Of a stretch of 64,000 nucleotides of DNA, positions 1 to 64,000 are shown in pieces. The stretch spans positions 99,528 to 163,527 of the forward strand of contig JBDRTG010000047.1 in the NCBI GenBank assembly GCA_043824255.1, read 5' to 3'. The notes beneath the pieces are model-generated. The model was not told the origin of the DNA. It worked only from the letters and a program-made list of their open reading frames with translations, and did no database searches. Positions within the stretch are counted from its first letter, which is position 1. Every line of letters begins with the position of its first letter. This DNA comes from a bacterium (lineage in GTDB: Bacteria; JAHJDO01). Made by a program: the position numbers and the translations under genes.

Positions 1-1146
1 ACCTATTATTATGCCCAAAAAACAGATTAAAACAGGTTCTATCACTGAGGTTAATCCGTCTACTGCAGCATCAACTTCGGATTCGTAAAAATCAGCGATC
101 TTTGTCAACATATCCTCCAGAGCGCCTGTTGCTTCACCAACCGATATCATTCTGACAACCATTGTTGGGAAAAAGTTACTTTTACTAAGCGGCTCTGCAA
201 TGCTTTTCCCCTCTTTTACACCTATTCCAACACTGCTAAGAGTTTTCTCCAAAACCTTATTCCCTGAAGTAGCTCCCACTATTTCAAGCGCCTTAAGAAT
301 AGGAACACTGCTCTTTATCAGTGTACACAGCGTTCTTGCAAACTTTGCCAGAGCTACCTTTTTCATAAGGCTACCAAAAATAATTATACGAAGTTTCAAT
401 CCGTCAAACTGAAGTCTTCCTTTTTCAGTCCGCACATATTTACGTAATAAGAAGAAAGCAACAGCTAAGATTCCTGCTACAATCAGAAAATAATCTTTGA
501 GAATCTCGCTCGTTCCTATAAGTACTCTTGTCGGAAGAGGAAGAGTTCCGCCAAAAGCATCAAAAATATTTTTAAACGTTGGAACTACTTTCAATATTAA
601 AACCATAACTATAAGGATAGACATACCCGTAACCACCGCTGGGTACACAAGAGCAGATTTTACCTTTCTGGCAAGTTTGGCGGAATTCTCAAGATATGTT
701 GCAAGACGGTTAAGGATTTCATCCAATGTCCCGCTTTCTTCCCCTGCCCTTACCATGCTGACATAAAATTCCGAGAACACTTTTTGCTGTTTTAAGAGAG
801 CCTGAGAAAAACTTTCCCCTCCCTCCACATCATCTTCCAGTTTTCTAACAAGTGTTTTTAAAGAAGGATTTTCCATTTGCTCAGCAAGTGTATCCAGCCC
901 CTGAACCAGAGGCAATCCTGCATTAACCATTGTAGCCAACTGTCTGCTAAAGAGAATTAAATCATTGGACTTTACTTTAGTGCTTTTCTTAAATATAGAT
1001 GCTCTTTTTTTTTGTTCAGTTATAGAGACTATTGTTAATTGGTTAGCCCTGAGAGTGCTAACGAGATTTTTTTCGCTTTCAGCAGAATGAAGAGCTTCTA
1101 TTCTCTTTCCATCTTTATCAATCGCAATATACTTATATGTCGGCAT
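1..1146 (-). CDS. pilC: Type IV pilus / T2SS inner-membrane platform protein PilC/GspF. The 3' end of the gene runs off the window start.
   Basis: The minus-strand reading frame begins at ATG 1146..1144. Its translation, MPTYKYIAIDKDG...LPLVQGLDTLAEQ...GESFSQAL, has the duplicated GspF/PilC polytopic pattern. It lies immediately downstream of the ATPase gene. Confidence 0.8.
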   Translation of the reverse strand, partial: MPTYKYIAIDKDGKRIEALHSAESEKNLVSTLRANQLTIVSITEQKKRASIFKKSTKVKSNDLILFSRQLATMVNAGLPLVQGLDTLAEQMENPSLKTLVRKLEDDVEGGESFSQALLKQQKVFSEFYVSMVRAGEESGTLDEILNRLATYLENSAKLARKVKSALVYPAVVTGMSILIVMVLILKVVPTFKNIFDAFGGTLPLPTRVLIGTSEILKDYFLIVAGILAVAFFLLRKYVRTEKGRLQFDGLKLRIIIFGSLMKKVALAKFARTLCTLIKSSVPILKALEIVGATSGNKVLEKTLSSVGIGVKEGKSIAEPLSKSNFFPTMVVRMISVGEATGALEDMLTKIADFYESEVDAAVDGLTSVIEPVLICFLGIIIG

Positions 1147-1203
1147 AAAAAACTCAAAGTGTAAAAATTAAAACTCAAAACTACTTAATGACAGTTTTAT
1201 TTA

Positions 1204-2910
1204 TTACTCAGACGTTACGCGCAAAACTTCTTCTATGGTAGTCGTGCCCTTTTTAATTAGATCTATACCGCTTTCCTGCAATGTTCTCATTCCGCCTTTT
1301 ACAGCAGCTTCCTTAATCTCACCTGAAGTGGCCTTGTTCATAATTAGTTGCTTGATCTCATCATCTATCTTTAGTATTTCAACAACAGCAACTCTGCCTT
1401 TGTATCCAGTGTCATTACAAAGCTCGCAGCCCTTTCCTTTATATATTGTTAAATCTGATATTTTGGAAATTGGCTGTTGCAGAACATGGGCAAAATTCTC
1501 TTTTGCCTTTTCCTGCAGATCAATTTTTTCTTTGCAGTTTTCGCATATTTTTCGCATGAGTCTCTGCGCAGCCACCATTATTACGGAAGATGAGAGAAGA
1601 AACGGCTCAATCCCCATATCTATCAACCTTGTAATTGCTCCGGGAGCATCATTGGTGTGCAAAGTGCTGAAGACCAAATGACCTGTCAGAGCGGATTTTA
1701 TCGCAATATCAGCAGTTTCAAAATCCCTTATCTCTCCAACCATTATAATATCAGGATCCTGCCTTAATATAGATCGTAAGCCGCCGGCAAATGTCAGACC
1801 TATATCTGAGTGAGCTTGCACCTGATTGATTCCCTTTAGCTGATATTCTACAGGATCCTCAACTGTAATAATATTCTTAGTTGGTGTATTTATTTTGCTT
1901 AACGCAGAATAAAGCGTTGTGGTTTTACCACTACCTGTCGGTCCGGTTAGAAGGATCATTCCATGCGGTCTGGAAATAGATTCTGTAAATATTTCCAGCT
2001 CTTTTTCTCCAAATCCTAATTTCTCCAGATTCAGTGTTAAACTGCTCTTATCCAGAATACGCAATACCACCTTTTCCCCAAAAATTATTGGCAGAATTGA
2101 TACGCGAAAGTCTATTTCCTTATTATTCAATACAATCCTCATACGACCATCCTGCGGAAGCCTTCGCTCTGCTATATCCAGATTGGACATAATCTTTATT
2201 CTGGAGATTAGCGCAGCCTGAAGTTTTTTAGGTGGAGACAACCTCTCGTAAAGAACACCGTCAATGCGATAGCGGATGCGCAATGCCTTATCCTCCGGTT
2301 CAATATGAATATCGCTTGCTTTCTCCTTAATTGCCTGAGCGAGAATAAAATTAACCATTTTTACAACTGGAGCTTCCTCAGTTTCCCTTAAGAGTTTTTC
2401 TAAATCTAGTTCTTCCCTTTTCTCAGCAGGTTCCTTAATATCAATGTCCCTTAAAATCTCTTTCATATCAAAAGATACTTCATAATACTGGTCAATAGCA
2501 TTGAGAATATCCTTTTCTGTGGCTATTACAGGATCTATCTCGTATCCGGTAGTGCTTTTTAAATCGTCTGTAGCAAACACATTAAGAGGATCCAGCATGG
2601 CAATCGTAAGGGTTTTTCCTATCTTAGAGATTGGAATAATGGAATACTTTTTGGCAATTGTCTTCGGTATTGTTTCTATAACCTCTTTTGAAATTTTAAA
2701 TTTTGAAAGATTTATCGGAGGGATATTTAGTTGCTCGCTTAAGCACGCCATAAGGGTCTTCTCAGTAGCAAAGCCTTTTTTATAAATAATCCGGCTTAAA
2801 CTGCCCCCTTTTTCCCTTTGCTCTTGGAGTGCCTCTTTTAACTGTTCCTCTGTAATTATTCCTCCATCAAGCAGAATTCTTGACAGGGTGTCCTTTAAAG
2901 ACATAATCAT
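1204..2910 (-). CDS. pilB: Type IV pilus assembly / type II secretion ATPase (GspE/PilB family) with an N-terminal MshEN-like (T2SSE_N) domain
   Basis: 568 aa. It carries a Walker A motif (GPTGSGKTTTLYSAL), Asp/His boxes and a tetracysteine zinc motif (CENC...CELC). The N-terminus (LSRILLDGGIITEEQLKEALQEQ) matches the MshEN c-di-GMP-binding motif pattern. Confidence 0.9.
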   Translation of the reverse strand: MIMSLKDTLSRILLDGGIITEEQLKEALQEQREKGGSLSRIIYKKGFATEKTLMACLSEQLNIPPINLSKFKISKEVIETIPKTIAKKYSIIPISKIGKTLTIAMLDPLNVFATDDLKSTTGYEIDPVIATEKDILNAIDQYYEVSFDMKEILRDIDIKEPAEKREELDLEKLLRETEEAPVVKMVNFILAQAIKEKASDIHIEPEDKALRIRYRIDGVLYERLSPPKKLQAALISRIKIMSNLDIAERRLPQDGRMRIVLNNKEIDFRVSILPIIFGEKVVLRILDKSSLTLNLEKLGFGEKELEIFTESISRPHGMILLTGPTGSGKTTTLYSALSKINTPTKNIITVEDPVEYQLKGINQVQAHSDIGLTFAGGLRSILRQDPDIIMVGEIRDFETADIAIKSALTGHLVFSTLHTNDAPGAITRLIDMGIEPFLLSSSVIMVAAQRLMRKICENCKEKIDLQEKAKENFAHVLQQPISKISDLTIYKGKGCELCNDTGYKGRVAVVEILKIDDEIKQLIMNKATSGEIKEAAVKGGMRTLQESGIDLIKKGTTTIEEVLRVTSE

Positions 2911-3440
2911 AATTTTTCTTTATTTTCCTTTTCTCTCACTAACTGCTTAAAGTCAACATCTGTCATATATTCTTCTGTGGTTCTGGTGATTTTCTTACGC
3001 TTCCCTGGGCCAAAATAACGAGTAATAATATCTTCAATATCCTCTCCCCCACTGACAAAGATTCTCACACTGGAGTTAGTGGCAATCTTTACATCCTCAA
3101 TTGCAGCATCGTTTAGCGGGTCAGCCATGGCTAATACTATGATATTATCCATTTTATCTATAGGAATTAGGTGATAATGCCTTATGATTGATTCCGGAAT
3201 TAACTTGAGTATATCCTGATCAATCTCATAGTTTTTCAAAGGGAGATATGGGAATCCAAACTGAGAAGTAAGGGCGTTAACCACCTGTTCCTCAGTCGCA
3301 GATCCCAGGCTGACTAAAATCTGACCCAGAAAACCACCCTTTAGCTCCTGAATTTTCAATGCTTCATCCAGTTGTCGTTCCGTAATAACATCTCTCTCTA
3401 TAAGTATCTTTCCGAGTCGTTTTCTAATAGTTCTTGACAT
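2907..3440 (-). CDS. Stand-alone T2SSE_N / MshEN-type domain protein, a predicted c-di-GMP binder
   Basis: 177 aa. It has two tandem motifs, RLGKILIERDVITERQLDEALKIQ and LGQILVSLGSATEEQVVNALTSQ, that resemble the 24-aa MshEN c-di-GMP motif. Its stop overlaps the pilB start by 4 bp. Confidence 0.6.
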   Translation of the reverse strand: MSRTIRKRLGKILIERDVITERQLDEALKIQELKGGFLGQILVSLGSATEEQVVNALTSQFGFPYLPLKNYEIDQDILKLIPESIIRHYHLIPIDKMDNIIVLAMADPLNDAAIEDVKIATNSSVRIFVSGGEDIEDIITRYFGPGKRKKITRTTEEYMTDVDFKQLVREKENKEKL

Positions 3441-3444
3441 AGTA

Positions 3445-4368
3445 TTATCCCGGAAACATAATCACTTTGTTCCCTTTTCCTTTCTTAGCCTGTTCCATTG
3501 CGCGATATAATTTATTATTTAATTCTTCTGCAACGTCGCCATCAATGGGGTTGGCAACTATACCTGCGCTTACAGTAATCTTTGTATCTTTTATTACACT
3601 TTTTGCATCTGGGATAGATTCATTGGCAACCGCTTTTCTTACTTTTTCAGCAAGAGCATAAGCTTCCTTTTTATTGATCTCAGGGAGAATAATGCAGAAT
3701 ATGGTATCCTTGCAACGAGCTACCTTGTCAATATCTCTTGCATTCTCCTTCAGGATACCTGCAATCTTCTTTATAACCTTATTCTTAATATTTCCGCCAA
3801 GTTTTTTCAAATATACATCCAGATTGTCAACATCAAACCCAATTATAGAACATGGACGCTCATACATAGCTGCCCGTTTCAACTCTTCGTTCAAATATTC
3901 TTCGTAATATTTCAAGTTATATAAGCCCGTTAATTTGTCTGTAATGGTTAAGGAATTGGTTTTTTCAAGCAATCTATTGATTTCATAGCTGAGACCGCTT
4001 ATTTTTGCCTCAGTTTGATAAAGATCAGACATATCCCCTCTAAGCTTTTTTGTAATTTTATCCAATGAGACGCTTAATTCGTCCATTCCCACTTCTTTTA
4101 ATTCCGGATCATCTGCTATTTTAGCTTTTGCCATCATCTTCACTATATTTGTATTAATTTTTTTAATCAGAAACATTAAGAACGCTATAACACCAAGCAG
4201 AATAGCTATGCTGACATAAAGCACAACCTGATCCCATGATAATGCGTATGTGCCTAAAAAAACAAATGCTCCTATCAATATCAGCATAATAATTACAAGA
4301 GCAATGTTTATAAAAATATTACGATGGGCATGTGCCTTTGTTATCGACATATCTTCGCTTCTCTTCAT
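3445..4368 (-). CDS. Membrane-anchored GGDEF-domain protein with a degenerate active site (KDTIF in place of GGDEF) and an intact RxxD I-site. It is predicted to be a c-di-GMP receptor rather than a cyclase.
   Basis: Two N-terminal TM helices are present. The GGDEF-fold landmarks are LTGLYNLKYY, FDVDNLDVY, the ARDIDKVARCKDTIF block aligned to RxxD...R-Y-GGEEF, ITVSAGIV and LYRAMEQAKKGKGNKV. Confidence 0.7.
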   Translation of the reverse strand: MKRSEDMSITKAHAHRNIFINIALVIIMLILIGAFVFLGTYALSWDQVVLYVSIAILLGVIAFLMFLIKKINTNIVKMMAKAKIADDPELKEVGMDELSVSLDKITKKLRGDMSDLYQTEAKISGLSYEINRLLEKTNSLTITDKLTGLYNLKYYEEYLNEELKRAAMYERPCSIIGFDVDNLDVYLKKLGGNIKNKVIKKIAGILKENARDIDKVARCKDTIFCIILPEINKKEAYALAEKVRKAVANESIPDAKSVIKDTKITVSAGIVANPIDGDVAEELNNKLYRAMEQAKKGKGNKVIMFPG

Positions 4369-4383
4369 AGTGATAGCTCCTTA

Positions 4384-5781
4384 TTATCTTGATATTTTAT
4401 CAATATTCAGATTTATATCAGTCCCTTTCCATATTTTTGTCGGTAGTTTTTTATCAGGATTTGTTTTTCCCCAGGTTTCATCCATTTGCTTAACCCTTGC
4501 TTTTTCCTCTTCAGTCAATTCAGTCTCCTCTGTTACAATAGTAGGAGTGATCAGAACAATTAATTCCATTCTTGTCTTAGTGGTGGTGTTCTTTTTGAAA
4601 AGATATCCAAGTAATGGAATATCTCCGAGTATGGGTACCTTATACACAGTAACGGTGTTATAATTTCGCCTGAGCCCGCCAACTATAACCATACGGCCAT
4701 CCTTGGTCAATAGATTCGTCTCTAATGAGCGAGAGTCTATTATGGGTTCGGAACTATATTCACCTACTGAAAAACTATGTTTTGGCTTAACAAGCATGGA
4801 GACAAACCCGTCACTTGTTATGTGGGGCTTTACAGTAAGATATGTTCCCACCTCTTTAAAGTCAATTGTTGTCATCACTGTTCCATCGGGATTAGTTGTA
4901 ATTTTTGTATATGGAATACTCTCTGTTATTTCTATATTCGCTTCCTGATTATCAAGAACTAAGAGCCTGGGTCGGGCAAGTATTTCCACATCTGCGTTAT
5001 ATCTTAACCATTGAAGAGTCGCTTCAATATCCCACAGACCGACACCGAAGCCGGTAATGGCATGCTGGAGACCTGTAGTCAGAGACTGCCCAAACATGCC
5101 CTCAGTCACTGCTGTTCCGAGTTTCGCTGTCCCAGTTTTTGTAAAATTCCAGTCAATACCGTACTTGGTCTGTCCTGTTATTTTTACATCTACAATAGCT
5201 GCTTCAATAAGAACCTGAGGAGTTTTAACATCCAGTCTCTGCGCAATTTCTGCTATTTGGTCAATATTCTCCTGAATATCAGTAACTATCAGGGTATTTG
5301 TGCGTGAATCGCTCTCAATTTTCCCTCTTGATGAAAGCATTTTTGTAACTGATTTCTGGAGCTTTTCAACGTCTGCAAAATTTAGAGAGAAAATTCTTGT
5401 TACTAACTCTGCCTCTGCCTTTGTAGTCTCCTTAATGGCAAGCTGTTCCCCCTTTATTTTTTTCATCTTCTCTGCAGTCATAACCTTTATCAAATTTCCC
5501 TCTCGCTCGTAAGCATACCCGCTGACATCAAGAATTGTCTGTAACGCTTGTTCCCAACCTACATTTTGAAGAAGAAGCGAAACTGTTCCTCTCACTTCTT
5601 CTCCGGCAACTATATTGACGTTACCCTTATGGGAAAGCATTCTTATAACATTGCGTATATCAGCGTCTTTAAGGTCTAATGTGATCTTTTCGCCTTCCAG
5701 CTGATTACCCGCATATGAGACAGAACTAAAAACCAGACCAACACACATTGCAAGTACTAGAAAAACATGTAATTTCCTCAT
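4384..5781 (-). CDS. pilQ: Type IV pilus secretin PilQ (GspD family)
   Basis: It has a signal peptide and N0-like domains. The C-terminal secretin signature is VYKVPILGDIPLLGYLFKKNTTTKTRMELIVLITPTIV. Confidence 0.9.
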   Translation of the reverse strand: MRKLHVFLVLAMCVGLVFSSVSYAGNQLEGEKITLDLKDADIRNVIRMLSHKGNVNIVAGEEVRGTVSLLLQNVGWEQALQTILDVSGYAYEREGNLIKVMTAEKMKKIKGEQLAIKETTKAEAELVTRIFSLNFADVEKLQKSVTKMLSSRGKIESDSRTNTLIVTDIQENIDQIAEIAQRLDVKTPQVLIEAAIVDVKITGQTKYGIDWNFTKTGTAKLGTAVTEGMFGQSLTTGLQHAITGFGVGLWDIEATLQWLRYNADVEILARPRLLVLDNQEANIEITESIPYTKITTNPDGTVMTTIDFKEVGTYLTVKPHITSDGFVSMLVKPKHSFSVGEYSSEPIIDSRSLETNLLTKDGRMVIVGGLRRNYNTVTVYKVPILGDIPLLGYLFKKNTTTKTRMELIVLITPTIVTEETELTEEEKARVKQMDETWGKTNPDKKLPTKIWKGTDINLNIDKISR

Positions 5782-6233
5782 AATTTATCTCCACTCATTT
5801 TTACACTATATTCCTTATTCATATATCTGATCACTATTTCTTCTCTGGTTATTGATACAATTTTGCAGTTGCTGATACTATCTCCTATCGCGACAATCTT
5901 ATCGTTTATAATAGCAAGGGGCTTGATCTCATCAAACAGAACCCCCTCTATTTTCATCTCGGGCAATTTTGAACTTATAAAACTCCAGCCAGTCGGGGCC
6001 ATAACGGTCTTATTCTCTGATATAAGAGGGATAAATGGGTCTCTTCTTCCATGAGTGTTATACACAAAAACAGGTTCTCTATTCTTAGGTTCTGAGATTT
6101 TTTTTGTTGAAATATTAACCTTCTTTTGTGTTGATAAACTCGCATTATCCTGCGCAGGCTTTGAACAGCCGGAAGATAAGAGAAGGAACAAAGACACAGA
6201 GCAAAGAAAAACTCTAAACATTGTTTTGGTCAT
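5778..6233 (-). CDS. pilP: Pilus assembly lipoprotein PilP
   Basis: It has a lipobox (LLLSSGC) and is 151 aa. It sits between pilO and pilQ with 4-bp overlaps. Confidence 0.7.
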   Translation of the reverse strand: MTKTMFRVFLCSVSLFLLLSSGCSKPAQDNASLSTQKKVNISTKKISEPKNREPVFVYNTHGRRDPFIPLISENKTVMAPTGWSFISSKLPEMKIEGVLFDEIKPLAIINDKIVAIGDSISNCKIVSITREEIVIRYMNKEYSVKMSGDKL

Positions 6234-6778
6234 TTGAATTTTGTCTCCTGAAAAATGAATATATCCAGATAAATATCTGCATTATGTTTTAACGCATCCT
6301 TTTTATCTGATGTAATATTTATATGATTTATCTTAACGAATCTTTCCAGATTCTCCAGTTTGTTCACGAATCTGGCTATCTGATGATAGCCACCCTTAAT
6401 ACCAAGCGCTATCGGGTATTCAGTATATATGCTGGTTTTACCTGATGTCTTTAACTTGCCTGGATCAATAGACATTAATTTAACTTTATGTTCATTAGCG
6501 ATATCTGTCAGTGAGGATAGAAAGTCAGGGATTTTATCCTCTCCGGGCATGCGTTTCTGGTATTCTTTTATTAGTTTTTGCACTGTCTGAAATTCACGTT
6601 CTAACTGAGGTTTTTTAGAAACCATAATCCTTGCTTTTTGTATTTCAGCTTTTTTCTGTGTTATGTTTTTTCTCAAGAGAGAAATCCGTGCAATCTGAGG
6701 TGTTAACAAATAATAATAACCCAGAAGAATTCCCAGGGCTGCAATAACAAATAAGATAATTCGTTCATTCTTTTTCAT
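6230..6778 (-). CDS. pilO: Pilus assembly protein PilO
   Basis: It has a single N-terminal TM segment, a coiled coil and a ferredoxin-like C-terminus. It sits between PilN and PilP. Confidence 0.7.
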   Translation of the reverse strand: MKKNERIILFVIAALGILLGYYYLLTPQIARISLLRKNITQKKAEIQKARIMVSKKPQLEREFQTVQKLIKEYQKRMPGEDKIPDFLSSLTDIANEHKVKLMSIDPGKLKTSGKTSIYTEYPIALGIKGGYHQIARFVNKLENLERFVKINHINITSDKKDALKHNADIYLDIFIFQETKFK

Positions 6779-7446
6779 TGCTTAAATCTACATCCTATTT
6801 TAAATGACATAATATCTACATCTGCTACACTAACCCGACAGGTAGATACAAGGTTGACACTGGAGAAGTCGCTTGAAAAAATACTATCCTCCCTGACTTT
6901 TTTAATTAAGTCTCCAATGCGCCTTGTCATATCTTCATTTTCTCTTGACAGAGCCATGCCCTCCAGAATAAAGACATTGTAGCTCTTCTTAACCTTTTTG
7001 CCTGCGTCAGGACTCGCTTTCGTTGAGATACCTGCCTTTCCATGACCACCAGGTGTTACAGAAACCATTTCAGTCCTTTTTTCAACAGCCGTCTTTGTAA
7101 GCCACGTCTGGGTAGGCAATATATCGCTTAACTGGTTTAATCTCTTTGCCCATATGATTCGGGAGTGAATAAGTTTTTTCAAAAGAGATATCTTTCTATT
7201 AATAGATTTCTTTGCGCTTTCCAACTTCTCCGCCTCACGCATTATCGGTTCTAATTTAGAATATTCAACTACCAGTTTGTTATGCGTCCATCCCATGAAC
7301 TTTGCGCTGGAAAAACTGATAAGATAAATAAGAACCATTACAACAACCAGTATAACGCCCCCTGTTATGAAGATTTCCATTCCGGGTAGTTTTAGACTTC
7401 TTCTAGCTTTTCTTAACTCAATGGGGAGTAGGTTTACAGTAATCAT
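6775..7446 (-). CDS. pilN: Pilus assembly protein PilN
   Basis: The N-terminus, MITVNLLPIELRKARR, precedes a TM segment. This is the PilN-type N-terminus that binds PilM. Confidence 0.75.
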   Translation of the reverse strand: MITVNLLPIELRKARRSLKLPGMEIFITGGVILVVVMVLIYLISFSSAKFMGWTHNKLVVEYSKLEPIMREAEKLESAKKSINRKISLLKKLIHSRIIWAKRLNQLSDILPTQTWLTKTAVEKRTEMVSVTPGGHGKAGISTKASPDAGKKVKKSYNVFILEGMALSRENEDMTRRIGDLIKKVREDSIFSSDFSSVNLVSTCRVSVADVDIMSFKIGCRFKQ

Positions 7447-8495
7447 TTTATGCCTCTCAGAGCAAGCCCGACAGCAACTGTTAAAAATGGATAAAGTCTT
7501 TTTATTCTCTCTGCATTGATTTCGTCTGATATTTTCAGGTTATTGGTTGCATTCCAAGTGTGCGTTTCTACTCCAATTTTTTCATGCATGATATCGCTTA
7601 TTATGGAAATCTGTGAACTGCCTCCGCTCAAGTATATATCTGCGATGTTCTTATCAGGAACTTGACTTTCATAGTAATCAAACGACATGTGTATCTCATT
7701 AACGAGATTACTCGTAATATGTTTTATCGTCTCTGTTACTTCCTTGGATCTGCTTTTTGCTTTTTTTGTCTCTTCAGCTTTTTTAATATCAATACCTAGA
7801 TCCTCACTAATAGCCTTGCTATAATCCGTGCCCGCAATATTTATATCCCTTGTGAGCCTTGAAGTACCATTATCAAGTATGCTTATATTTGTCATCTGAG
7901 CGCCAATATTTATAAGCGAAATTACATTATCCTTTTTCTTAAAGACAGAGTTGAGCGCATGTTCAAAGGCATTTATAGCGGCGAAGGAATCAATATCAAT
8001 AGCAACCGGCTCCAGATTACAGGCTTTTAACAGTTCCAATCGTTGATTGATTAAGTCTTTCTTAACAGCGACAAGCATTACTTCTATCATGTTTGTCTCG
8101 CTTGCTATGTTATCTAAAACTTGAAAGTCAAATTCCACTTCATTCATATCAAAAGGAATGTGTTTTGCAGCTTCATACTTCAAAGAAGCGCTTAAGTCTT
8201 CTTCTGACATCTTTGGAACACGAATATATCTTACAATTACCGATTGTCCCGAAACTCCTATAGTAACCCTAGTGGTTGCGATATTCGCTTCTATAGAAGC
8301 CTTCTTAATAGCAGTAATTACACTATCCTTGTTATCTCCAATTATTTCAGCTGCGCCAACTTTACTCAAGCGCAAGGACTCTCCATCTCCGGTAAGTTCG
8401 ACAATCTTGACAGCACTGCTTCCTATATCTAATCCTAAACTGGTTCTGGATTTAGGCTTTGCGCTGAAAAGTTTTGTAATTGATTTAGGTATCAT
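7443..8495 (-). CDS. pilM: Pilus assembly ATPase-like protein PilM (actin/FtsA fold)
   Basis: It has the LGLDIGSSAVKIVEL phosphate-1 motif, is 350 aa and overlaps pilN. Confidence 0.85.
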   Translation of the reverse strand: MIPKSITKLFSAKPKSRTSLGLDIGSSAVKIVELTGDGESLRLSKVGAAEIIGDNKDSVITAIKKASIEANIATTRVTIGVSGQSVIVRYIRVPKMSEEDLSASLKYEAAKHIPFDMNEVEFDFQVLDNIASETNMIEVMLVAVKKDLINQRLELLKACNLEPVAIDIDSFAAINAFEHALNSVFKKKDNVISLINIGAQMTNISILDNGTSRLTRDINIAGTDYSKAISEDLGIDIKKAEETKKAKSRSKEVTETIKHITSNLVNEIHMSFDYYESQVPDKNIADIYLSGGSSQISIISDIMHEKIGVETHTWNATNNLKISDEINAERIKRLYPFLTVAVGLALRGIK

Positions 8496-8533
8496 AAATC
8501 AGATTCTACTATTATGAAATGCTGCTGTCAAAT

Positions 8534-9544
8534 TTAATACTCCTGCCAGGAACCGCTTACTATACGCCACGGCAGGTTGTTGTCAAAAGCATTTGCTACA
8601 TTGACAGAATTATAAACTACCAAGGGTCTTCCTGTAGATATTGTTGCAGATGTATCAGCTTGAGTCTGGACAAGAACTGACCCGGAAATCTCGGGATTTC
8701 CACTTATTGTCAGATTTCCAAATACATACATTATACCCTCAAATGTGCCGCCTGCTACATCAAGATCACCGTCTACTACAAGGATTCCGCTTCCATACCA
8801 TCCTGTCGTTGTAACCTTAAACGATGAATTATCCTGAAATTTAACCCAGGTAATTCCATCCACGTCTGAATTGTTCGGAGGGTCAGTATAGTTTCTGGTT
8901 GATATGCCTTCCATTTCTTCTTTCGTCAGGCCAAATATATCTTCAATTGATGGAAAAGGAGCATTACTTATTGGCGGACTGCCTGTTATTTCCCCAGAAC
9001 CATCTGTAGTGGCTGTAAAACCCGCTGGAACCGTTACGCCCGTACTGGTACCTCCGGCTATTAGTCCATTTCCACTGACCAGAACATTACCACCCGCTTG
9101 AAGTGCAGAATTAACAGCTCCTGGATTTCCAATTCGTTCCGCATCAACTTTCACTGTCCTTTCTACCTTGTCTATATTTGTCACGCTCGGAGTATATCCG
9201 GTTGCTGTGATAGCCGCACTTGTTGATGTTACGTTTGATACGCTTATTGTATAATCTCCTATAACCTTCCCATCTTGGGTCTGGAAGGAAAGAACGGTCT
9301 TTGTGTAAACTGCTCCTGAAGTGTCCCAGCCAACCCATGAACCCTGGCCAAATCCTAGCTCCCATAATGCCGCCTGAACTCCTGATTCTGCAAGATTCCT
9401 TGCTGCAGATAGACGATAGGACCTGATTGTAAGCTTTTTTTGGAAAACGACTGTGGAAAGATACGCTCCGGCTATAATGGCAATAATAAGCATCACTATA
9501 GCTGAAATAACCAATACGCTTCCGCGTCTATTTCTATACATCAA
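8534..9544 (-). CDS. PilX_N-like pilus-associated protein, a putative tip or minor pilin adhesin
   Basis: It has an N-terminal hydrophobic helix followed by LAESGVQAALWELG (PilX N-terminal pattern). Its C-terminal half has G/S/T-rich beta-helix-like repeats. It is a paralog of the upstream gene. Confidence 0.55.
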   Translation of the reverse strand: MMYRNRRGSVLVISAIVMLIIAIIAGAYLSTVVFQKKLTIRSYRLSAARNLAESGVQAALWELGFGQGSWVGWDTSGAVYTKTVLSFQTQDGKVIGDYTISVSNVTSTSAAITATGYTPSVTNIDKVERTVKVDAERIGNPGAVNSALQAGGNVLVSGNGLIAGGTSTGVTVPAGFTATTDGSGEITGSPPISNAPFPSIEDIFGLTKEEMEGISTRNYTDPPNNSDVDGITWVKFQDNSSFKVTTTGWYGSGILVVDGDLDVAGGTFEGIMYVFGNLTISGNPEISGSVLVQTQADTSATISTGRPLVVYNSVNVANAFDNNLPWRIVSGSWQEY

Positions 9545-10701
9545 TCATACCATTGAGTAACCGTAACAGTTCCAGGAAATCCCCCGGGATTTACATTCGC
9601 CAAGGCTTCATCATAATGAATGCCGCCGTTTCCACTATCTTGTACTGTATCCCCTACAAATGCGCCAAAAAGGTCTCCATTCCCTGAAACCTTCAACTCG
9701 GCTTTCGGGGCATATATTGCTCCTGCAAAGTCTCCATTACCTGTAAATTGCACACTTGTACAACTATCTGTTCCATAAAGCAGACAATCGGATGGGGTGC
9801 CAGGATTTGAGATACCATTCCCAGTTATATGACAAGTTCCTGAGACGTAAATAGTAACCTCGCCACTAATTATTAATGTTGCATTTCCTGTAATCTGTAT
9901 TGATGTAAACCAATATGTTCCGGATGTAAGGGTCTGTGTATTATTCCCTGATATTGACAAACCACCACTACTACTTACACCAGCTGGGACAGTGACTGAT
10001 GGCATTGGAAACAGAGTGGATGCAGCTGTTTTTTGCCCATTCAATACAGCGTTTCCAGAAGTGGTTATTGCAGTATTTACATCCCCACCCGGACCAATCT
10101 GAGCATTTCCATTAACTATAGCATTCCCACTTAAAGCGACGGCTCCGGATGATGTTGCATTAGTGCCCACAGAACCGTTGCTACCGGGTGACTGACTGGC
10201 ATACGTTCCATTGTCAGAGTTATAGCTATCGGACGCACCGTTACCTGAAAGAGTAACGCTCTTATCTCCAAATATTCCTTGTGTAAACGGCGAACCGCTT
10301 ACCTGAAGATTAGCATTTATTAACTTGGAAAACCTGTTTATGTCAGTTACATTGGGAGCTGTTCCTGTAGCTGTAACTGTAGGAGTACCTGTAGCTGAGT
10401 TGTTAACTGTGACCGTAACACTTCCCACTGCTCTGCCGCCTGCGTCTGATAGAGTAATGGTTTGGACAGGATCTCCGTTTGCATCAACTGCCCAGGTGGT
10501 AATATCGCCATATGCATATTCATAAATTGCTCTTTCTATGCCTGCTTCTGCAAGATTGACCGCAGCTGTATGCCGATATGACCTATTTGTCATTCTATTC
10601 TCAAAAACAATTCTCGAGAGATAGGTACCCGCTATGACAAATAAGGATGTAGAAACCAAAGCAGTTAGTACCAGAATGCTACCTTTTCTGTTCAGTTTCA
10701 A
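9541..10701 (-). CDS. PilX_N-like pilus-associated protein with an extensive G/S/N/T-rich repeat region, a putative adhesin
   Basis: The N-terminal helix is followed by LAEAGIERAIYEYAYG. Repeats include SGNGASDSYNSDNGTYAS and GNAIVNGNAQIGPGGDVNTAITTSGNAVLNG. Confidence 0.55.
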   Translation of the reverse strand: MKLNRKGSILVLTALVSTSLFVIAGTYLSRIVFENRMTNRSYRHTAAVNLAEAGIERAIYEYAYGDITTWAVDANGDPVQTITLSDAGGRAVGSVTVTVNNSATGTPTVTATGTAPNVTDINRFSKLINANLQVSGSPFTQGIFGDKSVTLSGNGASDSYNSDNGTYASQSPGSNGSVGTNATSSGAVALSGNAIVNGNAQIGPGGDVNTAITTSGNAVLNGQKTAASTLFPMPSVTVPAGVSSSGGLSISGNNTQTLTSGTYWFTSIQITGNATLIISGEVTIYVSGTCHITGNGISNPGTPSDCLLYGTDSCTSVQFTGNGDFAGAIYAPKAELKVSGNGDLFGAFVGDTVQDSGNGGIHYDEALANVNPGGFPGTVTVTQWYD

Positions 10702-10716
10702 ATAACATCACCTCCA

Positions 10717-11271
10717 TTATTTATTCCTTAATTTTACAGACGTATTTAAAGTTTTTGTATGTGTTTTATTCATAACAGTTGCTGTGCTTGTAATTGATAT
10801 TGTTATGCGACTAGCGCCAGCAAGAGTTGGAAGATAGCCAAATGCCAGGTTAGATATATTTGAACTTATATTCTTGGTTCCTGAGGTTCTTGTGCTTCCA
10901 ACTGCTGCCCAGGTTGTTTTCTCTAAGTTAGTGCCATTTAATGCATACCTAAAATAATCATTAGATCCGGTTATTGGATTTCCACTGGCATCGATTGAAG
11001 ATACCTCCAGGACCAACTGCTGGAGCGTACTTGCAGGTACACTTCCTATTGCAGTACTCACTACATCTCCTGCACGCCTTGTGTCCTGACTTATATTATC
11101 CAGAACTAATCTCACATTTTTTTGTGTATCAAGATAACGAGAGTCAAAAACAAACATTTGATTGCCTCTTATAAATAGAAATAAAACGGCACTCAATATC
11201 ACTATTCCGATTGAAGCAGCAATAATAACTTCCATTATCGTAAAACCGCCTGAAAGCCGCTTCTTTTTCAT
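10717..11271 (-). CDS. Minor pilin with a prepilin-type N-terminal cleavage/methylation domain (PilW-like)
   Basis: MKKKRLSGG|FTIMEVIIAASIG is a class III signal with Glu at +5. Confidence 0.7.
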   Translation of the reverse strand: MKKKRLSGGFTIMEVIIAASIGIVILSAVLFLFIRGNQMFVFDSRYLDTQKNVRLVLDNISQDTRRAGDVVSTAIGSVPASTLQQLVLEVSSIDASGNPITGSNDYFRYALNGTNLEKTTWAAVGSTRTSGTKNISSNISNLAFGYLPTLAGASRITISITSTATVMNKTHTKTLNTSVKLRNK

Positions 11272-11272
11272 T

Positions 11273-11713
11273 TTAGATGCCTCCGTTAGTTACAAGCGTA
11301 GTAATGCTTCTACTGAATGCTTGCCCCTGCGCCCCTATCCACTGAACTGTTATACTGACCTGTTTTATATTGCTGTCAATAAAATCAGAAATTGAAAGCA
11401 ATACTACTCCGCTACTAAGATTTGCAAGTCCCTGTGTAACATTTCCTGTGATAGTAGTAAAATCCTGATTGCTGAATGTTCCCCAACCAGTTATTGTTGC
11501 AAATGAACTGTCGCGTACTATTTCCATTGCGTCCTGCGCTATCTTTGTAGCGGTAGAGATTTCAGCTGTTCTTCTAATCGTTGCAGGTCCATTGGAAAAC
11601 GCAGTAAAAAGGCCAATTAAACCAACACTCAGAATCAAAATGGCTATCATGGTTTCTATTAACGTAAACCCACGATTTAATTTAACTATCCGTATGTCTT
11701 TGCGCTTTTTCAT
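11273..11713 (-). CDS. Minor pilin with a prepilin-type N-terminus (PilV-like)
   Basis: The N-terminus is LNRG|FTLIETMIAILILSVGLIG. Confidence 0.7.
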   Translation of the reverse strand: MKKRKDIRIVKLNRGFTLIETMIAILILSVGLIGLFTAFSNGPATIRRTAEISTATKIAQDAMEIVRDSSFATITGWGTFSNQDFTTITGNVTQGLANLSSGVVLLSISDFIDSNIKQVSITVQWIGAQGQAFSRSITTLVTNGGI

Positions 11714-11737
11714 TTGTCATCTCCAAAACTAGTCCTA

Positions 11738-12187
11738 TCATAGTGAGAATGGCTGTGCTGCAACAAAAGCTGCTCCATGTCCTCTGCCAGCTACTCCGTT
11801 CGGACACGTAATCCGGATTTTCCCAACTGGCGTTGAATCTGCCATATATCCAGCACCGGCTCCTATGGGACAGGTGGGGACGGTCTTTAGGTATCCTGTA
11901 GCAGCCACTAGTCCCCATGTTCCTGTTGCAGGAGCTGCGTTCCACACAATCGCCCCAGCTGCAAATCCAGCGCCGCCATTAGTCGCATCAAGATTTTCCT
12001 CTATACACACCTGTTCAAGCCCGGATGCAATCTGTTTCATGTTGTTTGTACATACAACATCTCTGGATCTCGTTCTATTCTTCAGGAAATTAGGTATAGC
12101 TATAGTTAATAAAAGCGCAATGATTGCAACAACAATCATAATTTCAACAAGTGTAAAACCTCTGCCCTTTCCCCAAACAACTACCAT
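11738..12187 (-). CDS. Type IV pilin (PilA/GspG-like), second tandem copy
   Basis: GRG|FTLVEIMIVVAIIALLLTIAIPNF. The C-terminus has Cys pairs (VPTCPIG...ITCPNG). Confidence 0.85.
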   Translation of the reverse strand: MVVVWGKGRGFTLVEIMIVVAIIALLLTIAIPNFLKNRTRSRDVVCTNNMKQIASGLEQVCIEENLDATNGGAGFAAGAIVWNAAPATGTWGLVAATGYLKTVPTCPIGAGAGYMADSTPVGKIRITCPNGVAGRGHGAAFVAAQPFSL

Positions 12188-12214
12188 CCAACACCCCTTT
12201 CGAAATATGACAGC

Positions 12215-12234
12215 GGCGGGAGAAAACTCCCGCC
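12215..12234 (-). terminator. GC-rich stem-loop between the two pilin genes, a possible partial terminator or attenuator
   Basis: ggcgggag-aaaa-ctcccgcc forms an 8-bp perfect stem. It is followed on the minus strand by only a weak U-tract (tgtcatatttcg). Confidence 0.4.
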
Positions 12235-12272
12235 ACTATTATATGTCCTTTCAGGCCTTTCAGCAAGTAGCT

Positions 12273-12710
12273 TTATTGCAGTGTATATGGATTATTAGTA
12301 GCCTGAAAATTTGGCCCATGGCTTGTCAGACTTGGACAAGTAATCTGAAATACCCCAACTGTTGATGAAGCCGCTGTATAAGCACCAGATGCTATAGGAC
12401 ATGTAGGAGCTGTCTTCAGGTATGCTGTACTGCCTACTATTCCCCATGTTCCTGTTGCAGGAGCTGCGTTCCATGTAATCGAAGCAATTCCAGCACCAGC
12501 ACCAGTAGCGTCAAGATCTTCCTCCATGCACACCTGTTCAAGGGCTGATGCAATCTGTTTCATGCCATTTACGCATACAGCATCTCTGGATCTACTTCTG
12601 GACTTGATGAAGTTAGGAATAGCTATCGCTGCTAAAAGCCCAATAATCGCTACAACAATCATAATCTCAACAAGCGTAAAACCTCTTTTACTGCGAAGTA
12701 ATCTAATCAT
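12273..12710 (-). CDS. pilA: Type IV pilin (PilA/GspG-like). It is promoter-proximal and the likely major pilin.
   Basis: KRG|FTLVEIMIVVAIIGLLAAIAIPNF. The C-terminus has Cys pairs. It lies directly downstream of a GG-N10-GC promoter and a GGAGG ribosome-binding site. Confidence 0.85.
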   Translation of the reverse strand: MIRLLRSKRGFTLVEIMIVVAIIGLLAAIAIPNFIKSRSRSRDAVCVNGMKQIASALEQVCMEEDLDATGAGAGIASITWNAAPATGTWGIVGSTAYLKTAPTCPIASGAYTAASSTVGVFQITCPSLTSHGPNFQATNNPYTLQ

Positions 12711-12758
12711 TCTCTTTCACCTCCTCTTCAATCAATTTTTTCTCTCGCCTTATATAAC

Positions 12759-12778
12759 AAGCATTTTTCGTGCCAAAG
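12759..12778 (-). promoter_or_regulatory. Sigma54 (RpoN)-type -24/-12 promoter upstream of the pilin operon
   Basis: The minus strand reads cTTTGGCACGaaaaATGCt, with TGGCAC followed by N10 and then GC. It lies about 45 bp upstream of the pilin ATG. Confidence 0.6.
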
Positions 12779-12931
12779 ATATCAGGGCACATCCCCCTGA
12801 ATCCCCCTTCGAAGGGGGACAGTTTCGCCGTAGGCGGAATTAGGAGGATGTTTTCCCCGCCCGAAAACGGGTTCAAAATATTGAATCCCTACAAAAAATT
12901 TTAGTTATCAGGCAAAATATTTTGACATATT

Positions 12932-12965
12932 TGTGAAATAAGCAAAAAAAATTGCCTATTTCACA
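12932..12965. promoter_or_regulatory. 9-bp perfect inverted repeat TGTGAAATA-N16-TATTTCACA in the divergent intergenic region. It is a candidate regulator or enhancer-binding site.
   Basis: The inverted repeat is seen directly in the sequence. It lies about 170 bp upstream of the sigma54-type promoter and about 50 bp upstream of the histidine kinase start. Confidence 0.4.
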
Positions 12966-13016
12966 ATAAAATATAAAGCTTCTTGCAAATTCCCTAAAAA
13001 AGTTCTAACATCATTC

Positions 13017-14621
13017 ATGCTGGAGAATCAAAAGGAAACAAAAATTACCATTTTGACAATTTTTGATGAAGAATGTGGAGCTCGGGAACTTCCTTTGGAG
13101 AAAAAGCTTATTACTATTGGAAGACTGGCAGATAATGATATTATAATTTCGGACAAGAGTATATCCGGAAAACATCTTAAACTCACTTTTTTGAATAATG
13201 ACTGGATATTGGAAGATATGCATTCTACGAATGGCAGCTTTGTAAATGGAGAACTTGTTGAAGAAAAGAAGCTGGACGACGGCGACGAGATAGTTATAGG
13301 CAAAACAAGAATTCTATTCGGGGAAACATCTTCTTTCCCGCATCCAGAAGAGAGCTCTTTTACTATTATAAAGGCTGTAACGCCTAGCGCTGTTATTCCC
13401 CCCTCTTATGAAACTGCAAGTAACGAGGAGTTAAAGAGAACTCATAAAATATTAGCTACCCTTTATAAGGCCAGCGAACTTCTTAGTTCTGCACTTAAAT
13501 TAGAAGACGTCCTGAATAAAATTCTGGATTTGATTTTTCAACACATTAGTGCTGACCGAGTTCTTATTATACTCAAAGATGAATTAACAGGTAAACTTGT
13601 TCCTAAAGCAGTGAAGAAAAGAGACGAAAAAGATAGGGCAGAATTAACCGTAAGCCACAGTATTATGAGTAAGGTTTTAGATGAAGGTAAATCGGTAATC
13701 TGTTCGGATGCTTTAGAAGACAAAAGATTTAAAGAACAAATGAGTATTATCCAGCATCAAATTCATTCAGCAATGTGTGTCCCTCTAAGAACAAAAGACA
13801 GAGCCTTGGGCGTAATTTATGCTGATACACTCATGATTAAAGGGGCTTTTAACACCGAAGATTTAAACTTGCTTACTGCATTAGGTAACGAAGCTGCGCT
13901 GGCTATAGATAATGTGCGTTTATATGAAAAAAATCTTAAGGCAGAGCGATTAGCTGGTATAGGACAGGCCATAACCGGCATGGCACACTATGTCAAGAAT
14001 ATTCTCGTGGGGATGGATGGTGGTGGCATCTTAGTAGATATGGGAATAAAACAAAAAAACAATACTTTAATGAATAAAGGGTGGAAGTTAGTTAAAGCCT
14101 CTACAAATAAAGTAAGAGACGTGGTGATGGACATGCTAACCTATTCTAAAGAAAGAAAGCCGCAGCTGCAGCCATGTAATCTAAATGATGTCGTAGATGA
14201 AGTTATAGAGCTAATGAGTAAAAAGGCTGAAGATGCGGGCATTAAACTGCATGCTCATCTTGAGGAAAATATTGGACAGTTCTTATTAGATCCTCAAGTC
14301 ATCCATCGTTCTCTGCTTAACTTGATAAATAATGCTTTTGATGCGATGGAGAAAGATGGGAAAATTACAATTGCTACAGAGTATATAGTTGAGGGGGATC
14401 AGCTTAAATTGTCTGTGTCTGATACAGGATCCGGAATACCTGAAGATGTATTAACAACTCTTTTTACACCTTTTTATTCAAGCAAGGGATTGAAGGGAAC
14501 AGGTCTCGGATTAGCAGTGACACATAAGATAATTAAAGAACATGGTGGAAGAATAGATGTGAATTCCGAGGTCAGCAAAGGGACTACCTTCAGTATATTT
14601 TTACCTGCAAGAAAAGAATAA
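13017..14621 (+). CDS. Cytoplasmic sensor histidine kinase with N-terminal FHA and GAF domains
   Basis: The FHA domain is ITIGRLADNDIIISDKSISGKHLKL...STNGSFVNGE. A GAF region follows. The HisKA segment is MAHYVKNIL, and the HATPase N, G1 and G2 boxes are LINNAFDAM, SDTGSGIP and GTGLGLAV. There is no TM segment. Confidence 0.8.
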   Translation: MLENQKETKITILTIFDEECGARELPLEKKLITIGRLADNDIIISDKSISGKHLKLTFLNNDWILEDMHSTNGSFVNGELVEEKKLDDGDEIVIGKTRILFGETSSFPHPEESSFTIIKAVTPSAVIPPSYETASNEELKRTHKILATLYKASELLSSALKLEDVLNKILDLIFQHISADRVLIILKDELTGKLVPKAVKKRDEKDRAELTVSHSIMSKVLDEGKSVICSDALEDKRFKEQMSIIQHQIHSAMCVPLRTKDRALGVIYADTLMIKGAFNTEDLNLLTALGNEAALAIDNVRLYEKNLKAERLAGIGQAITGMAHYVKNILVGMDGGGILVDMGIKQKNNTLMNKGWKLVKASTNKVRDVVMDMLTYSKERKPQLQPCNLNDVVDEVIELMSKKAEDAGIKLHAHLEENIGQFLLDPQVIHRSLLNLINNAFDAMEKDGKITIATEYIVEGDQLKLSVSDTGSGIPEDVLTTLFTPFYSSKGLKGTGLGLAVTHKIIKEHGGRIDVNSEVSKGTTFSIFLPARKE

Positions 14622-14637
14622 TTTTTACAGAATAGCT

Positions 14638-15024
14638 TTAATCCAAGAATTCTTTTAGAAGCTCTATAATTTTTGCAATACTTCCGGTTTGCTTACCAAA
14701 CTCTTTGTGAACATAATGTGCGCCTTCAAGAACTTTATTATCAAACTGTTCCTTTGTAAGACCAGTATGAAAAATTATTGGTATTTGTTCATATTGAGGA
14801 TTTTCCTTAAGATAGTCTCTTACAGTGCCACCATGCCCTACCATAACCATATCCAGTATGGCAGCATCAATATGTGGCTTCTTGGTGCTAAGCAGGTCTA
14901 TGGCATTTTTACCATTAGGAGCGTCAAACACCTCGTAACTACAGCCAGCTTCTAATATTGTCTTTAATGCCTCCCTCAGCTCATTATCATCCTCTACTAT
15001 CAAAACAGTTTTCTTGCCCATCAT
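14638..15024 (-). CDS. Single-domain response regulator (CheY-like receiver)
   Basis: LIVEDD, D in ILDMVM, T in HTG and K are present. It is 128 aa with no output domain. Confidence 0.8.
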   Translation of the reverse strand: MMGKKTVLIVEDDNELREALKTILEAGCSYEVFDAPNGKNAIDLLSTKKPHIDAAILDMVMVGHGGTVRDYLKENPQYEQIPIIFHTGLTKEQFDNKVLEGAHYVHKEFGKQTGSIAKIIELLKEFLD

Positions 15025-15102
15025 CTCCCTCCTATCGCTCTTATATCTCTTTCTCTTAATAAAATTCTACTACATTATCCTGAGAACTGTCAAATCCGTG
15101 TC

Positions 15103-17286
15103 CTAAGGTCTTCTGCGATAGTCCTCTCTGCGACGGGGCTGGTCACGTCTATCAGAAGGCCCCATACACATCTCTTTAGCCAGATGGGCGGCAAATTCCT
15201 GTGCTCCTAAACCCATCATTTTGCCAATTCTTTTCATATCGTTATAACGATTTTTCAGAAGATAATTCTCTAATAGTTTGCGATCGCCTTTCATAGCTAA
15301 CCCCATTAGCTTCATATCCGCTTCCATCAATTTTTCTATTTCGCCTTTAATTTTTCTTCCTGCCTTAAACATTGGTCCTTCTTCAATTACATCAGGACGC
15401 CTTCCGTCTCTACTTGGAGGAGGCCCAAACTCATCCATCATTATTCTAGCGCATATACCAGTAAACTCCCTTGCTTCTAAACCTACTATCTTACCGATTC
15501 TATTCATCTCTTCATAATGATTTTGCTGAAGATAATTTTCTAAAAGCATGTAGTCGCCCTTCATAGTCAGTCCCATTAACTTCATATCCTTCTCCATCAA
15601 TTTCTCCAGTTCCATCACAATCTTCTTCTCTGGGCCAGAAAGAGGGGTATCTTTAATCATGTCAGGTCGATATTCATCCCTACTTGGAGGAGGACCAAAC
15701 TCATTTATCATTATTCCGGCGCATATACCAGTAAACTCCCTCGCTTCTAAACCTACTATCTTGCCGATTCTATTCATCTCTTCATAGTGATTTTGCAGAA
15801 GATAATTTTCTAAAAGCAGGTGGTCACCAGTCATAGTCAGGCCCATCAACTTCATATCCTTCTCCATCAATTTCTCCAGTTCCGTTACAATCTTCTTCTC
15901 CGTACCGGTAAGAGGCTCCTCTCTTATTCCCCTTACCCCTTTCCCTGTCTTCTCAAACTCCTCAATCCTCTTGATAGCCTCCTTAGCCAGTTTTGCACAT
16001 TTAGTGTCAGGATACTTAATCACAATCTCCTGATAGCCTGATATGGCTTTTATTATTTCACCCTTGTTCTCCATGTCCTGCGCGCGATTAAATAAGGTTT
16101 CTATTTTCTCTTCATCGATTTTCTTTTTAACATATGTAATCTTTGCCCGGGCATTATCTGCGGCAAGAGTTACCGGATAGTTATCAATAATCTTCTGATA
16201 ATACATCATGGCCTGGCTGTATTGTTTCTCTTTAGCTGATTTATCCCCTTTAGAGAAGAGCTGCTCAATTTCGTCCTGTTCTTTGGCCTGATAGCTTGAG
16301 GCAGAAGAAGGAGAAATGGAAGGTTTCAATGTCCGTCTTGAAAACCTTTTGCCTAAGATAACACCAACCATAGCAATTATTATCACCGAAAATACAATGA
16401 TAAGTAATTTACGTCTTCCTTTTTTCTGAGGCGACACTTCAGAAGAAGTACTAATAGGGCTGGGATGAAAAGCGCCTGCTCGATATTTGTTTATATCTTC
16501 AAGTATTTCAGTTGCTGTTTGATATCTGTGGCTTAGATCCTTTATCAGGCATTTTCTAACAATGAATTCTACTTCCCACGGGAGGTCAGGATTTACCTCT
16601 GGTACAGGCCTAGCCTCTACATTTATATGCTGCTGCATAACTCCGTACGGGGTCTCCGCCTTAAAAGGAACCTCTCCTGTCAACATCTCATAAAAAACTA
16701 TACCAAGAGAGTAAATGTCTGAGCGGGAATCTGTTTTCTCTCCTTTAGCCTGCTCCGGAGACATATACTCCGGCGTACCCATAATGGTTCCTGTAAGTGT
16801 GATGCTCTCAGATTCCACAGCTTTAGCTATGCCAAAATCAGTTACTTTTACATGACCATTGTTATCTATCATTATATTTCCCGATTTTATATCGCGATGA
16901 ATTACCCCCTCTTTGTGAGCACATTCCAAAGCCTCAGCAACCTGAAAAGTGATGCTTAAAGCATCCTCACAGGAAAGTGCTCCCCGCTGTTTTATAATCT
17001 CGGTCAAAGTCTGTCCCTTGATAAGTTCCATGGCAAAGTAATACATTCCCTTGTGCTCACCAATGTCGTAGATTTGAACAATCCGGGCATGATTTAATTT
17101 TGCTACTGCTTTAGCCTCACGCTGGAACCTCTCCACAAGGTCTTTGTCTTTAGATAAATGAAATGGAAGAATTTTTATAGCTACATGCCTGTTGAGAGAC
17201 TCTTGATAGGCTTCATAGACGGTACCCATCCCTCCGCTTCCTAATTCTCTGATTATCTTGTATTGTCCGATTTTTTGCCCGATCAT
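15103..17286 (-). CDS. Hanks-type Ser/Thr protein kinase. A TM helix follows the kinase domain, and the extracytoplasmic part has TPR-like helices and three tandem 90-aa repeats.
   Basis: Kinase motifs are GSGGMGTVY, AIK, HRDIKSGNIM, DFGIAK and GTPEYMSPE. The TM segment is LLIIVFSVIIIAMVGVILG. The C-terminus carries three 90-aa repeats. Confidence 0.85.
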   Translation of the reverse strand: MIGQKIGQYKIIRELGSGGMGTVYEAYQESLNRHVAIKILPFHLSKDKDLVERFQREAKAVAKLNHARIVQIYDIGEHKGMYYFAMELIKGQTLTEIIKQRGALSCEDALSITFQVAEALECAHKEGVIHRDIKSGNIMIDNNGHVKVTDFGIAKAVESESITLTGTIMGTPEYMSPEQAKGEKTDSRSDIYSLGIVFYEMLTGEVPFKAETPYGVMQQHINVEARPVPEVNPDLPWEVEFIVRKCLIKDLSHRYQTATEILEDINKYRAGAFHPSPISTSSEVSPQKKGRRKLLIIVFSVIIIAMVGVILGKRFSRRTLKPSISPSSASSYQAKEQDEIEQLFSKGDKSAKEKQYSQAMMYYQKIIDNYPVTLAADNARAKITYVKKKIDEEKIETLFNRAQDMENKGEIIKAISGYQEIVIKYPDTKCAKLAKEAIKRIEEFEKTGKGVRGIREEPLTGTEKKIVTELEKLMEKDMKLMGLTMTGDHLLLENYLLQNHYEEMNRIGKIVGLEAREFTGICAGIMINEFGPPPSRDEYRPDMIKDTPLSGPEKKIVMELEKLMEKDMKLMGLTMKGDYMLLENYLQQNHYEEMNRIGKIVGLEAREFTGICARIMMDEFGPPPSRDGRRPDVIEEGPMFKAGRKIKGEIEKLMEADMKLMGLAMKGDRKLLENYLLKNRYNDMKRIGKMMGLGAQEFAAHLAKEMCMGPSDRRDQPRRREDYRRRP
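15110..15930. repeat. Three direct tandem repeats with a 270-bp period inside the Ser/Thr kinase gene. Copies 1 and 2 are nearly identical and copy 3 is diverged.
   Basis: Anchor strings recur exactly 270 bp apart. ttcatatcc occurs at 15311, 15581 and 15851. ctccagttcc occurs at 15604 and 15874. Confidence 0.85.
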
Positions 17287-17389
17287 ACTCCCAATCTCTC
17301 CGTCAAAAAGAATTCTTTACTTTTCAAGCTGTCTCACGTTTCAATTCCTAAGATATAATAGATTGTCTCTCACTAAAAATCAAGTAAGG

Positions 17390-17480
17390 CGGAGAGGGAG
17401 GGATTCGAACCCCCGGTCCCGAAAAATCAGGACAACAGATTTCGAGTCTGCCGCTTTCAACCGGACTCAGCCACCTCTCC
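17390..17480 (-). tRNA. tRNA-Ser (anticodon CGA) with a long variable arm
   Basis: The reverse complement is GGAGAGGTGGCTGAGTCCGGTTGAAAGCGGCAGACTCGAAATCTGTTG...GGGGTTCGAATCCCTCCCTCTCCG, which folds as a cloverleaf. Confidence 0.8.
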
Positions 17481-17580
17481 TCTTAAATTATGACACAACT
17501 TTGTTGAAAATAGCTATTAAAAAAATTTCTCGCATGGGATTTCTTGACTTAACTCACTATCTCATGTTAAGATTCGGCAC

Positions 17581-18042
17581 ATGCAAAAGACTATTCTTTT
17601 CGTTTGTACTGGGAACAGCTGTCGTAGTATTATGGCTGAGGGATTACTTAAAAAGATGCTTTCTGAAAAAGGCGTTGAAGAATACAGTAAGTATAAAATT
17701 ATCTCTGCTGGAACTCATACAGTTGAAGGATTCCCTCCTGTTCACATGACACAGAAGGTTATGAATGAGCAAGACATAGATGTCTCTTCATACAAGTCAA
17801 ATAAATTAACAAAGGAAACAGTAAATAAAGCTGATCTTGTTCTGGTAATGACTCAGAAACATAAAGATGAAATACTTCGTATTTATCAGGAAAAGACAAA
17901 GAAAATATTTCTGCTTAAAGAATTTGCGGGAATTGAGGATAAAAATCCGGATATAGCAGATCCTATCGGATTGTCCTATGACGCGTATAAATACTGTATG
18001 GAAGAAATAGAAAAATGTTTAATAAAGATAAGGTTGCAATAG
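17581..18042 (+). CDS. Low-molecular-weight protein phosphatase, the YwlE/LMW-PTP family with the CX5R motif
   Basis: ILFVCTGNSCRS is the P-loop. It lies immediately upstream of rpiB-glyA, as in Bacillus ywlE-ywlF-glyA. Confidence 0.8.
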   Translation: MQKTILFVCTGNSCRSIMAEGLLKKMLSEKGVEEYSKYKIISAGTHTVEGFPPVHMTQKVMNEQDIDVSSYKSNKLTKETVNKADLVLVMTQKHKDEILRIYQEKTKKIFLLKEFAGIEDKNPDIADPIGLSYDAYKYCMEEIEKCLIKIRLQ

Positions 18043-18497
18043 CTGCCGACCACGGTGGATGGCACTTAAAAGAAATTCTTAAGCCCTTTTTGGAAGGCTT
18101 GGGTTATAAGTATAGTGATTTTGGCACATCATCTGAAAAAGCCGTTGATTATCCGGATTTTGCGTTAGTACTGGCTGAAGCGATGAGAGCGGGTAAATAT
18201 AAAAAAGGAATATTGATATGTGGAACTGGTCTGGGCATGTCTATGTCAGCCAATAAGATTCCGGGTATTAGGGCGGCTTTGTGTAACGATATATTCACTG
18301 CAAAGATGAGTAGAGAACATAATGATGCAAATATTCTGGCAATTGGCGGACGAGTAGTTGAAGAAGAATTGGCAAAGGAAATAGTTAAAGTATGGCTCCA
18401 GACAAAATTCAGTAACGCGCCTCGTCATAAGCAAAGAATAAAAAAAATCAAAGAAATTGAAAGCAAATACATGGGGACTTCAAAAAAAGCAATATGA
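18015..18497 (+). CDS. rpiB: Ribose-5-phosphate isomerase B (RpiB/LacAB family)
   Basis: [15 protein letters not shown] and [16 protein letters not shown] are present. Confidence 0.85.
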
Positions 18498-19741
18498 GTA
18501 ATTTAAAAACAACTGACCCAGAAGTAGCAAAAGCAATCTATAATGAAACAAAAAGAGAAGCTTCAAACCTTGAGCTTATTGCATCAGAAAATTTCGTGAG
18601 CGATGCTGTGCTTGAGGCCCAGAGCTCAGTAATGACCAATAAATATGCAGAAGGCTATCCTCATAAAAGATACTATGGCGGATGCGAATTTGTTGATGTT
18701 GTTGAAGACTTGGCCATAAAAAGAGCAAAAGAGATTTTTGGAGCTGACCATGCAAATGTGCAGCCACATTCCGGCTCACAGGCAAATATGGCGGTTTATT
18801 TTTCCATGTTGGATATGGGAGATACAATTCTAGGTATGGACTTAAGCCATGGTGGACATTTAACACACGGCAGTCCGGTAAACTTTTCGGGGAAATATTT
18901 TAATATTATCTCTTACGGAGTGAGTAAGAAAACAGAAACAATAGACTATGAATATGTAGAAAAATTAGCACTTGAAGAGAAACCTAAATTGATAATTGCA
19001 GGCGCTAGCGCTTATCCTCGCATAATAGATTTCGCAGCATTTAGAAAGATTGCAGATAAAGTAAATGCATACCTTATGGTAGATATGGCTCATTTTGCAG
19101 GACTTGTTGCAGCAAAAATTTATCCAAGCCCTATTCCATACGCTGATTTTGTTACTACTACTACACATAAAACATTGAGAGGGCCACGCGGAGGCATGAT
19201 TCTTTGCAGGGGAAAGTATGCAAAACAAATAGACAAAATGATTTTCCCTGGTATTCAGGGAGGGCCTCTGATGCATGTCATAGCTGCTAAAGCTGTTGCG
19301 TTCAAGGAAGCTATGGCAAAAGGATTTAATGATTATCAGAAACAAATCGTAAGAAATGCCAAGGCACTTGCCTTAGAACTGAATAAAAGAGACTTTCGAC
19401 TTGTTTCCGGCGGAACAGATACCCATCTTATACTACTGGATTTAACTAATAAATGTATCTCAGGCAAGGACGCAGAGAAGGCATTAGATGTTGCCGGAAT
19501 AACAGTAAATAAAAATGCTATTCCATTTGATAAACAAAGCCCATTTATTACTAGTGGAATAAGAATAGGAACTCCTGCAGTAACTACAAGAGGTATGAAA
19601 GAGCCTGAAATGAAGTTAATTGCAGAAATGATAACAAAGGTGCTTACGAACATTAATGATACGGATAATCTTAAACAGACCTTATCAATGGTGACTAGTC
19701 TCTGCAAACAATTCCCTTTGTATGTCAACAAACTCCGGTAA
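18494..19741 (+). CDS. glyA: Serine hydroxymethyltransferase
   Basis: It is 415 aa and has the PLP-Lys region [14 protein letters not shown]. Confidence 0.95.
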
Positions 19742-21230
19742 ATTAAAATTCCTGACACTTACCTCAGCAATTAGTGTCATATTCCTGGTTCTTGTAATTT
19801 TAAATATTTTTCCATTAGGTATTAAAAGCGAATGGACTTGGGAATATTCTTCTACAAAAAATTTTGATGGGATCTGGTTTCCAGTACTTGTTTCCTGCAT
19901 TTTGCTTCTGCTGTGTTATAATTTAATAGCTTATAAGAAATTGACAGGTTCCAAACCCCCAATAGAATTTATCCATATAGTCCTTATATGCTTTCTTAGC
20001 TATCTTTTTAACATTGCTATTTGCTACTTAAATACAGCAGGCTTCTATAATCTAATTCTGACTATTATAAGTCCCTGGGCAACCGGCTATTTCAATGTTG
20101 CTGTTGAGATTAGAGATATTAGTTATTGGTTAAGCAATTTTCATGCTTTTGTTGAATATGCTCCCTTACATGCCAGAGTACATCCTCCAGGAAATATATT
20201 ATTTTTCTGGTGGATAATTCACATATTTAATAGTTTACCCACCCTAACAGATTCTTTACTAAATATGGTAAAGAGCACTACATTCAACCCTCTGCCTGTA
20301 TTTTCTGTTATTGGAGATGCTTTTGGACATTTCTTCAGTGATGCTGAAAAAGCCGCATCAGTATTTCTGTCGTTATCTTTGCCATTTCTTAAATGTGCTG
20401 TGATTATTCCCATGTATTATTTGGGGAAACTTATATATGGCAAAAAAACAGCTTTAGTTGCAGTATGTTTTTATGCAGTTATTCCTGCACTTAATTTATT
20501 TACGCCTGGAATGGACCAGACATATACTCTGGTTTCTGTCTTATCTTTTTATTTATTTTGCCTCTCTATTAAAAAAAATAATATTTGGTTTACTCTTCTT
20601 TCTGGACTGGTTTTATCAATAGGCATTATGCTGAGTTTCTGTTTTCTGGTTATCTTGGGTCTGATAATTTGTTATGGCCTAATATGGTTTTGGATAAATA
20701 AAACACATTTAAATTACATATTAAAGAGTTTTTTAGTATTGTTTGTAGCTTTTACAGCTCTCCCTTTATTATTTTATCTTTTATATGACTTTAATATTAT
20801 AAAATTTTTCGTGAGTATTAATGTGTTTTCAGAAAATGCGCGATTAGATATCATCCGCGGTGAGGTCGCACGCCGAACATACTGGAAATGGCTATTATAT
20901 AATCCTGTAGATTTTTTCTTGTTTGTTGGCATCCCGATTTCAGTGCTTTCTTTCAGAAGTATTTATAGTATTATAAAGTCAGGAAAAATAGAAGCATCCA
21001 ATATCTTATCTGTGGCTTTTTTTAGCATACTATTTTTACTTCTGTTCTCTGGAATAAATCGCTCTGAGGTAGCAAGATTATGGATGTTCCTCATGCCCTT
21101 TCCTGCATTAATAGCAGCCTCACAAATAAAGACGAAAACTAGTTCTGCTTTCTTAATACTACTTTCCCTGCAGATCCTTCAAACAATAGTTTTCAAGTTA
21201 TTCATAAATGTATATGGGATAATTAGCTGA
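19722..21230 (+). CDS. Polytopic integral membrane protein with at least 12 TM segments, possibly a GT-C-type glycosyltransferase or oligosaccharyltransferase
   Basis: It is a 502-aa hydrophobic protein and overlaps glyA by 20 bp. No diagnostic motif was recognised by eye. Confidence 0.3.
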
Positions 21231-21295
21231 TCAGACTGCTGAAATATCGTTAAATATTTGATTCTTTTGTCTAATATGCTTATATTGTAAGCATT

Positions 21296-22216
21296 ATGAG
21301 AATAATGATGAAATCTAATGCTGCCAAAAAGCAAGTAATGGATTTTGTAGATAAACAATTTTCTTTCACAACATCAATAACCAGAGATAAATCATCTAAC
21401 AGGTCAGGAGAGTCACATTATCATATTCTTGAGATTGAGTTACAATATATCAGGTCAGGAAGTGGAGCATATTTTATAAAAGACAGGAAATATCATCTTA
21501 AGGATAATTCTATTCTTATAATCCATAAGGGAGAAATCCATAATTATATTAAGGGTAATTCATTAGTCTCTATGGATAAGGTATATCTGGCCTTTAATCC
21601 ATCTATATTTAGGAATACACAATACACATATAAAAAACTAATCTCTCGTATTGCTGAATGCAAAAAAAATTTCTCTCATCAAGTATCATTCCCTCCTGAA
21701 GAAAGTCAAAGAGCAGATTTGATCATTTCCAATATAAACTCTGAATGGGAAAACAAAAAGCTGCATTACAGAGAAGCAATAGTAAACCTGCTTCTGGAGC
21801 TTTTTATAATTATACATAGATCCTTTTCTCTTAGTGCTTCTGGAACCAGCACACATAAAAAAATCGAATCAACTGTACAAGACAGGCTTATAAGCAAAGT
21901 GATTTCTTATATAGATAAAAATTATCGAAACCCTCTGGACCTGGCAACTCTGAGTGGGGTTGTATTCCGTTCTCCATATCATCTCAGCCATATTTTTAAG
22001 GATGTTACAGGATTTAATTTTAAAGAATATCTAATAAATAAACGTATTATGAAAGCCAAGAATCTTCTTGAGTCAGAATCAGATATAAAAGTAATATCTA
22101 TAGCTGAGGATGTTGGATTCTCAAATCTCAGCACCTTTAACAGAGATTTCAAACGCCTTACAGGGATCAGCCCGTCAGAATACCGCAAGTTTTGCACACA
22201 TTTCCGCAAGAAATGA
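21296..22216 (+). CDS. AraC/XylS-family transcriptional regulator with an N-terminal cupin-like sensor
   Basis: The C-terminus has two HTHs, one being DLATLSGVVFRSPYHLSHIFK. The other is ISIAEDVGFSNLSTFNRDFKRLTGISPSEYR. Confidence 0.85.
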   Translation: MRIMMKSNAAKKQVMDFVDKQFSFTTSITRDKSSNRSGESHYHILEIELQYIRSGSGAYFIKDRKYHLKDNSILIIHKGEIHNYIKGNSLVSMDKVYLAFNPSIFRNTQYTYKKLISRIAECKKNFSHQVSFPPEESQRADLIISNINSEWENKKLHYREAIVNLLLELFIIIHRSFSLSASGTSTHKKIESTVQDRLISKVISYIDKNYRNPLDLATLSGVVFRSPYHLSHIFKDVTGFNFKEYLINKRIMKAKNLLESESDIKVISIAEDVGFSNLSTFNRDFKRLTGISPSEYRKFCTHFRKK

Positions 22217-22278
22217 GTAGAAAAGATTCTTTTTTTGCGTAAACTGAATAAAAGAACAAATCTAAAACGAGTTTATAA

Positions 22279-23187
22279 TTGGAAGGAGTTGAAATGCTAA
22301 TTGATATACATACGCATATAACCTACCACAGATTTCCTGAATTCGTTCAGAAACTTAACAGGAAAGAATTTACTGCTGAAATCTTGCTTAAAAAAATGGA
22401 TATGGAAGGTATTGACAAATCAATAATCCTGCCAATAACTAATCCTGAAAACGCAGACGACATTGGGGTTTCAGGAAACATGGAAGCTATTGAAGCAGCC
22501 AGGAAATATCCTGACAGGCTAATCGCCTTTTGCAATGTTGATCCCAGAGCAATGAGAAATTCTCCCAAAGCAGACATATCAAAGGTTCTTAAGGTTTATA
22601 AGGAAATGGGATGCATGGGAGTGGGTGAGGTCTGTTCTAATATTTATTTTGATGATGAGCTAGCCAGGAATTTTTTCTATCATTGTGGAGAATGTGAAAT
22701 GCCCATTATCTTTCATATGTCAGAGAAAATAGGCGGTGTTTATGGATTAGTTGATGATATGCATATGCCAAGATTAGAAAAAGTGCTTAAGGAATTCCCC
22801 AAAACCATCTTTATAGCCCATGGGCCTGCTTTCTGGTCTGAAATAGGCGAATACATAGATAAAAAAGAACGTGGCCACTATCCAAAAGGTAAAATAAAAA
22901 AACCCGGGAGTGTTCCGAAACTGATGGAGAAATATCCCAATCTTTACGGCGACCTTTCTGCCGGAAGCGGGTATAATGCTATCAGTAGAGACTCTGATTT
23001 TGGATACAAATTTCTTGAGGAGTTTAATGGAAAACTTCTTTTTGGAACAGATAGATTCACATCCGCTGACGAACCGATACCTAACATCATCCCGTTTATC
23101 AAAAATGCTTTTAAAGAAAATAAAATTTCTAAAGAAGCCTATGAAAATATAACTCATAAAAATGCTCAAAAACTCATTGGAGAATAA
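22279..23187 (+). CDS. Metal-dependent amidohydrolase-family (TIM-barrel) hydrolase
   Basis: The N-terminus LIDIHTHI and later His/Asp ligands (FHMSE, IAHGP, GTDR) are present. The likely true start is the ATG at 22294. Confidence 0.55.
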   Translation: MEGVEMLIDIHTHITYHRFPEFVQKLNRKEFTAEILLKKMDMEGIDKSIILPITNPENADDIGVSGNMEAIEAARKYPDRLIAFCNVDPRAMRNSPKADISKVLKVYKEMGCMGVGEVCSNIYFDDELARNFFYHCGECEMPIIFHMSEKIGGVYGLVDDMHMPRLEKVLKEFPKTIFIAHGPAFWSEIGEYIDKKERGHYPKGKIKKPGSVPKLMEKYPNLYGDLSAGSGYNAISRDSDFGYKFLEEFNGKLLFGTDRFTSADEPIPNIIPFIKNAFKENKISKEAYENITHKNAQKLIGE

Positions 23188-24406
23188 GATGGATAAATTA
23201 GCAATTGACGGCGGAAAACCAGTTCGTACAGATTCCATGCCAAAACGCCGGCTCTTTGGCAAAGAAGAAAAAGAAGCTGCTATGAGAGTATTCGATGAAG
23301 CTATTGAAGCAGGAGAGGCATTTGGCTATAACGGCCCTCATGAGAGGGAATACGAAAAGGCCTTCTGTGATTATATGGGAGTCGGTTTTGCTGACGGTGT
23401 TAATTCAGGCACATCAGCTGTATTCGTCGCGCTTGGAGCGCTACAGCTTGATAGAGGAAGTGAGGTGATTGTTCCCCCGATCACAGACCCAGGAGGAGTA
23501 ATGCCTGTTGTTATGCTAAACTGTATCCCTGTTATTGCAGACTCGGATCCGCGTTCATATAATGTAGGACCAGAACAAATTTCCGCTGTCCTAACAGAAC
23601 ATACCCGGGCCATTATTGTGGCACATATTGGCGGAGACTCTGTTGATATGGATCCTATTATGGAGATTGCACGCTCAAGAAATATTCCAGTAATAGAGGA
23701 TTGTGCTCAGGCACATGGAGCAAAATACAAAGGAAAACTTGTTGGTACAATTGGTGATATTGCAGCGTTTTCAACTATGTTTGGCAAACTTCATGCAACA
23801 GGAGGGCAGGGTGGAGTTGTCTATACTAAAAATGAAGAGCTTTTCTGGAATGCTAAGCGATTTGCTGACAGAGGAAAGCCGTTTAATCTACCAGATGCTA
23901 AAGGCAATGTTACAGCAGGATTAAATCTTAATCTTAATGAGCTTTCAGCTGCTATTGGCGTAGCACAAATTAAGAAGCTGAATTCCATAATCTTCAGACG
24001 TAGAAAAGTTGCTGAAGCTATAAAAGAAAGATTAAATAAGGAATCAGAGATTGTATCTATAGGATGGCAGGTTCCTGAAACAGAATCAGTATACTGGTTT
24101 ATGCGCATACATGTTAAAACAGACATGCTTAAAGTCGATAAAATGGCTTTTGCTGAGGCTGTAAAGGCAGAGGGAATCCCTGTAGCCAGGTCCTATCGTC
24201 ATATACCTTCAGAATCTCGGTGGTGGAGAAATACTGGGCCATGGGAATTTTGCGAACGAGAATATAATAAAGATTCTCAATGTTCTAATGCAATATTCGC
24301 TACAGATAGTCATTTCAATATCTCATTGAATGAAAATTATGGTGAAAAAGAAATAGGCGATATAGTTAATGTACTTAAGAAAGTAGAACAAGCTTATAAA
24401 AAATAG
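23162..24406 (+). CDS. DegT/DnrJ/EryC1/StrS-family PLP-dependent sugar aminotransferase
   Basis: The DegT-type N-terminus is DGGKPVR...FDEAIEAGEAFGYNGPHEREYEKAFCDYMGV. An alternative start is the ATG at 23189. Confidence 0.75.
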   Translation: MLKNSLENKMDKLAIDGGKPVRTDSMPKRRLFGKEEKEAAMRVFDEAIEAGEAFGYNGPHEREYEKAFCDYMGVGFADGVNSGTSAVFVALGALQLDRGSEVIVPPITDPGGVMPVVMLNCIPVIADSDPRSYNVGPEQISAVLTEHTRAIIVAHIGGDSVDMDPIMEIARSRNIPVIEDCAQAHGAKYKGKLVGTIGDIAAFSTMFGKLHATGGQGGVVYTKNEELFWNAKRFADRGKPFNLPDAKGNVTAGLNLNLNELSAAIGVAQIKKLNSIIFRRRKVAEAIKERLNKESEIVSIGWQVPETESVYWFMRIHVKTDMLKVDKMAFAEAVKAEGIPVARSYRHIPSESRWWRNTGPWEFCEREYNKDSQCSNAIFATDSHFNISLNENYGEKEIGDIVNVLKKVEQAYKK

Positions 24407-24419
24407 GAGACCTCAAAAA

Positions 24420-25745
24420 ATGGGAAAACCAGCGCTTTTAGGTGGACTAAAAGCAGTTAAGACTGACCCTGGAGATATGTTTAAATGGCCCATTATTACC
24501 AAAGAGATTGAAGATGCTGTTTTGAAAGTACTCAGGGAAGGAAAGATGTCCGGTAATGACGTTACCAAAGAATTTGAAAAGGAATATGCAGAATGGTTCG
24601 GTATGAAATATGCACTTGGCCATTCTACAGGAACAGGGGCTTTGCATGGTGCAATGTTTGGTCTAGGAATAGGTCGTGGGGATGAAATAATCTGTCCAAG
24701 TATAACCTACTGGGCATCAGCTCTGCCTGTATACTCTCTTGGTGGTACTGTTGTATTTTGTGATATTGATAAAGACACATTAAATATTGATCCAAATGAT
24801 ATTGAACACAGAATTACTGAACGAACAAAAGCTATTTTAGTGGTTCATTACGCAGGTATGCCTGCTGATATGGATCCTATTATGGAGATTGCCCGCAAAC
24901 ATAACATCAAGGTCATTGAGGACGTTTCTCATGCGCATGGAGCACTGTACAAGGGAAAACTTACAGGAACATTTGGAAATGTCTCAGCTATGTCTTTAAT
25001 GAGCGGCAAATCCTTTGCAATAGGCGAAGCAGGCATTATGCTTACAAACGACCAGAGAGTTCACGAACGCGCGCTTCTTTTTGGTCATTATGCACGGCAT
25101 AATGAGGTTCAACTAGAAGATATTAAGCCATTGACAGGCCTTCCTTGGGGTGGTTATAAATACAGGATGCATCAATTGAGTTCTGCAGTGGGACTTGTAC
25201 AGATTAAAAATTATCCAAAGCAGATAAAAGAAATAGATAAAGCAATGAATTATTTTGGCGATCTTTTAGAAGAAGCGCCAGGTATTAAGGTCCGCCGTCC
25301 TGAAAAGGATTCAGGAACTACAATGGGCGGCTGGTATGCAGCCAGAGGATTATATCGGCCTGAAGAACTTGGAGGGCTCTCAATCAAACGATTCTGTGAA
25401 GCTGTAAGAGCTGAGGGAAACAATAAATGTGCTCCAGGAGGAAACAAAGCATTACATTTACATCCTGTTTTTAATGACGTAGACATATATAATCAGGGAA
25501 AACCCACCCGAATTGCAAATTCTCCAGAGGATGTGGATGTAAGACAACCTGTTGGCAGTCTGCCAGTTTCTGAGAATATACATAAATATACTTTTGGTAT
25601 TCCATGGTTCAAGCACTACAGACCCAACATAATAGAAGAACATGCAAATGCAATTAAAAAGGTGGTTGAGAATTACAAAAAACTCCTGCCTGGAGATACT
25701 AAAGAAGAGGACGCTGGAGGATTCGGTTTAACTGCCAGACAGTAA
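24420..25745 (+). CDS. Second DegT-family sugar aminotransferase or dehydratase-like paralog
   Basis: It has a similar architecture. It shares the block ADMDPIMEIAR..IEDxxHAHGAxYKGKLxGT with the upstream paralog. Confidence 0.7.
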   Translation: MGKPALLGGLKAVKTDPGDMFKWPIITKEIEDAVLKVLREGKMSGNDVTKEFEKEYAEWFGMKYALGHSTGTGALHGAMFGLGIGRGDEIICPSITYWASALPVYSLGGTVVFCDIDKDTLNIDPNDIEHRITERTKAILVVHYAGMPADMDPIMEIARKHNIKVIEDVSHAHGALYKGKLTGTFGNVSAMSLMSGKSFAIGEAGIMLTNDQRVHERALLFGHYARHNEVQLEDIKPLTGLPWGGYKYRMHQLSSAVGLVQIKNYPKQIKEIDKAMNYFGDLLEEAPGIKVRRPEKDSGTTMGGWYAARGLYRPEELGGLSIKRFCEAVRAEGNNKCAPGGNKALHLHPVFNDVDIYNQGKPTRIANSPEDVDVRQPVGSLPVSENIHKYTFGIPWFKHYRPNIIEEHANAIKKVVENYKKLLPGDTKEEDAGGFGLTARQ

Positions 25746-25781
25746 GCAATATAAGCCTTCAATATCAACTGATTCGCTTAC

Positions 25782-25810
25782 TTGACAACAGATTAGAAAA
25801 TCAATATACT
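25782..25810 (+). promoter_or_regulatory. Sigma70-type promoter for rpmA
   Basis: TTGACA, a 17-bp spacer, then TATACT. AGGAGA follows 8 bp before the ATG at 25844. Confidence 0.55.
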
Positions 25811-25843
25811 CCCTAATACGTTAAAAAAGTCAGGAGATATACT

Positions 25844-26104
25844 ATGGCACATAAAAAGGGACTGGGAAGTTCGAGGAATGGGAGAGATAGCGCGGGTAAG
25901 AGACTTGGCATAAAGTGTTCTGGTGGACAGACTGTAAAAGCTGGTAGTATTATTGTTCGTCAGCGCGGAACAAAATTCTCTCCAGGAAGAAACGTTGGTT
26001 GTGGAAGGGATTGGACGTTGTTTTCTAAAATAAGCGGCGTAGTCTGTTTTGAAAATATCAGCTCCAGAAAATGTGTAAGTGTTTATGAGCCAAATGTAAA
26101 ATGA
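25844..26104 (+). CDS. rpmA: 50S ribosomal protein L27
   Basis: The N-terminus is [24 protein letters not shown]. Confidence 0.9.
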
Positions 26105-27234
26105 AAAACATTGCTGTTCTTGGAGCAACAGGTTCAATTGGCAGAAATACTCTTGAGATTGCAGAATCCTTTCCTGACAAATTCAAAGTTACAGCCGTAT
26201 CAGGCAAAGCTAATATCAACCTTTTAGAAAAGCAGATAAACCAATTTCATCCCAAATTTGTTGTAGTAATGGACGAGAATACGCAAAATCAACTTTGCGG
26301 TCGCATCAAAGATAAAAAGATAAAAATAGAATATGGATATGAAAGTCTCGTCAAAATATCGACACTTGATGAAGTTGATATTGTAGTATCAGCAATCACG
26401 GGTATAACCGGACTAATCCCAACCTTAGAAGCAATAAAAAAAGGCAAGCATATTGCAATTGCAGCTAAGGAACTGTTGGTTACTGCAGGAGAAATTATGC
26501 TAAAAGAGGTTAGGAAAAATAAAGTGAAATTTCTTCCTGTGGATAGTGAACATAATGCCATTTTTCAGTGCCTTGAGGGAAAATCAAAGAAGGATATAAA
26601 GAGAATCATTCTTACAGCTTCAGGAGGTCCATTTTATAAAGAAAAAAACTTGCATAATATTAGTCCTGAGCAGGCATTAGCTCACCCCGTATGGGAAATG
26701 GGGAGAAAAATCAGCATAGATTCTGCAACACTCATGAATAAGGGCTTGGAAGTCATAGAGGCGCATTGGCTGTTTGGAATAGATATATCGAAAATTGAGA
26801 TCATTATACATCCTGAATGTATTATCCATTCCATGGTAGAATTTATTGATGGGTCAGTATTTGCCTTGCTTGGAATTCCTGATATGAAGATGCCTATTCA
26901 GTACGCATTAACGTATCCGGAGCGAATGCCTACACAACTAGAGCCTTTAGACTTAACAAAAATATCCCGGTTTCATTTTTCAGCTCCAAACTTTGACAAA
27001 TTCCCTTGTTTGAAACTTGCTTATGAAGCAGGTACAATTGGCGGGACTATGCCTGCTGTTCTTAATAGTGCAAACGATGTTGCTGTCAATCTATTTCTCA
27101 AGAAAAAAATAAAATTCCCAGATATTCCTCAAATAATAGAAAAGGTTATGAATAAACATAATGTTATTCAAAATCCATGCCTTGATGATATCTTTGAATC
27201 TGATGCTTGGGCGAGGAAAACATGTTTGCTCTAA
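26101..27234 (+). CDS. dxr: 1-deoxy-D-xylulose-5-phosphate reductoisomerase
   Basis: [14 protein letters not shown] and the Dxr core motifs are present. Confidence 0.9.
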
Positions 27235-28592
27235 ATTGGATAATTCATATACTCCCATTTATTGTTGTAATAAGTATTCTGGTTTTCGTACATGAACTGG
27301 GACATTTTCTTGTAGCTAAATGGCTTGGCATTAAAGTGGAAAAATTCTCTCTGGGATTTGGCCCTAAGCTTGTTGGCTTTAAGAAAGGAGATACGGAATA
27401 TTTGATCTCTGCTGTGCCTTTGGGAGGATATGTAAAACTTGCAGGAGAATCCAGCGAAGAAAAAACAGGCGCTGACTGGGAGTTCTATTCTAAGGGGCCT
27501 TTTCAGAGAATCCTTGTAATACTTGCAGGCCCTTTTATGAATATACTGCTGGCAATTTTTGTCTTCTCTTGTATCTTCTTTACAGGAATAGAACTACCCT
27601 ATTTTGAGGCTAAAATCGGAGAAATAGCCAAAGATTCGCCTGGTTCCAAAGCTGACCTGAAAGTGGGAGATACAATATTGAAAGCCAATGGCAAACAAAT
27701 CAAAGATTGGAGTAAGTTTAAACATATTATCCTGACTCATCCAAATCATACAATATCTATACTCATTGACAGAAACGGAGAAAGAAAAAGCATTCAGGTC
27801 AAAACAGAGTTCAACAAAGAAAAAGGAGGCGGGTACTTGGGAGTTTCCCCATTCATTCCCCCTGTAATAGGAATTGTTGAGCCTGAAAGTCCTGCATACA
27901 AAGCCGGTATTAGAAAAGGAGATGTTGTTCTATTTATTAATGGCAAACAAATGTCCTCGTGGAATGATATGGCAAAGAGTATTCATAACAGTGCAGGAGA
28001 GAAAATCTCACTCATAATAATGCGTGAGAAGGAGCAGTTGGAAATAAGTGTTGTGCCTAAACTTAACAAAACACTAAACATTGGTCTCATAGGAATAATT
28101 CCTGAATTTAAGACAATAACGCGTAAATATGGACCAATCGGTGCATTTGTTCAAGGATGCAATCAAACCGTAAACTTGACAGTTCTTACATATAGATCCA
28201 TATGGATGCTTATAAAGAGGGAAATATCTACTAAAACACTTGGCGGCCCAATAATGATTGCACAGCTTGCAGATAAGCAGGCAAAAGAAGGACTTATGAA
28301 CCTGTTTTACCTGCTTGCTCTGATAAGTGTAAACCTTGCCATACTTAATTTACTTCCGATTCCTGTACTGGATGGGGGGCATATACTTTTCTTTCTAATA
28401 GAAGCTATAAAAGGCAGTCCGATTAGTGAGAAAGGGCTTGAATGGGCAACAAAATTTGGCATTGCGCTTCTTTTAACTTTAATGGTATACGTAACATTTA
28501 ATGATATTATGAGAGTTGCAAAAGATAAAATCAATATCTTCCATGGAAAAAATACCTCACAAAATAATCAATCCTCCACTCAAACGCCGTAA
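27207..28592 (+). CDS. rseP: Site-2 zinc metalloprotease RseP with PDZ domains
   Basis: HELGHFLVAKW (HExxH), PDZ segments and the C-terminal LDGG motif are present. Confidence 0.85.
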   Translation: MGEENMFALNWIIHILPFIVVISILVFVHELGHFLVAKWLGIKVEKFSLGFGPKLVGFKKGDTEYLISAVPLGGYVKLAGESSEEKTGADWEFYSKGPFQRILVILAGPFMNILLAIFVFSCIFFTGIELPYFEAKIGEIAKDSPGSKADLKVGDTILKANGKQIKDWSKFKHIILTHPNHTISILIDRNGERKSIQVKTEFNKEKGGGYLGVSPFIPPVIGIVEPESPAYKAGIRKGDVVLFINGKQMSSWNDMAKSIHNSAGEKISLIIMREKEQLEISVVPKLNKTLNIGLIGIIPEFKTITRKYGPIGAFVQGCNQTVNLTVLTYRSIWMLIKREISTKTLGGPIMIAQLADKQAKEGLMNLFYLLALISVNLAILNLLPIPVLDGGHILFFLIEAIKGSPISEKGLEWATKFGIALLLTLMVYVTFNDIMRVAKDKINIFHGKNTSQNNQSSTQTP

Positions 28593-29634
28593 AACCAGAC
28601 CTATTAAAGTTGGAAACATTATAATAGGCGGAGATGCGCTGATATCTGTACAGTCTATGACAAAAACAGATACCAGAGATATTGATGCTACAGTTTCTCA
28701 AATAAGAAGTCTGGAGAAAACAGGCTGCGAAATTATAAGAGTGGCAGTCCCTGATATCAAAGCAGCAAAATGCTTGGGAAAAATAAAAAAACAGATTAAT
28801 ATCCCTCTTGTTGCAGATATACATTTTGACTACAAACTTGCATTGGAAGCAATAAAACAGGGTGTTGATAAATTAAGACTTAATCCGGGAAACATTTCCA
28901 GTCAAAAGCATCTTAGTATGATCATCTCTGCAGCAGCAGAAAAAGGCATACCAATCAGAATAGGTGTAAATGCAGGCTCGGTTAAGAAAAATTCAAAATT
29001 CAAAATTCAAAATTCAAAATTAATGGTAGAAGAGTGTCTTAAGTATCTAAAGATTTTTGAAAAGCATAAATTTCATAATATTATCATATCACTTAAATCT
29101 TCAGACGTACTCTCTACAGTGGAAGCTTACAGGCAAATGGCAAGTAAATGCGATTATCCGTTTCACCTTGGTATTACAGAGGCAGGTCCATTGCCTGAAG
29201 GGCTTATTAAATCCTCTGTTGGCCTGGGCATACTCCTCTCAGAAGGCATTGGAGATACTATCAGAGTCTCACTTACCGCACCTCCTGAAGAAGAAGTAAA
29301 AGCAGGCTTCCGGATATTACAATCACTAAAACTCAGAGAATATGGTCCGGAGATTATCTCCTGTCCGACCTGCGGCAGATGTAAAATTGATGTTATAAAA
29401 ATTGTAACTAAACTAAAAAAACAACTTATCTCTATTAGTTCAACATTGCCACCTATAAAAATTGCTGTCATGGGCTGCGAAGTAAATGGACCGGGTGAAG
29501 CCAAAGAAGCTGATATTGGAATTGCAGGAGGAAAAACCTCAGGAATTCTGTTCTGCAAAGGCAAAATAGTTAAAAGAGTCAAAAAAGAAAAGCTTGTTCA
29601 GGAACTGATAAGTAAAATCAGGAAATTATTGTAA
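28516..29634 (+). CDS. ispG: 4-hydroxy-3-methylbut-2-enyl diphosphate synthase (GcpE)
   Basis: IGGDALISVQSMTKTDTRD is the TIM-barrel N-terminus. CPTCGRC is the C-terminal Fe-S motif. Confidence 0.9.
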   Translation: MQKIKSISSMEKIPHKIINPPLKRRKTRPIKVGNIIIGGDALISVQSMTKTDTRDIDATVSQIRSLEKTGCEIIRVAVPDIKAAKCLGKIKKQINIPLVADIHFDYKLALEAIKQGVDKLRLNPGNISSQKHLSMIISAAAEKGIPIRIGVNAGSVKKNSKFKIQNSKLMVEECLKYLKIFEKHKFHNIIISLKSSDVLSTVEAYRQMASKCDYPFHLGITEAGPLPEGLIKSSVGLGILLSEGIGDTIRVSLTAPPEEEVKAGFRILQSLKLREYGPEIISCPTCGRCKIDVIKIVTKLKKQLISISSTLPPIKIAVMGCEVNGPGEAKEADIGIAGGKTSGILFCKGKIVKRVKKEKLVQELISKIRKLL

Positions 29635-29694
29635 GAGAAGCATCCCCAAAAATCACACATCAAATTATTGCGCAATCAATTCGGAGAATGACGA

Positions 29695-31260
29695 ATGAGG
29701 TCACTTCAGGATTTAGACAATTATCTAAGAAAATTTGCGTTGCATTCCGCTTTAATAGAAATCGGCAAAATTAGCACACATCTTTTTGGTGATAAAAAAG
29801 TTCTTGAAAATTTTCCAATCAAAATAGGGAATACAGAAGAACACGCGACCATTGCTCAGTGGCATCTTGCCTTTTTGGCATATAGGCTTGTTATGGTATC
29901 AAATGATGGAAGAAGTAGCCGACTCAATTCTAAGGAATTATTATCGGCAAACTCGATATTTGCTGAATTCGACGATCCACTTGGTAAAGAAAAAGATATT
30001 GTTGCATTTCTTTGCAGATTATCACAAGAACAATTTTGGTGGCAAGTAAATCGAAAATACAGTTTTGCTCGTAATTATATTTTACTGAAAGAAATCCCCA
30101 GAGATGACACTTTTAAAAATAGAATTAAATTGGATGAAGTTTTTCTTAAGGAATATGGTTTGTCTATTTACGATTACACGGCGATCGGTTGGGCAATAGT
30201 TACCATTTGCCGTAAAAACCCTTTCTTTAAAAAGAACAACTTACTATGTCATAGCATACCAGCCTACAAAGATATACTTACTGAAAATAAATTAGATAAA
30301 TTCCTAGCATTAACCTCAGCAACTTATGCTGACATCAGAGCTACTTCTAGGTCATTAAATACTTTAATTCTTCCACATTACGAAAAATATCAATTCAACC
30401 CTTTATTTAAATATCCTATTGTAGAGTCGGATAGTAGATTTTTAAGGTCGTATTTTCAAGAACCTTACATAGTACCCAATATATTACTGTTTTTAAAAAA
30501 AATTGCAGATGGAGTTTATTGGGATTTAAGAGATATATTTAAGGAAAAAGAGTCTCGAGAATTTCTTAGATTATTTGGGGATATTTTTGAGTGTTATGTG
30601 GGGAAAATACTTGCAAATTATTTTGGCCAATCTAATGTAAAAAAACTACCACAGAATATAGGGGAAAAAATTAAAATTGCGGATTGGGCTGTTATAACTG
30701 ATGATAGTATTACAATTTTTGAATGTAAGAGTCAATTATTGCCTCTTATTATCAGAGAGACCTTTAACGAACATAAATTAAGGGAATGGTTAAATCGAAA
30801 TATCATCTCAGGAATAGAACAGTTGTTTTCGACTGAAGAACAATTGCTCAAAGGAGACTCTCTGGGAATTAAGATAGCTAATAAAAAGATATATAAAATT
30901 TTAATTACATATGAAAATATTTATCTTATTGAATCTCCTATGTTTAAAGATAGGATAAAAAAATATGTGAAAGATAAAGGAATATTTGAACAATATTCAC
31001 ATAATTCTTCAGATTTCTATATTATGCATATATCCGAATTAGAATTTATGCAAAATTTTCTTAAAAAATTTACAATTAAGAATATTTTAGAGGAGAAAAA
31101 GCATATTGATACTAAAAGAGATATAGCATCGGGTCATGACTTTTTTACTGTTTGCCATAACTTAGATTCAAATATTAAACCCAGCAATGATTGGTTGCAT
31201 AATACTTTTAAAAAATATTTTGATAAATTTAATCTTAAAACAGAAGGTAAAAAGAGATAG
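29695..31260 (+). CDS. Hypothetical 521-aa protein with a C-terminal PD-(D/E)xK-like nuclease motif. It is a low-GC orphan.
   Basis: The segment KIADWAVITDDSITIFECKSQ has D...(D/E)xK spacing typical of restriction-endonuclease-fold catalytic cores. GC is visibly lower than in the flanks. No family was recognised for the N-terminal roughly 330 aa. Confidence 0.35.
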   Translation: MRSLQDLDNYLRKFALHSALIEIGKISTHLFGDKKVLENFPIKIGNTEEHATIAQWHLAFLAYRLVMVSNDGRSSRLNSKELLSANSIFAEFDDPLGKEKDIVAFLCRLSQEQFWWQVNRKYSFARNYILLKEIPRDDTFKNRIKLDEVFLKEYGLSIYDYTAIGWAIVTICRKNPFFKKNNLLCHSIPAYKDILTENKLDKFLALTSATYADIRATSRSLNTLILPHYEKYQFNPLFKYPIVESDSRFLRSYFQEPYIVPNILLFLKKIADGVYWDLRDIFKEKESREFLRLFGDIFECYVGKILANYFGQSNVKKLPQNIGEKIKIADWAVITDDSITIFECKSQLLPLIIRETFNEHKLREWLNRNIISGIEQLFSTEEQLLKGDSLGIKIANKKIYKILITYENIYLIESPMFKDRIKKYVKDKGIFEQYSHNSSDFYIMHISELEFMQNFLKKFTIKNILEEKKHIDTKRDIASGHDFFTVCHNLDSNIKPSNDWLHNTFKKYFDKFNLKTEGKKR

Positions 31261-31310
31261 CGACCTTTTCTTAAAAATCATGCTCTCACCAAATCTACAA
31301 TAACCACCAG

Positions 31311-32603
31311 CTAAAGCAGGCGGTTGCGACGGAGGGGACACAAAACTGATATAAGGGCTAAAAATCGCGAAAAAGAATCGGGTAAAAGCAAAACTATATA
31401 AATTGTTGCTATAATAGTTAATCCACCGAGAAACCCAAATGCTCCGGCAGGAGATAATCCAATCACTTCAAGAATTAACCACAACATTCCTGAAGCTGCT
31501 AAAATACCCGTGAAGGACAGGAAATTAGTTGTAGCCAGAAACTTACCTCTTGAATCTTTCGGGCTGTTTTCCTGAATATACGCATTGAGCGGAATAACAA
31601 AAAAACCGCTGGAGATACCAAGAAAAATAAGACAAATAACTGTGAATGGAATAGATGTATATGAAAATGCAAGAAGTATTGAAAAAATGCTTAATCCAAC
31701 TGAACCCAATGGTACAAATCCAAACTCAATCCTTCCTCTTGAGAGCTTTCCAGCAAGAAAACTGCCTATGCCCACGCCAAGAGCAACTACAGTGAGCAAT
31801 AATCCTGTTGCAAGCTGTGAAACATGCATCATCTTACTGGTATATAAGAGGATATTTAATTGAAATAAAGCTCCTAGAAACCAGAAATAGACTATGCCTG
31901 TCATAGAAAGATACATCGGGCGTTTTTCCTTTACAATCTTTATTGTGGACCAGATATCGCTAAGAAAATTTATTTGGAATTTTCGTTTTGAGCCAGATGG
32001 AAGAACCTTATGAATGTAAAAACTTGTTATTATTCCCAGTAATGAGATTATAATGAATGCAATTGACCCAAGATATGCTTTTCCTTTAACTGCTGTCATC
32101 AAAAATCCTCCGAATGCCATGCCGAGAATTATTGCCAGAAATGTCCACATCTGCATAAGCCCATTCCCTTCGGAGATTTCCTCCTCAGTAAGAACTTCCG
32201 GAAGAATTCCATATTTTGCAGGGCCGAAGAAAGCACTCTGTGTTCCCATCAGGAAAAGTACTGCATAAATAAAAGTAAAGTTTCCTGAGAACAGCGCAAT
32301 CATGCCCAGAGCCATAATGGCAAGCTCTGCAAATTTGGCATAAATCATAATGGTTCGTTTACTAACCCGGTCAGCAAAAAAGCCGGCATAGGAAGAGAAA
32401 AGCAGAAACGGCAGGATGAAAAATGCACTTGCTGCGCTTAGATACTCAGCTCCTGCAGCGCTCTTTATCATATGCTCTACTGCAATAAAGGATATTATCA
32501 GCTTAAATGCATTATCATTAAATGCACCCAGAAATTGTGTTGCAAGAAGAGCCCTAAATCCCCTGCTTTTCAGGTTATTATTCATAATTATAGAAAGTCT
32601 CAT
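31311..32603 (-). CDS. MFS transporter, lysophospholipid transporter LplT-like
   Basis: It has 12 TM segments. It is immediately downstream of an acyl-activating enzyme, so the pairing resembles lplT/aas. Confidence 0.6.
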   Translation of the reverse strand: MRLSIIMNNNLKSRGFRALLATQFLGAFNDNAFKLIISFIAVEHMIKSAAGAEYLSAASAFFILPFLLFSSYAGFFADRVSKRTIMIYAKFAELAIMALGMIALFSGNFTFIYAVLFLMGTQSAFFGPAKYGILPEVLTEEEISEGNGLMQMWTFLAIILGMAFGGFLMTAVKGKAYLGSIAFIIISLLGIITSFYIHKVLPSGSKRKFQINFLSDIWSTIKIVKEKRPMYLSMTGIVYFWFLGALFQLNILLYTSKMMHVSQLATGLLLTVVALGVGIGSFLAGKLSRGRIEFGFVPLGSVGLSIFSILLAFSYTSIPFTVICLIFLGISSGFFVIPLNAYIQENSPKDSRGKFLATTNFLSFTGILAASGMLWLILEVIGLSPAGAFGFLGGLTIIATIYIVLLLPDSFSRFLALISVLCPLRRNRLL

Positions 32604-32617
32604 TTTGATGGAGAAAC

Positions 32618-34354
32618 TTAAACTTTATCGCTTCTTGATACTATTTTTTCTACTTCTTTCCGCTTTATCTTCTGTGTTGATGTTTTGGGGAGTTCTTTTT
32701 CTGAGATCAGGAAATTTGTGATTTTTTTGTATGGAGCAAGGAGTTTGCAATGTTTGTTTATCTCTTCTCTAATAAAAGACTGAATATCTTCCTTTAATGC
32801 TAACCCATCCTTCTTAATTCTTTCAAGATTTGGAACTACAATTGCAAATACCTCTTCAGTTCCCGCCTTTATACCACTGGCAACTTTTTTCCCTAATACA
32901 CATATTTCCTCTATATAAGGACTCTTTGAGAGAACTTCCTCAACTTCTTCAGGGTGGATTTTCTTCCCTCCATCAGTAATAATTATATTCTTAAGCCGAC
33001 CAGTTATATAAAGATAGCCATCTTCATCAGTATATCCTATATCTCCTGTATGGAACCAGCCATTAGAGAAAGCCTTATCTGTTGCCTGTGGATTTTTATA
33101 ATATCCATTCATAACCTGTGGACCTCTTATTAAAATTTCGCCTGTTTTGTCTTCAGGATTCTGAGAAGCAATCTTTATCTCCGTCCCCGGCAAAGGCTTT
33201 CCTACAGAACCTATGCGATTATGTTTGAATGTATTTACTGTTACAACAGGAGAGGTCTCTGTAAGTCCATAACCTTCCAGCACTGTAATACCCATTAAAT
33301 TCAAATTACGGGTAATTTCAGCATCAAGTGGTGCGCCCCCTGATATAAAACACCTTAACTCCCCTCCAAACTCCTTATGAACTTTTTTAAAAAGAATTTT
33401 ACCGGGATTAATACCAAGTTTACCAAATCTAGAAGAAATATTCAGACTCATATTAAACAGCTTTCTTGTATAATTGGAGCTTGTGTTTAATTTTGATAAT
33501 ATTGAATGATATAAAAATTTGATAAATTTTGGGACTGCAAGTATTATTGTCGGCTGTGTTTTTCGCATCACAGCGGAAATAGAAGAAAGTTTTATCCCTT
33601 TTGACATATATGTAATTCTTGCGCCTTTTGAAAGAGGAGTAATAAATCCCCCCGTTATTTCAAACATATGATTAAGAGGAAGTATTGATAAGAATCTATC
33701 CTTTTCTGAGAAACTGATTACCTTGCTAATTGCATCTATCTGATGAAGAATGTTATTGTATGTCAGCTTAACACCCTTTGGATCCCCTGTTGTGCCCGAA
33801 GTATAGACAATTGAGATTAAATCCTCATTATCAATGTCCCTATGGTATGGTTCATTTTTTCTCCACCTGAGCTCTCCAAAAGACAGAAGGTTTTCATCTG
33901 TCTTTTCATATTCAAGCGATATAAGAAAAATGTCCTTGCCAAAACCTGATATTATGCTTTTTATTTTTTCTATATACTTGCCTGAGACTATAATAGCTCT
34001 GGCTTCAGAATGAGCAAGTATAAAACTTATTTCTTTTTCTTCTAACTTTATATCCAGAGGAACAACAACAGCTCCTGCAGCCACTATTCCAAAAAATGCA
34101 ATCCCCCATTCAGGTCTGCTTTCAGAAAATATACAGACTCTATCTCCTTTTTCTATGCCATTCTTCATCAGTGTTGCTGAAATATCTCTGGTTCTATCAG
34201 TAAGTTCACAGTAGGTTACCATTCTCATTCTGCCATCTTTTTCGAAAATCTCCAGAGCAACTTTGTCTGAATACAGATCATTAGCCTTCTGTAAAATCTG
34301 AAGCACTGATAATTTATTAAAGTATTTTCCCTGCATATTGATAACCTCTTTCAA
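32618..34354 (-). CDS. AMP-dependent synthetase/ligase (acyl-CoA or acyl-ACP synthetase, Aas-like)
   Basis: YTSGTTGDPKGV is the AMP-binding motif. GYGLTE is also present. Confidence 0.8.
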   Translation of the reverse strand: MKEVINMQGKYFNKLSVLQILQKANDLYSDKVALEIFEKDGRMRMVTYCELTDRTRDISATLMKNGIEKGDRVCIFSESRPEWGIAFFGIVAAGAVVVPLDIKLEEKEISFILAHSEARAIIVSGKYIEKIKSIISGFGKDIFLISLEYEKTDENLLSFGELRWRKNEPYHRDIDNEDLISIVYTSGTTGDPKGVKLTYNNILHQIDAISKVISFSEKDRFLSILPLNHMFEITGGFITPLSKGARITYMSKGIKLSSISAVMRKTQPTIILAVPKFIKFLYHSILSKLNTSSNYTRKLFNMSLNISSRFGKLGINPGKILFKKVHKEFGGELRCFISGGAPLDAEITRNLNLMGITVLEGYGLTETSPVVTVNTFKHNRIGSVGKPLPGTEIKIASQNPEDKTGEILIRGPQVMNGYYKNPQATDKAFSNGWFHTGDIGYTDEDGYLYITGRLKNIIITDGGKKIHPEEVEEVLSKSPYIEEICVLGKKVASGIKAGTEEVFAIVVPNLERIKKDGLALKEDIQSFIREEINKHCKLLAPYKKITNFLISEKELPKTSTQKIKRKEVEKIVSRSDKV

Positions 34355-34461
34355 TTTTTAATTATACCATAAATGGTTCAAAGTTTTGTGTAAATTCATT
34401 CTACTTTACAACCCAGCATAGATAAATTATAATCCATAGCAGTAAAAAGGTATAAAATATT

Positions 34462-36177
34462 ATGCAATGGACTGAGTCTCTTATAAATACTCTGTGGCAG
34501 GTACCATCTGAGGCAGAAATTTCGTCTCATAAATTAATGCTTCGTGCCGGGCTTATCAAAAAGCTCGCTGCAGGCATATACATCTTTATGCCTCTAGGAC
34601 TTAAAGTATTACGCAAAATAGAAAATATCGTTCGAGAAGAAATGGACACCTCTGGAGCTTTAGAACTTTTGATGCCAACTCTTCAACCTGAGCAACTATG
34701 GCAGGAAAGTGGAAGATGGAATAAGATGGGTAAGGAGATGATGAAGGTTCAAGACCGCCACAAGAGACAATTTGGTCTTGGCCCAACACATGAAGAGATT
34801 GTAACAGATATTATTCGCAAAGAAGTTAAATCATACAGACAGCTACCTGTCACACTCTATCAGATTCAAACAAAGTTCAGAGATGAAATAAGACCGCGAT
34901 TTGGAGTTATCAGAGCCAGAGAATTTACTATGAAAGATGCATATAGCTTTGATAGAGATATTGAGGGATTAAATAAAAACTATAAGAAAATGTATGATGT
35001 TTATTGCAAAATATTTGACAGATGCGCATTGAAATATCAAATTGTTGAAGCGGAATCTGGCATTATGGGAGGGGATGTGTCTCATGAATTTATGGCTTTA
35101 GCTGATTCAGGAGAAGATACAATTGTTCTATGTCCGTCCTGTGGATATAGTGCAAGTATGGAAAAAGCAGAAGCTGTAAATATAAAGCAGAAGATAGTAG
35201 ACAAACAAAAGGAGAAGCCAATAAAAGAAATTGATACACCAGAAGTCAAGACAATAAAGCAATTAACTGAACTTCTAAAGATTAGCCCAAAGAACCTGGT
35301 AAAAACTTTAATATACAAAACTAATAACCAACTTATAGCTGTGCTTATTCGCGGAGATCATGAAGTAAATATAACAAAATTGCTTAAGCTTATTAAATGC
35401 GAAGAACTTGAACTTGCAGATTCTGATATTGTTGAGAGAATAACAGGCGCTCCTGTTGGTTTTACGGGACCAGTTGGGATGAAGGGAAAGATTAAAATTG
35501 TAGCAGATAATGAGGTTTTGAATATGAGAAACTTTATTACAGGAGCAAATAAAAAGGATACACACCTGTTGAATGTGAATATTGGACGAGACTTTAAGAT
35601 TGATATATCAGGAGATATCAGGTTTATTACAGAAAGTGACCAATGCCCAAAATGTAGTGGTCATATAAAAATCAAAAAAGGAATAGAACTCGGGCATATA
35701 TTTAAACTTGGAACTAAATACAGCAAATCTATGGGAGCAGGATTTCTCGATAAACACGGTAAGGAAAAGACAATTCTAATGGGTTGTTATGGAATTGGAA
35801 TATCCAGAATTATTGCAGCAGTTATAGAACAAAATAACGATGAAAATGGAATAATATGGCCAAAATCAATAGCTCCACATCAAGTAGAAATTTTGCCTTT
35901 AAATGTTAATGACAAGGAGACAATGCAGATAGCAAAAAATTTATATAAAAAATTTCTATCAGAGAAAATAGAAGCTATTATTGATGATAGGGATGAACGG
36001 CCAGGAATAAAATTCAAGGATGCAGATTTAATCGGGATACCAATCAGAATTACAATTAGTCCCCAAAAAGCAAAAGACAATATTGTGGAAATCCATAAAA
36101 GAGATACAGGTGAAAATAAACTGGTGAATATAGATGATCTGTTAGAGAATTTGACAAACGTCCAAAGTCTTGTATAA
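34462..36177 (+). CDS. proS: Prolyl-tRNA synthetase, the bacterial type with an editing insertion
   Basis: It is 571 aa with class II motifs. The N-terminus is TLWQVPSEAEISSHKLMLRAG. Confidence 0.9.
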   Translation: MQWTESLINTLWQVPSEAEISSHKLMLRAGLIKKLAAGIYIFMPLGLKVLRKIENIVREEMDTSGALELLMPTLQPEQLWQESGRWNKMGKEMMKVQDRHKRQFGLGPTHEEIVTDIIRKEVKSYRQLPVTLYQIQTKFRDEIRPRFGVIRAREFTMKDAYSFDRDIEGLNKNYKKMYDVYCKIFDRCALKYQIVEAESGIMGGDVSHEFMALADSGEDTIVLCPSCGYSASMEKAEAVNIKQKIVDKQKEKPIKEIDTPEVKTIKQLTELLKISPKNLVKTLIYKTNNQLIAVLIRGDHEVNITKLLKLIKCEELELADSDIVERITGAPVGFTGPVGMKGKIKIVADNEVLNMRNFITGANKKDTHLLNVNIGRDFKIDISGDIRFITESDQCPKCSGHIKIKKGIELGHIFKLGTKYSKSMGAGFLDKHGKEKTILMGCYGIGISRIIAAVIEQNNDENGIIWPKSIAPHQVEILPLNVNDKETMQIAKNLYKKFLSEKIEAIIDDRDERPGIKFKDADLIGIPIRITISPQKAKDNIVEIHKRDTGENKLVNIDDLLENLTNVQSLV

Positions 36178-36208
36178 TTAAAAAGGGTAAAAGAGGAGTA
36201 ATTTCAGT

Positions 36209-36604
36209 ATGCCTAATCCAAAAATGCAAATTAAAAAATCGCGAGGGGATGTTAGATTTCGTATAGCTTTACCTGTAGAATATGAAAAAGAATACACTAT
36301 TGCGAAAGAAAAAATAGTTAAGAAAACTATTGCACGAGATCTTAGTGGAGGAGGCATACAATTTGAAACAGACGAAGATATTCCAAAAGGTATAAAACTT
36401 TCACTTAAAATAAAAATGCCAAAATTAGGAAAATTCTTTACAGTCAATGCAGAAGTAACCTACTCCAAAAAAATCAGCAGTGGTGTATATGATATAGGAG
36501 CAAAATTCCTGAATATATCTCAAGAAGCTAAAGAGGCTATAAACATGTTCTATTACATTAATAGATTAGAACGAAAAGGGCCTATGGCTACCTATCAGAA
36601 ATAG
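36209..36604 (+). CDS. Stand-alone PilZ-domain protein, a c-di-GMP receptor
   Basis: RGDVR (RxxxR) and DLSGGG (DxSxxG) occur at canonical spacing. Confidence 0.7.
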   Translation: MPNPKMQIKKSRGDVRFRIALPVEYEKEYTIAKEKIVKKTIARDLSGGGIQFETDEDIPKGIKLSLKIKMPKLGKFFTVNAEVTYSKKISSGVYDIGAKFLNISQEAKEAINMFYYINRLERKGPMATYQK

Positions 36605-37270
36605 CTACGTTTTCTCATATTCTACTTTAATCTTCTTCATATCCTGCCAGACAAGTTTTTTTTCATTTGGATTGTATAACAAGTAAGCAGGATGAAACGT
36701 AGGAATTAATTTTGCATCCATATATTCAAAGAATCTCCCTCTAAGCTGAGAGATAGGCTGTTGGCTATTGAGAAGAGTTTGCGCAGCAAACTTACCTAAA
36801 GCACAAATAATCTTTGGCTTTATTATGCTTATCTGTTTAGATAAATATCCTTGACACATAGCGATTTCATAAGGCTCAGGATTCCTATTCCCCGGAGGCC
36901 TGCACTTAAGAATATTAGCTATATAAACGTCTGTTCTTTTAAGCCCTATTGAATTTATTATTTTTGTTAAAAGCTGTCCTGCTTTACCAACAAATGGTTC
37001 ACCCTGTAAATCCTCGTCTCTTCCAGGTGCCTCTCCCACAAACATAAGCTTTGCATGCTCATCTCCAGCGCCAAAAACCAGATGAGTTCTTGTTTTTGCA
37101 AGTGGACACTTCTGACAGCCCTTTATTTTCTCTTTTAAGTTTAAGAGACCTCCTGCACACTCACCCTGCGTAGGATTCTCAACTTCTATGCCCTGTTCGC
37201 ATAGATACTGTTTTGTGAGCCTCACAACATCCAACAGTTCTTCTTGTAGAGACTGTTTATCAATACTCAT
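36605..37270 (-). CDS. Uracil-DNA glycosylase, family 4
   Basis: [23 protein letters not shown] and FHPAYLL are present. Confidence 0.85.
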
Positions 37271-37273
37271 AAA

Positions 37274-39931
37274 TTATACATTTACCCCACAGCATTTTTT
37301 ATATTTCTTTCCACTTCCACATGGACAGGGCTCATTACGCCCTATCTTTTTACCTTCTCTCTTGTATGGTTCCCTTGGAGCTTCTCCCTCAGGTTGATTT
37401 GTATGCATCTCCTGCTGCTGGGGGGGGGTGAGATGTCTCATATCCTTTGCATCTTCATGGCTAAGATGTTGAGACGAAGCATCAAAAACTTCTTTCATAT
37501 GAATTGTTTCATCTCCAACCTGAACCTTTAAAACATACTCAACGATTTCCTCTTCTATGCTCTCAATCATCTCGTAGAACATATTAAATCCTTCCCTCTT
37601 ATATTCGACAAGGGGATCCTTCTGTCCGTAAGCCTGATAACCTATGCCTTCTCTAAGAGTGTCCATAGCATAGAGGAGATCCTTCCACTTTGTATCTATT
37701 ACATGCAGCATTATTGCCTGCTCAGCCTGAGGTATAATTGCATTTCTCTTAGCTTTATAAGCCGCCTTAATCCTGCTAACCAAAGATTTTTTTAAATCCG
37801 GATATTCTATCTTAACAGGATCTACTTCATCCCTATTAAAAGAAAGCCCTGTACTCTGTCTAAGCCAAGCTGAAAGCCCGTCCAAATCCCATTCTTCAGG
37901 ATGAATGTTTCCCGGGGTATAAATAGAAAGTCTTTTCTCTACAATTTCATTTATCATATCGGATACATAATCTTCTAACTTTTTACCTTCCAGCACCATA
38001 TCTCTTTGTTGGTAAATTACCTCTCTTTGTTTATTCATTACATCGTCATACTTGAGCAGGTCTTTACGTATGTCAAAATTGCGGCCTTCAACTCTCTTTT
38101 GAGCATTCTCTATTGCTTTTGTTACCATTCTATGTTCTATTGGCTGCCCATCAGGCATGCCCATTCTTTCCATAAGCCCCTTAATTCTGTCGGAACCGAA
38201 AATTCGCATAAGATCATCATCAAAAGACAGATAAAACCTTGAAGAGCCTGGATCTCCCTGTCTGCCTGCCCGTCCCCGAAGCTGATTATCTATACGCCTT
38301 GACTCATGGCGCTCTGTGCCTAATATATGCAATCCTCCGCGATCCGCTATGCCATCTCCCAAAACAATATCAGTTCCCCTGCCAGCCATGTTCGTTGCTA
38401 TTGTCACAGATTTTTCCTGACCTGCTCTCTCTATTATCTTTGCCTCCTGTTCATGATATTTGGCATTTAAAACCTCATGAGAAATCCCTTCTTTCTTAAG
38501 CATTTGATCTAAAACTTCTGACTTTTCTATGGATATTGTACCTACAAGTACAGGTCTTCCAAGCTTATAAAGCTCTTTAATCTCCTGTATTATGGCCTTG
38601 AATTTTTCCTTCTCTGTTTTATAAATCACATCCGGATAATTAGTTCTCTTAAGGACTTTGTTTGGTGGTATTACAACTACCTCTAAATTATATATCTTGT
38701 GGAATTCCACAGCCTCAGTCTCTGCCGTTCCGGTCATTCCAGCCAGCTTCTTATACATTCTGAAATAATTTTGGAATGTTACTGTTGCAAGTGTTTGGCT
38801 TTCCTGTTCTATCTTCACTCTCTCTTTTGCCTCAAGCGCCTGATGCAAGCCGTCCGAATAACGCCTTCCGGGCATAATTCTGCCAGTGAACTCATCTACA
38901 ATAATCACCTGACCATCTTTCACCATATAGTCCTTATCCCGCTGGAAATTGCAATGCGCTTTAAGCATTTGTTCGGCATGATGTTTATATTCCATGGTCT
39001 CAAGAGTGTGAAGGTCTTCTAAACCCAGTAGTTTGGCTACTTTCATTTCCCCTTCTTCAGTAAGATATGTAGTATGAGCTTTTTCATCCTTTACATAGTC
39101 TCCTGTTTCCTGCTTGGTTTCCTCATTGCGTATTCCTTCTTTAAGCCGGAGGAAAATTTGTTCCAGTTTATAATATTTATCCGTAGATTCCTCAGCTGGT
39201 CCGGAGATAATTAATGGGGTGCGAGCCTCATCTATTAAAATGCTGTCTACTTCATCAACAACAGCATAATTAAGTCCCCTTTGAACTTTATCCTCTTTTC
39301 TTACAACCATATTATCTCTTAAATAATCAAACCCAAATTCATTATTTGTTCCGTAAGTAACGTCAGCTCCATAAGCAACTTGCCTCTCTGGAGGATTCAT
39401 ATCATGCTGAATGAAACCCACAGACAATCCCAGAAACTTATATACCTCTCCCATCCAGGCTGCATCTCTTTTTGCCAGAAAGTCATTCACCGTTACTATA
39501 TGAACTCCTTTCCCAGAAAGCGCATTTAAATATGCAGACAGTGTTGCAACAAGCGTCTTTCCCTCCCCTGTTGCCATCTCCGCAATCTTACCCCCGTGAA
39601 GTACTACCCCTCCTATAAGCTGCACATCAAAGTGCGGTCCAAACCTTCGCTGGTTTGGGTCTCCAAAAAGTTTCTCTGCAATCTCCGGGTTGGAAAAGAC
39701 GCGTTTTGCCGACTCTTTTGCTACTGCAAATGCTTCCGGAAGAATATCGTCTTCAGTTTCACCCTTTTCCAGGCGGCTCCTGAACTCATCAGTTTTAGCA
39801 CGTAGCTCGGAATCAGATAGATTCTGATATTCCTCCCAGAACTGGTTTATAGCACCTGCATACTTCCACAGCCTTTTAAGCTCACGGTCATTCTTAGTGC
39901 CAAAAATCTTACGAAGAACATAGCTGAACAT
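37274..39931 (-). CDS. secA: Preprotein translocase ATPase SecA
   Basis: It is 885 aa with DEAD-like motor motifs. The C-terminal zinc finger is [14 protein letters not shown]. Confidence 0.95.
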
Positions 39932-39960
39932 TTTATTCCTGTGTTAACACTTTGTTAGTT

Positions 39961-40037
39961 TGGTCGGGGCGACTGGATTCGAACCAGCGACCTCTTGAAC
40001 CCCATTCAAGCGCGCTACCAAGCTGCGCCACGCCCCG
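39961..40037 (-). tRNA. tRNA-Pro (anticodon GGG)
   Basis: The reverse complement is CGGGGCGTGGCGCAGCTTGGTAGCGCGCTTGAATGGGGTTCAAGAGGTCGCTGGTTCGAATCCAGTCGCCCCGACCA, which folds as a cloverleaf. Confidence 0.8.
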
Positions 40038-40042
40038 GTTGA

Positions 40043-40384
40043 TTATCTATTCAAAATAGCTCGTATATCAGTAAGCTCTTTCTTGATATCTCTTATTATA
40101 TTAACTAGTTCCTGGTCGTGCGGCTTCTTTAAGCCGTTCTTTGGCGCTTCAAGTTGTTTCTTTGCGCCATCTCTTGTATATAAATCTTCCCACAGAAGCT
40201 TTTTTATTTGAAGTATAAGCTCAATATCCTTTTTGGCATAACTCCTTTTACCGTCGCCATCCTTTTTAGGTTTTAACTGCTTAAATTCTCCTTCCCAGTC
40301 ACGCAGCACATACGGCTCCACTTTTGCAAGTCTGCTTACCTCGCCTATTGAGAAAAAGAGCTTATCAGGTATATTGATTTCCAT
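40043..40384 (-). CDS. MerR-family HTH transcriptional regulator
   Basis: [21 protein letters not shown] is the MerR-type HTH. It is 113 aa. Confidence 0.6.
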
Positions 40385-40389
40385 ATTTC

Positions 40390-41385
40390 TTATTCTATTT
40401 CTGATTTTGCATCTCTTGTCATTAAATCCATAACTGCTTTTCGCGGATCCTTATTATTAAAAAGTACTTCGTGAATCTCAGTTGTTATTGGCATATCCAC
40501 ACTATATCTTTCTGAAAGAGAATAGGCTGACTGAGTTGTTTTTACGCCTTCTGAGACCATTGACATTGAATCAAGAATTTGACTAAGTGTCCTTCCCTTC
40601 GCAATCTGCTCCCCAACAAACCTGTTTCTGCTATGTTTACTTGTACAAGTTGTAATTAAATCACCTATGCCACTTAGGCCAGAAAAGGTGTGGGGGTTTG
40701 CTCCCATTTTTACACCAAGCCTTTTGATCTCTGCCAATCCTCTGGTAAGCAAGGCAGACTTAGTATTATCTCCAAAACCAAGTCCATCAGAGATTCCAGC
40801 AGCTATAGCTATTATATTTTTTAGCGCACCGCCTAATTCAACGCCAATTACATCAGAATTTGTATATACTCTAAAATTCTCAGCCATAAAAATTGTTTGA
40901 ACATGTTTTGCAACATCCATATCTTTCCCAGAAACCACAACTGTAGTCGGAATTCCTCTTACCACCTCTTCTGCATGAGACGGGCCTGAGAGAATAACAA
41001 TATTGGTATTACTTGTCTCTTCTGCGATTATCTCTGACATCCTTTTTAACGTTTTATTTTCAATGCCTTTTGCAACACTTAGTTTTACAACTCCTTCCGG
41101 AACATGAGAACTTTTTGCAACCTTTCTCATCACATGAGAAGGCACGGCATAAACTACTAAAGAGGCATCTGATATGGCTTCATCTATTTTGGATGTTATA
41201 TAAATTTCAGCAGGTATATCTATTCCTGGCAGAAACTTTGGATTCTTTCTCTGTTTAAGGAGAACCTCTGCATAATCAGGAAATGCCTCCCATAGCGAAA
41301 CCTCAAACCTCTTTTTATAAAGATGAATAGCTAATGTTGTTCCCCATCCACCAGCTCCAAGCACACAGATTTTTTTATTATTCAT
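40390..41385 (-). CDS. gpsA: NAD(P)H-dependent glycerol-3-phosphate dehydrogenase
   Basis: KICVLGAGGWGTTLA is the Rossmann N-terminus. It is 331 aa. Confidence 0.9.
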   Translation of the reverse strand: MNNKKICVLGAGGWGTTLAIHLYKKRFEVSLWEAFPDYAEVLLKQRKNPKFLPGIDIPAEIYITSKIDEAISDASLVVYAVPSHVMRKVAKSSHVPEGVVKLSVAKGIENKTLKRMSEIIAEETSNTNIVILSGPSHAEEVVRGIPTTVVVSGKDMDVAKHVQTIFMAENFRVYTNSDVIGVELGGALKNIIAIAAGISDGLGFGDNTKSALLTRGLAEIKRLGVKMGANPHTFSGLSGIGDLITTCTSKHSRNRFVGEQIAKGRTLSQILDSMSMVSEGVKTTQSAYSLSERYSVDMPITTEIHEVLFNNKDPRKAVMDLMTRDAKSEIE

Positions 41386-41409
41386 AATAGATTAAATACT
41401 AACAAAGCA

Positions 41410-42051
41410 CTATGTTTTATGCAAGTTTTTTACTTTTTTGCCAATCTTGTTTTCCGTTCCATGCAAAAGTCTTTCTATATTGCCTTTGTGTCTTATAACA
41501 ACAAACACTGCTGCAATTATTCCAAAAAGAAGATTCCAAATCCTGAAATTAAAAACACCTATAAAAATAGGTAAGCTTATTGCAGCTATTATAGATGAGA
41601 ACGAGACATATCGTGTAATTAAAGCGCATATTCCCCATACTGCAACGCATAACAGTATAGGAATTGGTGCTATAGCGAGAAATACACCTGCGCTTGTCGC
41701 AACTCCTTTGCCTCCTTTAAAATCTAAAAATATAGTCCAATTATGACCTATTATTGCACTTGTTCCCGCTATTATTTGAAACAAATTATAAAACTGATCT
41801 GAACAACCTCTATGAAAATATGTTGCTATTATACTTGCACAAATCAGGCCTTTGGCAATATCAATAATCAGTGTTATAATTCCAGGAATAATTCCAAGCA
41901 CTCTAAATACATTAGTTGCTCCCACATTCCCGCTGCCAAACTCTCTAACATCAATCTTCTTTGTTAATTTCCCAATTATAAAACCTGTTGGAATTGCCCC
42001 TAAAAGATAACTTACTGCAATCATTGCCATGATCTTTAATATAATTGTCAT
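41410..42051 (-). CDS. plsY: Glycerol-3-phosphate acyltransferase PlsY
   Basis: GSGNVGATN is present. It is a 213-aa membrane protein. Confidence 0.85.
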   Translation of the reverse strand: MTIILKIMAMIAVSYLLGAIPTGFIIGKLTKKIDVREFGSGNVGATNVFRVLGIIPGIITLIIDIAKGLICASIIATYFHRGCSDQFYNLFQIIAGTSAIIGHNWTIFLDFKGGKGVATSAGVFLAIAPIPILLCVAVWGICALITRYVSFSSIIAAISLPIFIGVFNFRIWNLLFGIIAAVFVVIRHKGNIERLLHGTENKIGKKVKNLHKT

Positions 42052-43370
42052 GTTGTTTCCTTTATTTTGAATCTTATTGGAACACCTTTAAATCCAAAAT
42101 CATTATACAGATTATTTTTCAGATAGTTTAAATAGTCTGCCATAATCAAATTTCTATTGTTAACAAATAAAGCAAATGTAGGCGGGCAGGTTGATACTTG
42201 AGTTATATATTTTATTTTCAACTGCTTACTGGATGTAGAAGAGAACGGCCTGCGTTTTTTCGCATCTTCCAACATCTTGTTAAGCACTGCAGTATTTATG
42301 CGTTCTGTATAATATTTATGTACATTAAAGGCCATGTCCATGACCGTAAATATCTTTTCTTTTTTCAATGCGGATATAAAAACTACTGGTACAAAATTAA
42401 GAAACTTTAAACTAGCTCTAAACTGTTTGAGCCATATTTCCTTATCAATACCCAGCTTTTTTGATAGATCAGCTTTATTAATTGCTATTATTAAGCCCTT
42501 CCCATGTTCACAGACAAAAGAGGCTATTTTTTTATCCTCCCGCGTTGGTCCTTTGGTTATATCTATAATTAAGATCGCTATATCGGATAGTTGTATAGCT
42601 TTTTGTGCTCTTATTACACTATACCTTTCAATATCTGTTTTTAGCTTGTTTCTCGCCCTAATACCTGCTGTATCAACTAATACAAAACTTGTGTTTTTGT
42701 ACTTTAGAAAGCTATCTACAGCATCCCTTGTTGTACCAGGCTCCTCGTCTACTATAAGTCTCTTATCGCCTAGTATTGCATTTACATAGGAAGACTTTCC
42801 AACATTTGGCCCCCCAACAATAGCTATTCTTATCTCATCGGATGATGCTGCATTTTCCCTATCAGAAAAATCCTCTGTCACCTTATCTAATAAAGTATTA
42901 ATATTTAAACCGTGAGATGCTGAAATTGGCAAAAGTTCATCAGTGCCAAACTGATAGAAATCATAAATGTCATTAGTCTTCGCTTCAGTGTCTACCTTAT
43001 TAACAACTACAATATATTTCTTATCTGTCCTTCGAATTTTATCTATAATCTCTTTATCTACTGGAAGAACACCTGTCTTGGCATCAACCATGAAAATTAT
43101 AAAATCTGCCTGAACAATAGCTATATCAACTTGAGCTCTAATCTGCGCAGATATATTATCCATGCTCTCGAAATTCAGGCCTCCAGTATCTATAATCTCA
43201 AAGCTTTTACCTCCCCATAGACCAGTTCCATAAATTCTATCCCGTGTTAGGCCGGAAAAGGAGTCTACTATACTTTTTCTTTGTCCAATTATCCTGTTGA
43301 AAAGCGTTGATTTGCCGACATTGGGACGGCCTAGAATTGCTACAATAGGGTTATGCTTTTCTCGCACCAT
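42048..43370 (-). CDS. der: Ribosome-biogenesis GTPase Der/EngA with tandem G domains
   Basis: The two P-loops are GRPNVGKST and GGPNVGKSS. Confidence 0.9.
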   Translation of the reverse strand: MVREKHNPIVAILGRPNVGKSTLFNRIIGQRKSIVDSFSGLTRDRIYGTGLWGGKSFEIIDTGGLNFESMDNISAQIRAQVDIAIVQADFIIFMVDAKTGVLPVDKEIIDKIRRTDKKYIVVVNKVDTEAKTNDIYDFYQFGTDELLPISASHGLNINTLLDKVTEDFSDRENAASSDEIRIAIVGGPNVGKSSYVNAILGDKRLIVDEEPGTTRDAVDSFLKYKNTSFVLVDTAGIRARNKLKTDIERYSVIRAQKAIQLSDIAILIIDITKGPTREDKKIASFVCEHGKGLIIAINKADLSKKLGIDKEIWLKQFRASLKFLNFVPVVFISALKKEKIFTVMDMAFNVHKYYTERINTAVLNKMLEDAKKRRPFSSTSSKQLKIKYITQVSTCPPTFALFVNNRNLIMADYLNYLKNNLYNDFGFKGVPIRFKIKETT

Positions 43371-43896
43371 TTAAGAGCTTCACTCCATATATCATATAAT
43401 TAACCCCTGATGTCACTGTAAAAACCACTGTTATCCACACAATTGGATCAACAAAAAGCACTGAAGGAACTCTTATATTTAACAGGGTATAAATAATTGT
43501 GAAAATTTGCAAAAAAGTAGTACACTTGCTTATTTTTGAGGGCTTGGGCTCAAGACCTCCTAAAGCAACGTAAAGTATTAAAAAACCTGATATGATAACT
43601 ACGTCACGCACAATGACTACGATTGTAAGAAAAGCAGGAATGCTCTTATCCAGCGTTAGCATGATAAAAGCTGTTATAAGAAGTATCTTATCTGCTATTG
43701 GATCAACATGTTTGCCGAATTTAGACACTTGATCTCTCTTGCGGGCAATTAAGCCATCTATGGCATCTGTTATACCAGCAATAAAAAATATGCCTAGAGC
43801 TATGAGTCTGGTTTCTGGTGTTCCTTTGTGTAGAAAAACAGCAAAGACAGGAACCAGTAATATCCTAAAAACAGTCAAAAAATTTGCTGTATCCAC
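43351..43896 (-). CDS. pgsA: CDP-diacylglycerol--glycerol-3-phosphate 3-phosphatidyltransferase
   Basis: DAIDGLIARK...DPIADK is the CDP-alcohol phosphatidyltransferase motif. Confidence 0.8.
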   Translation of the reverse strand: MDTANFLTVFRILLVPVFAVFLHKGTPETRLIALGIFFIAGITDAIDGLIARKRDQVSKFGKHVDPIADKILLITAFIMLTLDKSIPAFLTIVVIVRDVVIISGFLILYVALGGLEPKPSKISKCTTFLQIFTIIYTLLNIRVPSVLFVDPIVWITVVFTVTSGVNYMIYGVKLLNGARKA

Positions 43897-43979
43897 GAAT
43901 AAAATCCTTATAACAACTTCATAACAATAAGAAATAATAGAAGTTTAGACTGCAGAGGTCAAGAGTTTTAATGCTTGAC

Positions 43980-44915
43980 TTATTGAACCTTTGTCCCGCA
44001 TTTTGGACAAAACTTAGTTCCTGGCTTGAGAGACGCGCTACATTTCGAACATGTTATGCCCTGAATTTTCTTTCCGCATTCCGGACAGAATACTGCACCA
44101 GGAGACACTTCTGCATTACAATATGGACACTCTTCAAGAGCAGCCTGTGGAATTTCTGCGCCACAACTCGGGCAGAATTTTGTTCCTTCCTTGGCCTTAG
44201 TTCCGCACTTGGGACAACTAACCATCACAGTGCCAGCATCCAGCAAATTCTGACAATGCGCCTGAACCTTTACAACAATATCATCAATTGCCTTCTGCGT
44301 TGCCTCTCCCATAGGAGTCTTCTTAAAACCGCCAAAACTTACTCCAAGACTTTTTGCACCAGGAAGAGGTATAGCAGCTCCCAGGCTTAGCCCCCTTCTT
44401 TTTGCCTCTCCCCTAAACCTGAGTGTTTGCATTTCTGAAGTCTCAGCATTTACAATCTTTATTATTCCGGCAACTATTGCAGTTTTAGTATCTCCACCAA
44501 TAGAATACCCTCCAAAGCTCACTCCTCCACCCATGCCCTTCTGTGAATACTCGAACACTGTAATCACTCCATTAAGAATTATCTGTGCTCCTTTAATCTT
44601 TCCAATTTTTGCCTTTGTTTTTTTGCTTACTCTTCCGCTTGCCCCAAGATCCTGCTCACTAATTATATCCTGCACATCTATTCTGCTCATAACAGAAAAC
44701 CGTCCAGTCTCTGTTAGGGCACTTTCCAGCATATCAGCCATTCCAGTTCCCATGTTTAACTCAGATTTCCTCCAATAATCAGTTCCTGGAGCATCTTTTG
44801 CAGTGAATTTACTTACGGCCACACGCACCTTTTCCGCATACACAGGGCTTGAAAACGAGACAGCAACAAACAATAAAGCCAAGATAACAACTAATGACTT
44901 CTCTATGCACTTCAT
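43980..44915 (-). CDS. Exported CsgG-like (curli-transport / LpoB-like fold) protein fused to three C-terminal Cys4 zinc-ribbon repeats
   Basis: A signal peptide is present. KVRVAVSKFTAKD...LESALTETGRFSVMSRIDVQDIISEQDLGASGRV matches the CsgG-family core. The C-terminus has three CPKCGTK...FCPxCG repeats. Confidence 0.5.
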   Translation of the reverse strand: MKCIEKSLVVILALLFVAVSFSSPVYAEKVRVAVSKFTAKDAPGTDYWRKSELNMGTGMADMLESALTETGRFSVMSRIDVQDIISEQDLGASGRVSKKTKAKIGKIKGAQIILNGVITVFEYSQKGMGGGVSFGGYSIGGDTKTAIVAGIIKIVNAETSEMQTLRFRGEAKRRGLSLGAAIPLPGAKSLGVSFGGFKKTPMGEATQKAIDDIVVKVQAHCQNLLDAGTVMVSCPKCGTKAKEGTKFCPSCGAEIPQAALEECPYCNAEVSPGAVFCPECGKKIQGITCSKCSASLKPGTKFCPKCGTKVQ

Positions 44916-45077
44916 ACCAAAATTCCTCCTTTTTTATCTATTAATATTATAGATTATATATAATTATATATAACATTGCATCATGATTTTTGTCAAGCCA
45001 CTGTTATGGCAAAATGGACAAAATAAATTGACTACGGATATATCTTATGATAGCCTTGCGTTAAAGAACTAAACAGT

Positions 45078-45160
45078 ACCGGGAGCGAGATTTGAACTCG
45101 CACAGGATTTCTCCCACTAGCCCCTCAAGCTAGCGTGTCTGCCAATTTCACCATCCCGGC
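45078..45160 (-). tRNA. tRNA-Leu (anticodon GAG)
   Basis: The reverse complement is GCCGGGATGGTGAAATTGGCAGACACGCTAGCTTGAGGGGCTAGTGGGAGAAATCCTGTGCGAGTTCAAATCTCGCTCCCGGTA. It has a long variable arm. Confidence 0.75.
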
Positions 45161-45229
45161 GGGAACATCTTGAACCTCCGTGTATAATAGCAAATTTTTG
45201 TTTGATGTCAAAAAGAATTCAGGTAGTTT

Positions 45230-45871
45230 ATGCTTAAGGTTAATGAAATTTTTAAAAGCATTCAGGGCGAGGGAAGCTTTGCCGGCAGATTATGTAGTTT
45301 CATAAGGCTTACGGGTTGCAATCTCAGATGTATTTACTGTGACACAAAGTATGCTTACAAAAAAGGAGATTATTTATCTATAGAAGAAATTATCCAAAGA
45401 GTAAAGACATTGGGTCAGAATCTGGTAGAACTTACAGGGGGAGAGCCTCTTTTGCAAAAAGAAACCACTGAGTTGATTGACACCCTAATCAAACAAAAAT
45501 ATATTGTCTTAATTGAAACAAATGGCACTATCAGCATTAAAAATATAAATCAATACGCAATAATAATACTTGATTTGAAATGTCCGGGAAGCAAAATGAG
45601 CGCTAATATGCTGTGGGAAAATATTGAGTATTTAAGGAAAAAAGATGAGGTTAAGTTTGTAATAGGCGATAGAAAGGATTATGGTTGGGCAAAGGCCATA
45701 GTGGAAAAATACAATCTTGCTCAACGAGTAAGCAGTGTTCATTTTTCACCTGTTTATGGTAAACTGGTTACCAAAGAACTCGCTGAATGGATTTGCTGTG
45801 ATAATCTGGATGTTAGAATACAGCTTCAACTCCATAAGTATATATGGGGACCAGATATAAGAGGTGTTTAG
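45230..45871 (+). CDS. queE: 7-carboxy-7-deazaguanine synthase (radical SAM)
   Basis: CNLRCIYCDT is present. It is 213 aa. Confidence 0.85.
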   Translation: MLKVNEIFKSIQGEGSFAGRLCSFIRLTGCNLRCIYCDTKYAYKKGDYLSIEEIIQRVKTLGQNLVELTGGEPLLQKETTELIDTLIKQKYIVLIETNGTISIKNINQYAIIILDLKCPGSKMSANMLWENIEYLRKKDEVKFVIGDRKDYGWAKAIVEKYNLAQRVSSVHFSPVYGKLVTKELAEWICCDNLDVRIQLQLHKYIWGPDIRGV

Positions 45872-46543
45872 ATGAAAAGGGCTGTAATTCTCAGTAGCGG
45901 AGGGATTGATTCAACAACTTCAATGGCTATTGCTAAAGCAGAAAACTACGAGTTGTACTCATTAACTCTTGATTATGGACAGCGTCACAAGATTGAGATT
46001 AAAAGCGCTAAAAAAGTTGCTAGTTCTTTTTGTGTCAAGGAACACAAAATTATAGTAATAGGTCTAGGGGAAATTGGGGGATCAGCATTAACAGATAATA
46101 TAGATGTTCCAACAGATAACACATCAGACAAAATACCTGTTACGTATGTTCCAGCGAGAAATACTATATTCCTTTCTATCGCATTGGCCTGGGCAGAGGT
46201 TGTTGAAGCAAACGATATATTTATTGGGGCAAATGCAGTTGACTATAGTGGTTATCCGGACTGTAGACCAGAGTACTTAGAGGCATTTGAAAACCTAGCA
46301 AATCTCGGGACTAAAGCTGGCATTAAAGGGGAAAAAATAAAGATTCATGTGCCTTTACTCAGAATGTCTAAAGCAGAAATTATAAAAAAAGGCATTGAAT
46401 TAGGAATTGATTATTCCATAACCTGGAGCTGTTATAATCCACGTACTGGCAGTAAAGCGTGCGGAAAATGCGACAGCTGTAAATTTAGATTAAAGGGATT
46501 TAGGGAAGCTGGTTATAAAGATCCTATACAATATTCCACATAG
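45872..46543 (+). CDS. queC: 7-cyano-7-deazaguanine synthase
   Basis: [12 protein letters not shown] is the PP-loop. The C-terminal zinc ligands are CGKCDSC. Confidence 0.9.
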
Positions 46544-46553
46544 GAGGAAACAA

Positions 46554-46976
46554 ATGCCTAAAGAACACATAGATAAATTAACAATACTTGGCAAAAGCAA
46601 AATCAAATATCCCACTTCTCCCGATAAAGCCAAGCTGGAAACATTTGAGAACAAATATTCCAACAGAAATTATTGGATTAGCTTTGAATGTCCTGAGTTT
46701 ACATCAATATGTCCTGTTACTAGCCAACCGGATTTTGGCATAATAACAATCCGCTATATCCCTGATAAAAAGTGCATAGAAAGTAAGTCTTTGAAACTGT
46801 ATTTATTCTCTTTTAGAAACTTTGCTACATTTCACGAAGAGGCTGTTAACAGAATTCTTGATGATATTGTAAGGGCATGTAATCCAAGAAAAGCCTTAGT
46901 TACCGGAAAGTTTCTTCCTCGCGGAGGAATTAGCATTCATATAGAAGCAAGCTATCCTGAAAAATCAAGCGACTAG
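46554..46976 (+). CDS. queF: NADPH-dependent 7-cyano-7-deazaguanine reductase (type I QueF)
   Basis: The CPVT nucleophile motif and the downstream E(S/L)K motif are present. It is 140 aa. Confidence 0.85.
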   Translation: MPKEHIDKLTILGKSKIKYPTSPDKAKLETFENKYSNRNYWISFECPEFTSICPVTSQPDFGIITIRYIPDKKCIESKSLKLYLFSFRNFATFHEEAVNRILDDIVRACNPRKALVTGKFLPRGGISIHIEASYPEKSSD

Positions 46977-47037
46977 ATAATGTATGATGTTGTGTGTTAA
47001 AATGGATACAAGATTACGAAATGAGAGAAAATAGAAT

Positions 47038-48615
47038 ATGCAAGATTTGATGACAATTAAAGATGCAAGCATATGGGCATCCAAACATATAAGCAAGGAT
47101 GTTACTCCATCAAATATATCTTATTTAATTCAATACGGCAGAATTTCTAAAAATGGAGATAATGGAAGTGCTTTTGTTAATAGGTATGATTTAGAAAAAT
47201 ATTACAAGTCGCATCTTGAAACTAAAGAAGATAGATGGAAGAAACAACTTGGAGATGATTTAAATTGGAAATTATCTTTTTCTGAATACAAAGAGTCAGA
47301 AACAACTAAACATGTTCATAGACTACATCCATACAAAGGTAAATTTATTCCGCAATTGGTGGAATATTTTTTAGATCGACACACAGATAAATTTAAAAAT
47401 GGAGTTTTTTTTAATCCAGGTGATATTATCTTAGATCCTTTTTGCGGCAGCGGAACAACTCTTGTCCAAGCAAATGAATTAGGCCTAAATTCTGTTGGAA
47501 TTGATATTTCAGCTTTTAACGCCTTTATAAGCAATGTTAAAGTTGGAAAATACGATATTGATGATATTAGAAATACAGCAAATGAAATCACACAAAATCT
47601 TAAGATATTTCTACAAGAGAAAAATAATGTTAAATTTGAAGATGAATTATTGAGTGAACTTAAAATATTTAATAATAAATTTTTCCCGTCCCCTGAATTT
47701 AAACACAAAGTAAGACAAAAAGTAATTGATGAAAAATTTTATGGAAAGCAAAAATCTGATGAATTTTCGGAAATTTATTATAAGCTCATTGAGAAATACA
47801 ATATTTCACTTAGGCAGAAACGTAATGATTTGTTTCTTGATAAATGGTTTTTAAAGGTTGTAATGGATGAAATCAATTTTGTTTTTCAACAAATAAAGCC
47901 AATTAAAAACTTAGAAACAAAAAAAATTCTTGCTCTTGTTTTGAGTCGCACAATTCGATCCTGCAGAGCAACTACACATTCAGATTTAGGCACTTTAAAA
48001 GAACCCGTGACGTCCACCTATTATTGCAAAAAACATGGAAAGATATGCAAACCGTTATTTTCTATTTTAAGTTGGTGGCAAAGTTACGTTCAAGATACTA
48101 TCAAAAGAATTAATCAATTTGACAAACTACGTACTAAAACCTTTCAAAACTGTTTAACAGGAGACAGTAGAACAATAAATGTTTTTGATGAATTAGAAAA
48201 AAAATATCCTGCATTTGGAAAATTAGCTAAAGAAAACAAAATAGCTGGAATATTTTCCAGTCCTCCCTATGTAGGGTTAATAGATTATCATGAACAACAT
48301 GCGTATTCGTACGATTTATTTGGATTTGAAAGAAAAGATGAATTAGAAATAGGTCCTTTATGCAAAGGACAAGGGTTAGAAGCGCGAAAATCTTATATCA
48401 AAGGTATTTCTGATGTTTTGAATAACTGTAAGCAATTTTTGAAACAAGGTTATGATGTGTTTTTGGTAGCAAATGATAAGTATGGTCTTTATTCACAAAT
48501 TGCTGAACTATCTAACATGAAAATTGTAAATGAGTATAAAAGACCTGTTTTGAATAGAGTTGAAAAAGACAGATCAGCTTATGCTGAAATAATATTTCAT
48601 ATGAAGGAAAAGTAA
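47038..48615 (+). CDS. Putative N4-cytosine/N6-adenine DNA methyltransferase with an N-terminal HTH-like region. It lies in a low-GC islet.
   Basis: DPFCGSGTT is motif I (FxGxG) and SSPPY is motif IV. A Cys-rich insert lies between them. Confidence 0.6.
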   Translation: MQDLMTIKDASIWASKHISKDVTPSNISYLIQYGRISKNGDNGSAFVNRYDLEKYYKSHLETKEDRWKKQLGDDLNWKLSFSEYKESETTKHVHRLHPYKGKFIPQLVEYFLDRHTDKFKNGVFFNPGDIILDPFCGSGTTLVQANELGLNSVGIDISAFNAFISNVKVGKYDIDDIRNTANEITQNLKIFLQEKNNVKFEDELLSELKIFNNKFFPSPEFKHKVRQKVIDEKFYGKQKSDEFSEIYYKLIEKYNISLRQKRNDLFLDKWFLKVVMDEINFVFQQIKPIKNLETKKILALVLSRTIRSCRATTHSDLGTLKEPVTSTYYCKKHGKICKPLFSILSWWQSYVQDTIKRINQFDKLRTKTFQNCLTGDSRTINVFDELEKKYPAFGKLAKENKIAGIFSSPPYVGLIDYHEQHAYSYDLFGFERKDELEIGPLCKGQGLEARKSYIKGISDVLNNCKQFLKQGYDVFLVANDKYGLYSQIAELSNMKIVNEYKRPVLNRVEKDRSAYAEIIFHMKEK

Positions 48616-48616
48616 A

Positions 48617-49093
48617 ATGGCATTATCAAACAATCAAAAGCAAAAAATAGAAGAAGAAATAAAGGAAGTTTTAAAAGCGACAGCAGAAAATGGCGAATTC
48701 CAAAAATCAGGAAACATTGCAGATTTCTATATGAAACGAAATGGGCAGGAATACTATTTTGAGATCAAAACAGTAAAGCCAAATATTGATGTGTTTGAAA
48801 AAAGTAAAACAAAATTATTGGAATGGGTTGCCAGAAAAAGAATGCCTATCAAGGTATACCTTGCATTTCCTTATAATCCATATCATCCAAAACCATATCA
48901 TCGTTTTACGGAAGTTGGAATGATGGATTCACAAAATGATTTTTTAGTTGGCAACGAATATTGGGATTTTATCGGTGGGGAAAACACCTTTCCTGAATTA
49001 TTAAAAACATTTGATGTAGTAGGAAAAAATTTCAAAGAACAATTGAATAAAAAATTTAAACAAATAGCAAAAGAAAAGTTGGATTCCTATTAA
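48617..49093 (+). CDS. Small hypothetical protein with a PD-(D/E)xK-like motif, a candidate cognate restriction endonuclease
   Basis: It is 158 aa. It has IADFYMKRNGQEYYFEIKTVK, with D followed 13 residues later by ExK. It starts 1 bp after the methyltransferase stop. Confidence 0.4.
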   Translation: MALSNNQKQKIEEEIKEVLKATAENGEFQKSGNIADFYMKRNGQEYYFEIKTVKPNIDVFEKSKTKLLEWVARKRMPIKVYLAFPYNPYHPKPYHRFTEVGMMDSQNDFLVGNEYWDFIGGENTFPELLKTFDVVGKNFKEQLNKKFKQIAKEKLDSY

Positions 49094-49146
49094 GAATACG
49101 CATAACGTATCTGTCAAAAAAGCACTTAAAAGATGTTCTGCCAAAG

Positions 49147-50748
49147 ATGAAAAAGATAACTGCATCAGTTTTGCTTATTTTATTTTGCTGTATAACGTCA
49201 ATAGAAGCAAGAACCTTTAAGGTTGCAAGTTATAACGTTGAAAACTTTTTCGACCTTAATAAGGACGGGACCGAATACACCGAGTATATTCCGAACACCG
49301 GCTATGGTTGGACTAAGAATATTGCAGACATCAAATACACCAATATTGCCATGGTGATAAAGGATTTGAAAGCTGACGTTGTCGCATTGCAAGAGGTTGA
49401 ATCCAAAAGCTCTCTTACTCTTTTACGTAACAGACTGAAAGACTTCGGGTTGGATTATCCTTATTTTGAAATTGCGGATTCCAAGAGTACGACTGTGAAG
49501 TGCGCTGTTCTGTCCAAGTTTCCAATTATAGAGAAAGAAGAAATACGGGTTGATAGTGAATCTGCTAGAAATATTCTTAAAATAACTCTTGATATTGATG
49601 GGAATCGTCTCATCCTGTTTATCAATCACTGGAAATCGAAAGGAGGTCATGAAAGCTGGAGGATAGCTTATGCTAAAAAGCTCAAGGAAGATATTGACAA
49701 ACTAAAAGATGATGTTGACTTTATACTGGTAGGTGATTTTAATTCAAACTATAACGAATACAAAACCTTCAGAGATGAAGGCAGGTTGAACGACACCGCT
49801 GGCATTACAGGAATCAATCATATTCTCAGGACTGTCAAAGATTCTGAAATGGTAAATGAACAGATTTTGACAACACAGGTCTCGAATGAGTATTTGTATG
49901 ACTTGTGGCTTGAAATCAATAGGATTAGACGCTGGTCATACAATTTTTTCGGTAACAAAAACAGCCTAGATAACATTATCCTACCCAAAGCACTTTACGA
50001 TGGCAACGGAATCTCTTATGTGGATAATTCGTTTGATAAGTTCGATCCTGACTATCTGTTCAAAGAGGATGCCGCCGTCTATCGCTGGCAAAGGGCAAAA
50101 AGTGGCAGGGGCAAGCACCTGGGTGAAGGATACTCGGATCACTTACCGATTTTTGCGTATTTTTCCACTGAACCTTTCTGTTTTAAAAAGCTTGACACCT
50201 TCCCCGATGATATCACTCCTTTAAAGTTGCAAAAAAGGGCTATCTCTGACCTTTACACTTCAAAAATTGGAAATGTCAACTACAGTCTCGAACACTGTAT
50301 CGTTATCTACAAATATGGAAATGATGTTGTCATCAAACAAAAAAATGGCCGAGCAATCTTTATATACAAAGCAGGGAGAAACATGGAGTATGGTAAAGAA
50401 TACTACTTAACCGTAAAAATACTGCATGACTATCACGGGCTTCGTGAAATCACGGTAATTGATGATATTAAAGAGATTAGAAAAGCGGCTGATTTTACTT
50501 CTCATTTGTTGAATGATCCTTCGGCTGATTTCTCTGAACCGGGTCTTCAGAGCGAAGTCATACCAGAAGCTGAAGGTATTTATAAACGAGGATATTTTTA
50601 TTATGGCAGTAACAGGAAAATTAAATTGTACTTTAAGGATAAAAAGTTAAGACCGAAAAACAATTCAAAAATTATACTGAAACAAGTAAGAATAGGATGC
50701 TATAAACACCCTCAAATTGTTATAGAAAAAAAGGCGCAAATTAAGTAG
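49147..50748 (+). CDS. Secreted endonuclease/exonuclease/phosphatase (EEP, DNase I-like) family protein with an uncharacterised C-terminal domain
   Basis: A signal peptide is present. The EEP hallmarks are FKVASYNVENFFD, VVALQEV, LVGDFN and YSDHLP. Confidence 0.75.
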   Translation: MKKITASVLLILFCCITSIEARTFKVASYNVENFFDLNKDGTEYTEYIPNTGYGWTKNIADIKYTNIAMVIKDLKADVVALQEVESKSSLTLLRNRLKDFGLDYPYFEIADSKSTTVKCAVLSKFPIIEKEEIRVDSESARNILKITLDIDGNRLILFINHWKSKGGHESWRIAYAKKLKEDIDKLKDDVDFILVGDFNSNYNEYKTFRDEGRLNDTAGITGINHILRTVKDSEMVNEQILTTQVSNEYLYDLWLEINRIRRWSYNFFGNKNSLDNIILPKALYDGNGISYVDNSFDKFDPDYLFKEDAAVYRWQRAKSGRGKHLGEGYSDHLPIFAYFSTEPFCFKKLDTFPDDITPLKLQKRAISDLYTSKIGNVNYSLEHCIVIYKYGNDVVIKQKNGRAIFIYKAGRNMEYGKEYYLTVKILHDYHGLREITVIDDIKEIRKAADFTSHLLNDPSADFSEPGLQSEVIPEAEGIYKRGYFYYGSNRKIKLYFKDKKLRPKNNSKIILKQVRIGCYKHPQIVIEKKAQIK

Positions 50749-50781
50749 CTAAGAAAGCGAGATTGCTTCAATAACAGCGTG

Positions 50782-51939
50782 TCACATAATATCTCTTGGA
50801 TTCTCTAGATACCCCTTAACCTTTTGCAGAAACTTTGCTCCAAGTACGCCATCTATGCATCTATGATCAAAGGAAGCTGTGACCTGCATCATTGAGCGAA
50901 TGCCAATATTCCCATCAATAATAACTGGTTTTTGTTTTATCCTGCCAATTGCTAAAATCGCACTCTGAGGCGGATTTATGATCGCTGAAAAATTGTCTAT
51001 TTCAAACATTCCCAGATTACTGATTGTGAATGTCCCTTCTTCATAATCAGATGGCAGGAGTTTTCCCCCTCTTGCTTTGTTTACAAGCTCGTCACGCTTC
51101 TTAGAAATATCGGATATTGCCAGCTTATTTGCATTTCGTATAACAGGAACAACCAGACCATCATCCACAGCTACCGCAAGTCCAATATTTATATCTCCGA
51201 CAATCTCAATTGAGTCACCCTTAAAAGAAGAATTTATTTCTGGATTTTCAGATATTGCAAGAGCTGAAGCTTTTATAATAATATCATTAAACGCAGGCTT
51301 TGGTGATTTTTCGGCTCTGGCTTTTACGCATTCCGTCATATCTATCTCTGTTGAAAGATAAAAGTGAGGAATCGTTTGAAAACTTTTCTGAAGCCGCTCT
51401 GCAATGACCTTCCTCATTCCTTTTACAGGGATTGTCTTTGCAGTAATTTTTTCTGCCCCTCCAAAAGCAAGTATATCTTCCTTGACAATTCTTCCGCCAG
51501 GACCAGTTCCATTAACCTTTGTTACATCAATTCCTTTTTCTTTTGCCAGCTTTTTAGCTAATGGAGAAATCTTTATTCTGACTTCTTCTATGATGGATTT
51601 ATCCCGAACTTCTTGAACAGATTCATCAATGGATGCTTCTTCCTCTTTTTTCCCTTGTAATTGTTCCTGTGGTTTCTCAGAAATCTCCTCATCCATACTA
51701 CCAGCAATGTATCCAATAATTGTTAGAACTGGCACAATATCTCCCTCTTTGTGAACAATCTTTCTAAGCACTCCATTTGCAAATGATTCTACTTCAAGAG
51801 TTGCTTTATCAGTTGTAATCTCAAGAAGCACATCTCCTTTTTCTACTTTATCTCCTTCTTTTTTCAGCCATTTGCCAACTGTTGATTCTTCTACAGTTTG
51901 GCCAAGCTTTGGCATTATAATTTCTTTAATCATTGACAT
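50782..51939 (-). CDS. Dihydrolipoamide acyltransferase E2 component (acetoin/2-oxo-acid dehydrogenase complex)
   Basis: The lipoyl domain is EITTDKATLEVE. The catalytic C-terminus is DHRCIDG. Confidence 0.85.
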   Translation of the reverse strand: MSMIKEIIMPKLGQTVEESTVGKWLKKEGDKVEKGDVLLEITTDKATLEVESFANGVLRKIVHKEGDIVPVLTIIGYIAGSMDEEISEKPQEQLQGKKEEEASIDESVQEVRDKSIIEEVRIKISPLAKKLAKEKGIDVTKVNGTGPGGRIVKEDILAFGGAEKITAKTIPVKGMRKVIAERLQKSFQTIPHFYLSTEIDMTECVKARAEKSPKPAFNDIIIKASALAISENPEINSSFKGDSIEIVGDINIGLAVAVDDGLVVPVIRNANKLAISDISKKRDELVNKARGGKLLPSDYEEGTFTISNLGMFEIDNFSAIINPPQSAILAIGRIKQKPVIIDGNIGIRSMMQVTASFDHRCIDGVLGAKFLQKVKGYLENPRDIM

Positions 51940-52904
51940 ATCTCCTTAACTGCATTTATTACATTTTGTTTGTTTGGAATTGCTGCATCTTCCAATACAG
52001 GACTCATTGGAATTGGCACATCTACAGCGCAGACCCTCTTCACAGGAGCATCCAATAAGTCAAATCCATGCTCCATAACCAGCATTGCAATTTCACTAGC
52101 CACATTCCCCGTTTTATATCCTTCTGATACAATAACAAGCTTGTTGGTTTTTTTAACAGATGTCAGAATAGTATCAATATCTAAAGGTTTGAGCGTTCTT
52201 GGATCAATGACTTCTGCTGAAATATTATCCTTTTCAAGCTCTGTTGCAGCTTCCATAGCTACATGAAGCTGCCTGGAATATGCCACAATAGTAACATCAC
52301 TGCCTTGTTTTTTTATATCAGCAACACCCAGAGGGATTATATATTCTTCTTCAGGAACTTCTCCCTTCATACCGTAAAGCATCTTATGTTCAATAAATAC
52401 GACCGGATTATCATCTCGAATAGATGCCTTTAGCAGCCCTTTTGCATCATATGGAGTTGAAGGCATTACAAGATATAATCCAGGTACGTGCATTATCCAT
52501 GCCTCAAGACTTTGAGAGTGATGAGCTGCAATACATCTGCCGGCTCCACCCTCAGTTCTGAGCACCATGGGAACAGTAGTTTTCCCGCCAAACATATATC
52601 TCATTTTTGCTGCCTGATTTACAAGCTGGTCCATTGCCTGAGTAATAAAATCAATATACATGATCTCTGCAATTGGTCTCATGCCTGTTATTGCAGCGCC
52701 AATAGCAGCGCCAACTATAGCTGATTCAGATATTGCTGTATCCCTTACCCTATCCTCTCCAAACTCTTCATATAATCCTTTTGTTGCTCCATAAGCTCCT
52801 CCATATATCGCTACATCCTCTCCCATAACAAAAACTTTTTCGTCTCTTTCCATTTCTTCCCGCATAGCTTCAACAAGTGCATCCTTATATAGTATTTCTC
52901 TCAT
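51930..52904 (-). CDS. 2-oxo-acid/acetoin dehydrogenase E1 beta subunit
   Basis: It has a transketolase-like pyrimidine-binding fold and a C-terminal domain. It is 324 aa. Confidence 0.85.
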   Translation of the reverse strand: MREILYKDALVEAMREEMERDEKVFVMGEDVAIYGGAYGATKGLYEEFGEDRVRDTAISESAIVGAAIGAAITGMRPIAEIMYIDFITQAMDQLVNQAAKMRYMFGGKTTVPMVLRTEGGAGRCIAAHHSQSLEAWIMHVPGLYLVMPSTPYDAKGLLKASIRDDNPVVFIEHKMLYGMKGEVPEEEYIIPLGVADIKKQGSDVTIVAYSRQLHVAMEAATELEKDNISAEVIDPRTLKPLDIDTILTSVKKTNKLVIVSEGYKTGNVASEIAMLVMEHGFDLLDAPVKRVCAVDVPIPMSPVLEDAAIPNKQNVINAVKEICQ

Positions 52905-53899
52905 CTTATGGCACCTCCATTTAATAAGTCTGCTGGAGAAGGTGCATAAATATCATCCTTTAGTTCTTTAACATCAGGATACGGGCTTTCAACAGCAAAT
53001 TTTTCCGCACTTTCTACAGCCTCTTCAGCCTGTCTCTCAATTCGAGCAATCTCTTGCTCAGTAAGAATTTTATTATCTGTTAACTTTTTGCTGAACTGCT
53101 TAATAGGACATTTATTCCTCCATTTCTTTTCCTCTTCCTTTGTTCTGTATGCCCTGGGATCACTTCTTGAATGGCCAAAATATCGATATGTTTTGCACTC
53201 TACAAGTGTAGGACCACCTCCATCACGAGCTCTTTCAACAGCTTTCTCTATGGTTTCTTTAACAGCAAGTATGTCCATACCATCGCAGATCATACTAGGC
53301 ATATCGTATGCTTTAGCTTTATCTGCCATGTCCTTAACAGCTGAACATCTTTTTGCAGAAACGCTCATTCCATACAGATTGTTCTCACAGACAAATATAA
53401 CAGGCAGGTTCCATACAGCTGCCATATTTAGTGACTCATGAAAAACACCGTTATTTGATGCGCCGTCTCCGAAGAAACACAAAACCACTTGGGAGGTCTT
53501 TCTCATCTTTACAGATAGAGCTGCTCCAACTGCGACAGGAACATTGCTGCAAACTATACCTGTTGCTCCGAGATTCCCTTTTGTAACATCTGCAATGTGC
53601 ATAGAGCCGCCTCTGCCTTTACAGTATCCTGTTGCTTTACCGCAAAGTTCAGCCATCATTTCAGGTAGCTTCCCGCCCTTTGCAAGACAATGTCCATGAC
53701 CACGATGTGTGCTTGTAATATAGTCATCCTCCTCCATTGTACTGCATGCTCCTACTGCAACAGCTTCCTCTCCTGCATATAAGTGAGATGCTCCTTTTAT
53801 TACATTTTTTGCAAGAAGCTCCATAACCTTTTCCTCAAATAGGCGTATCTCCATCATTTTGCGAAGATAACCGATTAATTCCTCCTTAGATTCTTTCAT
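52901..53899 (-). CDS. 2-oxo-acid/acetoin dehydrogenase E1 alpha subunit (TPP-binding)
   Basis: GDGASNNGVFHESLN is the TPP motif. It is 332 aa. Confidence 0.85.
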   Translation of the reverse strand: MKESKEELIGYLRKMMEIRLFEEKVMELLAKNVIKGASHLYAGEEAVAVGACSTMEEDDYITSTHRGHGHCLAKGGKLPEMMAELCGKATGYCKGRGGSMHIADVTKGNLGATGIVCSNVPVAVGAALSVKMRKTSQVVLCFFGDGASNNGVFHESLNMAAVWNLPVIFVCENNLYGMSVSAKRCSAVKDMADKAKAYDMPSMICDGMDILAVKETIEKAVERARDGGGPTLVECKTYRYFGHSRSDPRAYRTKEEEKKWRNKCPIKQFSKKLTDNKILTEQEIARIERQAEEAVESAEKFAVESPYPDVKELKDDIYAPSPADLLNGGAIR

Positions 53900-53919
53900 T
53901 CCATTCTGCTCCTTTCCGT

Positions 53920-54960
53920 TTATGGTTTTACAATTATTTTCATTTCTTTTCCTGTCTCTGCTCGCGCTATTGCTTCCTCCAAGTCGTCAAGTTTAAACTC
54001 CTTTGTTATATATTTTTTTATCTTTATCTTCCCACTTGATATTAAGTCTATAGCTATCTGATTATGACAAGGACTGGATCCATGCGTTCCGGTTATAGAG
54101 CACTCTTTATAATGAACAGCATTACTATCAAATTGTATATAGGGATTATCCTTTGGCAACCCGCCAAAAAAGTTTACATTTCCGAGATTTGCAACCATTT
54201 CAATTGCGTCTTGTTGTGCCTTGCCAACCCCACATGCAACTATAACTTTATCTGCGCCTCTGCCATCAGTAAATCCTCTAACCAGTTTTATACTATCTTC
54301 TCTAGATGGATTGATAAATAAATCAGCATCTACAGTCTTTTTTGCAAGTTCCAATCTTTCCTCTGACACTTCTATCATTACAGTTTTTGTTGCTCCTATT
54401 GCTCGAGCAAGTTCTGCATGCAAACAACCCATTGGGCCTGTCCCTATTATTACAACAGTATCTCCCATGCCTACATTTGAAAGTTCCTGCGCATTTATAA
54501 CACAAGCCAGAGGTTCTGCGAGTGCTCCTTCCTCGAATGAAACATTATCAGGCAGAAAATTTACACATCCATTATCTACAGCAACTTTTGGGACAATCAT
54601 ATACTCTGCAAATCCACCATTCCAGAAATAACCAATTGCCTGCAGGTTTTCGCACATTGCCTGCTTGCCGCGATGGCAGTAATAGCAGTCTCCACATGGA
54701 ACAGCTGGCGCAACTGCAACTCTGTTACCCACTTTATATTTAGAGACATTCTTTCCAACTGCTATTATCTCTCCTGTTACTTCATGTCCTGTAACACGCG
54801 GGAAAGTAATAAGCCTATGTCCATGATGATAGACCTTTATATCGGTTCCACAGACAGCACACGCCCATATTTTTATCAGTATCTCTCCAAACTGCGGTTT
54901 TGGAGTAGCGATTTCTGTAATCTTGAGTTTCTCAATATCTTCCAATAATGCTACTTTCAT
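53920..54960 (-). CDS. Zinc-dependent medium-chain alcohol/polyol dehydrogenase (sorbitol, threonine or butanediol dehydrogenase-like)
   Basis: CAVCGTDIKVYHHGH is the catalytic Zn site. CGDCYYCHRGKQAMC is the structural Zn site. GTGPMG is the NAD-binding motif. Confidence 0.8.
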   Translation of the reverse strand: MKVALLEDIEKLKITEIATPKPQFGEILIKIWACAVCGTDIKVYHHGHRLITFPRVTGHEVTGEIIAVGKNVSKYKVGNRVAVAPAVPCGDCYYCHRGKQAMCENLQAIGYFWNGGFAEYMIVPKVAVDNGCVNFLPDNVSFEEGALAEPLACVINAQELSNVGMGDTVVIIGTGPMGCLHAELARAIGATKTVMIEVSEERLELAKKTVDADLFINPSREDSIKLVRGFTDGRGADKVIVACGVGKAQQDAIEMVANLGNVNFFGGLPKDNPYIQFDSNAVHYKECSITGTHGSSPCHNQIAIDLISSGKIKIKKYITKEFKLDDLEEAIARAETGKEMKIIVKP

Positions 54961-56108
54961 ATCAGTTCTCCTTTAACAAGTTTTGCTATTTTACCTTGCG
55001 AATCAATTTTGCAAATATTCTTAAGAATCCAATCTATTCCTTTTTGTTTGATTGAATTCGAAAGCTTGCAAGCGTATATGTCTTCTGAATAATCATATTT
55101 CAGTGCTGCTGAGATTCCTTTACATATATTTACAGGTTCTATATCATACTCTAAAACCAGTTTTGCGGAGCCTATTAAACGGTCATTCGGCCCCAGTTTG
55201 CGTATTGGATCTCTTCCTACTCTGCATATTGTATCTCCAAGTGCTTTATTAGCGAACCTGTACAGCAGATCATCAACATGTTCATAGTGCTTTTGCGAAT
55301 TAAAACCATGTTTCTTAACAAGCGCTTCTCCTGTTTCTCTTAAAGCTCCTGTCACAACAGAGTAGATTTCTTTATCTTCCAATGCTTCCCATATAAACTC
55401 ATATTCCTTTTGATAACCCAGGTAGGCACATATAGAATGCCCTGCATTATGTGTATAAATCTTCCTCTCCTCATAAGCAGCTATGTTGTCATAAGGAACC
55501 ATGCCCCTTACATCAGGTATTTCGCCAATAAACCCTTTTCTGTCAACAGGAAGTGTACAATACTCTTCAACAGCAATATAAAGAGGATCTTCTTTTTGAA
55601 TATCCTGAGGAACCACAGGTACCATTCTGCTAACAACTGACTCTACAAGTCCCAGATTCCTTTCCGCATAATCCCACAGAGTCTTATCAAGAGATTCCAG
55701 AATGAGCTTCCTAAATACCTGACCAGCGCCTAAGAGGTTTTCACATATTATAATGTTAAGGGGATTTGTTATATTTCCCTTTTCTCTCTCTACCAGTCCT
55801 TCTGCTATGAGCGGAGCTATCTTTGACAGGACATTATTACCAACAGCAGTCGCAGCAATGTCCGCAGAGGCGAGTTCTAAGGCTACTGCTTTGGTATCTC
55901 TTGCATTTATTGCTCTGATATTCTGAACCTTTAGGGATGATGGTCTTTTTCCAACTATGTTAATTGTATAAAAGCCTTTCTGATTTATTGCTGATACAAC
56001 CTCATCTCTTATGTCCACAAATACTGTTTCATATTCGGACTGAAACAAAAGTTGCCCTATAAATCCTCTTCCAATATTTCCAGCACCAAACTGCACAGCC
56101 TTTTTCAT
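54957..56108 (-). CDS. mtlD: Mannitol-1-phosphate 5-dehydrogenase family
   Basis: MKKAVQFGAGNIGRGFIG is the N-terminus. It is 383 aa. Confidence 0.7.
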   Translation of the reverse strand: MKKAVQFGAGNIGRGFIGQLLFQSEYETVFVDIRDEVVSAINQKGFYTINIVGKRPSSLKVQNIRAINARDTKAVALELASADIAATAVGNNVLSKIAPLIAEGLVEREKGNITNPLNIIICENLLGAGQVFRKLILESLDKTLWDYAERNLGLVESVVSRMVPVVPQDIQKEDPLYIAVEEYCTLPVDRKGFIGEIPDVRGMVPYDNIAAYEERKIYTHNAGHSICAYLGYQKEYEFIWEALEDKEIYSVVTGALRETGEALVKKHGFNSQKHYEHVDDLLYRFANKALGDTICRVGRDPIRKLGPNDRLIGSAKLVLEYDIEPVNICKGISAALKYDYSEDIYACKLSNSIKQKGIDWILKNICKIDSQGKIAKLVKGELI

Positions 56109-56872
56109 ACAGTGATAACCTCAATCCCTTTCTTTTGGAGCTTCTTTACCAACCTTTTAGAAATACCCGTGTTTGTAATTAATTTGTCAATACTATCTAT
56201 AGAAGCTACATTTGCAAACGCCAGTTTGCCAATCTTACTATAATCTGCAACAACAATCACCTCTTTTGCTCTTTCAATCATAGACCTCTTTGTTTTTGCC
56301 TCAATCACATCTGTTGTTGTAAGCCCTTCTTCATATGTTAGGCCAATTGTGCCTGTAAACAACTTATCAATATGTAAATTTCCCAGTGTCTGGTTTGAGA
56401 TAGGTCCTACAAGTGTCATGTTCATTCTGCGCAGATTCCCACCTGTTACAACAACACTAACATCCGGCAAATTTGCCAGCTCAGCAATTATCTTTACTGA
56501 ATTAGTAACAACAGTTAGATTCGCCATATTCTGTAAAGAGCGTGCTATCTCAAGAGTAGTGGTACCGCCATCCAGTGCAATTGTGTCACCTTCTCGTATC
56601 ATTTTGACTGCTTGGTTTGCTATTCTTGACTTTTCTTCCCTAAATTGAACTTCTTTTTCTAACAGAGAAGGTTCAAAACGCACAGAATCAATATTAATCG
56701 CTCCACCATGTGTTCTGTAAATTAACCTGTTTTGTTCTAAGGTGTGCAGGTCTCTTCTTATTGTTGATTCTGACACATCAAGTTGTCCACTTAGTTCCGG
56801 AACCGATATGCTTTTTTTACTACGCAAGATTCCCTTTATTTTTTCCTGTCTCTCAGCTGTAAACATGCTCAT
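56105..56872 (-). CDS. DeoR-family transcriptional regulator
   Basis: SVPELSGQLDVSESTIRRDL is the N-terminal HTH. A DeoR C-terminal sugar-phosphate-binding domain follows. Confidence 0.85.
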   Translation of the reverse strand: MSMFTAERQEKIKGILRSKKSISVPELSGQLDVSESTIRRDLHTLEQNRLIYRTHGGAINIDSVRFEPSLLEKEVQFREEKSRIANQAVKMIREGDTIALDGGTTTLEIARSLQNMANLTVVTNSVKIIAELANLPDVSVVVTGGNLRRMNMTLVGPISNQTLGNLHIDKLFTGTIGLTYEEGLTTTDVIEAKTKRSMIERAKEVIVVADYSKIGKLAFANVASIDSIDKLITNTGISKRLVKKLQKKGIEVITV

Positions 56873-57001
56873 CCTTGCTCATATTTGCTTAATTATAAGC
56901 ATACCATGCTCATTTCTGCTTGTCAAGCAAAACAATTGACATAATCGAATAATATCTTAATAATATAAAACACACCAAAAACCGAATATTACTAGGACAA
57001 A

Positions 57002-58126
57002 ATGAAACAATTTTCTCTTTTAATAAAGCCTGCATCTGCTGACTGTAATCTTCATTGTCCATATTGTTTTTATCTGGATCGAAGTACTCTCTATCCAGAA
57101 ACCAAACGTCACCGCATGCCTGATAAGGTACTTGCGCAAATGATTTCCAGTTATATGAAAACAGAGCAGAACCAGTATGCTTTTGGCTGGCAGGGGGGTG
57201 AGCCAATGCTTATGGGTGTGGATTTTTTCCGCAGGGTGACTGAACTTCAGCAGAAGTATGGTAAGAATGGAGCTTTGGTTGCAAACGGACTTCAAACAAA
57301 TGCTACATTAATTGACGTGGAATTTGCCAGGCACCTTGCAAAATATAAATTTTTAGCAGGAGTTAGTCTTGATGGACCTGAGAACATACATAACCGCTAT
57401 AGAATTACTGCTGATGGACGTGGGTCATATACAGATGTCTTAAGAGGCATAGAACATCTAAAACAGAATAATGTTGAGTTTAACATTCTGGCTCTCGTTA
57501 CTTCAGCAAATGTAAAAAAAGCTAGGGAAGTTTATAGTTTTCTCTGTGATATGGGATTTTTCTATCATCAATATATTCCCTGTGTTGAGTTTGACAATAA
57601 AGGACACCCCATGCCTTTTTCAATTAATGGAGAGGAATGGGGTGATTTTCTATGTGAGATTTTTGATGAGTGGATCAAAAGGGATACAAAAAAAGTCTCT
57701 GTACGTCTGTTTGATTCTATTCTCACATTGATTGTAGACGGTGTATATAATGTCTGTCATATGGGAGATAACTGCTGTCAGTATTTTGTTGTGGAACATA
57801 ATGGAGAGATATATCCATGCGATTTCTTTGTTGAATCGAATAAAAAACTTGGGAACATAATGAATGATTCATGGGAAGAACTTCAAAATTCTCCGCAATA
57901 TATAGAATTTGGTAGAAAAAAAGCTCTCTGGAATGAGGAATGTAATCACTGTGAACATCTTAAATACTGCTCAGGTGATTGCTTAAAGCATCGTCTTTAT
58001 AAAAGAGATAATTCGAAAGATTTGAGCTGGCTATGTAAGGGCTGGAAGCAGTTTTTTAATCACGCTCTTCCTGAGCTTAAGAAGCTTGCCAAACAACTTG
58101 CCAATCAAAGAGGTTGGTACGTTTGA
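57002..58126 (+). CDS. Anaerobic sulfatase-maturating-enzyme-like radical SAM/SPASM protein
   Basis: CNLHCPYCFY is the radical SAM cluster. C-terminal Cys clusters form the SPASM region. Confidence 0.75.
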   Translation: MKQFSLLIKPASADCNLHCPYCFYLDRSTLYPETKRHRMPDKVLAQMISSYMKTEQNQYAFGWQGGEPMLMGVDFFRRVTELQQKYGKNGALVANGLQTNATLIDVEFARHLAKYKFLAGVSLDGPENIHNRYRITADGRGSYTDVLRGIEHLKQNNVEFNILALVTSANVKKAREVYSFLCDMGFFYHQYIPCVEFDNKGHPMPFSINGEEWGDFLCEIFDEWIKRDTKKVSVRLFDSILTLIVDGVYNVCHMGDNCCQYFVVEHNGEIYPCDFFVESNKKLGNIMNDSWEELQNSPQYIEFGRKKALWNEECNHCEHLKYCSGDCLKHRLYKRDNSKDLSWLCKGWKQFFNHALPELKKLAKQLANQRGWYV

Positions 58127-58158
58127 CGGAGTAATAATATTAAAGTATAATTCCTTAA

Positions 58159-58923
58159 ATGTACTATTTATTAGCTCCTTTAGCTGGTATATTCGCAGGA
58201 ATCGGATCAGGGCTTTTAGGCATGGGAGGAGGTGCAATCCTTGTCCCTGTTTTACTATTTATCTTCAGATTGTCTATTAAAGAAGCAATCGGGACAAGCC
58301 TGTGTATAATTGTACTTACTGCTATATCAGCAATAATTGTACATTGGAAAGAAAAACAGGTTAATTTAAAACTGGCTATTGTCATGGCTTTAAGCGGAGT
58401 TATTGGTGCCCAGCTTGGGTCTTATCTTAATAAGATTATTCCTGATAATATAATTAAACTCATATTTACAGTTGTCGTGATTATATTCGGTTTTAAAATG
58501 TGGATAGGGACAAATAACGGAGGGGGAAAAATTTCCGCTGCCAATAATACTTCTAACATAAGATTCAATAAATCATTAGCGTTAATTCTCGGGCTAATTG
58601 CTGGAACCGCTTCTGGCCTGCTTGGGATAGGAGGAGCATTGATCATGGTTCCTGTAATGCATATATTTTTATGTATTCCCATGAATATATGTGTTGGAAC
58701 TTCCCTTTTTATTGTATTCTTTAATTCCCTTTCAGGAGTAGTGGGCTATATAGCCAGAGGAGATACGAATTTGAAACTTGCAATTCTTATAGCTATTGGC
58801 TCAGTTGTTGCCGCTCCTTTTGGTGCAAAACTAAGCGTAAAGATTTCACGAGAAAAACTAAGAAAAATATTTGCTGTTGTTCTTGTGCTTGCTGGGATAG
58901 CTATATTGTTTAAGAAAGTATGA
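58159..58923 (+). CDS. TauE/SafE-family (sulfite/anion exporter-like) membrane protein
   Basis: GSGLLGMGGGAILVP and GTASGLLGIGGALIMVP are the duplicated signature. Confidence 0.8.
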   Translation: MYYLLAPLAGIFAGIGSGLLGMGGGAILVPVLLFIFRLSIKEAIGTSLCIIVLTAISAIIVHWKEKQVNLKLAIVMALSGVIGAQLGSYLNKIIPDNIIKLIFTVVVIIFGFKMWIGTNNGGGKISAANNTSNIRFNKSLALILGLIAGTASGLLGIGGALIMVPVMHIFLCIPMNICVGTSLFIVFFNSLSGVVGYIARGDTNLKLAILIAIGSVVAAPFGAKLSVKISREKLRKIFAVVLVLAGIAILFKKV

Positions 58924-60212
58924 TATACGTCATTTATAACACTCTTTTGTATTCTATGTCTATCATTGCATCGCCCTATTTTTTATGCAAACTTGTTTTT
59001 ACTGAAAAGCATAGAATGGGCTTATCACAGCGATTCGGTAAATTGCCTCAGTCGTTGATAGATATAGCTCAATCTGGCAAATCAGTCTGGATACATGCTG
59101 TTTCTGTGGGAGAAGTAGCAGCTGCAATGCCATTCATTGATGAGTTCAAGAAAACATTTCCTGATTATAGAATTTTTCTTTCAACAGTTACTGCTACAGG
59201 CAATCAGTTTGCAAAGAAAATAAAAAATATTGATGGATTATTCTTCTTTCCATTTGACTATTCGTTCGCAGTTAAAAAAGCCATAAAACATATAAGCCCA
59301 AATATATTTATAACATTTGAGACAGAAATATGGCCAAATTTTCTCAAGTATGCCCAAGACATGAAAATCCCATGTATCCTTGTAAATGGTCGTATATCTC
59401 CAGACTCTTTCAAGCGTTATAAAAAAGCGAAATTTTTCTTTAAACACATCCTTAAGAATTTCTCAGCATTTTGCATGCAAACAGAACAAGATAAAACAAG
59501 AATCTTGGAACTAGGCGCAGAAAAAAGAAAAGTCAGGATAACTGGAAATACAAAGTTTGACGCACTTGTTAGCAAAGAAGAAAATACAAAAATAAAAAAT
59601 AAATTTACAAAAATCTTTGATATTAAAGAAAATGATAAGGTTATTATTGCAGGCAGTACACACCGAGGAGAAGAAGAAAAAGTCTTAGACGCATTTGAAT
59701 ATATTTGCCAAAAAGTCAGCAATGTTCTTCTGATACTTGCTCCAAGACATCCTGAACGCTTTCGGGAAATAACAAAATTGTTGAAAGATAGAAATATAGA
59801 TTACATTCTGAGATCAACGTTAGATAAGACTGAGAGAAAGGAGCAGCAGGTCATAATCCTTGATACGATTGGAGAATTATCGAAACTATATACTATAGCT
59901 GATGTTGTATTTATTGGAGGAAGTTTGGTGCCTACAGGAGGACATAATGTCATTGAACCAGCAAGCCTGGGCAAACCAGTCGTTTTTGGCCCATATATGT
60001 ATAACTTTACTGAGAGTGCAAATCTGCTTCTTGAGTGCAAGGGAGCTATTCAGATATCTGATGAGGCTGGACTTGCAGCTTGTTTATTGAAGCTGATCTT
60101 AAATCCTGAATATGCAGAACAAATTGGTGGGATTGCAAAGGAAACTGTACAACAAAACAAAGGTGCAAGTAAAAGAAATCTTGAAATTATATCGGGATTT
60201 TTGAATTATTAG
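58920..60212 (+). CDS. waaA: 3-deoxy-D-manno-octulosonic acid (Kdo) transferase
   Basis: WIHAVSVGE...FLSTVTATG is the KdtA N-terminal signature. It is 430 aa. Confidence 0.85.
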   Translation: MIYVIYNTLLYSMSIIASPYFLCKLVFTEKHRMGLSQRFGKLPQSLIDIAQSGKSVWIHAVSVGEVAAAMPFIDEFKKTFPDYRIFLSTVTATGNQFAKKIKNIDGLFFFPFDYSFAVKKAIKHISPNIFITFETEIWPNFLKYAQDMKIPCILVNGRISPDSFKRYKKAKFFFKHILKNFSAFCMQTEQDKTRILELGAEKRKVRITGNTKFDALVSKEENTKIKNKFTKIFDIKENDKVIIAGSTHRGEEEKVLDAFEYICQKVSNVLLILAPRHPERFREITKLLKDRNIDYILRSTLDKTERKEQQVIILDTIGELSKLYTIADVVFIGGSLVPTGGHNVIEPASLGKPVVFGPYMYNFTESANLLLECKGAIQISDEAGLAACLLKLILNPEYAEQIGGIAKETVQQNKGASKRNLEIISGFLNY

Positions 60213-60230
60213 ATATGGAGAGAGTATAAA

Positions 60231-61097
60231 TTGCCTATGAAAGAAGCTCTATATTACAAAAAGCTCAACAATGATTCTGTGCAATGTTTGCTCTGCCCAA
60301 AGCTATGTAAGATTAAGGAGGGTAAAAGCGGGTTCTGTGGCGCAAGGGAAAATATAGGGAATAAGCTGTTCTCAAACATATATTCCCGCGTCAGTTCCCA
60401 GGGAATGGATCCTATAGAGAAAAAGCCGTTGTATCACTTTTACCCCGGAAGTTTAATCCTCTCGTTAGGAACTATTGGCTGCAATTTTGCTTGCCCTTTT
60501 TGTCAAAATTGGCAGATCTCTCAAGAGCATAATGTTCCTACTCAGCACATGTCGCCATCTGAAGCTGTAGAAAAGGCTTTGGAGAGAAGCTCCATTGGCA
60601 TTGCATACACATACTCTGAACCAATGATATGGTATGAATATGTAATGGATACAGCTAAGCTTGCTAAAGAAAAAGGCTTGAAGAACGTGCTTGTAACAAA
60701 CGGCTATATTAATGAAAATCCACTCAAAGAATTACTACCATTTATAGATGCCATGAATATTGATTTAAAAGCTTTTGACGAAAAATTCTATAAAGAAATC
60801 TGCAAAGGAGACCTTGAAACTGTATTGAAAACAATAAAAATATCCAGCACAAGCTGCCATATAGAGATAACGAATCTTATTATCCCAGGATTTAATGACA
60901 CAACCAGGCACTTTGAAAATCTCGTCGACTGGATGGTGGAAAACATAGGAGTAGATATACCTCTGCATTTTTCGAGATATTTCCCACATTATAAGATGGA
61001 AACTAGTTCTATTACTCCGATTGAAACTCTGGAGCAGGCGTGTGAAATTGCAAAGAGAAAGTTAAGGTATGTATATTTGGGGAATATAATGATATAA
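60231..61097 (+). CDS. AmmeMemoRadiSam-system-type radical SAM enzyme (AmrS-like, PFL-activase family)
   Basis: The N-terminus has CLLCPKLCKIKEGKSGFCGAR. CNFACPFCQNW is the radical SAM motif. Confidence 0.65.
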   Translation: MPMKEALYYKKLNNDSVQCLLCPKLCKIKEGKSGFCGARENIGNKLFSNIYSRVSSQGMDPIEKKPLYHFYPGSLILSLGTIGCNFACPFCQNWQISQEHNVPTQHMSPSEAVEKALERSSIGIAYTYSEPMIWYEYVMDTAKLAKEKGLKNVLVTNGYINENPLKELLPFIDAMNIDLKAFDEKFYKEICKGDLETVLKTIKISSTSCHIEITNLIIPGFNDTTRHFENLVDWMVENIGVDIPLHFSRYFPHYKMETSSITPIETLEQACEIAKRKLRYVYLGNIMI

Positions 61098-61123
61098 TAA
61101 ATGAAATTTCGGAGGGCTATATA

Positions 61124-61390
61124 ATGGCATTATTAAAAGGCAGAATAGGTTTCTTTCTAGCGCTAATAGTGATAGGCGGGCTTGTGGGCAGTATAATAGG
61201 AGAAATCTTTGGGCTTCTTCTTCCTACTGGTGTAATTCATAATATTTTTGTAAAAGGGCTAAATATGCAACTCGGTCCAGCAACATTGAATCTAGTAGTT
61301 TTTAGCATAACATTAGGATTTGGCTTAAAACTTAACCTCTGTGGATTACTCGGCATTACACTTGCTCTATTAATATATAAAAAAGCATAA
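61124..61390 (+). CDS. Small hydrophobic membrane protein of unknown function
   Basis: It is 88 aa with 2-3 predicted TM helices. Confidence 0.4.
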   Translation: MALLKGRIGFFLALIVIGGLVGSIIGEIFGLLLPTGVIHNIFVKGLNMQLGPATLNLVVFSITLGFGLKLNLCGLLGITLALLIYKKA

Positions 61391-61393
61391 CAA

Positions 61394-63145
61394 TCAGCCT
61401 GTTACTTCCAGGAATCCTCTAAGCTTTCTACTCCTAATTGGATGACATAGCTTTTTTAAAGCTTTTGCTTCTATTTGGCGGATCCTCTCTCTTGTTACAT
61501 GGAATACATTGCCTACTTCTTCCAAGGTATGAGGATACCCATTATTAAGACCAAACCTGAGTCTTAATATCTTTGCCTCCCTCTCAGTAAGGGTCACTAG
61601 AACCTCTTCTAACTGTTCCTTTAACATTACAGATGAAGTAGCATCTGATGGAGAAACAATACTCTTATCCTCTATAAAATCTCCGAAATGAGTATCTCCC
61701 TCATCTCCGACTGGTGCTTCAAGAGATATCGGATGTTGTGCTATCTTAACTATTCCGCGAACTTTATCTATAGGTAGCTTCATTCTTTCTGCAAGTTGCT
61801 CCGGGCTGGGCTCTTCTCCAAACTCCTGTATCAGTTCACGTGATGTTCTTGCAAACTTATTAATCGTTTCTATCATGTGCACAGGAATGCGAATTGTTCT
61901 AGCCTGATCAGCTATTGCTCTTGTTATTGCCTGGCGAATCCACCATGTTGCATAAGTAGAAAACTTATAACCTCGCTTATGCTCGAATTTATCTATAGCT
62001 TTCATTAGACCTATGTTGCCTTCTTGAATCAGATCCAAAAAAGGTAAGCCTCTATTAACATACTTTTTAGCAATACTTACAACAAGACGTAGGTTCGCCT
62101 CTGCCATTTCCTTCTTTACTGCAGAAATTCTTACTTTCTCATGCTCTATTTCCTTTACTAATTCAGACAGCTGGTCAAAGGATAGTGCAGCTTCTGCTTC
62201 TAAATATCTTATTCTTCTCCGACTTTTGCTTATGTTATGGTTAGCTTCTAAAATCTCCATAACTGTATGACCTGTTTGCTCAATTACATTCTTGGGAAGT
62301 ATCTTCTTGTTTGTTATTTCTCTTGATATAACAGATATCTGTTTTTTACCCATTCCCACTTTATTTACAATCTCGTTAATTCTTGCTTTTATCTCATTCA
62401 TTTCTTTGAGAGAACATTTTATCTTATTAGCAGCTTCTAATATATCTGTCTGAGACAATTTAAGCTTACTTCCGATTTTTATAATCCTGTTTTTTTCAGA
62501 ATTTATTTCTTCTGTTATTTTTAACTCCTGTTCTTTTGAGAGTCCAGGTTTTTTTAGTTTCTTCTTTAAATCATGAATTTTTATGTCAGCGTCGCTTATA
62601 CTATCTAATAAAGCAGGCATGCTTTTTAATAGATCTTTGCTTTGAATGCCTATTTCATCATCAAGAATATCCTCAATTTCTGTTTCAGTCTCTTTTAACT
62701 TTTTAAGATACCTATCAACTATGATCTTTATTTGTTTAGGTGCAAACCCACAGGTAAATACTAATCTTCTTAATTTTCTCTCTGCCTTTTCAATCTTCTT
62801 CGCCAGTTTTGATTCCTGCTCTCTGGTAAGTAAATCAATCTGTCCCATCTGATGCAGATATGTGCGCACAGGATCACTAACTTTTGACTTTGTAGCAACG
62901 TCCAGTGTTTCTTCAACTTCTTTTTCTTTTGAAACAGCTGTAATCTTAGTCTCAGGAGCAGATAAAATCTCGATATCCATGTCTCCTAACATCATAAGAA
63001 TATCATCAATCTGCTCTGATGAGACAACATCAACGGGAAGCATCTCATTTATCTCTTCATAGGTCAAGTGTCCCTTTTTCTTTCCTAATTCTATTAATTT
63101 TTTTGTGCCCTTAGGACATCTTTTTCTCTTATTCATACTCACCAT
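61394..63145 (-). CDS. rpoD: RNA polymerase primary sigma factor
   Basis: Region 2.4 is [18 protein letters not shown]. Region 4.2 is [28 protein letters not shown]. It is 583 aa. Confidence 0.95.
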
Positions 63146-63179
63146 TCACCTTTCTGTAGGGGTCGGATAAATCCGACCC

Positions 63180-64000
63180 TTAATGTTGAAATCGCTGTCT
63201 GCACTGTATTATCAATCCTTTCTGTTCCATTATCTGCTTTAGAAGACTCCTCACTTCACCTGTTTCTTTCGTTTTTTCTAAACTTGCATTGAGCTCAGCT
63301 ATCCTTTTATTTATTTTTTTCTCTTTCAACTTTGCTATTGTCTGATTAACCTCTTTTTCTTTTTCAGAATGAGGAATAGTTTCCATAATGAGACCCGTAA
63401 CTACGTCCTTAAGCATATCACTTTCTAACTGATTTAAAACATTCTTGCAAGAGAACATTTTACCAGCTATGTCTAGTTTAAATAACAAGCCTGCAATTTG
63501 CCGATAGTCATTATTCAAGAAATCCTCTACAACTAAAGACCGACGCACTTTTTTAACAATATCTGTATCTTCCAGCATCAATTGCAGCAAGTGTTTCTCA
63601 ACCCTTTCTGTTGGTAAGAGAGTAGCACTTGGATGATAGAATATTCGCTCAGATGTTTGATCCTCTATTTTACCCAGCTCATCTAATACAGACGCTTCAT
63701 CCAACGATAGCCTTGCTGCTAAATACCTGATATATTCGGATTTCCTAATGGAATCTGTTATCTTGCTGATTGTAGGCAGTATATTTTTTGCGATTTCTGC
63801 CTTGCCATCTATAGATGCTGAATCTAACTGATTTTCTAAAATACCAATCCTATAAGTAATAATATCAACTGCTTCTTCTAGCATATTGGAAAACTTGTTC
63901 TTCCCATATCTATTAAGAAAGCTATCAGGATCTTCACCTACAGGTAGTCTAACAATTTTTACCATTAACCCTTGTTCAACTAGGATGTCTAATCCGCGTA
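63180..64000 (-). CDS. dnaG: DNA primase C-terminal part. The gene continues past the window end.
   Basis: The open frame has no stop through position 64000 on the minus strand. It is immediately upstream of rpoD, the canonical dnaG-rpoD order. The translation has a DnaB-binding-like helical C-terminus. Confidence 0.7.
   Translation of the reverse strand, partial: RGLDILVEQGLMVKIVRLPVGEDPDSFLNRYGKNKFSNMLEEAVDIITYRIGILENQLDSASIDGKAEIAKNILPTISKITDSIRKSEYIRYLAARLSLDEASVLDELGKIEDQTSERIFYHPSATLLPTERVEKHLLQLMLEDTDIVKKVRRSLVVEDFLNNDYRQIAGLLFKLDIAGKMFSCKNVLNQLESDMLKDVVTGLIMETIPHSEKEKEVNQTIAKLKEKKINKRIAELNASLEKTKETGEVRSLLKQIMEQKGLIIQCRQRFQH

Follow-up and report, generated by a model that had tools for sequence, protein, structure and literature searches.

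Introduction

How is the binding of c-di-GMP at a PilB-type N1 domain converted into control of the type IV pilus motor? The role of the N1D was described as poorly understood in a 2024 review of PilB cofactors (PMC11656802), and the locus analyzed here, which lies within a 64,000-nucleotide stretch of DNA (the window), addresses this question as an apparently split system, in which an MshEN domain is encoded as a separate protein next to a PilB. A sequence-only reading of this stretch had proposed three c-di-GMP-binding elements between pilQ and pilB, namely a membrane protein with a GGDEF fold, a 177-aa stand-alone protein and the N-terminus of the ATPase itself. Here, we describe the folds, the motif states, the synteny and the complementary conservation pattern of these genes, and propose a mechanism by which the 177-aa protein may act on the extension motor.

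Organization of the locus

The minus strand carries all three ORFs, with the coordinates, the 4-nt gap and the 4-bp ATGA overlap that the sequence-only reading had assigned to them, and every motif string that it quoted was found. The stop codon TAA of the GGDEF gene is separated from the ATG of the 177-aa gene by 4 nt (TACT), and the ATGA overlap joins the latter to pilB, while the gap between pilQ and the GGDEF gene is 15 nt, with an AAGGAG ribosome-binding site. Only two elements, the GGDEF gene and the 177-aa gene, lie between pilQ and pilB, rather than the three proposed. Within the 64-kb window, we found neither an active diguanylate cyclase or phosphodiesterase nor a c-di-GMP riboswitch. 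The features are as follows.

4384..5781, minus strand: pilQ secretin (TIGR02515, 300 bits; Pfam Secretin, Secretin_N and STN all match), upstream neighbour in the window clade only
3445..4368, minus strand: membrane-anchored GGDEF protein, predicted to be catalytically dead, 307 aa (Pfam GGDEF, E 9e-27; AF2; Foldseek)
3727..3738, minus strand: I-site-like R211-D-I-D214, gap-free against PleD R359-A-I-D362
3697..3711, minus strand: degenerate A-site K220-D-T-I-F224, where GG[DE]EF is expected (phmmer alignment to PleD)
2907..3440, minus strand: stand-alone MshEN protein (SA), 177 aa, candidate trans-acting c-di-GMP sensor (NF053729 and PF05157)
3348..3419, minus strand: SA MshEN motif I, residues 8-31, RLGKILIERDVITERQLDEALKIQ (consensus match except position 10)
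3261..3332, minus strand: SA MshEN motif II, residues 37-60, FLGQILVSLGSATEEQVVNALTSQ, after the 5-residue spacer ELKGG (residues 32-36)
3000..3260, minus strand: SA MshEN_C/T2SSE_N1-type alpha/beta subdomain, residues 61-147 (Pfam MshEN; AF2 pLDDT >90)
2910..2999, minus strand: charged C-terminal tail of SA, residues 148-177, 30 aa (BLASTP collinearity with the PilB linker)
1204..2910, minus strand: PilB, type IVa pilus extension ATPase, 568 aa, full-length by profile, with its own N-terminal MshEN-type domain (TIGR02538)
2731..2889, minus strand: 53-residue motif region of PilB, residues 8-60, key glycines replaced, T8-L-S10 and S37-L-S39 (alignment)
1..1146, minus strand: pilC platform protein, partial, running off the window start, downstream of pilB (Pfam T2SSF twice, E 1e-62)

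The stand-alone MshEN protein

SA matches NCBIfam NF053729 ("c-di-GMP_motif, MshE-related") at residues 8-60 (E 4.7e-16) and Pfam MshEN (PF05157) at residues 61-147 (E 8e-18), in agreement with the earlier assignment of 2907..3440 to MshEN. That assignment had described two MshEN-like motifs, which are present, but the protein is in fact a whole MshEN domain, with a four-helix bundle and an alpha/beta subdomain, followed by a 30-aa tail. The AF2 model (pLDDT 83.7) places helices at residues 2-15, 21-34, 38-44 and 50-61, followed by the alpha/beta part, whose strand and helix elements exceed pLDDT 90. MshE with c-di-GMP (5HTL) is the best Foldseek match of this model (E 7e-11), holo PilF GSPII-B is also among the best, and 7LKM is among the matches.

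Both 24-residue motifs, separated by the 5-residue spacer, carry Gly at motif position 3 (G10 and G39, corresponding to MshE G11 and G40), and positions 2, 17 and 21 are intact together with Gln24 (L9/L24/L28/Q31 and L38/V53/L57/Q60). Motif I fits the consensus (R/K/L)LGxxhhxxGhhxxxxLxxxLxxQ at key positions save position 10, where D17 replaces G; under a relaxed consensus admitting G, A or S at this position, D17 stays outside and G46 of motif II falls inside. At position 1, R8 of motif I fits the listed R/K/L, and F37 of motif II is hydrophobic but not a listed residue. Across the SA family, motif I mostly begins with Q or T, preceded by an invariant Lys (position -1), and motif II begins with a hydrophobic residue (L/F). 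G10, Q31 and G39 are each found in 81 of 82 family members and Q60 in all 82.

In the alpha/beta subdomain, FPYLPL, PID and MADPLN are highly conserved in the family, and this subdomain is likely a protein-docking surface. The tail is restricted to some lineages, most family members being ~148 aa long and ending without it; it is modelled by AF2 with low confidence and is collinear by BLASTP with the N1D-N2D linker of PilB, to PilB residue 173.

The N-terminal motifs of PilB

TIGR02538 matches PilB with 699.7 bits (cutoff 675.65) over residues 9-567 and model positions 2-563 of 564, and Pfam finds T2SSE at residues 176-564 and MshEN at residues 61-144, indicating that the window PilB is a full-length type IVa extension ATPase covering N1D, N2D and CTD. 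In the alignment, its motifs read T-L-S and S-L-S, whereas PilB/PilF of Geobacter, Myxococcus and Thermus and MshE read x-L-G. The fold and every motif Leu and Gln are retained, and NF053729 scores 51 bits (cutoff 38), so weak binding of c-di-GMP by PilB is possible. In MshE, G11L abolishes binding and G40I makes it 72-fold weaker, any side chain at the motif Gly being reported to clash with the ligand, and the canonical PilB/GspE proteins PA4526, VC2424, VC2732 and XCC0660 do not bind c-di-GMP (PMC5013675 supplement). The proposal that the PilB N-terminus is a third c-di-GMP-binding element is not supported, in view of these substitutions, both Gly3 being Ser in the window protein, and of the survey below, in which no PilB1 keeps both. 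A T2SSE_N/MshEN match on a PilB need not, as a caution, mean a c-di-GMP receptor.

The degenerate GGDEF protein

The 307-aa protein begins with two hydrophobic helices, which are followed by a long stalk helix (residues 95-142) and a GGDEF domain (residues 142-300). Pfam GGDEF covers the latter over model positions 2-160 of 161 (E 9e-27), confirming the fold proposed for 3445..4368; the AF2 model (pLDDT 77) has helices at residues 3-42, 45-84 and 95-142, and its top Foldseek matches are WspR, PleD and DgcB (E ~1e-16). In an ungapped phmmer alignment against the PDB, RDID (R211-D214) falls on PleD R359-A-I-D362 and KDTIF (220-224) on G368-GEEF, which bears out a fully degenerate A-site with an RxxD aligned to the I-site. 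The I-site does lie upstream of the A-site, as had been noted, but at a distance of five residues (KVARC), the canonical spacing, and not four. The guanine-binding residues are gone (L187 for PleD N335, N196 for D344), D179, D181 and R218 are kept (PleD D327, D329 and R366), and the secondary Arg (PleD R390; PelD R402) is replaced by K242. As read from these alignments, the protein is a true GGDEF fold and catalytically dead.

The A-site is degenerate in all orthologues and in 56 of the 62 positional equivalents across the phylum, and most members of the phylum-wide family carry HAMP-GAF. R[DEK]ID occupies the I-site in all 17 orthologues, and RxxD is also found in a PDZ-GGDEF paralogue; among the positional equivalents, RxxD is present in 10 of 62, eight of them from the window clade, and the others mostly read TEVD. 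Within the window clade, the 307-aa protein may bind c-di-GMP through its RxxD I-site. Since most of the phylum's positional GGDEF proteins lack RxxD, the conserved role is more probably that of a scaffold or of a signal input to the same motor; the PelD/PopA-type layout suggested earlier describes the window protein, with its dead A-site and aligned RxxD, but not a general role.

Conservation across Omnitrophota

The uncultured phylum Omnitrophota comprises ultra-small bacteria that probably depend on hosts, and a part in host or surface attachment is attributed to their pili. At least 575 tblastn-confirmed stretches encoding SA relatives, counted irrespective of ORF length, occur in species-representative genomes, and the best 80 of these all come from Omnitrophota or from MAGs labelled "bacterium". 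In our survey of 80 Omnitrophota species loci, in which counts are raw and kinship between loci is ignored, the near-universal gene order is degenerate-GGDEF, [PilT], MshEN (~148 aa), PilB, PilB2 and PilC. In 79 of 79 loci, PilB comes directly after SA (median gap 5 nt). The next gene upstream of SA encodes PilT in 50 of the loci and a GGDEF protein in 25, and a GGDEF gene is among the two nearest upstream genes in 59 of 65. The arrangement, previously called non-standard, is so with respect to model organisms but is the standard one within Omnitrophota. Adjacency to pilQ is peculiar to the window's small clade, while the other ~75 loci place the module between mreCD/PBP2/rodA/radical-SAM genes and pilB2-pilC, adjoining pilT; the suggested gating at a motor-secretin interface is therefore not supported. 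Two clusters (L058 and L062) include active-looking cyclases (REC-GGEEF and AGDEF-STAND-HEAT).

Conservation of the motif glycines is complementary between SA and the ATPases. Both Gly3 residues are present in 81/82 SA proteins, in 0/80 PilB1 and in 1/66 PilB2, and 63 of the 80 PilB1 keep neither. SA is monophyletic (85/85), and its mean pairwise identity of 61.5%, against 48.7% and 44.5% for the ATPase N-domains, indicates that it is the more constrained. In a small set from outside Omnitrophota, three LG-type PilB loci were contrasted with four degenerate-PilB loci. No MshEN-only gene was found near the three LG/LG PilBs (L086, L087 and L092), whose clusters are pilB-pilT-pilC-pilS-pilR, whereas each of the four degenerate PilBs (one in a Verrucomicrobia MAG, one in a Ratteibacteria MAG and two on further contigs) is directly preceded by an MshEN-only gene whose xLG/LxG motifs are intact.

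Proposed mechanism and alternative explanations

On balance, and with modest confidence, we lean towards a reading in which SA is a trans-acting c-di-GMP sensor in a lineage-typical regulatory module of the extension motor; that SA binds the ligand, which proteins it contacts and in which direction it regulates the motor are inferred. Because the module is conserved across Omnitrophota, sensing seems to have passed from the motor itself to a protein of its own. SA would be a paralogue that diverged long ago from the N-terminal domain of PilB and kept the c-di-GMP-binding four-helix bundle, while PilB's own N-terminal domain has lost the glycines for ligand contact. Sensing would then likely occur in trans: the N-subdomain of SA would bind c-di-GMP, as the MshEN_N subdomain does in isolation, and its conserved N1-type C-subdomain would dock either on PilB itself or on PilM/PilC, the platform to which the N1 domain of PilB normally binds, so that the extension motor is helped to engage or kept from doing so. 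The GGDEF protein encoded upstream, enzymatically dead and membrane-tethered, would be a partner in this module.

SA might instead be a nucleotide-independent structural subunit, adaptor or decoy, providing an extra N1-type domain on PilM/PilC or PilB, with the motifs kept for folding of the bundle. The C-subdomain, with FPYLPL, PID and MADPLN, is indeed the most conserved part of SA, GspE N1 domains are known GspL docking modules (2BH1 and 4PHT are among the fold matches), and position 1 of motif I is usually Q or T; yet the PilB1 and PilB2 bundles fold without these glycines and glutamines, and near-invariance of Gly and Gln in SA only (81/82 and 82/82 versus 0/80) is the signature expected of ligand contact rather than of fold maintenance. 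We regard the structural explanation as unlikely. Less likely still, in our view, are three parallel receptors, with the PilB N-terminus binding c-di-GMP, SA being additional or redundant and the GGDEF protein acting as a PelD-like I-site receptor: against the Leu cluster, both Gln and the above-cutoff NF053729 score (51 bits) of the window PilB, and the RDID at the I-site, a site invariant in 17 orthologues, stand Ser at both Gly3 and T/S at position 1 of both PilB motifs, the reported clash of any side chain at this Gly, the loss or 72-fold weakening of binding seen with G11L and G40I in MshE, the 0/80 PilB1 with both glycines and the lack of RxxD in 52/62 positional GGDEF equivalents.

The two remaining explanations concern single genes. 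An active diguanylate cyclase feeding a local c-di-GMP pool to the motor would agree with the full-length Pfam match and with the retained D179, D181 and R218 of the GGDEF protein, but KDTIF stands for GGEEF, N335 and D344 are replaced by L and N, and the same degeneracy recurs in all orthologues and 56/62 positional equivalents; this reading is extremely improbable and in effect refuted at the sequence level. We give practically no weight to the 177-aa ORF being spurious, a piece from the N-terminus of a gspE/pilB pseudogene that arose by frameshift or duplication. Although collinear with the first 173 PilB residues at 32% identity, it is a separate, monophyletic gene in 85 loci that evolves more slowly than the PilB N-domains, and the downstream PilB is complete (TIGR02538 positions 2-563 of 564) with its own N-domain; this complete PilB and the conserved monophyletic SA family refute the fragment, which the sequence-only reading had also disfavoured.

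The trans-acting sensor reading can be taken further, in a form that we consider possible but doubtful: in Omnitrophota and some neighbouring lineages (the Verrucomicrobia MAG and the Ratteibacteria MAG), the sensor may have been split off by gene duplication to become an obligatory regulatory subunit with a gene of its own, forming with the nucleotide-blind, membrane-tethered and dead GGDEF protein a clutch that chooses which ATPase (PilB1, PilB2 or PilT) engages PilM/PilC. If so, type IV pili would have a control layer of three parts that has not been described before. SA is, besides, a candidate c-di-GMP output for Omnitrophota, and with a candidate sensor naturally apart from the motor, one can purify the putative ligand-binding domain, the ATPase with the presumably blind N1D and the putative membrane partner one by one and then combine them. 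Ready-made mutants, PilB S10G/S39G and SA G10L/G39I, follow from the complementary pattern of glycines.

Comparison with known systems

The window GGDEF protein resembles PelD, PopA and SgmT in its dead A-site, intact RxxD and canonical 5-residue spacing, and shares membrane anchoring with PelD. It differs from them in the Lys at the secondary Arg (PleD R390), in an RxxD that is unconserved in the wider family of positional equivalents and in having no link to polysaccharide synthesis or proteolysis.

Pseudomonas aeruginosa PA3740 is, like SA, an MshEN-type protein without an ATPase domain, and we know of no partner ATPase with complementary degeneration for it. Unlike SA, it has a beta-/gamma-proteobacterial distribution and a highly divergent N1 subdomain. 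This protein, in which MshEN is joined to a divergent T2SSE_N1, figures among the experimentally characterized c-di-GMP binders, and membership in a pilB operon is not described for it in the PMC5013675 supplement.

In Xanthomonas, PilZ-FimX conveys c-di-GMP input in trans to the N1 domain of PilB (PMC8389850). This system, like FimX-PilB of P. aeruginosa, follows the same logic as the module proposed here, with a PilB N1 blind to c-di-GMP and the signal arriving in trans; it also includes a degenerate GGDEF-containing protein, and the PilB N1 is the docking site there (PDB 7LKM-7LKO). The receptor in that case is an EAL protein bridged by a degenerate PilZ adaptor, whereas here it would be an MshEN paralogue, in a cluster with no EAL or PilZ gene.

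Vibrio cholerae MshE (MshEN, 5HTL) and the c-di-GMP-binding PilBs of Myxococcus, Clostridium and Chloracidobacterium have the same fold as SA, with the two 24-residue motifs, the 5-residue spacer and the key Gly, Leu and Gln, and the common target is a type IV pilus extension ATPase. Those proteins carry the sensor as part of the ATPase, where it works in cis, whereas here the intact candidate sensor is a separate polypeptide and the fused copy on PilB lacks both glycines. Thermus thermophilus PilF, as in the present case, combines duplicated MshEN-type domains of unequal competence on one motor, GSPII-A being a non-binder and GSPII-B and GSPII-C binders. GSPII-B carries a hydrophobic L196 at motif position 1 and binds with very high affinity (PMC11731258), a residue reminiscent of the L/F that begins motif II in the SA family. 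The PilF copies are arranged in tandem inside the ATPase, whereas here the putatively competent copy is a detached protein, whose gene directly precedes that of the ATPase.

Organization of the pilus operon

The GGDEF gene, the gene for the 177-aa protein and pilB belong to a single, long type IV pilus operon on the minus strand, which is listed below together with the neighboring kinase genes and the tRNA genes of the window.

Features of the pilus operon and of its surroundings (window coordinates)
1-1146, minus: pilC, running off the window edge
1204-2910, minus: pilB (568 aa)
2907-3440, minus: 177-aa gene
3445-4368, minus: GGDEF gene (307 aa)
4384-5781, minus: pilQ
5778-6233, minus: pilP-like
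6230-6778, minus: pilO
6775-7446, minus: pilN-like
7443-8495, minus: pilM
8534-11271, minus: three further ORFs, with DUF7305 in 9541-10701
11273-12710, minus: three N_methyl pilins
13017-14621, plus: FHA-GAF-HATPase_c sensor kinase
15103-17286, minus: Ser/Thr protein kinase with TPR repeats
17390-17480, 39964-40037 and 45077-45160, minus: tRNA genes

The tight junctions described in the sequence-only reading were borne out, with a 4-nt gap between the GGDEF and 177-aa genes and an ATGA overlap between the latter and pilB, while pilQ and the GGDEF gene are spaced by 15 nt that include an AAGGAG site. Promoter and terminator consensus matches between the operon genes were no more frequent than in shuffled sequences. 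The window holds no c-di-GMP riboswitch or other structured RNA, the three tRNAs being its sole matches above Rfam thresholds, and no GGDEF gene was found elsewhere in the 64 kb; the remaining examined ORFs are housekeeping genes (SHMT, DXR, RseP, IspG, ProS, SecA, GpsA, Der).

Between the pilins and pilM lie two large TTG-start ORFs (8534-9544 and 9541-10701, minus strand), each with a hydrophobic N-terminal segment and the second combining DUF7305 with an ice-binding-like adhesive domain, which are candidates for pilus-associated adhesins or minor-pilin-like proteins. The sensor kinase, which lies beyond the pilins and is transcribed away from the operon, and the adjoining TPR Ser/Thr kinase could be regulators of the operon.

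A complete MshEN domain encoded upstream of a PilB with a degenerate motif

The 177-aa protein is a complete MshEN domain, matched by the NCBIfam model “c-di-GMP_motif, MshE-related” on residues 8-60 (E 4.7e-16) and by Pfam MshEN on residues 61-147 (E 8e-18). Its AlphaFold2 model (pLDDT 83.7) consists of a four-helix bundle and an alpha/beta subdomain, for which a Foldseek search of the PDB returned first 5HTL (MshE with c-di-GMP), then holo PilF GSPII-B and the Xanthomonas PilB N-domain/PilZ complex. Between motif I (residues 8-31) and motif II (37-60) runs the five-residue spacer ELKGG; the motifs contain G10 and G39, L9/L24/L28, L38/V53/L57, and Q31 and Q60, equivalents of the Gly, Leu and Gln positions at which mutation in MshE weakens or abolishes binding (PMC5013675). 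Two residues deviate from the motif: position 10 of motif I is occupied by D17, and motif II opens with F37 at position 1. In PilF GSPII-B, a hydrophobic residue at this opening position goes with very high affinity (PMC11731258).

In sequence, the protein runs collinear with residues 1-173 of PilB (32% identity); it is a paralogue of the PilB N-terminal region and not a fragment of it. An origin by frameshift from a single longer gene, which the sequence-only reading had argued against, is ruled out, as the downstream PilB is full-length (positions 2-563 of the TIGR02538 model, at 700 bits) and the stand-alone proteins are monophyletic and conserved as a gene of their own.

PilB itself reads T8-L-S10 and S37-L-S39 where MshE and the Geobacter, Myxococcus and Thermus proteins have x-L-G in both motifs, with the Leu and Gln positions kept and an NF053729 score of 51 bits. 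In MshE, G11L has no detectable binding and G40I binds 72-fold more weakly, and any side chain at the motif Gly is said to clash with the ligand (PMC5013675). Because Ser replaces this Gly, we regard the c-di-GMP motif of PilB as degenerate, the effect of Ser being read from those other substitutions.

Conservation of the module in Omnitrophota

Homologues of the 177-aa protein form a family of ~148-aa proteins whose named members come solely from Candidatus Omnitrophota or PVC MAGs. Scanning one genome per GTDB species gave 575 or more confirmed stretches, and the 80 best loci are from Omnitrophota or “bacterium” MAGs. In these loci, all annotated with local phmmer seeds, the gene order is GGDEF (~470-500 aa, HAMP-GAF-GGDEF), [PilT], MshEN (~148 aa), PilB1, PilB2, PilC and [PilMNOPQ]. 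A pilB gene directly follows the small gene in 79/79 loci (median gap 5 nt); the gene just upstream is pilT in 50 loci and GGDEF in 25, and in 59/65 loci one of the first two genes upstream encodes a GGDEF protein.

The window clade (L002 and L006-L009), which module similarity would place in or near Omnitrophota, has a rearranged order of pilMNOPQ, short TM-GGDEF, MshEN (177 aa), a single PilB and PilC. Since this order occurs in that clade alone, secretin adjacency is clade-specific; a functional link of the module to the secretin was rejected on this ground, and the gating at the motor-secretin interface proposed earlier is not supported.

In most Omnitrophota (most of the loci L004-L085), the small gene is followed by full-length PilB paralogues in tandem, PilB1 and PilB2, both with degenerate motifs and PilB2 the more divergent.

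Motif residues in stand-alone MshEN proteins and PilB paralogues (Gly3, Gly at motif position 3; raw counts, loci not weighted for kinship)
Stand-alone MshEN: both Gly3 in 81/82, neither in 1/82; motif-end Gln in 81/82 and 82/82
PilB1: both Gly3 in 0/80, neither in 63/80
PilB2: both Gly3 in 1/66, neither in 44/66

The claim that the PilB N-terminus is itself a c-di-GMP binder was thus not supported, both Gly3 positions being Ser in the window and no PilB1 keeping both. A neighbor-joining tree of the N-domains groups the stand-alone proteins in one pure clade (85/85), with a mean pairwise identity of 61.5% versus 48.7% for the PilB1 and 44.5% for the PilB2 N-domains.

Outside the phylum, we contrasted three loci with LG in both motifs and four with degenerate PilBs. 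LG/LG is found in 21 of the 120 closest PilB homologues; the three inspected (L086, L087, L092) are each part of a pilB-pilT-pilC-pilS-pilR cluster that lacks an MshEN-only gene, whereas all four degenerate PilBs (L088, a Verrucomicrobia MAG; L089; L090; L091, a Ratteibacteria MAG) are directly preceded by an MshEN-only gene with intact xLG/LxG, accompanied in L090 and L091 by a HAMP-(GAF-)GGDEF gene and pilT.

Several variations were observed within the family. The 177-aa protein has a 30-aa charged C-terminal tail (2910-2999, minus strand) that corresponds in alignment to the linker between N1D and N2D of PilB; a few distant members (P0032, P0094, P0102) have a divergent version of this tail, and most members end at ~148 aa. 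A Lys just before the first canonical motif position (residue 7 of the 177-aa protein) is invariant (81/82). Where the canonical Arg would stand, most members have Q or T, and the preceding Lys may stack in its place. The MshEN-only protein of L088 (4882-5973, 363 aa) has a ~215-residue N-terminal extension ahead of a canonical RLG/LIG MshEN domain. In L002, whose small protein is 82% identical to that of the window, an MNT/HepT-type toxin-antitoxin pair (3288-3907) lies between the pilP-like gene and pilQ, and a 2020-aa RHS/YD-repeat protein (10263-16325) directly follows pilB.

In a metagenomic protein library, the MshEN profile had 37,605 matches, many of the top 150 being ~150 aa long; both MshEN-only and tandem-MshEN architectures are common in this protein space. 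The best matches include proteins of 1000-1345 aa in which 4-7 MshEN stretches follow one another, and others of 290-470 aa that contain 2-3 stretches and are too short to hold an ATPase as well, and therefore poly-MshEN architectures extend beyond the (MshEN)4-T2SSE listed in 2016.

The GGDEF partner

Residues 142-300 of the GGDEF protein cover positions 2-160 of the 161 in the Pfam GGDEF model (E 9e-27). Its AlphaFold2 model (pLDDT 77), closest to WspR, PleD and coiled-coil DgcB, has long hydrophobic N-terminal helices (3-42 and 45-84), predicted to form a membrane hairpin, a stalk helix (95-142) and the GGDEF domain. Key residues were placed by a gap-free phmmer alignment to PleD.

Key residues of the GGDEF protein and their PleD equivalents
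R211-D-I-D214: R359-A-I-D362, I-site; kept
K220-D-T-I-F224: G368-G-E-E-F372, A-site; lost
L187: N335, guanine binding; lost
N196: D344, guanine binding; lost
R218: R366; kept
K242: R390; conservative change

With the A-site and guanine-binding residues lost, the protein is not a cyclase. Its RxxD does occupy the canonical I-site position, as the sequence-only reading had it, and binding of c-di-GMP there is plausible. Orthologues (66-100% identity) have R[DEK]ID and KDxxF in 17/17, and a PDZ-GGDEF paralogue in the relative L002, encoded between the short GGDEF and MshEN genes, reads RNID and KDASF.

Among positional GGDEF equivalents across the phylum, 62/68 were parsed for motifs, 6/68 being left unparsed. 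The A-site is degenerate in 56/62 (SGDTF, GDNEF, ADDEF and others), [AS]GDEF in 5/62 and GGDEF in 1/62, and the PleD N335 position is Asn in none of the positional equivalents among the aligned rows of the MAFFT site table. RxxD occurs in just 10/62, eight of them from the window clade, most others having TEVD. The dead GGDEF domain is therefore the conserved feature and the I-site is not; these motifs exclude c-di-GMP binding at the I-site as an ancestral or general role for the partner.

Two loci encode, within the pilus cluster, apparently active cyclases that retain N335, D344 and RxxD: L058 (13863-19058) and L062 (5969-9979) have a REC-GGEEF protein and giant GGDEF(AGDEF)-AAA_16(STAND)-HEAT proteins (1336-1425 aa), all with intact catalytic and I-site residues. 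Judged by these residues, the in-cluster cyclases support a c-di-GMP link to these pilus genes in the phylum. L058 also carries a second MshEN-only gene.

Proposed mechanism and relation to known systems

The pattern fits duplication of the PilB N-terminal domain followed by subfunctionalization, in which the motor-borne copy would have lost ligand contact, and the detached copy, whose gene directly precedes that of the motor, would have become a free sensor of c-di-GMP. GspE N1-GspL complexes and the Xanthomonas PilB(N1)-PilZ-FimX complex offer analogues of docking, and structures of both the GspE N1/GspL and PilB(N1)/PilZ types are among the fold matches of the 177-aa model. By this analogy, the probable docking partner of the free sensor is PilB or the PilM/PilC platform, and docking would control motor engagement by activation or competitive inhibition, while the dead GGDEF protein probably serves the same motor as a membrane-tethered scaffold or input module. 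We infer every ligand-binding and interaction step of this scheme, and the module is directly testable.

Our literature search found no paper in which a separate MshEN protein serves PilB as a cofactor or in which c-di-GMP controls pili in Omnitrophota, and no description of the phylum-wide synteny of the module, of reciprocal Gly retention and loss between free domain and motor, or of an association of an MshEN module with a dead GGDEF protein. Control of extension ATPases by c-di-GMP is established through fused MshEN domains, for MshE, PilF and the Myxococcus and Clostridium PilB, and in trans through FimX/PilZ (PMC11656802, PMC8389850). In the former group the sensor is fused to the ATPase, whereas in the window the putative sensor is a separate protein; the nearest precedent is PA3740, an MshEN-type protein (Wang et al. 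2016 supplement, PMC5013675) that, like the 177-aa protein, has no ATPase domain.

Follow-up and report, generated by a model that had tools for sequence, protein, structure and literature searches.

A tandem pair of type IVa pilin genes, first in the pilus operon of an uncultured bacterium and preceded by a probable sigma-54 promoter

Genes at the locus

The stretch of DNA analysed here, 64 kb in length and referred to as the window, includes the part of a type IVa pilus operon that lies nearest to its promoter. Two pilin genes lie there in tandem, the one next to the promoter being pil1 (145 residues), with pil2 (149 residues) downstream of it. An earlier note on this DNA had proposed two tandem pilin genes of these lengths and about 60% identity. 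Both are found, with a protein identity of 61% by BLASTP and a nucleotide identity of 68% over all aligned columns, or 72% with gaps excluded. They are encoded on the minus strand, and the sequences quoted in the earlier note are their reverse complements. The features are collected in Table 1.

Table 1. Features of the pil1-pil2 region, in window coordinates.
Feature	Position	Strand	Remarks
First minor pilin (PilV-like)	11273..11713	-	PF07963; TIGR02523 below its cutoff
pil2, second major-type prepilin	11738..12187	-	149 aa; PF07963, TIGR02532
33-nt block, pil2 copy	11912..11944	-	identical to pil1 12441..12473
18-nt block CATGAAACAGATTGCATC, MKQIAS region of alpha1	pil1 12547..12564 = pil2 12024..12041	-	identical in both genes
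Stem-loop after pil1	12210..12239	-	13-bp stem, UUUU loop; outer helices reach about 12190..12259
Motif A(G/C)TTGCTGAAAG	12257..12268	-	just past pil1 stop; nearly invariant in 11 loci
pil1, type IVa prepilin	12273..12710	-	145 aa, four Cys; PF07963, TIGR02532
33-nt block, pil1 copy	12441..12473	-	encodes WNAAPATGTWG; identical to pil2 11912..11944
Shine-Dalgarno GGAGG, inside GAGGAGGTGA	12720..12724	-	read from sequence; 9 nt before pil1 ATG
-24/-12 element TGGCACGAAAAATGCT	12760..12775	-	one mismatch to TGGCAC-N5-TTGCW
Variable spacer	12780..12890	-	run of short GC hairpins between dyads and promoter
Proximal dyad GTCAAAATATTTTGCC (UAS B)	12911..12926	-	near-palindrome; conserved in related loci
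Distal dyad GGCAATTTTTTTTGCT (UAS A)	12941..12956	-	putative enhancer-binding-protein site; conserved in all related loci

The operon behind the pair encodes minor pilins, PilMNO, a secretin, a GGDEF protein and PilB. The first minor pilin begins 24 nt past pil2, with no hairpin in the gap, and opens the series of minor pilin and assembly genes. PilM, PilO, the secretin and the N_methyl minor pilins form one same-strand run with PilB (1204..11713), which is the association expected of type IVa pilus machinery. PilB, in the same operon as pil1 and pil2, scores 699.7 bits against TIGR02538 (cutoff 675.65). No prepilin peptidase was seen within the 64-kb window.

The host is an uncultured bacterium, probably a relative of Omnitrophota. 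The SecA of its lineage has 55-63% identity to the closest named relatives, nearly all of which are Omnitrophota. The lineage is known solely from metagenomes of anoxic saline-lake and cold-seep origin, the source environments including the anoxic zone of Ace Lake and cold-seep sediments.

Both pilins have a class III signal peptide, with a short, basic leader that ends in Gly and, behind it, a hydrophobic N-terminus with the N-methylation motif (Phe at +1, Glu at +5). The leader of pil1 has 10 residues (MIRLLRSKRG, followed by FTLVEIM) and that of pil2 is MVVVWGKGRG, followed by the same FTLVEIM. Scores against PF07963 are 34.9 bits for pil1 and 32.4 bits for pil2 (cutoff 21.2), and against TIGR02532 they are 35.1 and 29.7 bits (cutoff 16.3). 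The N-terminus of pil1 aligns with the structures of Geobacter PilA-N, Myxococcus PilA and Thermus PilA4, and residues 11-131 align with Thermus PilA4 6xxd. In the AF2 model of pil1 (pLDDT 77.5), residues 13-39 and 42-64 are helical and strands lie within 112-124, giving a long alpha1 with strands after it. C104 and C125 are invariant, and the general plan is the alpha1 plus beta head of a type IVa pilin. Foldseek found no match for this model in the PDB, and the classification therefore rests on sequence. Together with PilB, which is above the TIGR02538 cutoff, the PF07963 and TIGR02532 matches and the resemblance of the N-termini to solved type IVa pilins bear out the pilin identity and tandem paralogy of the two genes.

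The region of the pil1 Shine-Dalgarno sequence, AGGAGGTGA, is invariant across loci. That of pil2 is weaker (AAGGGG).

A probable sigma-54 promoter and its upstream dyads

The earlier note had described a GG-N10-GC element and a GGAGG ribosome-binding site directly ahead of the promoter-proximal pilin. Both are present. In TTGGCACGAAAAATGCT (12760..12776, minus strand) the GG (12773-12774) and the GC (12761-12762) are exactly 10 nt apart, the -24/-12 element being 65 nt ahead of the pil1 ATG. Judged by the position of the element, transcription would start near 12749-12750. The number of -24/-12 motifs in the window is uninformative: when at most one mismatch is allowed there are 2 matches, and 2.26 would be expected.

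Comparison with other loci is much more telling. TTGGCAYGAAAAATGC does not vary across 10 non-redundant related loci, its distance from the ATG being 64-66 nt, while the DNA immediately upstream of it is unalignable among those loci and the surroundings have diverged. More distant pilins were obtained by scanning species-representative genomes with an alignment of the pilins, giving 80 loci that, among the matches listed, have at most 53% identity, mostly N-terminal, with the GFTLVEIM pattern dominating the list. These matches were useless for orthologue analysis or taxonomy and were re-used for promoter enrichment. They span Verrucomicrobiota, Kiritimatiellia, Lentisphaerae and related phyla. 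Among the matches listed, 38 of the 80 loci have TGGCAY-N5-(T)TGCW with intact GG and GC within 300 nt upstream of the gene, a density of 1.56 per kb compared with 0.051 per kb in the rest of these loci, or about 30-fold enrichment. The sequence between GG and GC differs in the distant loci, which marks the element as a sigma-54 signature and not a sigma-70 one.

Further upstream are two dyads with the consensus G[GT]CAAA-W4-TTTGCY, 30 bp apart centre to centre. This pattern occurs in the window at these two places only, with 0.36 occurrences expected. The proximal dyad has the same sequence, ATGTCAAAATATTTTGC, in 8 of 10 loci. The tandem dyads are kept although the gene next upstream is not the same in all loci (a histidine kinase, an ABC transporter or RNase Y). 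A metagenome scan with the dyad sequence returned three stretches, two of them pilin loci, with no sign of the site at other genes. The two copies are a precise and conserved candidate site for an activator. The distance from the proximal dyad to the -24 element varies by locus from 84 to 155 nt, and the values (84, 99, 107, 121, 122, 140, 153 and 155 nt) have no helical periodicity.

The spacer between dyads and promoter is itself variable. It is common to L002, L012 and L017, whereas L001, L004, L008, L013 and L014 have other sequence in its place. The window has one copy of it. Rfam matched whalefall-1 in this spacer, on the opposite strand and at 24-27 bits, below the gathering score of 37, and this is not accepted as membership.

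A sigma-70 promoter could be proposed in place of the sigma-54 one, with TTGGCA (12771..12776) as -35, TATAAG as -10 and the GG-N10-GC spacing a coincidence. The hexamers match TTGACA and TATAAT at five of six positions each, the spacer would be 16 nt, and L004 has a perfect TATAAT. Taken by itself, the -24/-12 pattern occurs in the window no less often than chance predicts, and none of the window ORFs scanned matched rpoN, Sigma54_activat or an enhancer-binding protein. Against this, it is the would-be spacer, GAAAAATGC, that is invariant across loci, whereas the would-be -10 varies (TATAAG, TATAAA, TGTAAG, TGTAGG, ACAAAA) and mostly lacks the key final T. L101 alters the spacing by 1 nt. The distant family members, with their unrelated spacers, retain GG-N10-GC at the enrichment given above for the matches listed, and dyads at such distances suit an enhancer rather than a sigma-70 activator site. 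We therefore regard a sigma-70 promoter as very unlikely.

In orthologous and homologous loci alike, what is conserved is -24/-12 and not a -35/-10 pair. Transcription of pil1 from a sigma-54 promoter, as the earlier note had suggested, is well supported by the invariant element in 10 loci, the dyads and the enrichment, though not by motif count. The trans-acting factors are assumed, given that the scanned ORFs of the window include neither rpoN nor Sigma54_activat. Control of the major pilin by sigma-54 with a PilR-type regulator is established in P. aeruginosa, M. xanthus, Geobacter, Xanthomonas, Xylella, Kingella and commensal Neisseria (PMC6058289, PMC6211767, PMC2725144, PMC7170775, PMC3224663, PMC8950971, PMC6528607).

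The stem-loop between pil1 and pil2

The earlier note had placed an 8-bp GC stem-loop (12215..12234) between the two pilins as a means for their differential expression. The stem is there, and is the core of the 13-bp stem in Table 1. The 85-nt intergenic RNA has a minimum free energy of -37.7 kcal/mol (z = -5.3), and none of 200 shuffles folds as well. The stem-loop is kept in 11 loci, and at 2 of 16 pairs the changes are compensatory. Rfam has no family for the hairpin.

The stem-loop follows the first pilin also in six loci that have no second pilin, and thus signals where the major pilin gene ends. From the loci compared, it is best described as a post-major-pilin element and not an inter-pilin device. 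A part in differential expression has only partial support: for it there is the conservation with some compensatory changes; against it are these six loci and the short U-tract.

The GC-rich stem-loop of a Rho-independent terminator is present, and a terminator pattern scan reports the site, for the plus strand only. On the coding strand of the window the extended stem is followed by only UUU (in UUUCG), short of the U-run of an intrinsic terminator. In relatives the U-tract is UUUU in several cases and absent in four. With only three U after the stem, this is not a canonical intrinsic terminator, and since the tract is weak or absent here, as it is in at least four relatives, it is uncertain whether termination occurs, and stabilisation of the RNA might be the sole effect of the structure.

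The possibility was considered that pil2 and the downstream genes have a promoter of their own, TTGCTG (12261..12266) and TATAAT (12238..12243) separated by 17 nt and overlapping the base of the hairpin, with no read-through into pil2 and the hairpin simply ending the pil1 transcript. A perfect TATAAT stands at the right distance from the invariant TTGCTG in the window and in L001, L012, L013 and L014, the motif that contains TTGCTG is kept across all 11 loci with no other evident cause, and assembly genes may plausibly need expression independent of sigma-54. However, TTGCTG has only three of the six -35 positions, and was hence missed by the pattern scan. The -10 is not conserved in 6 of the 11 loci (CAAACA, TACAAC, CAAAAC), and TATAAT belongs to the outer helix of the stem-loop, which may be explanation enough. 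We consider a separate pil2 promoter unlikely, and prefer partial read-through from pil1. A second sigma-54 element ahead of pil2 was rejected, as no GG stands 10 nt upstream of the conserved TTGCT that follows the stop codon.

Distribution and mosaicism of the two pilin types

Orthologues of pil1 occupy the first position in all related loci. Orthologues of pil2 are found at the second position in L001 (95% nucleotide identity), L004, L002 and L010, and are absent from six related loci. Only about half of the related loci have a second copy. First-position and second-position pilins each form their own cluster across genomes. This comparison shows pil2 to be an old paralogue, kept in some lineages and lost in others. 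Among the 11 genes compared between the window and L001, pil1 has the highest divergence (dS 0.28, dN 0.062). The window has two pilin copies only, and no extra silent pilin cassettes or fragments were found in its 64 kb.

The earlier note had suggested looking for chimeric pilin alleles in other strains, and in relatives the search was positive. In 3SEQ-type walks, a tract in the pil1 of L001 resembles pil2 at 12 of 14 informative sites (p = 5e-5), the pil1 of L004 is pil2-like in its 3' part (p <= 1.5e-4), and that of L010 is so at its C-terminus (p = 5e-5). The tracts have 82-86% identity to pil2-type DNA compared with 52-78% to pil1-type DNA. They lie in the alpha-beta loop and the C-terminal region, the exposed parts of type IVa pilins. 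Their donors are not assignable to the pil2 of the same genome. In other loci, the leader and 5' UTR of the first minor pilin have been exchanged with those of pil2. The chimeric alleles imply that exchange between the two pilin types is real in this family.

Identical blocks within the pair

The near-identical stretches that the earlier note described in pil1 and pil2 are real, comprising the blocks of 33 nt and 18 nt in Table 1 and four more of 11-14 nt. The 33-nt run is longer than expected from a uniform column shuffle (p = 2.5e-4) and from a codon shuffle (p = 0.006). When only synonymous positions of conserved residues are counted, its identity is not exceptional (p = 0.43). The blocks fall on conserved protein motifs, and the 33-nt block is equally identical to the pil2 of L001. 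These last two observations mean that the blocks do not of themselves show gene conversion, for which they had been proposed as substrates, although they may possibly serve as such.

The blocks might instead be conserved motifs combined with shared codon usage, pil1 and pil2 of this genome evolving independently and the mosaics of relatives arising by exchange of alleles between lineages and not by conversion of tandem copies. Identical codons make up 68% of the degenerate codons for the same residue in pil1 and pil2, a run of 10 such codons is unremarkable, and the same run is found between this pil1 and the pil2 of L001. A Sawyer-type run test on polymorphic sites is marginal (p = 0.053, uncorrected), and a 3SEQ-type test of this pil1 is not significant when L014 serves as orthologous parent (p = 0.25). 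The tracts in the mosaics are no closer than stated above to any pil2 and are equally near to those of other genomes, and the separate clustering of the two positions indicates that there has been no wholesale concerted evolution. L101 joins an L014-like promoter spacer to an L004-like pilin, which suggests lateral exchange of alleles.

Other observations speak for exchange. Within the 33-nt block, the pil1 of this genome has the pil2 states GCT and GCA (Ala, Ala); the first of these positions is CTT (Leu) in the pil1 of L001 and L014, and the second is GTx (Val) in L001, L014 and L004. If L001 is taken as parent, the p value of the 3SEQ-type test is 2e-4. The usually quoted minimum for RecA-dependent exchange is about 25 bp, which a 33-nt exact match exceeds. 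Finally, pil2-type tracts within pil1 need a donor of pil2 type, and the nearest source is the adjacent gene. The alternative of conserved motifs, independently evolving copies and exchange between lineages is a serious contender, with a probability somewhat short of even. Segment exchange between the pilin types is shown by sequence comparison in relatives, and is only weakly suggested by the 33-nt block of this genome.

Proposed model

We consider it fairly probable that the locus works as follows, taken as a whole. The sigma-54 promoter would drive pil1, the presumed major pilin gene. An enhancer-binding protein of the NtrC/PilR type, presumably encoded elsewhere in the genome, would bind the dyads (12911..12956) and loop over the intervening spacer, whose length varies. 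The strong Shine-Dalgarno sequence and the stem-loop after the stop codon would yield a short, abundant and stable pil1 message, the stem-loop acting as a partial terminator, as a protector of the 3' end, or both. Only a fraction of transcription would pass into pil2, with its weaker ribosome-binding site, and then into the minor pilin and assembly genes. Over evolutionary time, as the relatives show, the pilin types have traded alpha-beta loop and C-terminal segments. Copy number has changed through recombination in the conserved coding segment for GFT(L/I)(V/I)E, which the minor pilin also has.

A bolder reading would make the tandem pair a simple two-cassette system for pilin diversification, in which the sigma-54-driven, highly expressed pilin repeatedly borrows alpha-beta-loop and C-terminal segments from its weakly expressed downstream paralogue and trades leaders with the minor pilin. 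The lineage, uncultured and related to Omnitrophota, would be free-living, and the driver would be pressure by phage or predators and not by an immune system. We think this quite improbable. If it were true, the hairpin-rich variable spacer might also take part in recombination or regulation.

On the preferred model, the classical design of sigma-54, enhancer and major pilin is extended to an uncultured lineage, and the enrichment of GG-N10-GC among the distant matches listed suggests that sigma-54 control of pilins is widespread in the phyla that they span. The related loci record gain, loss and reshuffling of pilin copies via recombination in the conserved N-terminal coding segment. The current understanding of type IV pili is unchanged by this locus.

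Comparison with known systems

The layout of tandem pilins, sigma-54 promoter and hairpin is already familiar from cultured bacteria, and the locus therefore illustrates a known kind of system cleanly and does not define a new one. In Dichelobacter nodosus fimA-fimB, a stem-loop or terminator after the major pilin gene lowers downstream transcription. The present locus likewise has a strong GC hairpin directly 3' of the pilin gene and more pilus genes downstream, but in the window, as in several relatives, there is a weak U-tract or none. Similar tandem paralogues of the major pilin are pilAI/pilAII of Pseudomonas stutzeri and pilA1/pilA2 of Legionella pneumophila.

Kingella kingae pilA1-pilA2-fimB also has two related full-length pilin genes in tandem, the first encoding the main, sequence-variable subunit, and its pilus expression is under sigma-54, PilS and PilR (PMC8950971, PMC13170364). 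By comparison, the pair described here heads a whole minor pilin and assembly operon, and the second copy is not universal among related loci.

In Neisseria pilE/pilS, variable pilin segments are exchanged between copies via conserved flanks (PMC12871193), and a similar exchange may apply here, the mosaic tracts being significant in relatives. In contrast to pilS, pil2 is a complete gene with ATG, leader and Shine-Dalgarno sequence, and not a silent 5'-truncated cassette. Furthermore, there are just the two copies in 64 kb, and the exchanged tracts are old, as their identities indicate, and not products of a high-frequency programmed process. No G4-type initiating element of the Neisseria kind was identified.

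The closest parallel for the promoter is control of pilins by RpoN with PilS/PilR, as for pilA of P. aeruginosa, M. xanthus, G. sulfurreducens and X. oryzae, pilA1 of X. fastidiosa, and pilE of commensal Neisseria (Npa/Nps). These too have a -24/-12 element directly upstream of the major pilin, and upstream activator sites, which are putative in the present case (PMC6058289, PMC6211767, PMC2725144, PMC7170775, PMC3224663, PMC6528607). Their pilins have an N-terminus of the same T4a type as pil1 and pil2. They differ from the present locus, which has no adjacent pilS/pilR pair. In four loci the neighbouring genes encode an FHA-GAF histidine kinase, a receiver domain on its own and a Ser/Thr kinase.

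Tandem pilin genes and their operon

The two tandem pilin genes, pil1 and pil2, are listed with the elements around them in the table. Their products are 61% identical; the DNA identity is 68% when every aligned column is counted and 72% when gaps are left out. Both products have a prepilin N-methylation motif, with a 10-residue leader that ends in Gly and is followed by FTLVEIM, and their N-terminal halves align with T4a pilin structures (Geobacter PilA-N, Myxococcus PilA, Thermus PilA4). An AlphaFold pilin model, which used 20 relatives as input (pLDDT 77.5), has a long α1 helix (residues 13-64), an ill-defined stretch (65-100) and then β strands. The tandem pilins, promoter element, shared blocks and hairpin were correctly observed in the earlier note; their interpretation is considered below.

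Features of the pilin locus
Feature	Position	Strand	Description
pil1	12273..12710	minus	145 aa, promoter-proximal
pil2	11738..12187	minus	149 aa
Longest exact pil1/pil2 match	12441..12473 = 11912..11944		33 nt, encodes WNAAPATGTWG
Stem-loop	12210..12239		13-bp stem, outer helices beyond
12-nt motif, A(G/C)TTGCTGAAAG	12257..12268		just past stop codon of first pilin gene, nearly invariant in 11 loci
-24/-12 element, TGGCACGAAAAATGCT	12760..12775	minus	GG and GC exactly 10 nt apart, one mismatch to sigma-54 consensus
Dyads, G[GT]CAAA-W4-TTTGCY	12911..12926 and 12941..12956		only occurrences of this pattern in the window

Downstream of pil2, on the same strand, lie genes for a PilV-like minor pilin, a second prepilin-like protein, a DUF7305 protein and a 336-aa protein; then PilM, a likely PilN, PilO and a T2SSB-like protein; and finally a secretin, a GGDEF protein, a MshEN-only protein and a PilB ATPase that scores above the TIGR02538 cutoff. 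This gene content places pil1 and pil2 at the start of a type IVa pilus operon. The last three genes occupy 1204..4368; the MshEN-only protein has 177 residues, and PilB carries a MshEN c-di-GMP-binding domain at its own N-terminus. These genes suggest that pilus assembly is under c-di-GMP control.

The comparison drew on eleven more non-redundant loci whose pilins are orthologous. The tandem pair is found in four (L001, L002, L004, L010), and in six (L008, L012, L013, L014, L017, L019) a single major-type pilin is followed directly by the minor pilin; in L101 the downstream sequence is too short to score the copy number. Across genomes the first-position pilins group together, as do the second-position pilins, and the duplication is therefore old, with no wholesale concerted evolution. 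The pil2 genes of the window and of L001, the closest relative, have 95% DNA identity.

A probable sigma-54-type promoter

The -24/-12 element is not statistically unusual on its own, with 2 matches to the sigma-54 consensus seen in 64 kb against 2.26 expected. The sigma-54 assignment made in the earlier note is nevertheless borne out, not by motif count but by comparative evidence, namely conservation at a fixed distance, the dyads and enrichment in distant loci. The sequence TTGGCAYGAAAAATGC is unchanged, 64-66 nt from the ATG, in 10/10 loci with upstream sequence, and the DNA directly 5' of it cannot be aligned among loci. The two dyads, candidate activator sites 30 bp apart, lie 84-155 nt further upstream of the element and are kept in every locus despite the differing upstream neighbour gene.

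Elements with intact GG and GC were also counted in 80 distant pilin loci (L020-L099) from Verrucomicrobiota, Kiritimatiellia, Lentisphaerae, Sumerlaeota and others. The element TGGCAY-N5-(T)TGCW occurs within 300 nt upstream of a pilin-like gene in 38 of the 80, at a density of 1.56 per kb compared with 0.051 per kb elsewhere in the same loci (about 30 times background), and the spacer sequences are unrelated to one another. It is possible to read the same bases as a sigma-70 promoter (TTGGCA, 16 nt, TATAAG), but across loci the putative -10 varies while the putative spacer stays invariant. The pattern agrees with sigma-54 and not with sigma-70, the sigma-54 promoter call is well supported, and sigma-54 control of this pilin family is apparently widespread in the groups named above. 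Neither rpoN nor an enhancer-binding protein was found among the window ORFs scanned.

Between the dyads and the -24/-12 element (12780..12890, minus strand) there are five or six short GC hairpins in series, for example TCCCCCTTCGAAGGGGGA and CAGGGGGATGTGCCCTG. This spacer is single-copy in the window; it is common to L002, L012 and L017, where some of the changes are compensatory, and is replaced by unrelated sequence in other loci. Rfam gives whalefall-1 matches on the opposite strand, below threshold (24-27 bits, gathering score 37).

The stem-loop and intergenic region

The stem-loop, described in the earlier note as an 8-bp structure separating the two pilins, is real and longer than was noticed. 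Folding of the 85-nt intergenic RNA yields -37.7 kcal/mol (z = -5.3), and the structure is found in 11/11 loci, with compensatory double changes in 2 of 16 consensus pairs and single-sided G-C to G-U changes in most of the remainder. It comes after the first pilin gene both in loci that have a second pilin and in loci that lack one; it is a general post-pilin element, part of the major pilin transcript, rather than an inter-paralogue device. On the coding strand only three U follow the stem in the window and none in four relatives, fewer than the U tract of an intrinsic terminator, and its strength as a terminator is uncertain. Going by its position and conservation, it would terminate transcription in part, stabilise the 3' end, or do both.

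An internal sigma-70-type promoter might consist of the TTGCTG in the 12-nt motif and the TATAAT (12238..12243) that lies 17 nt downstream of it, but only 5 of the 11 loci retain the -10. The Shine-Dalgarno sequence is weaker for pil2 (AAGGGG) than for pil1 (GAGGAGGTGA), which is consistent with a lower output of pil2.

The gene that follows the hairpin has a 5' UTR and leader in two forms, exchanged between pil2 and the PilV-like minor pilin across loci (compared in window 11690..11713 and 12163..12212, L004:5976-6060, L008:4521-4610, L019:527-620 and L002:6513-6600). The minor pilin leader stands at the start of L004 pil2, and the pil2-type UTR and leader at the start of the L008 and L019 minor pilins, that of L019 matching L002 pil2 almost base for base. 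This suggests that the pil2 body has been gained or lost through recombination within the conserved GFT(L/I)(V/I)E coding segment that the two genes have in common.

Identical blocks and mosaic alleles

The identical blocks, proposed earlier as substrates for gene conversion, are present but are not in themselves evidence of it. The second-longest exact match is 18 nt, and the apparent significance of the 33-nt run varies with the null model: p = 2.5e-4 for a uniform column shuffle, 0.006 for a codon shuffle, 0.053 (uncorrected) for a Sawyer-type run on polymorphic sites, and 0.43 for synonymous positions of identical residues only. Of the degenerate codons that encode the same residue in pil1 and pil2, 68% are identical gene-wide, and therefore a run of 10 such codons is expected. 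The block also matches pil2 of L001 at 33/33. The blocks are thus largely conserved protein motifs in similar codons.

Within the block, window pil1 shows the pil2 states Ala-Ala. The first position is Leu in L001 and L014 and Ala in L004, as in the window; the second is Val in all three of these close pil1 orthologues. A 3SEQ-type test on window pil1 gives p = 2e-4 with L001 as parent and is not significant with L014 (p = 0.25). Together these are a hint of conversion.

Among the relatives the signal is clear, with mosaic pil1/pil2 alleles present. In L001 pil1, a 6-nt insertion (NLDATNGGAGFAAGAIV) lies within a tract of some 50 nt that is 86% identical to pil2-type DNA compared with 69% to window pil1 (p = 5e-5); pil2-type sequence also makes up the C-terminus of L010 pil1 (p = 5e-5) and the 3' part of L004 pil1 (p at most 1.5e-4). 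The tracts map to the alpha-beta loop and C-terminal region and, at 82-86% identity, are not recent. They are equally near pil2 of several genomes, and therefore a donor cannot be assigned.

Among 11 genes compared with L001, pil1 (12273..12710 vs L001:6001-6444) is the most diverged (dS 0.28, dN 0.062; other genes dS 0.07-0.21, dN 0.010-0.041). Synonymous divergence is low in pil2 and the minor pilins, which rank among the least changed of the set (dS 0.07-0.11). Such a contrast would fit allele import at, or diversifying pressure on, the first pilin alone.

Comparison with known systems

The layout of the locus is of an already known kind. Control of the major pilin by sigma-54 and a PilR-type regulator is textbook knowledge. 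It is described in Pseudomonas, Myxococcus, Geobacter, Xanthomonas, Xylella, Kingella and commensal Neisseria (PMC6058289, PMC6211767, PMC2725144, PMC7170775, PMC3224663, PMC8950971, PMC6528607), and tandem major-pilin paralogues in Kingella (pilA1-pilA2-fimB) and Legionella (PMC8950971, PMC13170364). Exchange of pilin segments is described in Neisseria (PMC12871193), but the silent truncated cassettes that define that system are missing at the window locus.

Neighbouring genes and lineage

The SecA of the window is 55-63% identical to its closest named relatives, nearly all Candidatus Omnitrophota. Related contigs come from Ace Lake and others apparently from cold-seep MAG sets.

Divergent beside the pilin promoter (13017..17286) are genes for a soluble FHA-GAF histidine kinase, whose kinase core resembles NtrB/AtoS/ZraS, a stand-alone receiver and a Ser/Thr kinase with TPR-like repeats. 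Linkage of the histidine kinase to the pilin is limited to four loci and is therefore not read as a sign of function. The trio also lies beside the pilin in L001, L013 and L014; in L016, an L014-type contig cut short at its upstream end, the histidine kinase alone is visible. An ABC transporter or RNase Y takes this place in other loci. An FHA domain adjoining a Ser/Thr kinase points to a two-component input gated by phospho-Thr.

In the Ace Lake relative L004 (L004:9771-11072), a DDE transposase gene stands right after a 345-aa gene, at the position of PilM in the window, where it may break up the pilus operon of that population. Elsewhere in the window, 43980..44915 encodes a protein that joins a CsgG-family (curli secretion channel) domain to a C-terminal series of several zinc-ribbon domains, an unusual combination.

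What the first reader, a model, noticed from the sequence alone, without database searches (positions are those of the whole stretch)
13017..17286. Linked eukaryotic-like and two-component signalling: an FHA-GAF-histidine kinase, a lone receiver and a membrane Ser/Thr kinase next to the pilus promoter
FHA domains bind phospho-threonine. Here an FHA domain is fused N-terminally to a GAF domain and a soluble histidine kinase. Its gene is divergent from the pilin promoter and convergent with an orphan receiver and a Hanks kinase that has an extracytoplasmic sensor region.

The arrangement suggests a relay. The Ser/Thr kinase would phosphorylate a target that the FHA domain recognises, which would control histidine-kinase activity and the receiver. 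Given the position, the output could be pilus expression. The combination is uncommon and, as far as I know, not characterised.
Basis: inference. Interest (0 to 1): 0.6.

Follow-up and report, generated by a model that had tools for sequence, protein, structure and literature searches.

The report
FHA histidine kinase beside pilin operon
An uncultured, Omnitrophota-like bacterium has a soluble histidine kinase with a phospho-threonine-reading FHA domain next to a lone receiver, a membrane Ser/Thr kinase and a probably sigma-54-driven pilin operon; related genomes repeat these pairings in other gene orders, so this looks like a real but untested wiring of Ser/Thr signalling into a two-component switch for pili.

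Summary
13017-14621(+) encodes FHA-GAF-DHp-HATPase_c with no membrane segment. 14638-15024(-) is a complete single-domain receiver. 15103-17286(-) is an active-looking Hanks kinase with one membrane segment and a 415-aa C-terminal region. They are the only histidine kinase, receiver and Ser/Thr kinase in the 64 kb.

- **Not rare:** FHA-GAF-HK is a large, uncharacterised family (more than 1,800 database hits, mostly Planctomycetota and Omnitrophota-like).
- **Kinase link:** Ser/Thr kinases with unrelated sensor domains sit beside its members in at least five gene orders. The only full-length homologue of this kinase sits beside an FHA-GAF-PP2C protein.
- **Receiver link:** small receiver genes directly precede 31 of 80 planctomycete orthologues.
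- **Pilus link:** pilin genes recur near the kinase in relatives at 67% and 48-50% identity.
- **New:** the pilin gene has a conserved sigma-54-type promoter, the kinase core is ZraS/AtoS/NtrB-like, and the two 66-67% relatives have an NtrC/PilR-type activator beside the kinase. No such activator is in this window.

So the likely transcriptional output is an activator encoded elsewhere, and the lone receiver is a side branch or phosphate sink. This is a new variant of known Ser/Thr-to-two-component crosstalk (Myxococcus EspA, GarA-type FHA switches, PilS-PilR). Interest is moderate.

The parts
13017..14621 (+). FHA-GAF-histidine kinase, 534 aa, soluble
   Evidence: Pfam and NCBIfam; family alignment with invariant catalytic and FHA residues; no membrane segment; AF2 model, pLDDT 77
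13110..13301 (+). FHA domain (aa 32-95) with intact phospho-threonine pocket: R36, S50, H53, N72
   Evidence: Pfam 3.7e-19; residues invariant in 20 homologues; best PDB relatives are GarA, Rv1827 and OdhI at about 1e-10
13326..13421 (+). Disordered Ser/Thr/Pro-rich linker between FHA and GAF (aa 104-135)
   Evidence: pLDDT about 30; 44% S/T/P here against 15% for the whole protein; length varies from 28 to 102 aa in homologues, each with at least one Thr
13500..13907 (+). GAF domain (aa 162-297)
   Evidence: Pfam GAF, GAF_2 and GAF_3
13914..14147 (+). DHp helices with phospho-acceptor His324 (codon 13986-13988), of the NtrB/ZraS/AtoS type
   Evidence: NCBIfam AtoS and ZraS alignments over aa 300-533; PDB ZraS 2e-30; H324 invariant; continuous GAF-to-DHp helix at aa 280-345
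14289..14612 (+). HATPase_c catalytic domain (aa 425-532)
   Evidence: Pfam 5.7e-27; N, G1, F and G2 boxes invariant
14638..15024 (-). Single-domain receiver, 128 aa, acceptor Asp58 (codon 14851-14853)
   Evidence: Pfam Response_reg; D12, D13, D58, T87 and K107 present; only 6 homologues in 5.8 billion clusters; still convergent with the kinase gene in a relative with 72% (receiver) and 66% (kinase) identity
15064..15093 (-). Sigma-70-like promoter (TTGACA, 18 nt, TAGAAT; 11 of 12 positions) in the gap between the Ser/Thr kinase and receiver genes
   Evidence: Best-scoring site in the consensus scan. This is a pattern match only; overall site counts equal the shuffled expectation.
15103..17286 (-). 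Membrane Hanks-type Ser/Thr kinase, 727 aa
   Evidence: Pfam and NCBIfam; membrane segment; full-length homologues are only P0121 (89%) and P0166 (32%)
16498..17262 (-). Kinase catalytic domain (aa 9-263)
   Evidence: Pkinase 2.8e-61; catalytic motifs read from the sequence
16351..16407 (-). Single transmembrane segment (aa 294-312)
   Evidence: Kyte-Doolittle 19-residue mean 3.16
15967..16299 (-). TPR / BamD(YfiO)-like helical region (aa 330-440), predicted to lie outside the cytoplasm
   Evidence: Weak Pfam TPR_6 (27.3 bits), YfiO and TPR_Slam; NCBIfam BamD and YbgF hits below cut-off
15106..15921 (-). Three tandem 90-aa helical repeats (aa 456-545, 546-635, 636-727), a lineage-specific orphan module
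   Evidence: Repeat register; DNA tandem repeat of period 270 at 91% identity; 1 hit among 1.84 billion representatives; weakly similar copies in P0166
12760..12775 (-). Sigma-54-type promoter element TGGCAC-N5-ATGCT (GG-N10-GC), 50-65 nt upstream of the pilin ATG
   Evidence: Only match in the 64 kb; kept in relatives L091, L092 and L094 while the flanking spacer diverges; a similar element lies before the pilin gene of L121
12931..12966 (.). 15-nt inverted repeat TTGTGAAATAAGCAA / TTGCCTATTTCACAA, about 155-190 bp upstream of the sigma-54 element; candidate regulator site
   Evidence: The right arm and inner part are conserved in relatives; the left outer part is not. Function is inferred only.
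12273..12710 (-). First pilin gene of a type IV pilus operon that runs to the window start (pilins, PilM/O, secretin, GGDEF, MshEN, PilB, PilC)
   Evidence: N_methyl, PilA and GspG hits; operon content; PilC-like ORF running off the window start
17388..17480 (-). tRNA-Ser(CGA), upstream boundary of the Ser/Thr kinase gene
   Evidence: ARAGORN

Best explanation
This is a signalling node in which a cytoplasmic NtrB/ZraS-type histidine kinase takes two inputs. One is a phospho-threonine mark written by the neighbouring membrane Hanks kinase and read by the FHA domain. The other is an unknown ligand or state sensed by the GAF domain.

Proposed sequence; every step is inferred and none is shown:
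1. An extracytoplasmic cue acts on the TPR-plus-repeat ectodomain, and the Ser/Thr kinase autophosphorylates on activation-loop or juxtamembrane threonines.
2. The FHA domain, tethered by a roughly 30-residue disordered Ser/Thr/Pro-rich linker, docks on those phospho-threonines. Alternatively it binds a phospho-threonine placed in its own linker, as in GarA/OdhI.
3. This changes autophosphorylation at His324, through recruitment or through the continuous GAF-DHp helix.
4. Phosphate goes to the lone receiver (Asp58) and most probably also to an NtrC/PilR-type sigma-54 activator encoded outside this window. That activator drives the sigma-54-type promoter of the divergent pilin operon. The lone receiver acts as a competing sink or a protein-protein output branch.

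Functionally, the FHA-GAF kinase takes the place of PilS. Pilin expression would then follow a Ser/Thr-kinase-sensed surface or envelope signal rather than membrane pilin levels.
For: Domain integrity:
- All catalytic and phospho-threonine-binding residues are conserved.
- The FHA domain is closest to GarA/OdhI, and the kinase core is closest to ZraS and AtoS, which are partners of sigma-54 activators.
- The model shows a tethered FHA domain and a continuous GAF-DHp helix.

Link between the Ser/Thr kinase and the FHA domain:
- Ser/Thr kinases lie next to family members in different arrangements and with unrelated sensor parts.
  - Upstream CHASE2-kinase with abutting or overlapping genes: L001-L005, 48-50% identity.
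  - Upstream 426-aa kinase: L123, 51%.
  - 1.7 kb downstream: L007, 40%.
  - Convergent 1,300-1,450-aa kinases: L019, L023, L052, L076. Co-directional: L065, L089.
- In 80 planctomycete loci, 6 of the 13 Ser/Thr kinase genes within 10 kb lie less than 300 bp from the kinase gene, against 4% expected (binomial 6e-6, not corrected for relatedness).
- The only distant full-length homologue of this Ser/Thr kinase (P0166, 32% identity over 96% of the query) is directly followed by an FHA-GAF-SpoIIE protein. Its FHA-GAF half is 31% identical to this kinase (E 7e-49).

Receiver:
- It stays convergent with the kinase gene in L118 (72% and 66% identity) even though the upstream gene differs.
- A small receiver ORF lies directly upstream on the same strand in 31 of 80 planctomycete loci. 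Of 6 upstream ORFs tested with Pfam, 4 pass the gathering cut-off.
- L023, L052 and L076 carry the same three gene types in another order.

Pilus and sigma-54:
- The sigma-54 element is the only match in 64 kb and sits 50 nt before the pilin ATG. It is conserved in relatives at about 88-95% identity while the spacer diverges.
- L121 (67% identity) reads kinase, then REC-Sigma54_activat-HTH_8, then a second kinase, then pilins, with a GG-N10-GC element before the pilin gene.
- L118 has the activator immediately upstream of the receiver.
- L001-L005 have a FecR-T2SSG pseudopilin-like gene at the head of the operon.
- PilS-PilR with sigma-54 is the established control of pilA (PMC6058289).
Against: - No phosphorylation, binding or expression data exist. 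All links rest on gene neighbourhood.
- In most planctomycete loci (about 90%) no Ser/Thr kinase is adjacent, and the kinase looks like an orphan.
- The 64 kb contains no sigma-54 activator, no rpoN and no PP2C phosphatase.
- The sigma-54 pattern count is not significant window-wide (1 found against 0.52 expected). Only its position and conservation make it credible.
- The receiver orthologue at 64% identity lies elsewhere, next to metabolic genes.
- Some planctomycete 'receivers' lack the acceptor Asp.
- Close adjacency to pilin genes is seen only in the Omnitrophota-like clade. The 67% relative is truncated at its 5' end, so its FHA domain and upstream gene are unseen.
Confidence: 0.5

Rival explanations
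1. This is a PilS-like kinase only. The FHA-GAF kinase works with an NtrC/PilR-type activator encoded elsewhere to control the pilin operon. The Ser/Thr kinase is an unrelated neighbour. The FHA domain reads a different phosphoprotein or serves in dimerisation, and the lone receiver is incidental.
For: - An activator is adjacent in the two closest non-trivial relatives, where no Ser/Thr kinase is seen in the available sequence.
- The kinase core is ZraS/AtoS-like.
- A sigma-54 element lies at the pilin gene.
- The slot held by the Ser/Thr kinase here is held by the activator in L118.
Against: - Ser/Thr kinases are adjacent in at least five other arrangements, with positional enrichment.
- The full-length homologue of this Ser/Thr kinase pairs with an FHA-GAF-PP2C protein.
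- The FHA phospho-threonine pocket is invariant.
- The sequence upstream of the L121 kinase gene is not available.
Confidence: 0.2
2. The juxtaposition is coincidental. Three independent signalling genes happen to be neighbours, and the kinase is an orphan whose output has nothing to do with pili.
For: - Most planctomycete orthologues have neither a Ser/Thr kinase nor pilin genes nearby.
- Flanking genes differ widely between lineages.
- The receiver orthologue at 64% identity is unlinked.
Against: - These are the only HK, REC and Ser/Thr kinase genes in 64 kb, and they are contiguous.
- Each pairing recurs in rearranged form in other lineages.
- Positional enrichment is 6e-6.
Confidence: 0.12
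3. The crosstalk is direct, without FHA docking. The Hanks kinase phosphorylates the receiver or the histidine kinase on Ser/Thr, as PrkC/StkP-type kinases do with WalR- or CovR-type regulators (from my own knowledge). The FHA domain plays no reader role. Output runs through the single-domain receiver acting on the pilus motor or on c-di-GMP proteins, not through transcription.
For: - The Ser/Thr kinase and receiver genes are co-directional and 78 bp apart.
- The pilus operon carries GGDEF and MshEN proteins that could be post-translational targets.
- Single-domain receivers act through protein contacts.
Against: - A strong sigma-70-like promoter lies between the Ser/Thr kinase and receiver genes.
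- The gene upstream of the receiver is replaced by an activator in L118, so the kinase-receiver pair is not conserved.
- Conservation of the FHA pocket and of Ser/Thr kinase pairing with FHA-GAF proteins argues for a reader role.
Confidence: 0.1
4. The Ser/Thr kinase is a PD-T4-6-like anti-phage kinase, and the cluster is a defence module.
For: PADLOC PD-T4-6 models hit the kinase domain strongly (5e-112). NCBIfam MADS6 and PglW hits also occur.
Against: - The hits cover only the generic catalytic domain (aa 1-270).
- The histidine kinase and the receiver have no meaningful PADLOC hits.
- The context is housekeeping and pilus genes.
- The conserved partner is an FHA-GAF signalling protein.
Confidence: 0.03

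Closest known systems
Myxococcus xanthus EspA/EspC with the Ser/Thr kinases PktA5 and PktB8
   Same: A histidine kinase with an N-terminal FHA domain (from my own knowledge) whose signalling is tied to Hanks kinases. PMC4320627 states that PktA5 acts with PktA8 and EspB and may interact with EspA. The NCBIfam EspA and EspC models hit the kinase core.
   Different: EspA is a hybrid kinase with PAS domains and a fused receiver, and it controls MrpC turnover. Here the sensor is GAF, the receiver is a separate gene, and pilin genes are the neighbours. The EspA model scores 92.6 bits against a cut-off of 1400, so this is not an orthologue.
PilS-PilR, the sigma-54-dependent control of pilA (Pseudomonas, Geobacter, Kingella)
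   Same: A kinase gene next to the major pilin gene, a sigma-54-type pilin promoter, and an NtrB-class kinase core. In the 67% relative the order is kinase, NtrC-type activator, then pilins (PMC6058289).
   Different: PilS has six membrane segments that sense PilA (PMC6058289). This kinase is soluble with FHA and GAF inputs. No PilR-type activator is in this window. A lone receiver and a Ser/Thr kinase are present instead.
GarA/OdhI/Rv1827 FHA switches controlled by PknB/PknG
   Same: These are the closest solved FHA domains (about 1e-10). The concept is the same: an FHA domain beside a disordered Thr-bearing segment that a Hanks kinase can phosphorylate.
   Different: GarA and OdhI are small stand-alone regulators of metabolic enzymes. 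Here the FHA domain is fused to a histidine kinase, and the putative acceptor linker lies C-terminal to the FHA domain.
Cyanobacterial 'dual protein kinases' (HstK family: Ser/Thr kinase + GAF + HisK + HATPase in one chain)
   Same: A Hanks kinase feeds a GAF-histidine kinase (PMC1262709). That fusion is Rosetta-stone-type support for the same logic.
   Different: There the link is covalent. Here it is proposed to be non-covalent, through an FHA reader encoded in a separate gene.
ZraS-ZraR and AtoS-AtoC (NtrC-family two-component systems)
   Same: These give the best sequence matches to the DHp and catalytic core. Both signal to sigma-54 activators.
   Different: Both are membrane sensors with periplasmic or PAS inputs. 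Scores fall far below the equivalog cut-offs (199.5 against 646 for AtoS; 153.8 against 479 for ZraS).

Membership tests
FHA domain (phospho-threonine reader) | Conserved G-R, S-x-x-H and N-G pocket residues on an 11-stranded beta-sandwich | tested here: met
   Pfam FHA 69.3 bits against a cut-off of 20.7. G35, R36, S50, H53, N72 and G73 are invariant in 20 homologues. The beta-sandwich at aa 11-103 has pLDDT 80-90. The motif definition is from PMC1262709.
FHA domain (phospho-threonine reader) | Phospho-dependent binding to a Thr-phosphorylated partner | not testable with these tools
   This needs pull-down or ITC with phosphopeptides.
Class I sensor histidine kinase | DHp with a phospho-acceptor His, plus N, G1, F and G2 boxes | tested here: met
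   H324, N435/N439, D469-G471-G473, F483/F486 and G494-G498 are invariant. HATPase_c 94.8 bits. Pfam HisKA itself does not hit, but AtoS, ZraS and PDB ZraS align across the DHp.
Receiver domain (phosphorylatable) | Acidic pair, acceptor Asp, Thr/Ser and Lys at canonical positions | tested here: met
   Response_reg 48.3 bits against 30.2. D12, D13, D58, T87 and K107 were read from the sequence.
Hanks-type Ser/Thr kinase (active) | G-loop, VAIK Lys, HRD, DFG and (S/T)PE motifs | tested here: met
   Pkinase 207.7 bits. GSGGMG, VAIK, HRDIK, DFG and TPEYMSPE are in the sequence.
PilS-PilR pilin regulatory system | Kinase gene adjacent to the major pilin gene | tested here: met
   Divergent across 306 bp. 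Also seen in L091, L092, L094 and L121.
PilS-PilR pilin regulatory system | Sigma-54 promoter at the pilin gene | tested here: inconclusive
   TGGCAC-N5-ATGCT lies at the correct position and is conserved in close relatives. However, 1 match against 0.52 expected window-wide, and there is no transcript data.
PilS-PilR pilin regulatory system | Cognate REC-AAA+(GAFTGA)-HTH activator encoded with the kinase | tested here: not met
   No GAFTGA or Sigma54_activat ORF in the 64 kb. One is present beside the kinase in relatives L121 and L118.
PilS-PilR pilin regulatory system | Six-segment membrane domain of PilS that senses pilin | tested here: not met
   No membrane segment.
Myxococcus EspA/EspC family | NCBIfam equivalog score; hybrid architecture with PAS domains and a fused receiver | tested here: not met
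   EspA 92.6 bits against 1400 and EspC 102.1 against 1200. No PAS domain and no fused REC.
FHA-GAF-HK family (unnamed, PVC and Omnitrophota-like lineages) | Full-length collinear FHA-GAF-DHp-HATPase_c homology | tested here: met
   33-95% identity over 93-100% of the length for nearly all of the top 120 hits, 119 of which have the same Pfam architecture; the exception is one partial sequence. Alignment A1.
PD-T4-6 anti-phage kinase | Single-gene defence kinase; homology beyond the generic catalytic domain | tested here: not met
   The hits cover only aa 1-270. The context is not a defence island.

The most novel reading that the evidence does not exclude
FHA-GAF would be a portable 'phospho-threonine reader plus ligand sensor' cassette through which bacterial Hanks kinases drive either a His-Asp pathway (FHA-GAF-HK) or a PP2C phosphatase (FHA-GAF-SpoIIE). 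In Omnitrophota-like bacteria this cassette would have replaced the membrane sensor of PilS. Type IV pilus production, probably needed for attachment to other cells, would then be commanded by a surface-sensing Ser/Thr kinase, with a lone receiver tuning the flux. That would define a widespread, unstudied class of Ser/Thr-to-two-component converters across Planctomycetota and their relatives.
Probability: 0.3. Interest if true: 0.65.

Novelty: new variant of a known kind. Interest (0 to 1): 0.45.

Why it matters
How bacterial Hanks kinases connect to two-component systems is known only from scattered cases, and no FHA-bearing histidine kinase has a worked-out mechanism. This family is large and has all catalytic and reader residues conserved. 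It recurs beside Ser/Thr kinases and small receivers, and it has members in cultured planctomycetes (Singulisphaera acidiphila DSM 18658, Botrimarina mediterranea, Tundrisphaera lichenicola). The proposed FHA-mediated gating of a histidine kinase is therefore directly testable.

For Omnitrophota-like bacteria, it would tie expression of an adhesin-bearing type IV pilus to an envelope- or surface-sensing kinase. If the links prove incidental, the locus is an ordinary set of signalling genes.

Tried and rejected
- **Metagenome scan with the kinase alone.** It returned one close relative (L094) plus paralogous GAF kinases that appear to lack FHA, followed by receivers. This was of little use for synteny.
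- **Genome scan with the family alignment.** No Omnitrophota genomes came back, so the intermediate relatives came only from the 12 contig look-ups.
- **AF2 model of the Ser/Thr kinase ectodomain without an alignment.** It had pLDDT 50.8 and was all-helical, so it was unusable and no fold search was run.
- **Exhaustive search with the 90-aa repeat region.** It found one hit, a close relative, so the module cannot be assigned.
- **Search for a GAFTGA activator, rpoN or PP2C in the window.** None was found.
- **PADLOC.** Only generic kinase-domain hits, so the defence reading was rejected.
- **LMW phosphatase at 17581-18042 as the kinase's partner phosphatase.** Rejected. It belongs to an LMW-PTP, RpiB, SHMT run; the resemblance to Bacillus ywlE-rpiB-glyA is from my own knowledge. 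In L091 an ABC-transporter/TPR operon separates it from the Ser/Thr kinase gene.
- **The dxr and rseP genes near a planctomycete orthologue and in this window.** Judged coincidental.
- **Literature.** No paper in the library characterises an FHA-GAF histidine kinase. The primary EspA paper was not held.
- **The outer arms of the 12931-12966 palindrome.** These are not conserved on the left side in relatives, so no operator claim is made.

Full report
**1. What is there**

The region holds three genes exactly as described.

The gene at 13017-14621(+) encodes a 534-aa protein.
- Pfam finds FHA (aa 32-95), GAF (aa 162-297) and HATPase_c (aa 425-532).
- Pfam HisKA is not detected. The NCBIfam AtoS and ZraS models and the ZraS structure align continuously over aa 300-533.
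- In a 20-sequence family alignment several features are invariant: the phospho-acceptor His324, the N, G1, F and G2 boxes, and the FHA phospho-threonine pocket (G35-R36, S50-x-x-H53, N72-G73).
- The protein has no membrane segment.
- An AF2 model built on that alignment (mean pLDDT 77) shows three things. There is a well-folded FHA sandwich. A disordered linker spans aa 108-133. The GAF domain's last helix runs without a break into the DHp helix that carries His324.
- The linker is 44% Ser/Thr/Pro. Its length varies from 28 to 102 aa among homologues, and every homologue has at least one Thr in it.

The gene at 14638-15024(-) encodes a 128-aa receiver with all five canonical residues and no output domain.

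The gene at 15103-17286(-) encodes a Hanks kinase with intact catalytic motifs and one strong membrane segment at aa 294-312. A 415-aa C-terminal region follows.
- That region has a weakly TPR/BamD-like stretch.
- It then has three exact-register 90-aa repeats.

These are the only HK, REC, FHA, GAF and Hanks-kinase genes in the 64 kb. The rest of the window is housekeeping: RpoD, DnaG, SecA, ProRS, Der, Dxr, RseP, IspG, pyruvate dehydrogenase and others.

**2. Surroundings**

A full type IV pilus operon runs on the minus strand from 12710 to the window start. It contains:
- two major-type pilins and PilV-like and other minor pilins;
- a DUF7305 / adhesive-domain protein;
- PilM, PilO and a secretin;
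- a GGDEF protein, an MshEN-only protein and an MshEN-bearing PilB ATPase;
- PilC, whose ORF runs off the window start.

The 306-bp divergent intergenic region has TGGCACGAAAAATGCT on the pilin strand at 12760-12775. This is a GG-N10-GC sigma-54-type element 50 nt before the pilin ATG, with a GGAGG ribosome-binding site in between.
- It is the only match in 64 kb. The window-wide expectation is 0.52. By my arithmetic, chance placement in this one intergenic region on the right strand is about 0.001.
- It is unchanged in L091 and L092. The adjacent spacer, by contrast, is rearranged.

A sigma-70-like site matching 11 of 12 positions lies in the 78-bp gap between the Ser/Thr kinase and receiver genes. 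The receiver may therefore be transcribed on its own.

tRNA-Ser bounds the cluster on the other side.

**3. The family**

The FHA-GAF-HATPase_c architecture is not rare.
- A capped search gave more than 1,800 homologues.
- 119 of the top 120 share the architecture over nearly the full length; the exception is one partial sequence.
- Source names include Candidatus Omnitrophica, Planctomycetota, Hydrogenedentota and Deltaproteobacteria.

The nearest named relatives of the kinase and the receiver are Omnitrophica MAGs, so the window is probably from that phylum.

**4. Neighbourhoods of relatives**

| Relative (kinase identity) | Gene order |
|---|---|
| L091, L092, L094 (about 88-95%) | Same order as the window |
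| L118 (kinase C-terminus 66%, receiver 72%) | Sigma-54 activator with GAFTGA, overlapping the receiver start; then the receiver; then the convergent kinase |
| L121/L122 (67%, Omnitrophica MAG; 5' end cut by the contig) | Kinase; REC-Sigma54_activat-HTH_8 (55% identical to the L118 fragment); a second HisKA kinase; pilin genes preceded by cGGtAT-N5-TTGCA |
| L123 (51%) | 426-aa Ser/Thr kinase, then the kinase |
| L001-L005 (48-50%) | MamI-like gene; FecR-T2SSG pseudopilin-like gene; CHASE2-Ser/Thr kinase; the kinase. Genes abut or overlap |
| L007 (40%) | Kinase, Fic, Ser/Thr kinase |

In the same MAG as L121, the receiver orthologue (64% identity) lies elsewhere, among metabolic genes.

In 80 planctomycete loci at 33-38% identity:
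- Most orthologues have no Ser/Thr kinase nearby.
- Of the 13 Ser/Thr kinase genes within 10 kb, 6 lie less than 300 bp from the kinase gene. Four are convergent, as here, and two are co-directional. The expectation is 4% (binomial 6e-6, not corrected for shared ancestry).
- 31 of 80 loci have a small receiver-like ORF directly upstream on the same strand. Of 6 upstream ORFs tested with Pfam, 4 pass the gathering score. Some lack the acceptor Asp.
- L023, L052 and L076 carry receiver-like, kinase and Ser/Thr kinase genes together, in a different order from the window.

The Ser/Thr kinase has only two full-length relatives.
- One is the near-identical P0121, which is 90 aa shorter and so probably has one repeat fewer.
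- The other is P0166 (32% identity over 96% of the query, with the same TPR-like and repeat layout).
- P0166 is immediately followed by an FHA-GAF-SpoIIE(PP2C) protein. Its FHA-GAF half is 31% identical to that of this kinase (E 7e-49).

**5. Reading**

Three associations recur in rearranged form. This is the usual signature of functional coupling rather than inherited synteny.
- **Ser/Thr kinase with FHA-GAF proteins.** This link is the strongest. It holds across unrelated kinase sensor domains and across two output types, a histidine kinase and a PP2C phosphatase.
- **FHA-GAF kinase with a small receiver.**
- **FHA-GAF kinase with pilin genes.** This is seen only within the Omnitrophota-like clade.

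The new element is sigma-54. The pilin promoter looks sigma-54-dependent. The kinase core belongs to the class that serves NtrC-type activators. The two closest non-trivial relatives have such an activator beside the kinase. A receiver without an output domain cannot activate that promoter.

The most economical model is therefore a PilS-PilR-like circuit (PMC6058289) with three changes.
- The membrane sensor of PilS is replaced by FHA and GAF inputs.
- The activator is encoded outside this window.
- The lone receiver is a second acceptor, acting as a sink or as a protein-contact output.

The FHA step is modelled on GarA/OdhI, the closest solved FHA domains. It could be docking on autophosphorylated threonines of the Ser/Thr kinase. 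It could instead be an intramolecular switch that uses the disordered Thr-bearing linker.

Every mechanistic step is inference. Only domain integrity, gene order and their conservation are shown.

**6. Comparison with known systems**

- **Myxococcus EspA.** It is an FHA-bearing hybrid kinase functionally tied to PktA5/PktB8 (PMC4320627; the FHA domain of EspA is from my own knowledge). Equivalog scores are far below cut-off, and the PAS domains and fused receiver are absent, so this is not a member.
- **Cyanobacterial HstK 'dual kinases'.** They fuse a Ser/Thr kinase, GAF and a histidine kinase in one chain (PMC1262709). That is the covalent version of the same logic.
- **PilS-PilR.** It matches in position, promoter type and kinase class. 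It fails on the membrane sensor and on a co-encoded activator.

No paper in the searched library describes an FHA-GAF histidine kinase.

**7. Verdict**

- This is a new variant of known Ser/Thr-to-two-component crosstalk, in a large uncharacterised family.
- Interest is moderate (0.45). The idea is not surprising in principle, but it is well supported by comparative data and testable in cultured planctomycetes.

Noticed in passing
window 15106-15921 (-), aa 456-727 of the Ser/Thr kinase: Three tandem 90-aa helical repeats form the C-terminal end of the kinase. Two copies are 91% identical at the DNA level. The 89%-identical relative P0121 is 90 aa shorter, suggesting copy-number change. The module has a single hit among 1.84 billion representative proteins, and only weakly similar copies occur in P0166.
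   Followed up: partly
window 1-4368 (-) and 36209-36604 (+): The pilus operon carries a GGDEF protein (3445-4368), an MshEN-only protein (2907-3440), a PilB ATPase with an MshEN N-terminal domain (1204-2910) and PilC running off the window start. A stand-alone PilZ protein lies at 36209-36604. This suggests c-di-GMP control of pilus assembly.
   Followed up: partly
window 9541-10701 (-): A 386-aa protein within the minor-pilin block has DUF7305 and a putative ice-binding-like adhesive domain (pAdhesive_15). It is a candidate pilus-tip adhesin.
   Followed up: no
window 12789-12870: A G+C-rich stretch with several palindromes (for example TCCCCCTTC/GAAGGGGGA at 12802-12819) lies in the intergenic region between the pilin and kinase genes. 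In relatives L091, L092 and L094 it is replaced by unrelated A+T-rich sequence, so it looks like a small insertion.
   Followed up: partly
L093 2246-3856: An FHA-GAF-SpoIIE (PP2C) protein lies directly after the only distant full-length homologue of the Ser/Thr kinase. A similar FHA-GAF_3-SpoIIE gene lies 4.4 kb from the kinase orthologue in L008. The FHA-GAF cassette therefore occurs with two different outputs.
   Followed up: partly
L011-L090, directly upstream of the kinase orthologue (e.g. L030 9521-9928, L052 2344-2757): A family of small receiver-like proteins with a conserved C-terminal KPYHFGPL-like motif precedes the kinase in 31 of 80 planctomycete loci. In Planctomycetaceae examples the acceptor Asp is replaced (for example by His), so these may be pseudo-receivers.
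   Followed up: partly
L001 2106-3522 and L004 4534-5899: A MamI-like small protein and a FecR-T2SSG (pseudopilin-like) fusion protein head the operon that contains the CHASE2-Ser/Thr kinase and the FHA-GAF kinase.
   Followed up: no
window 17581-19741 (+) versus L091 4316-7826: An LMW phosphotyrosine-phosphatase-family gene, RpiB and SHMT form a run. In the 90% relative, an ABC-transporter plus TPR operon sits between this run and the Ser/Thr kinase gene, where the window has only tRNA-Ser. This is an indel next to a tRNA gene.
   Followed up: partly
L011, L013, L017, L021, L034 (2.4-5.8 kb downstream of the kinase orthologue): In these planctomycete loci, several of them named Isosphaeraceae, a REC-sigma-54 activator gene lies a few kb downstream of the FHA-GAF kinase orthologue on the same strand.
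   Followed up: no
window 43980-44915 (-): A CsgG-like (curli secretion channel) domain is fused to several C-terminal zinc-ribbon domains, an unusual combination.
   Followed up: no
window 47038-49093 (+): An N6/N4 DNA methylase followed by a TdeIII-family type II restriction endonuclease, in a low-GC stretch (about 32-33%).
   Followed up: no
window 19722-21230 (+) and 29695-31260 (+): Two large ORFs (502 and 521 aa) have no Pfam hit at 1e-5. The first lies in a low-GC stretch (32%).
   Followed up: no
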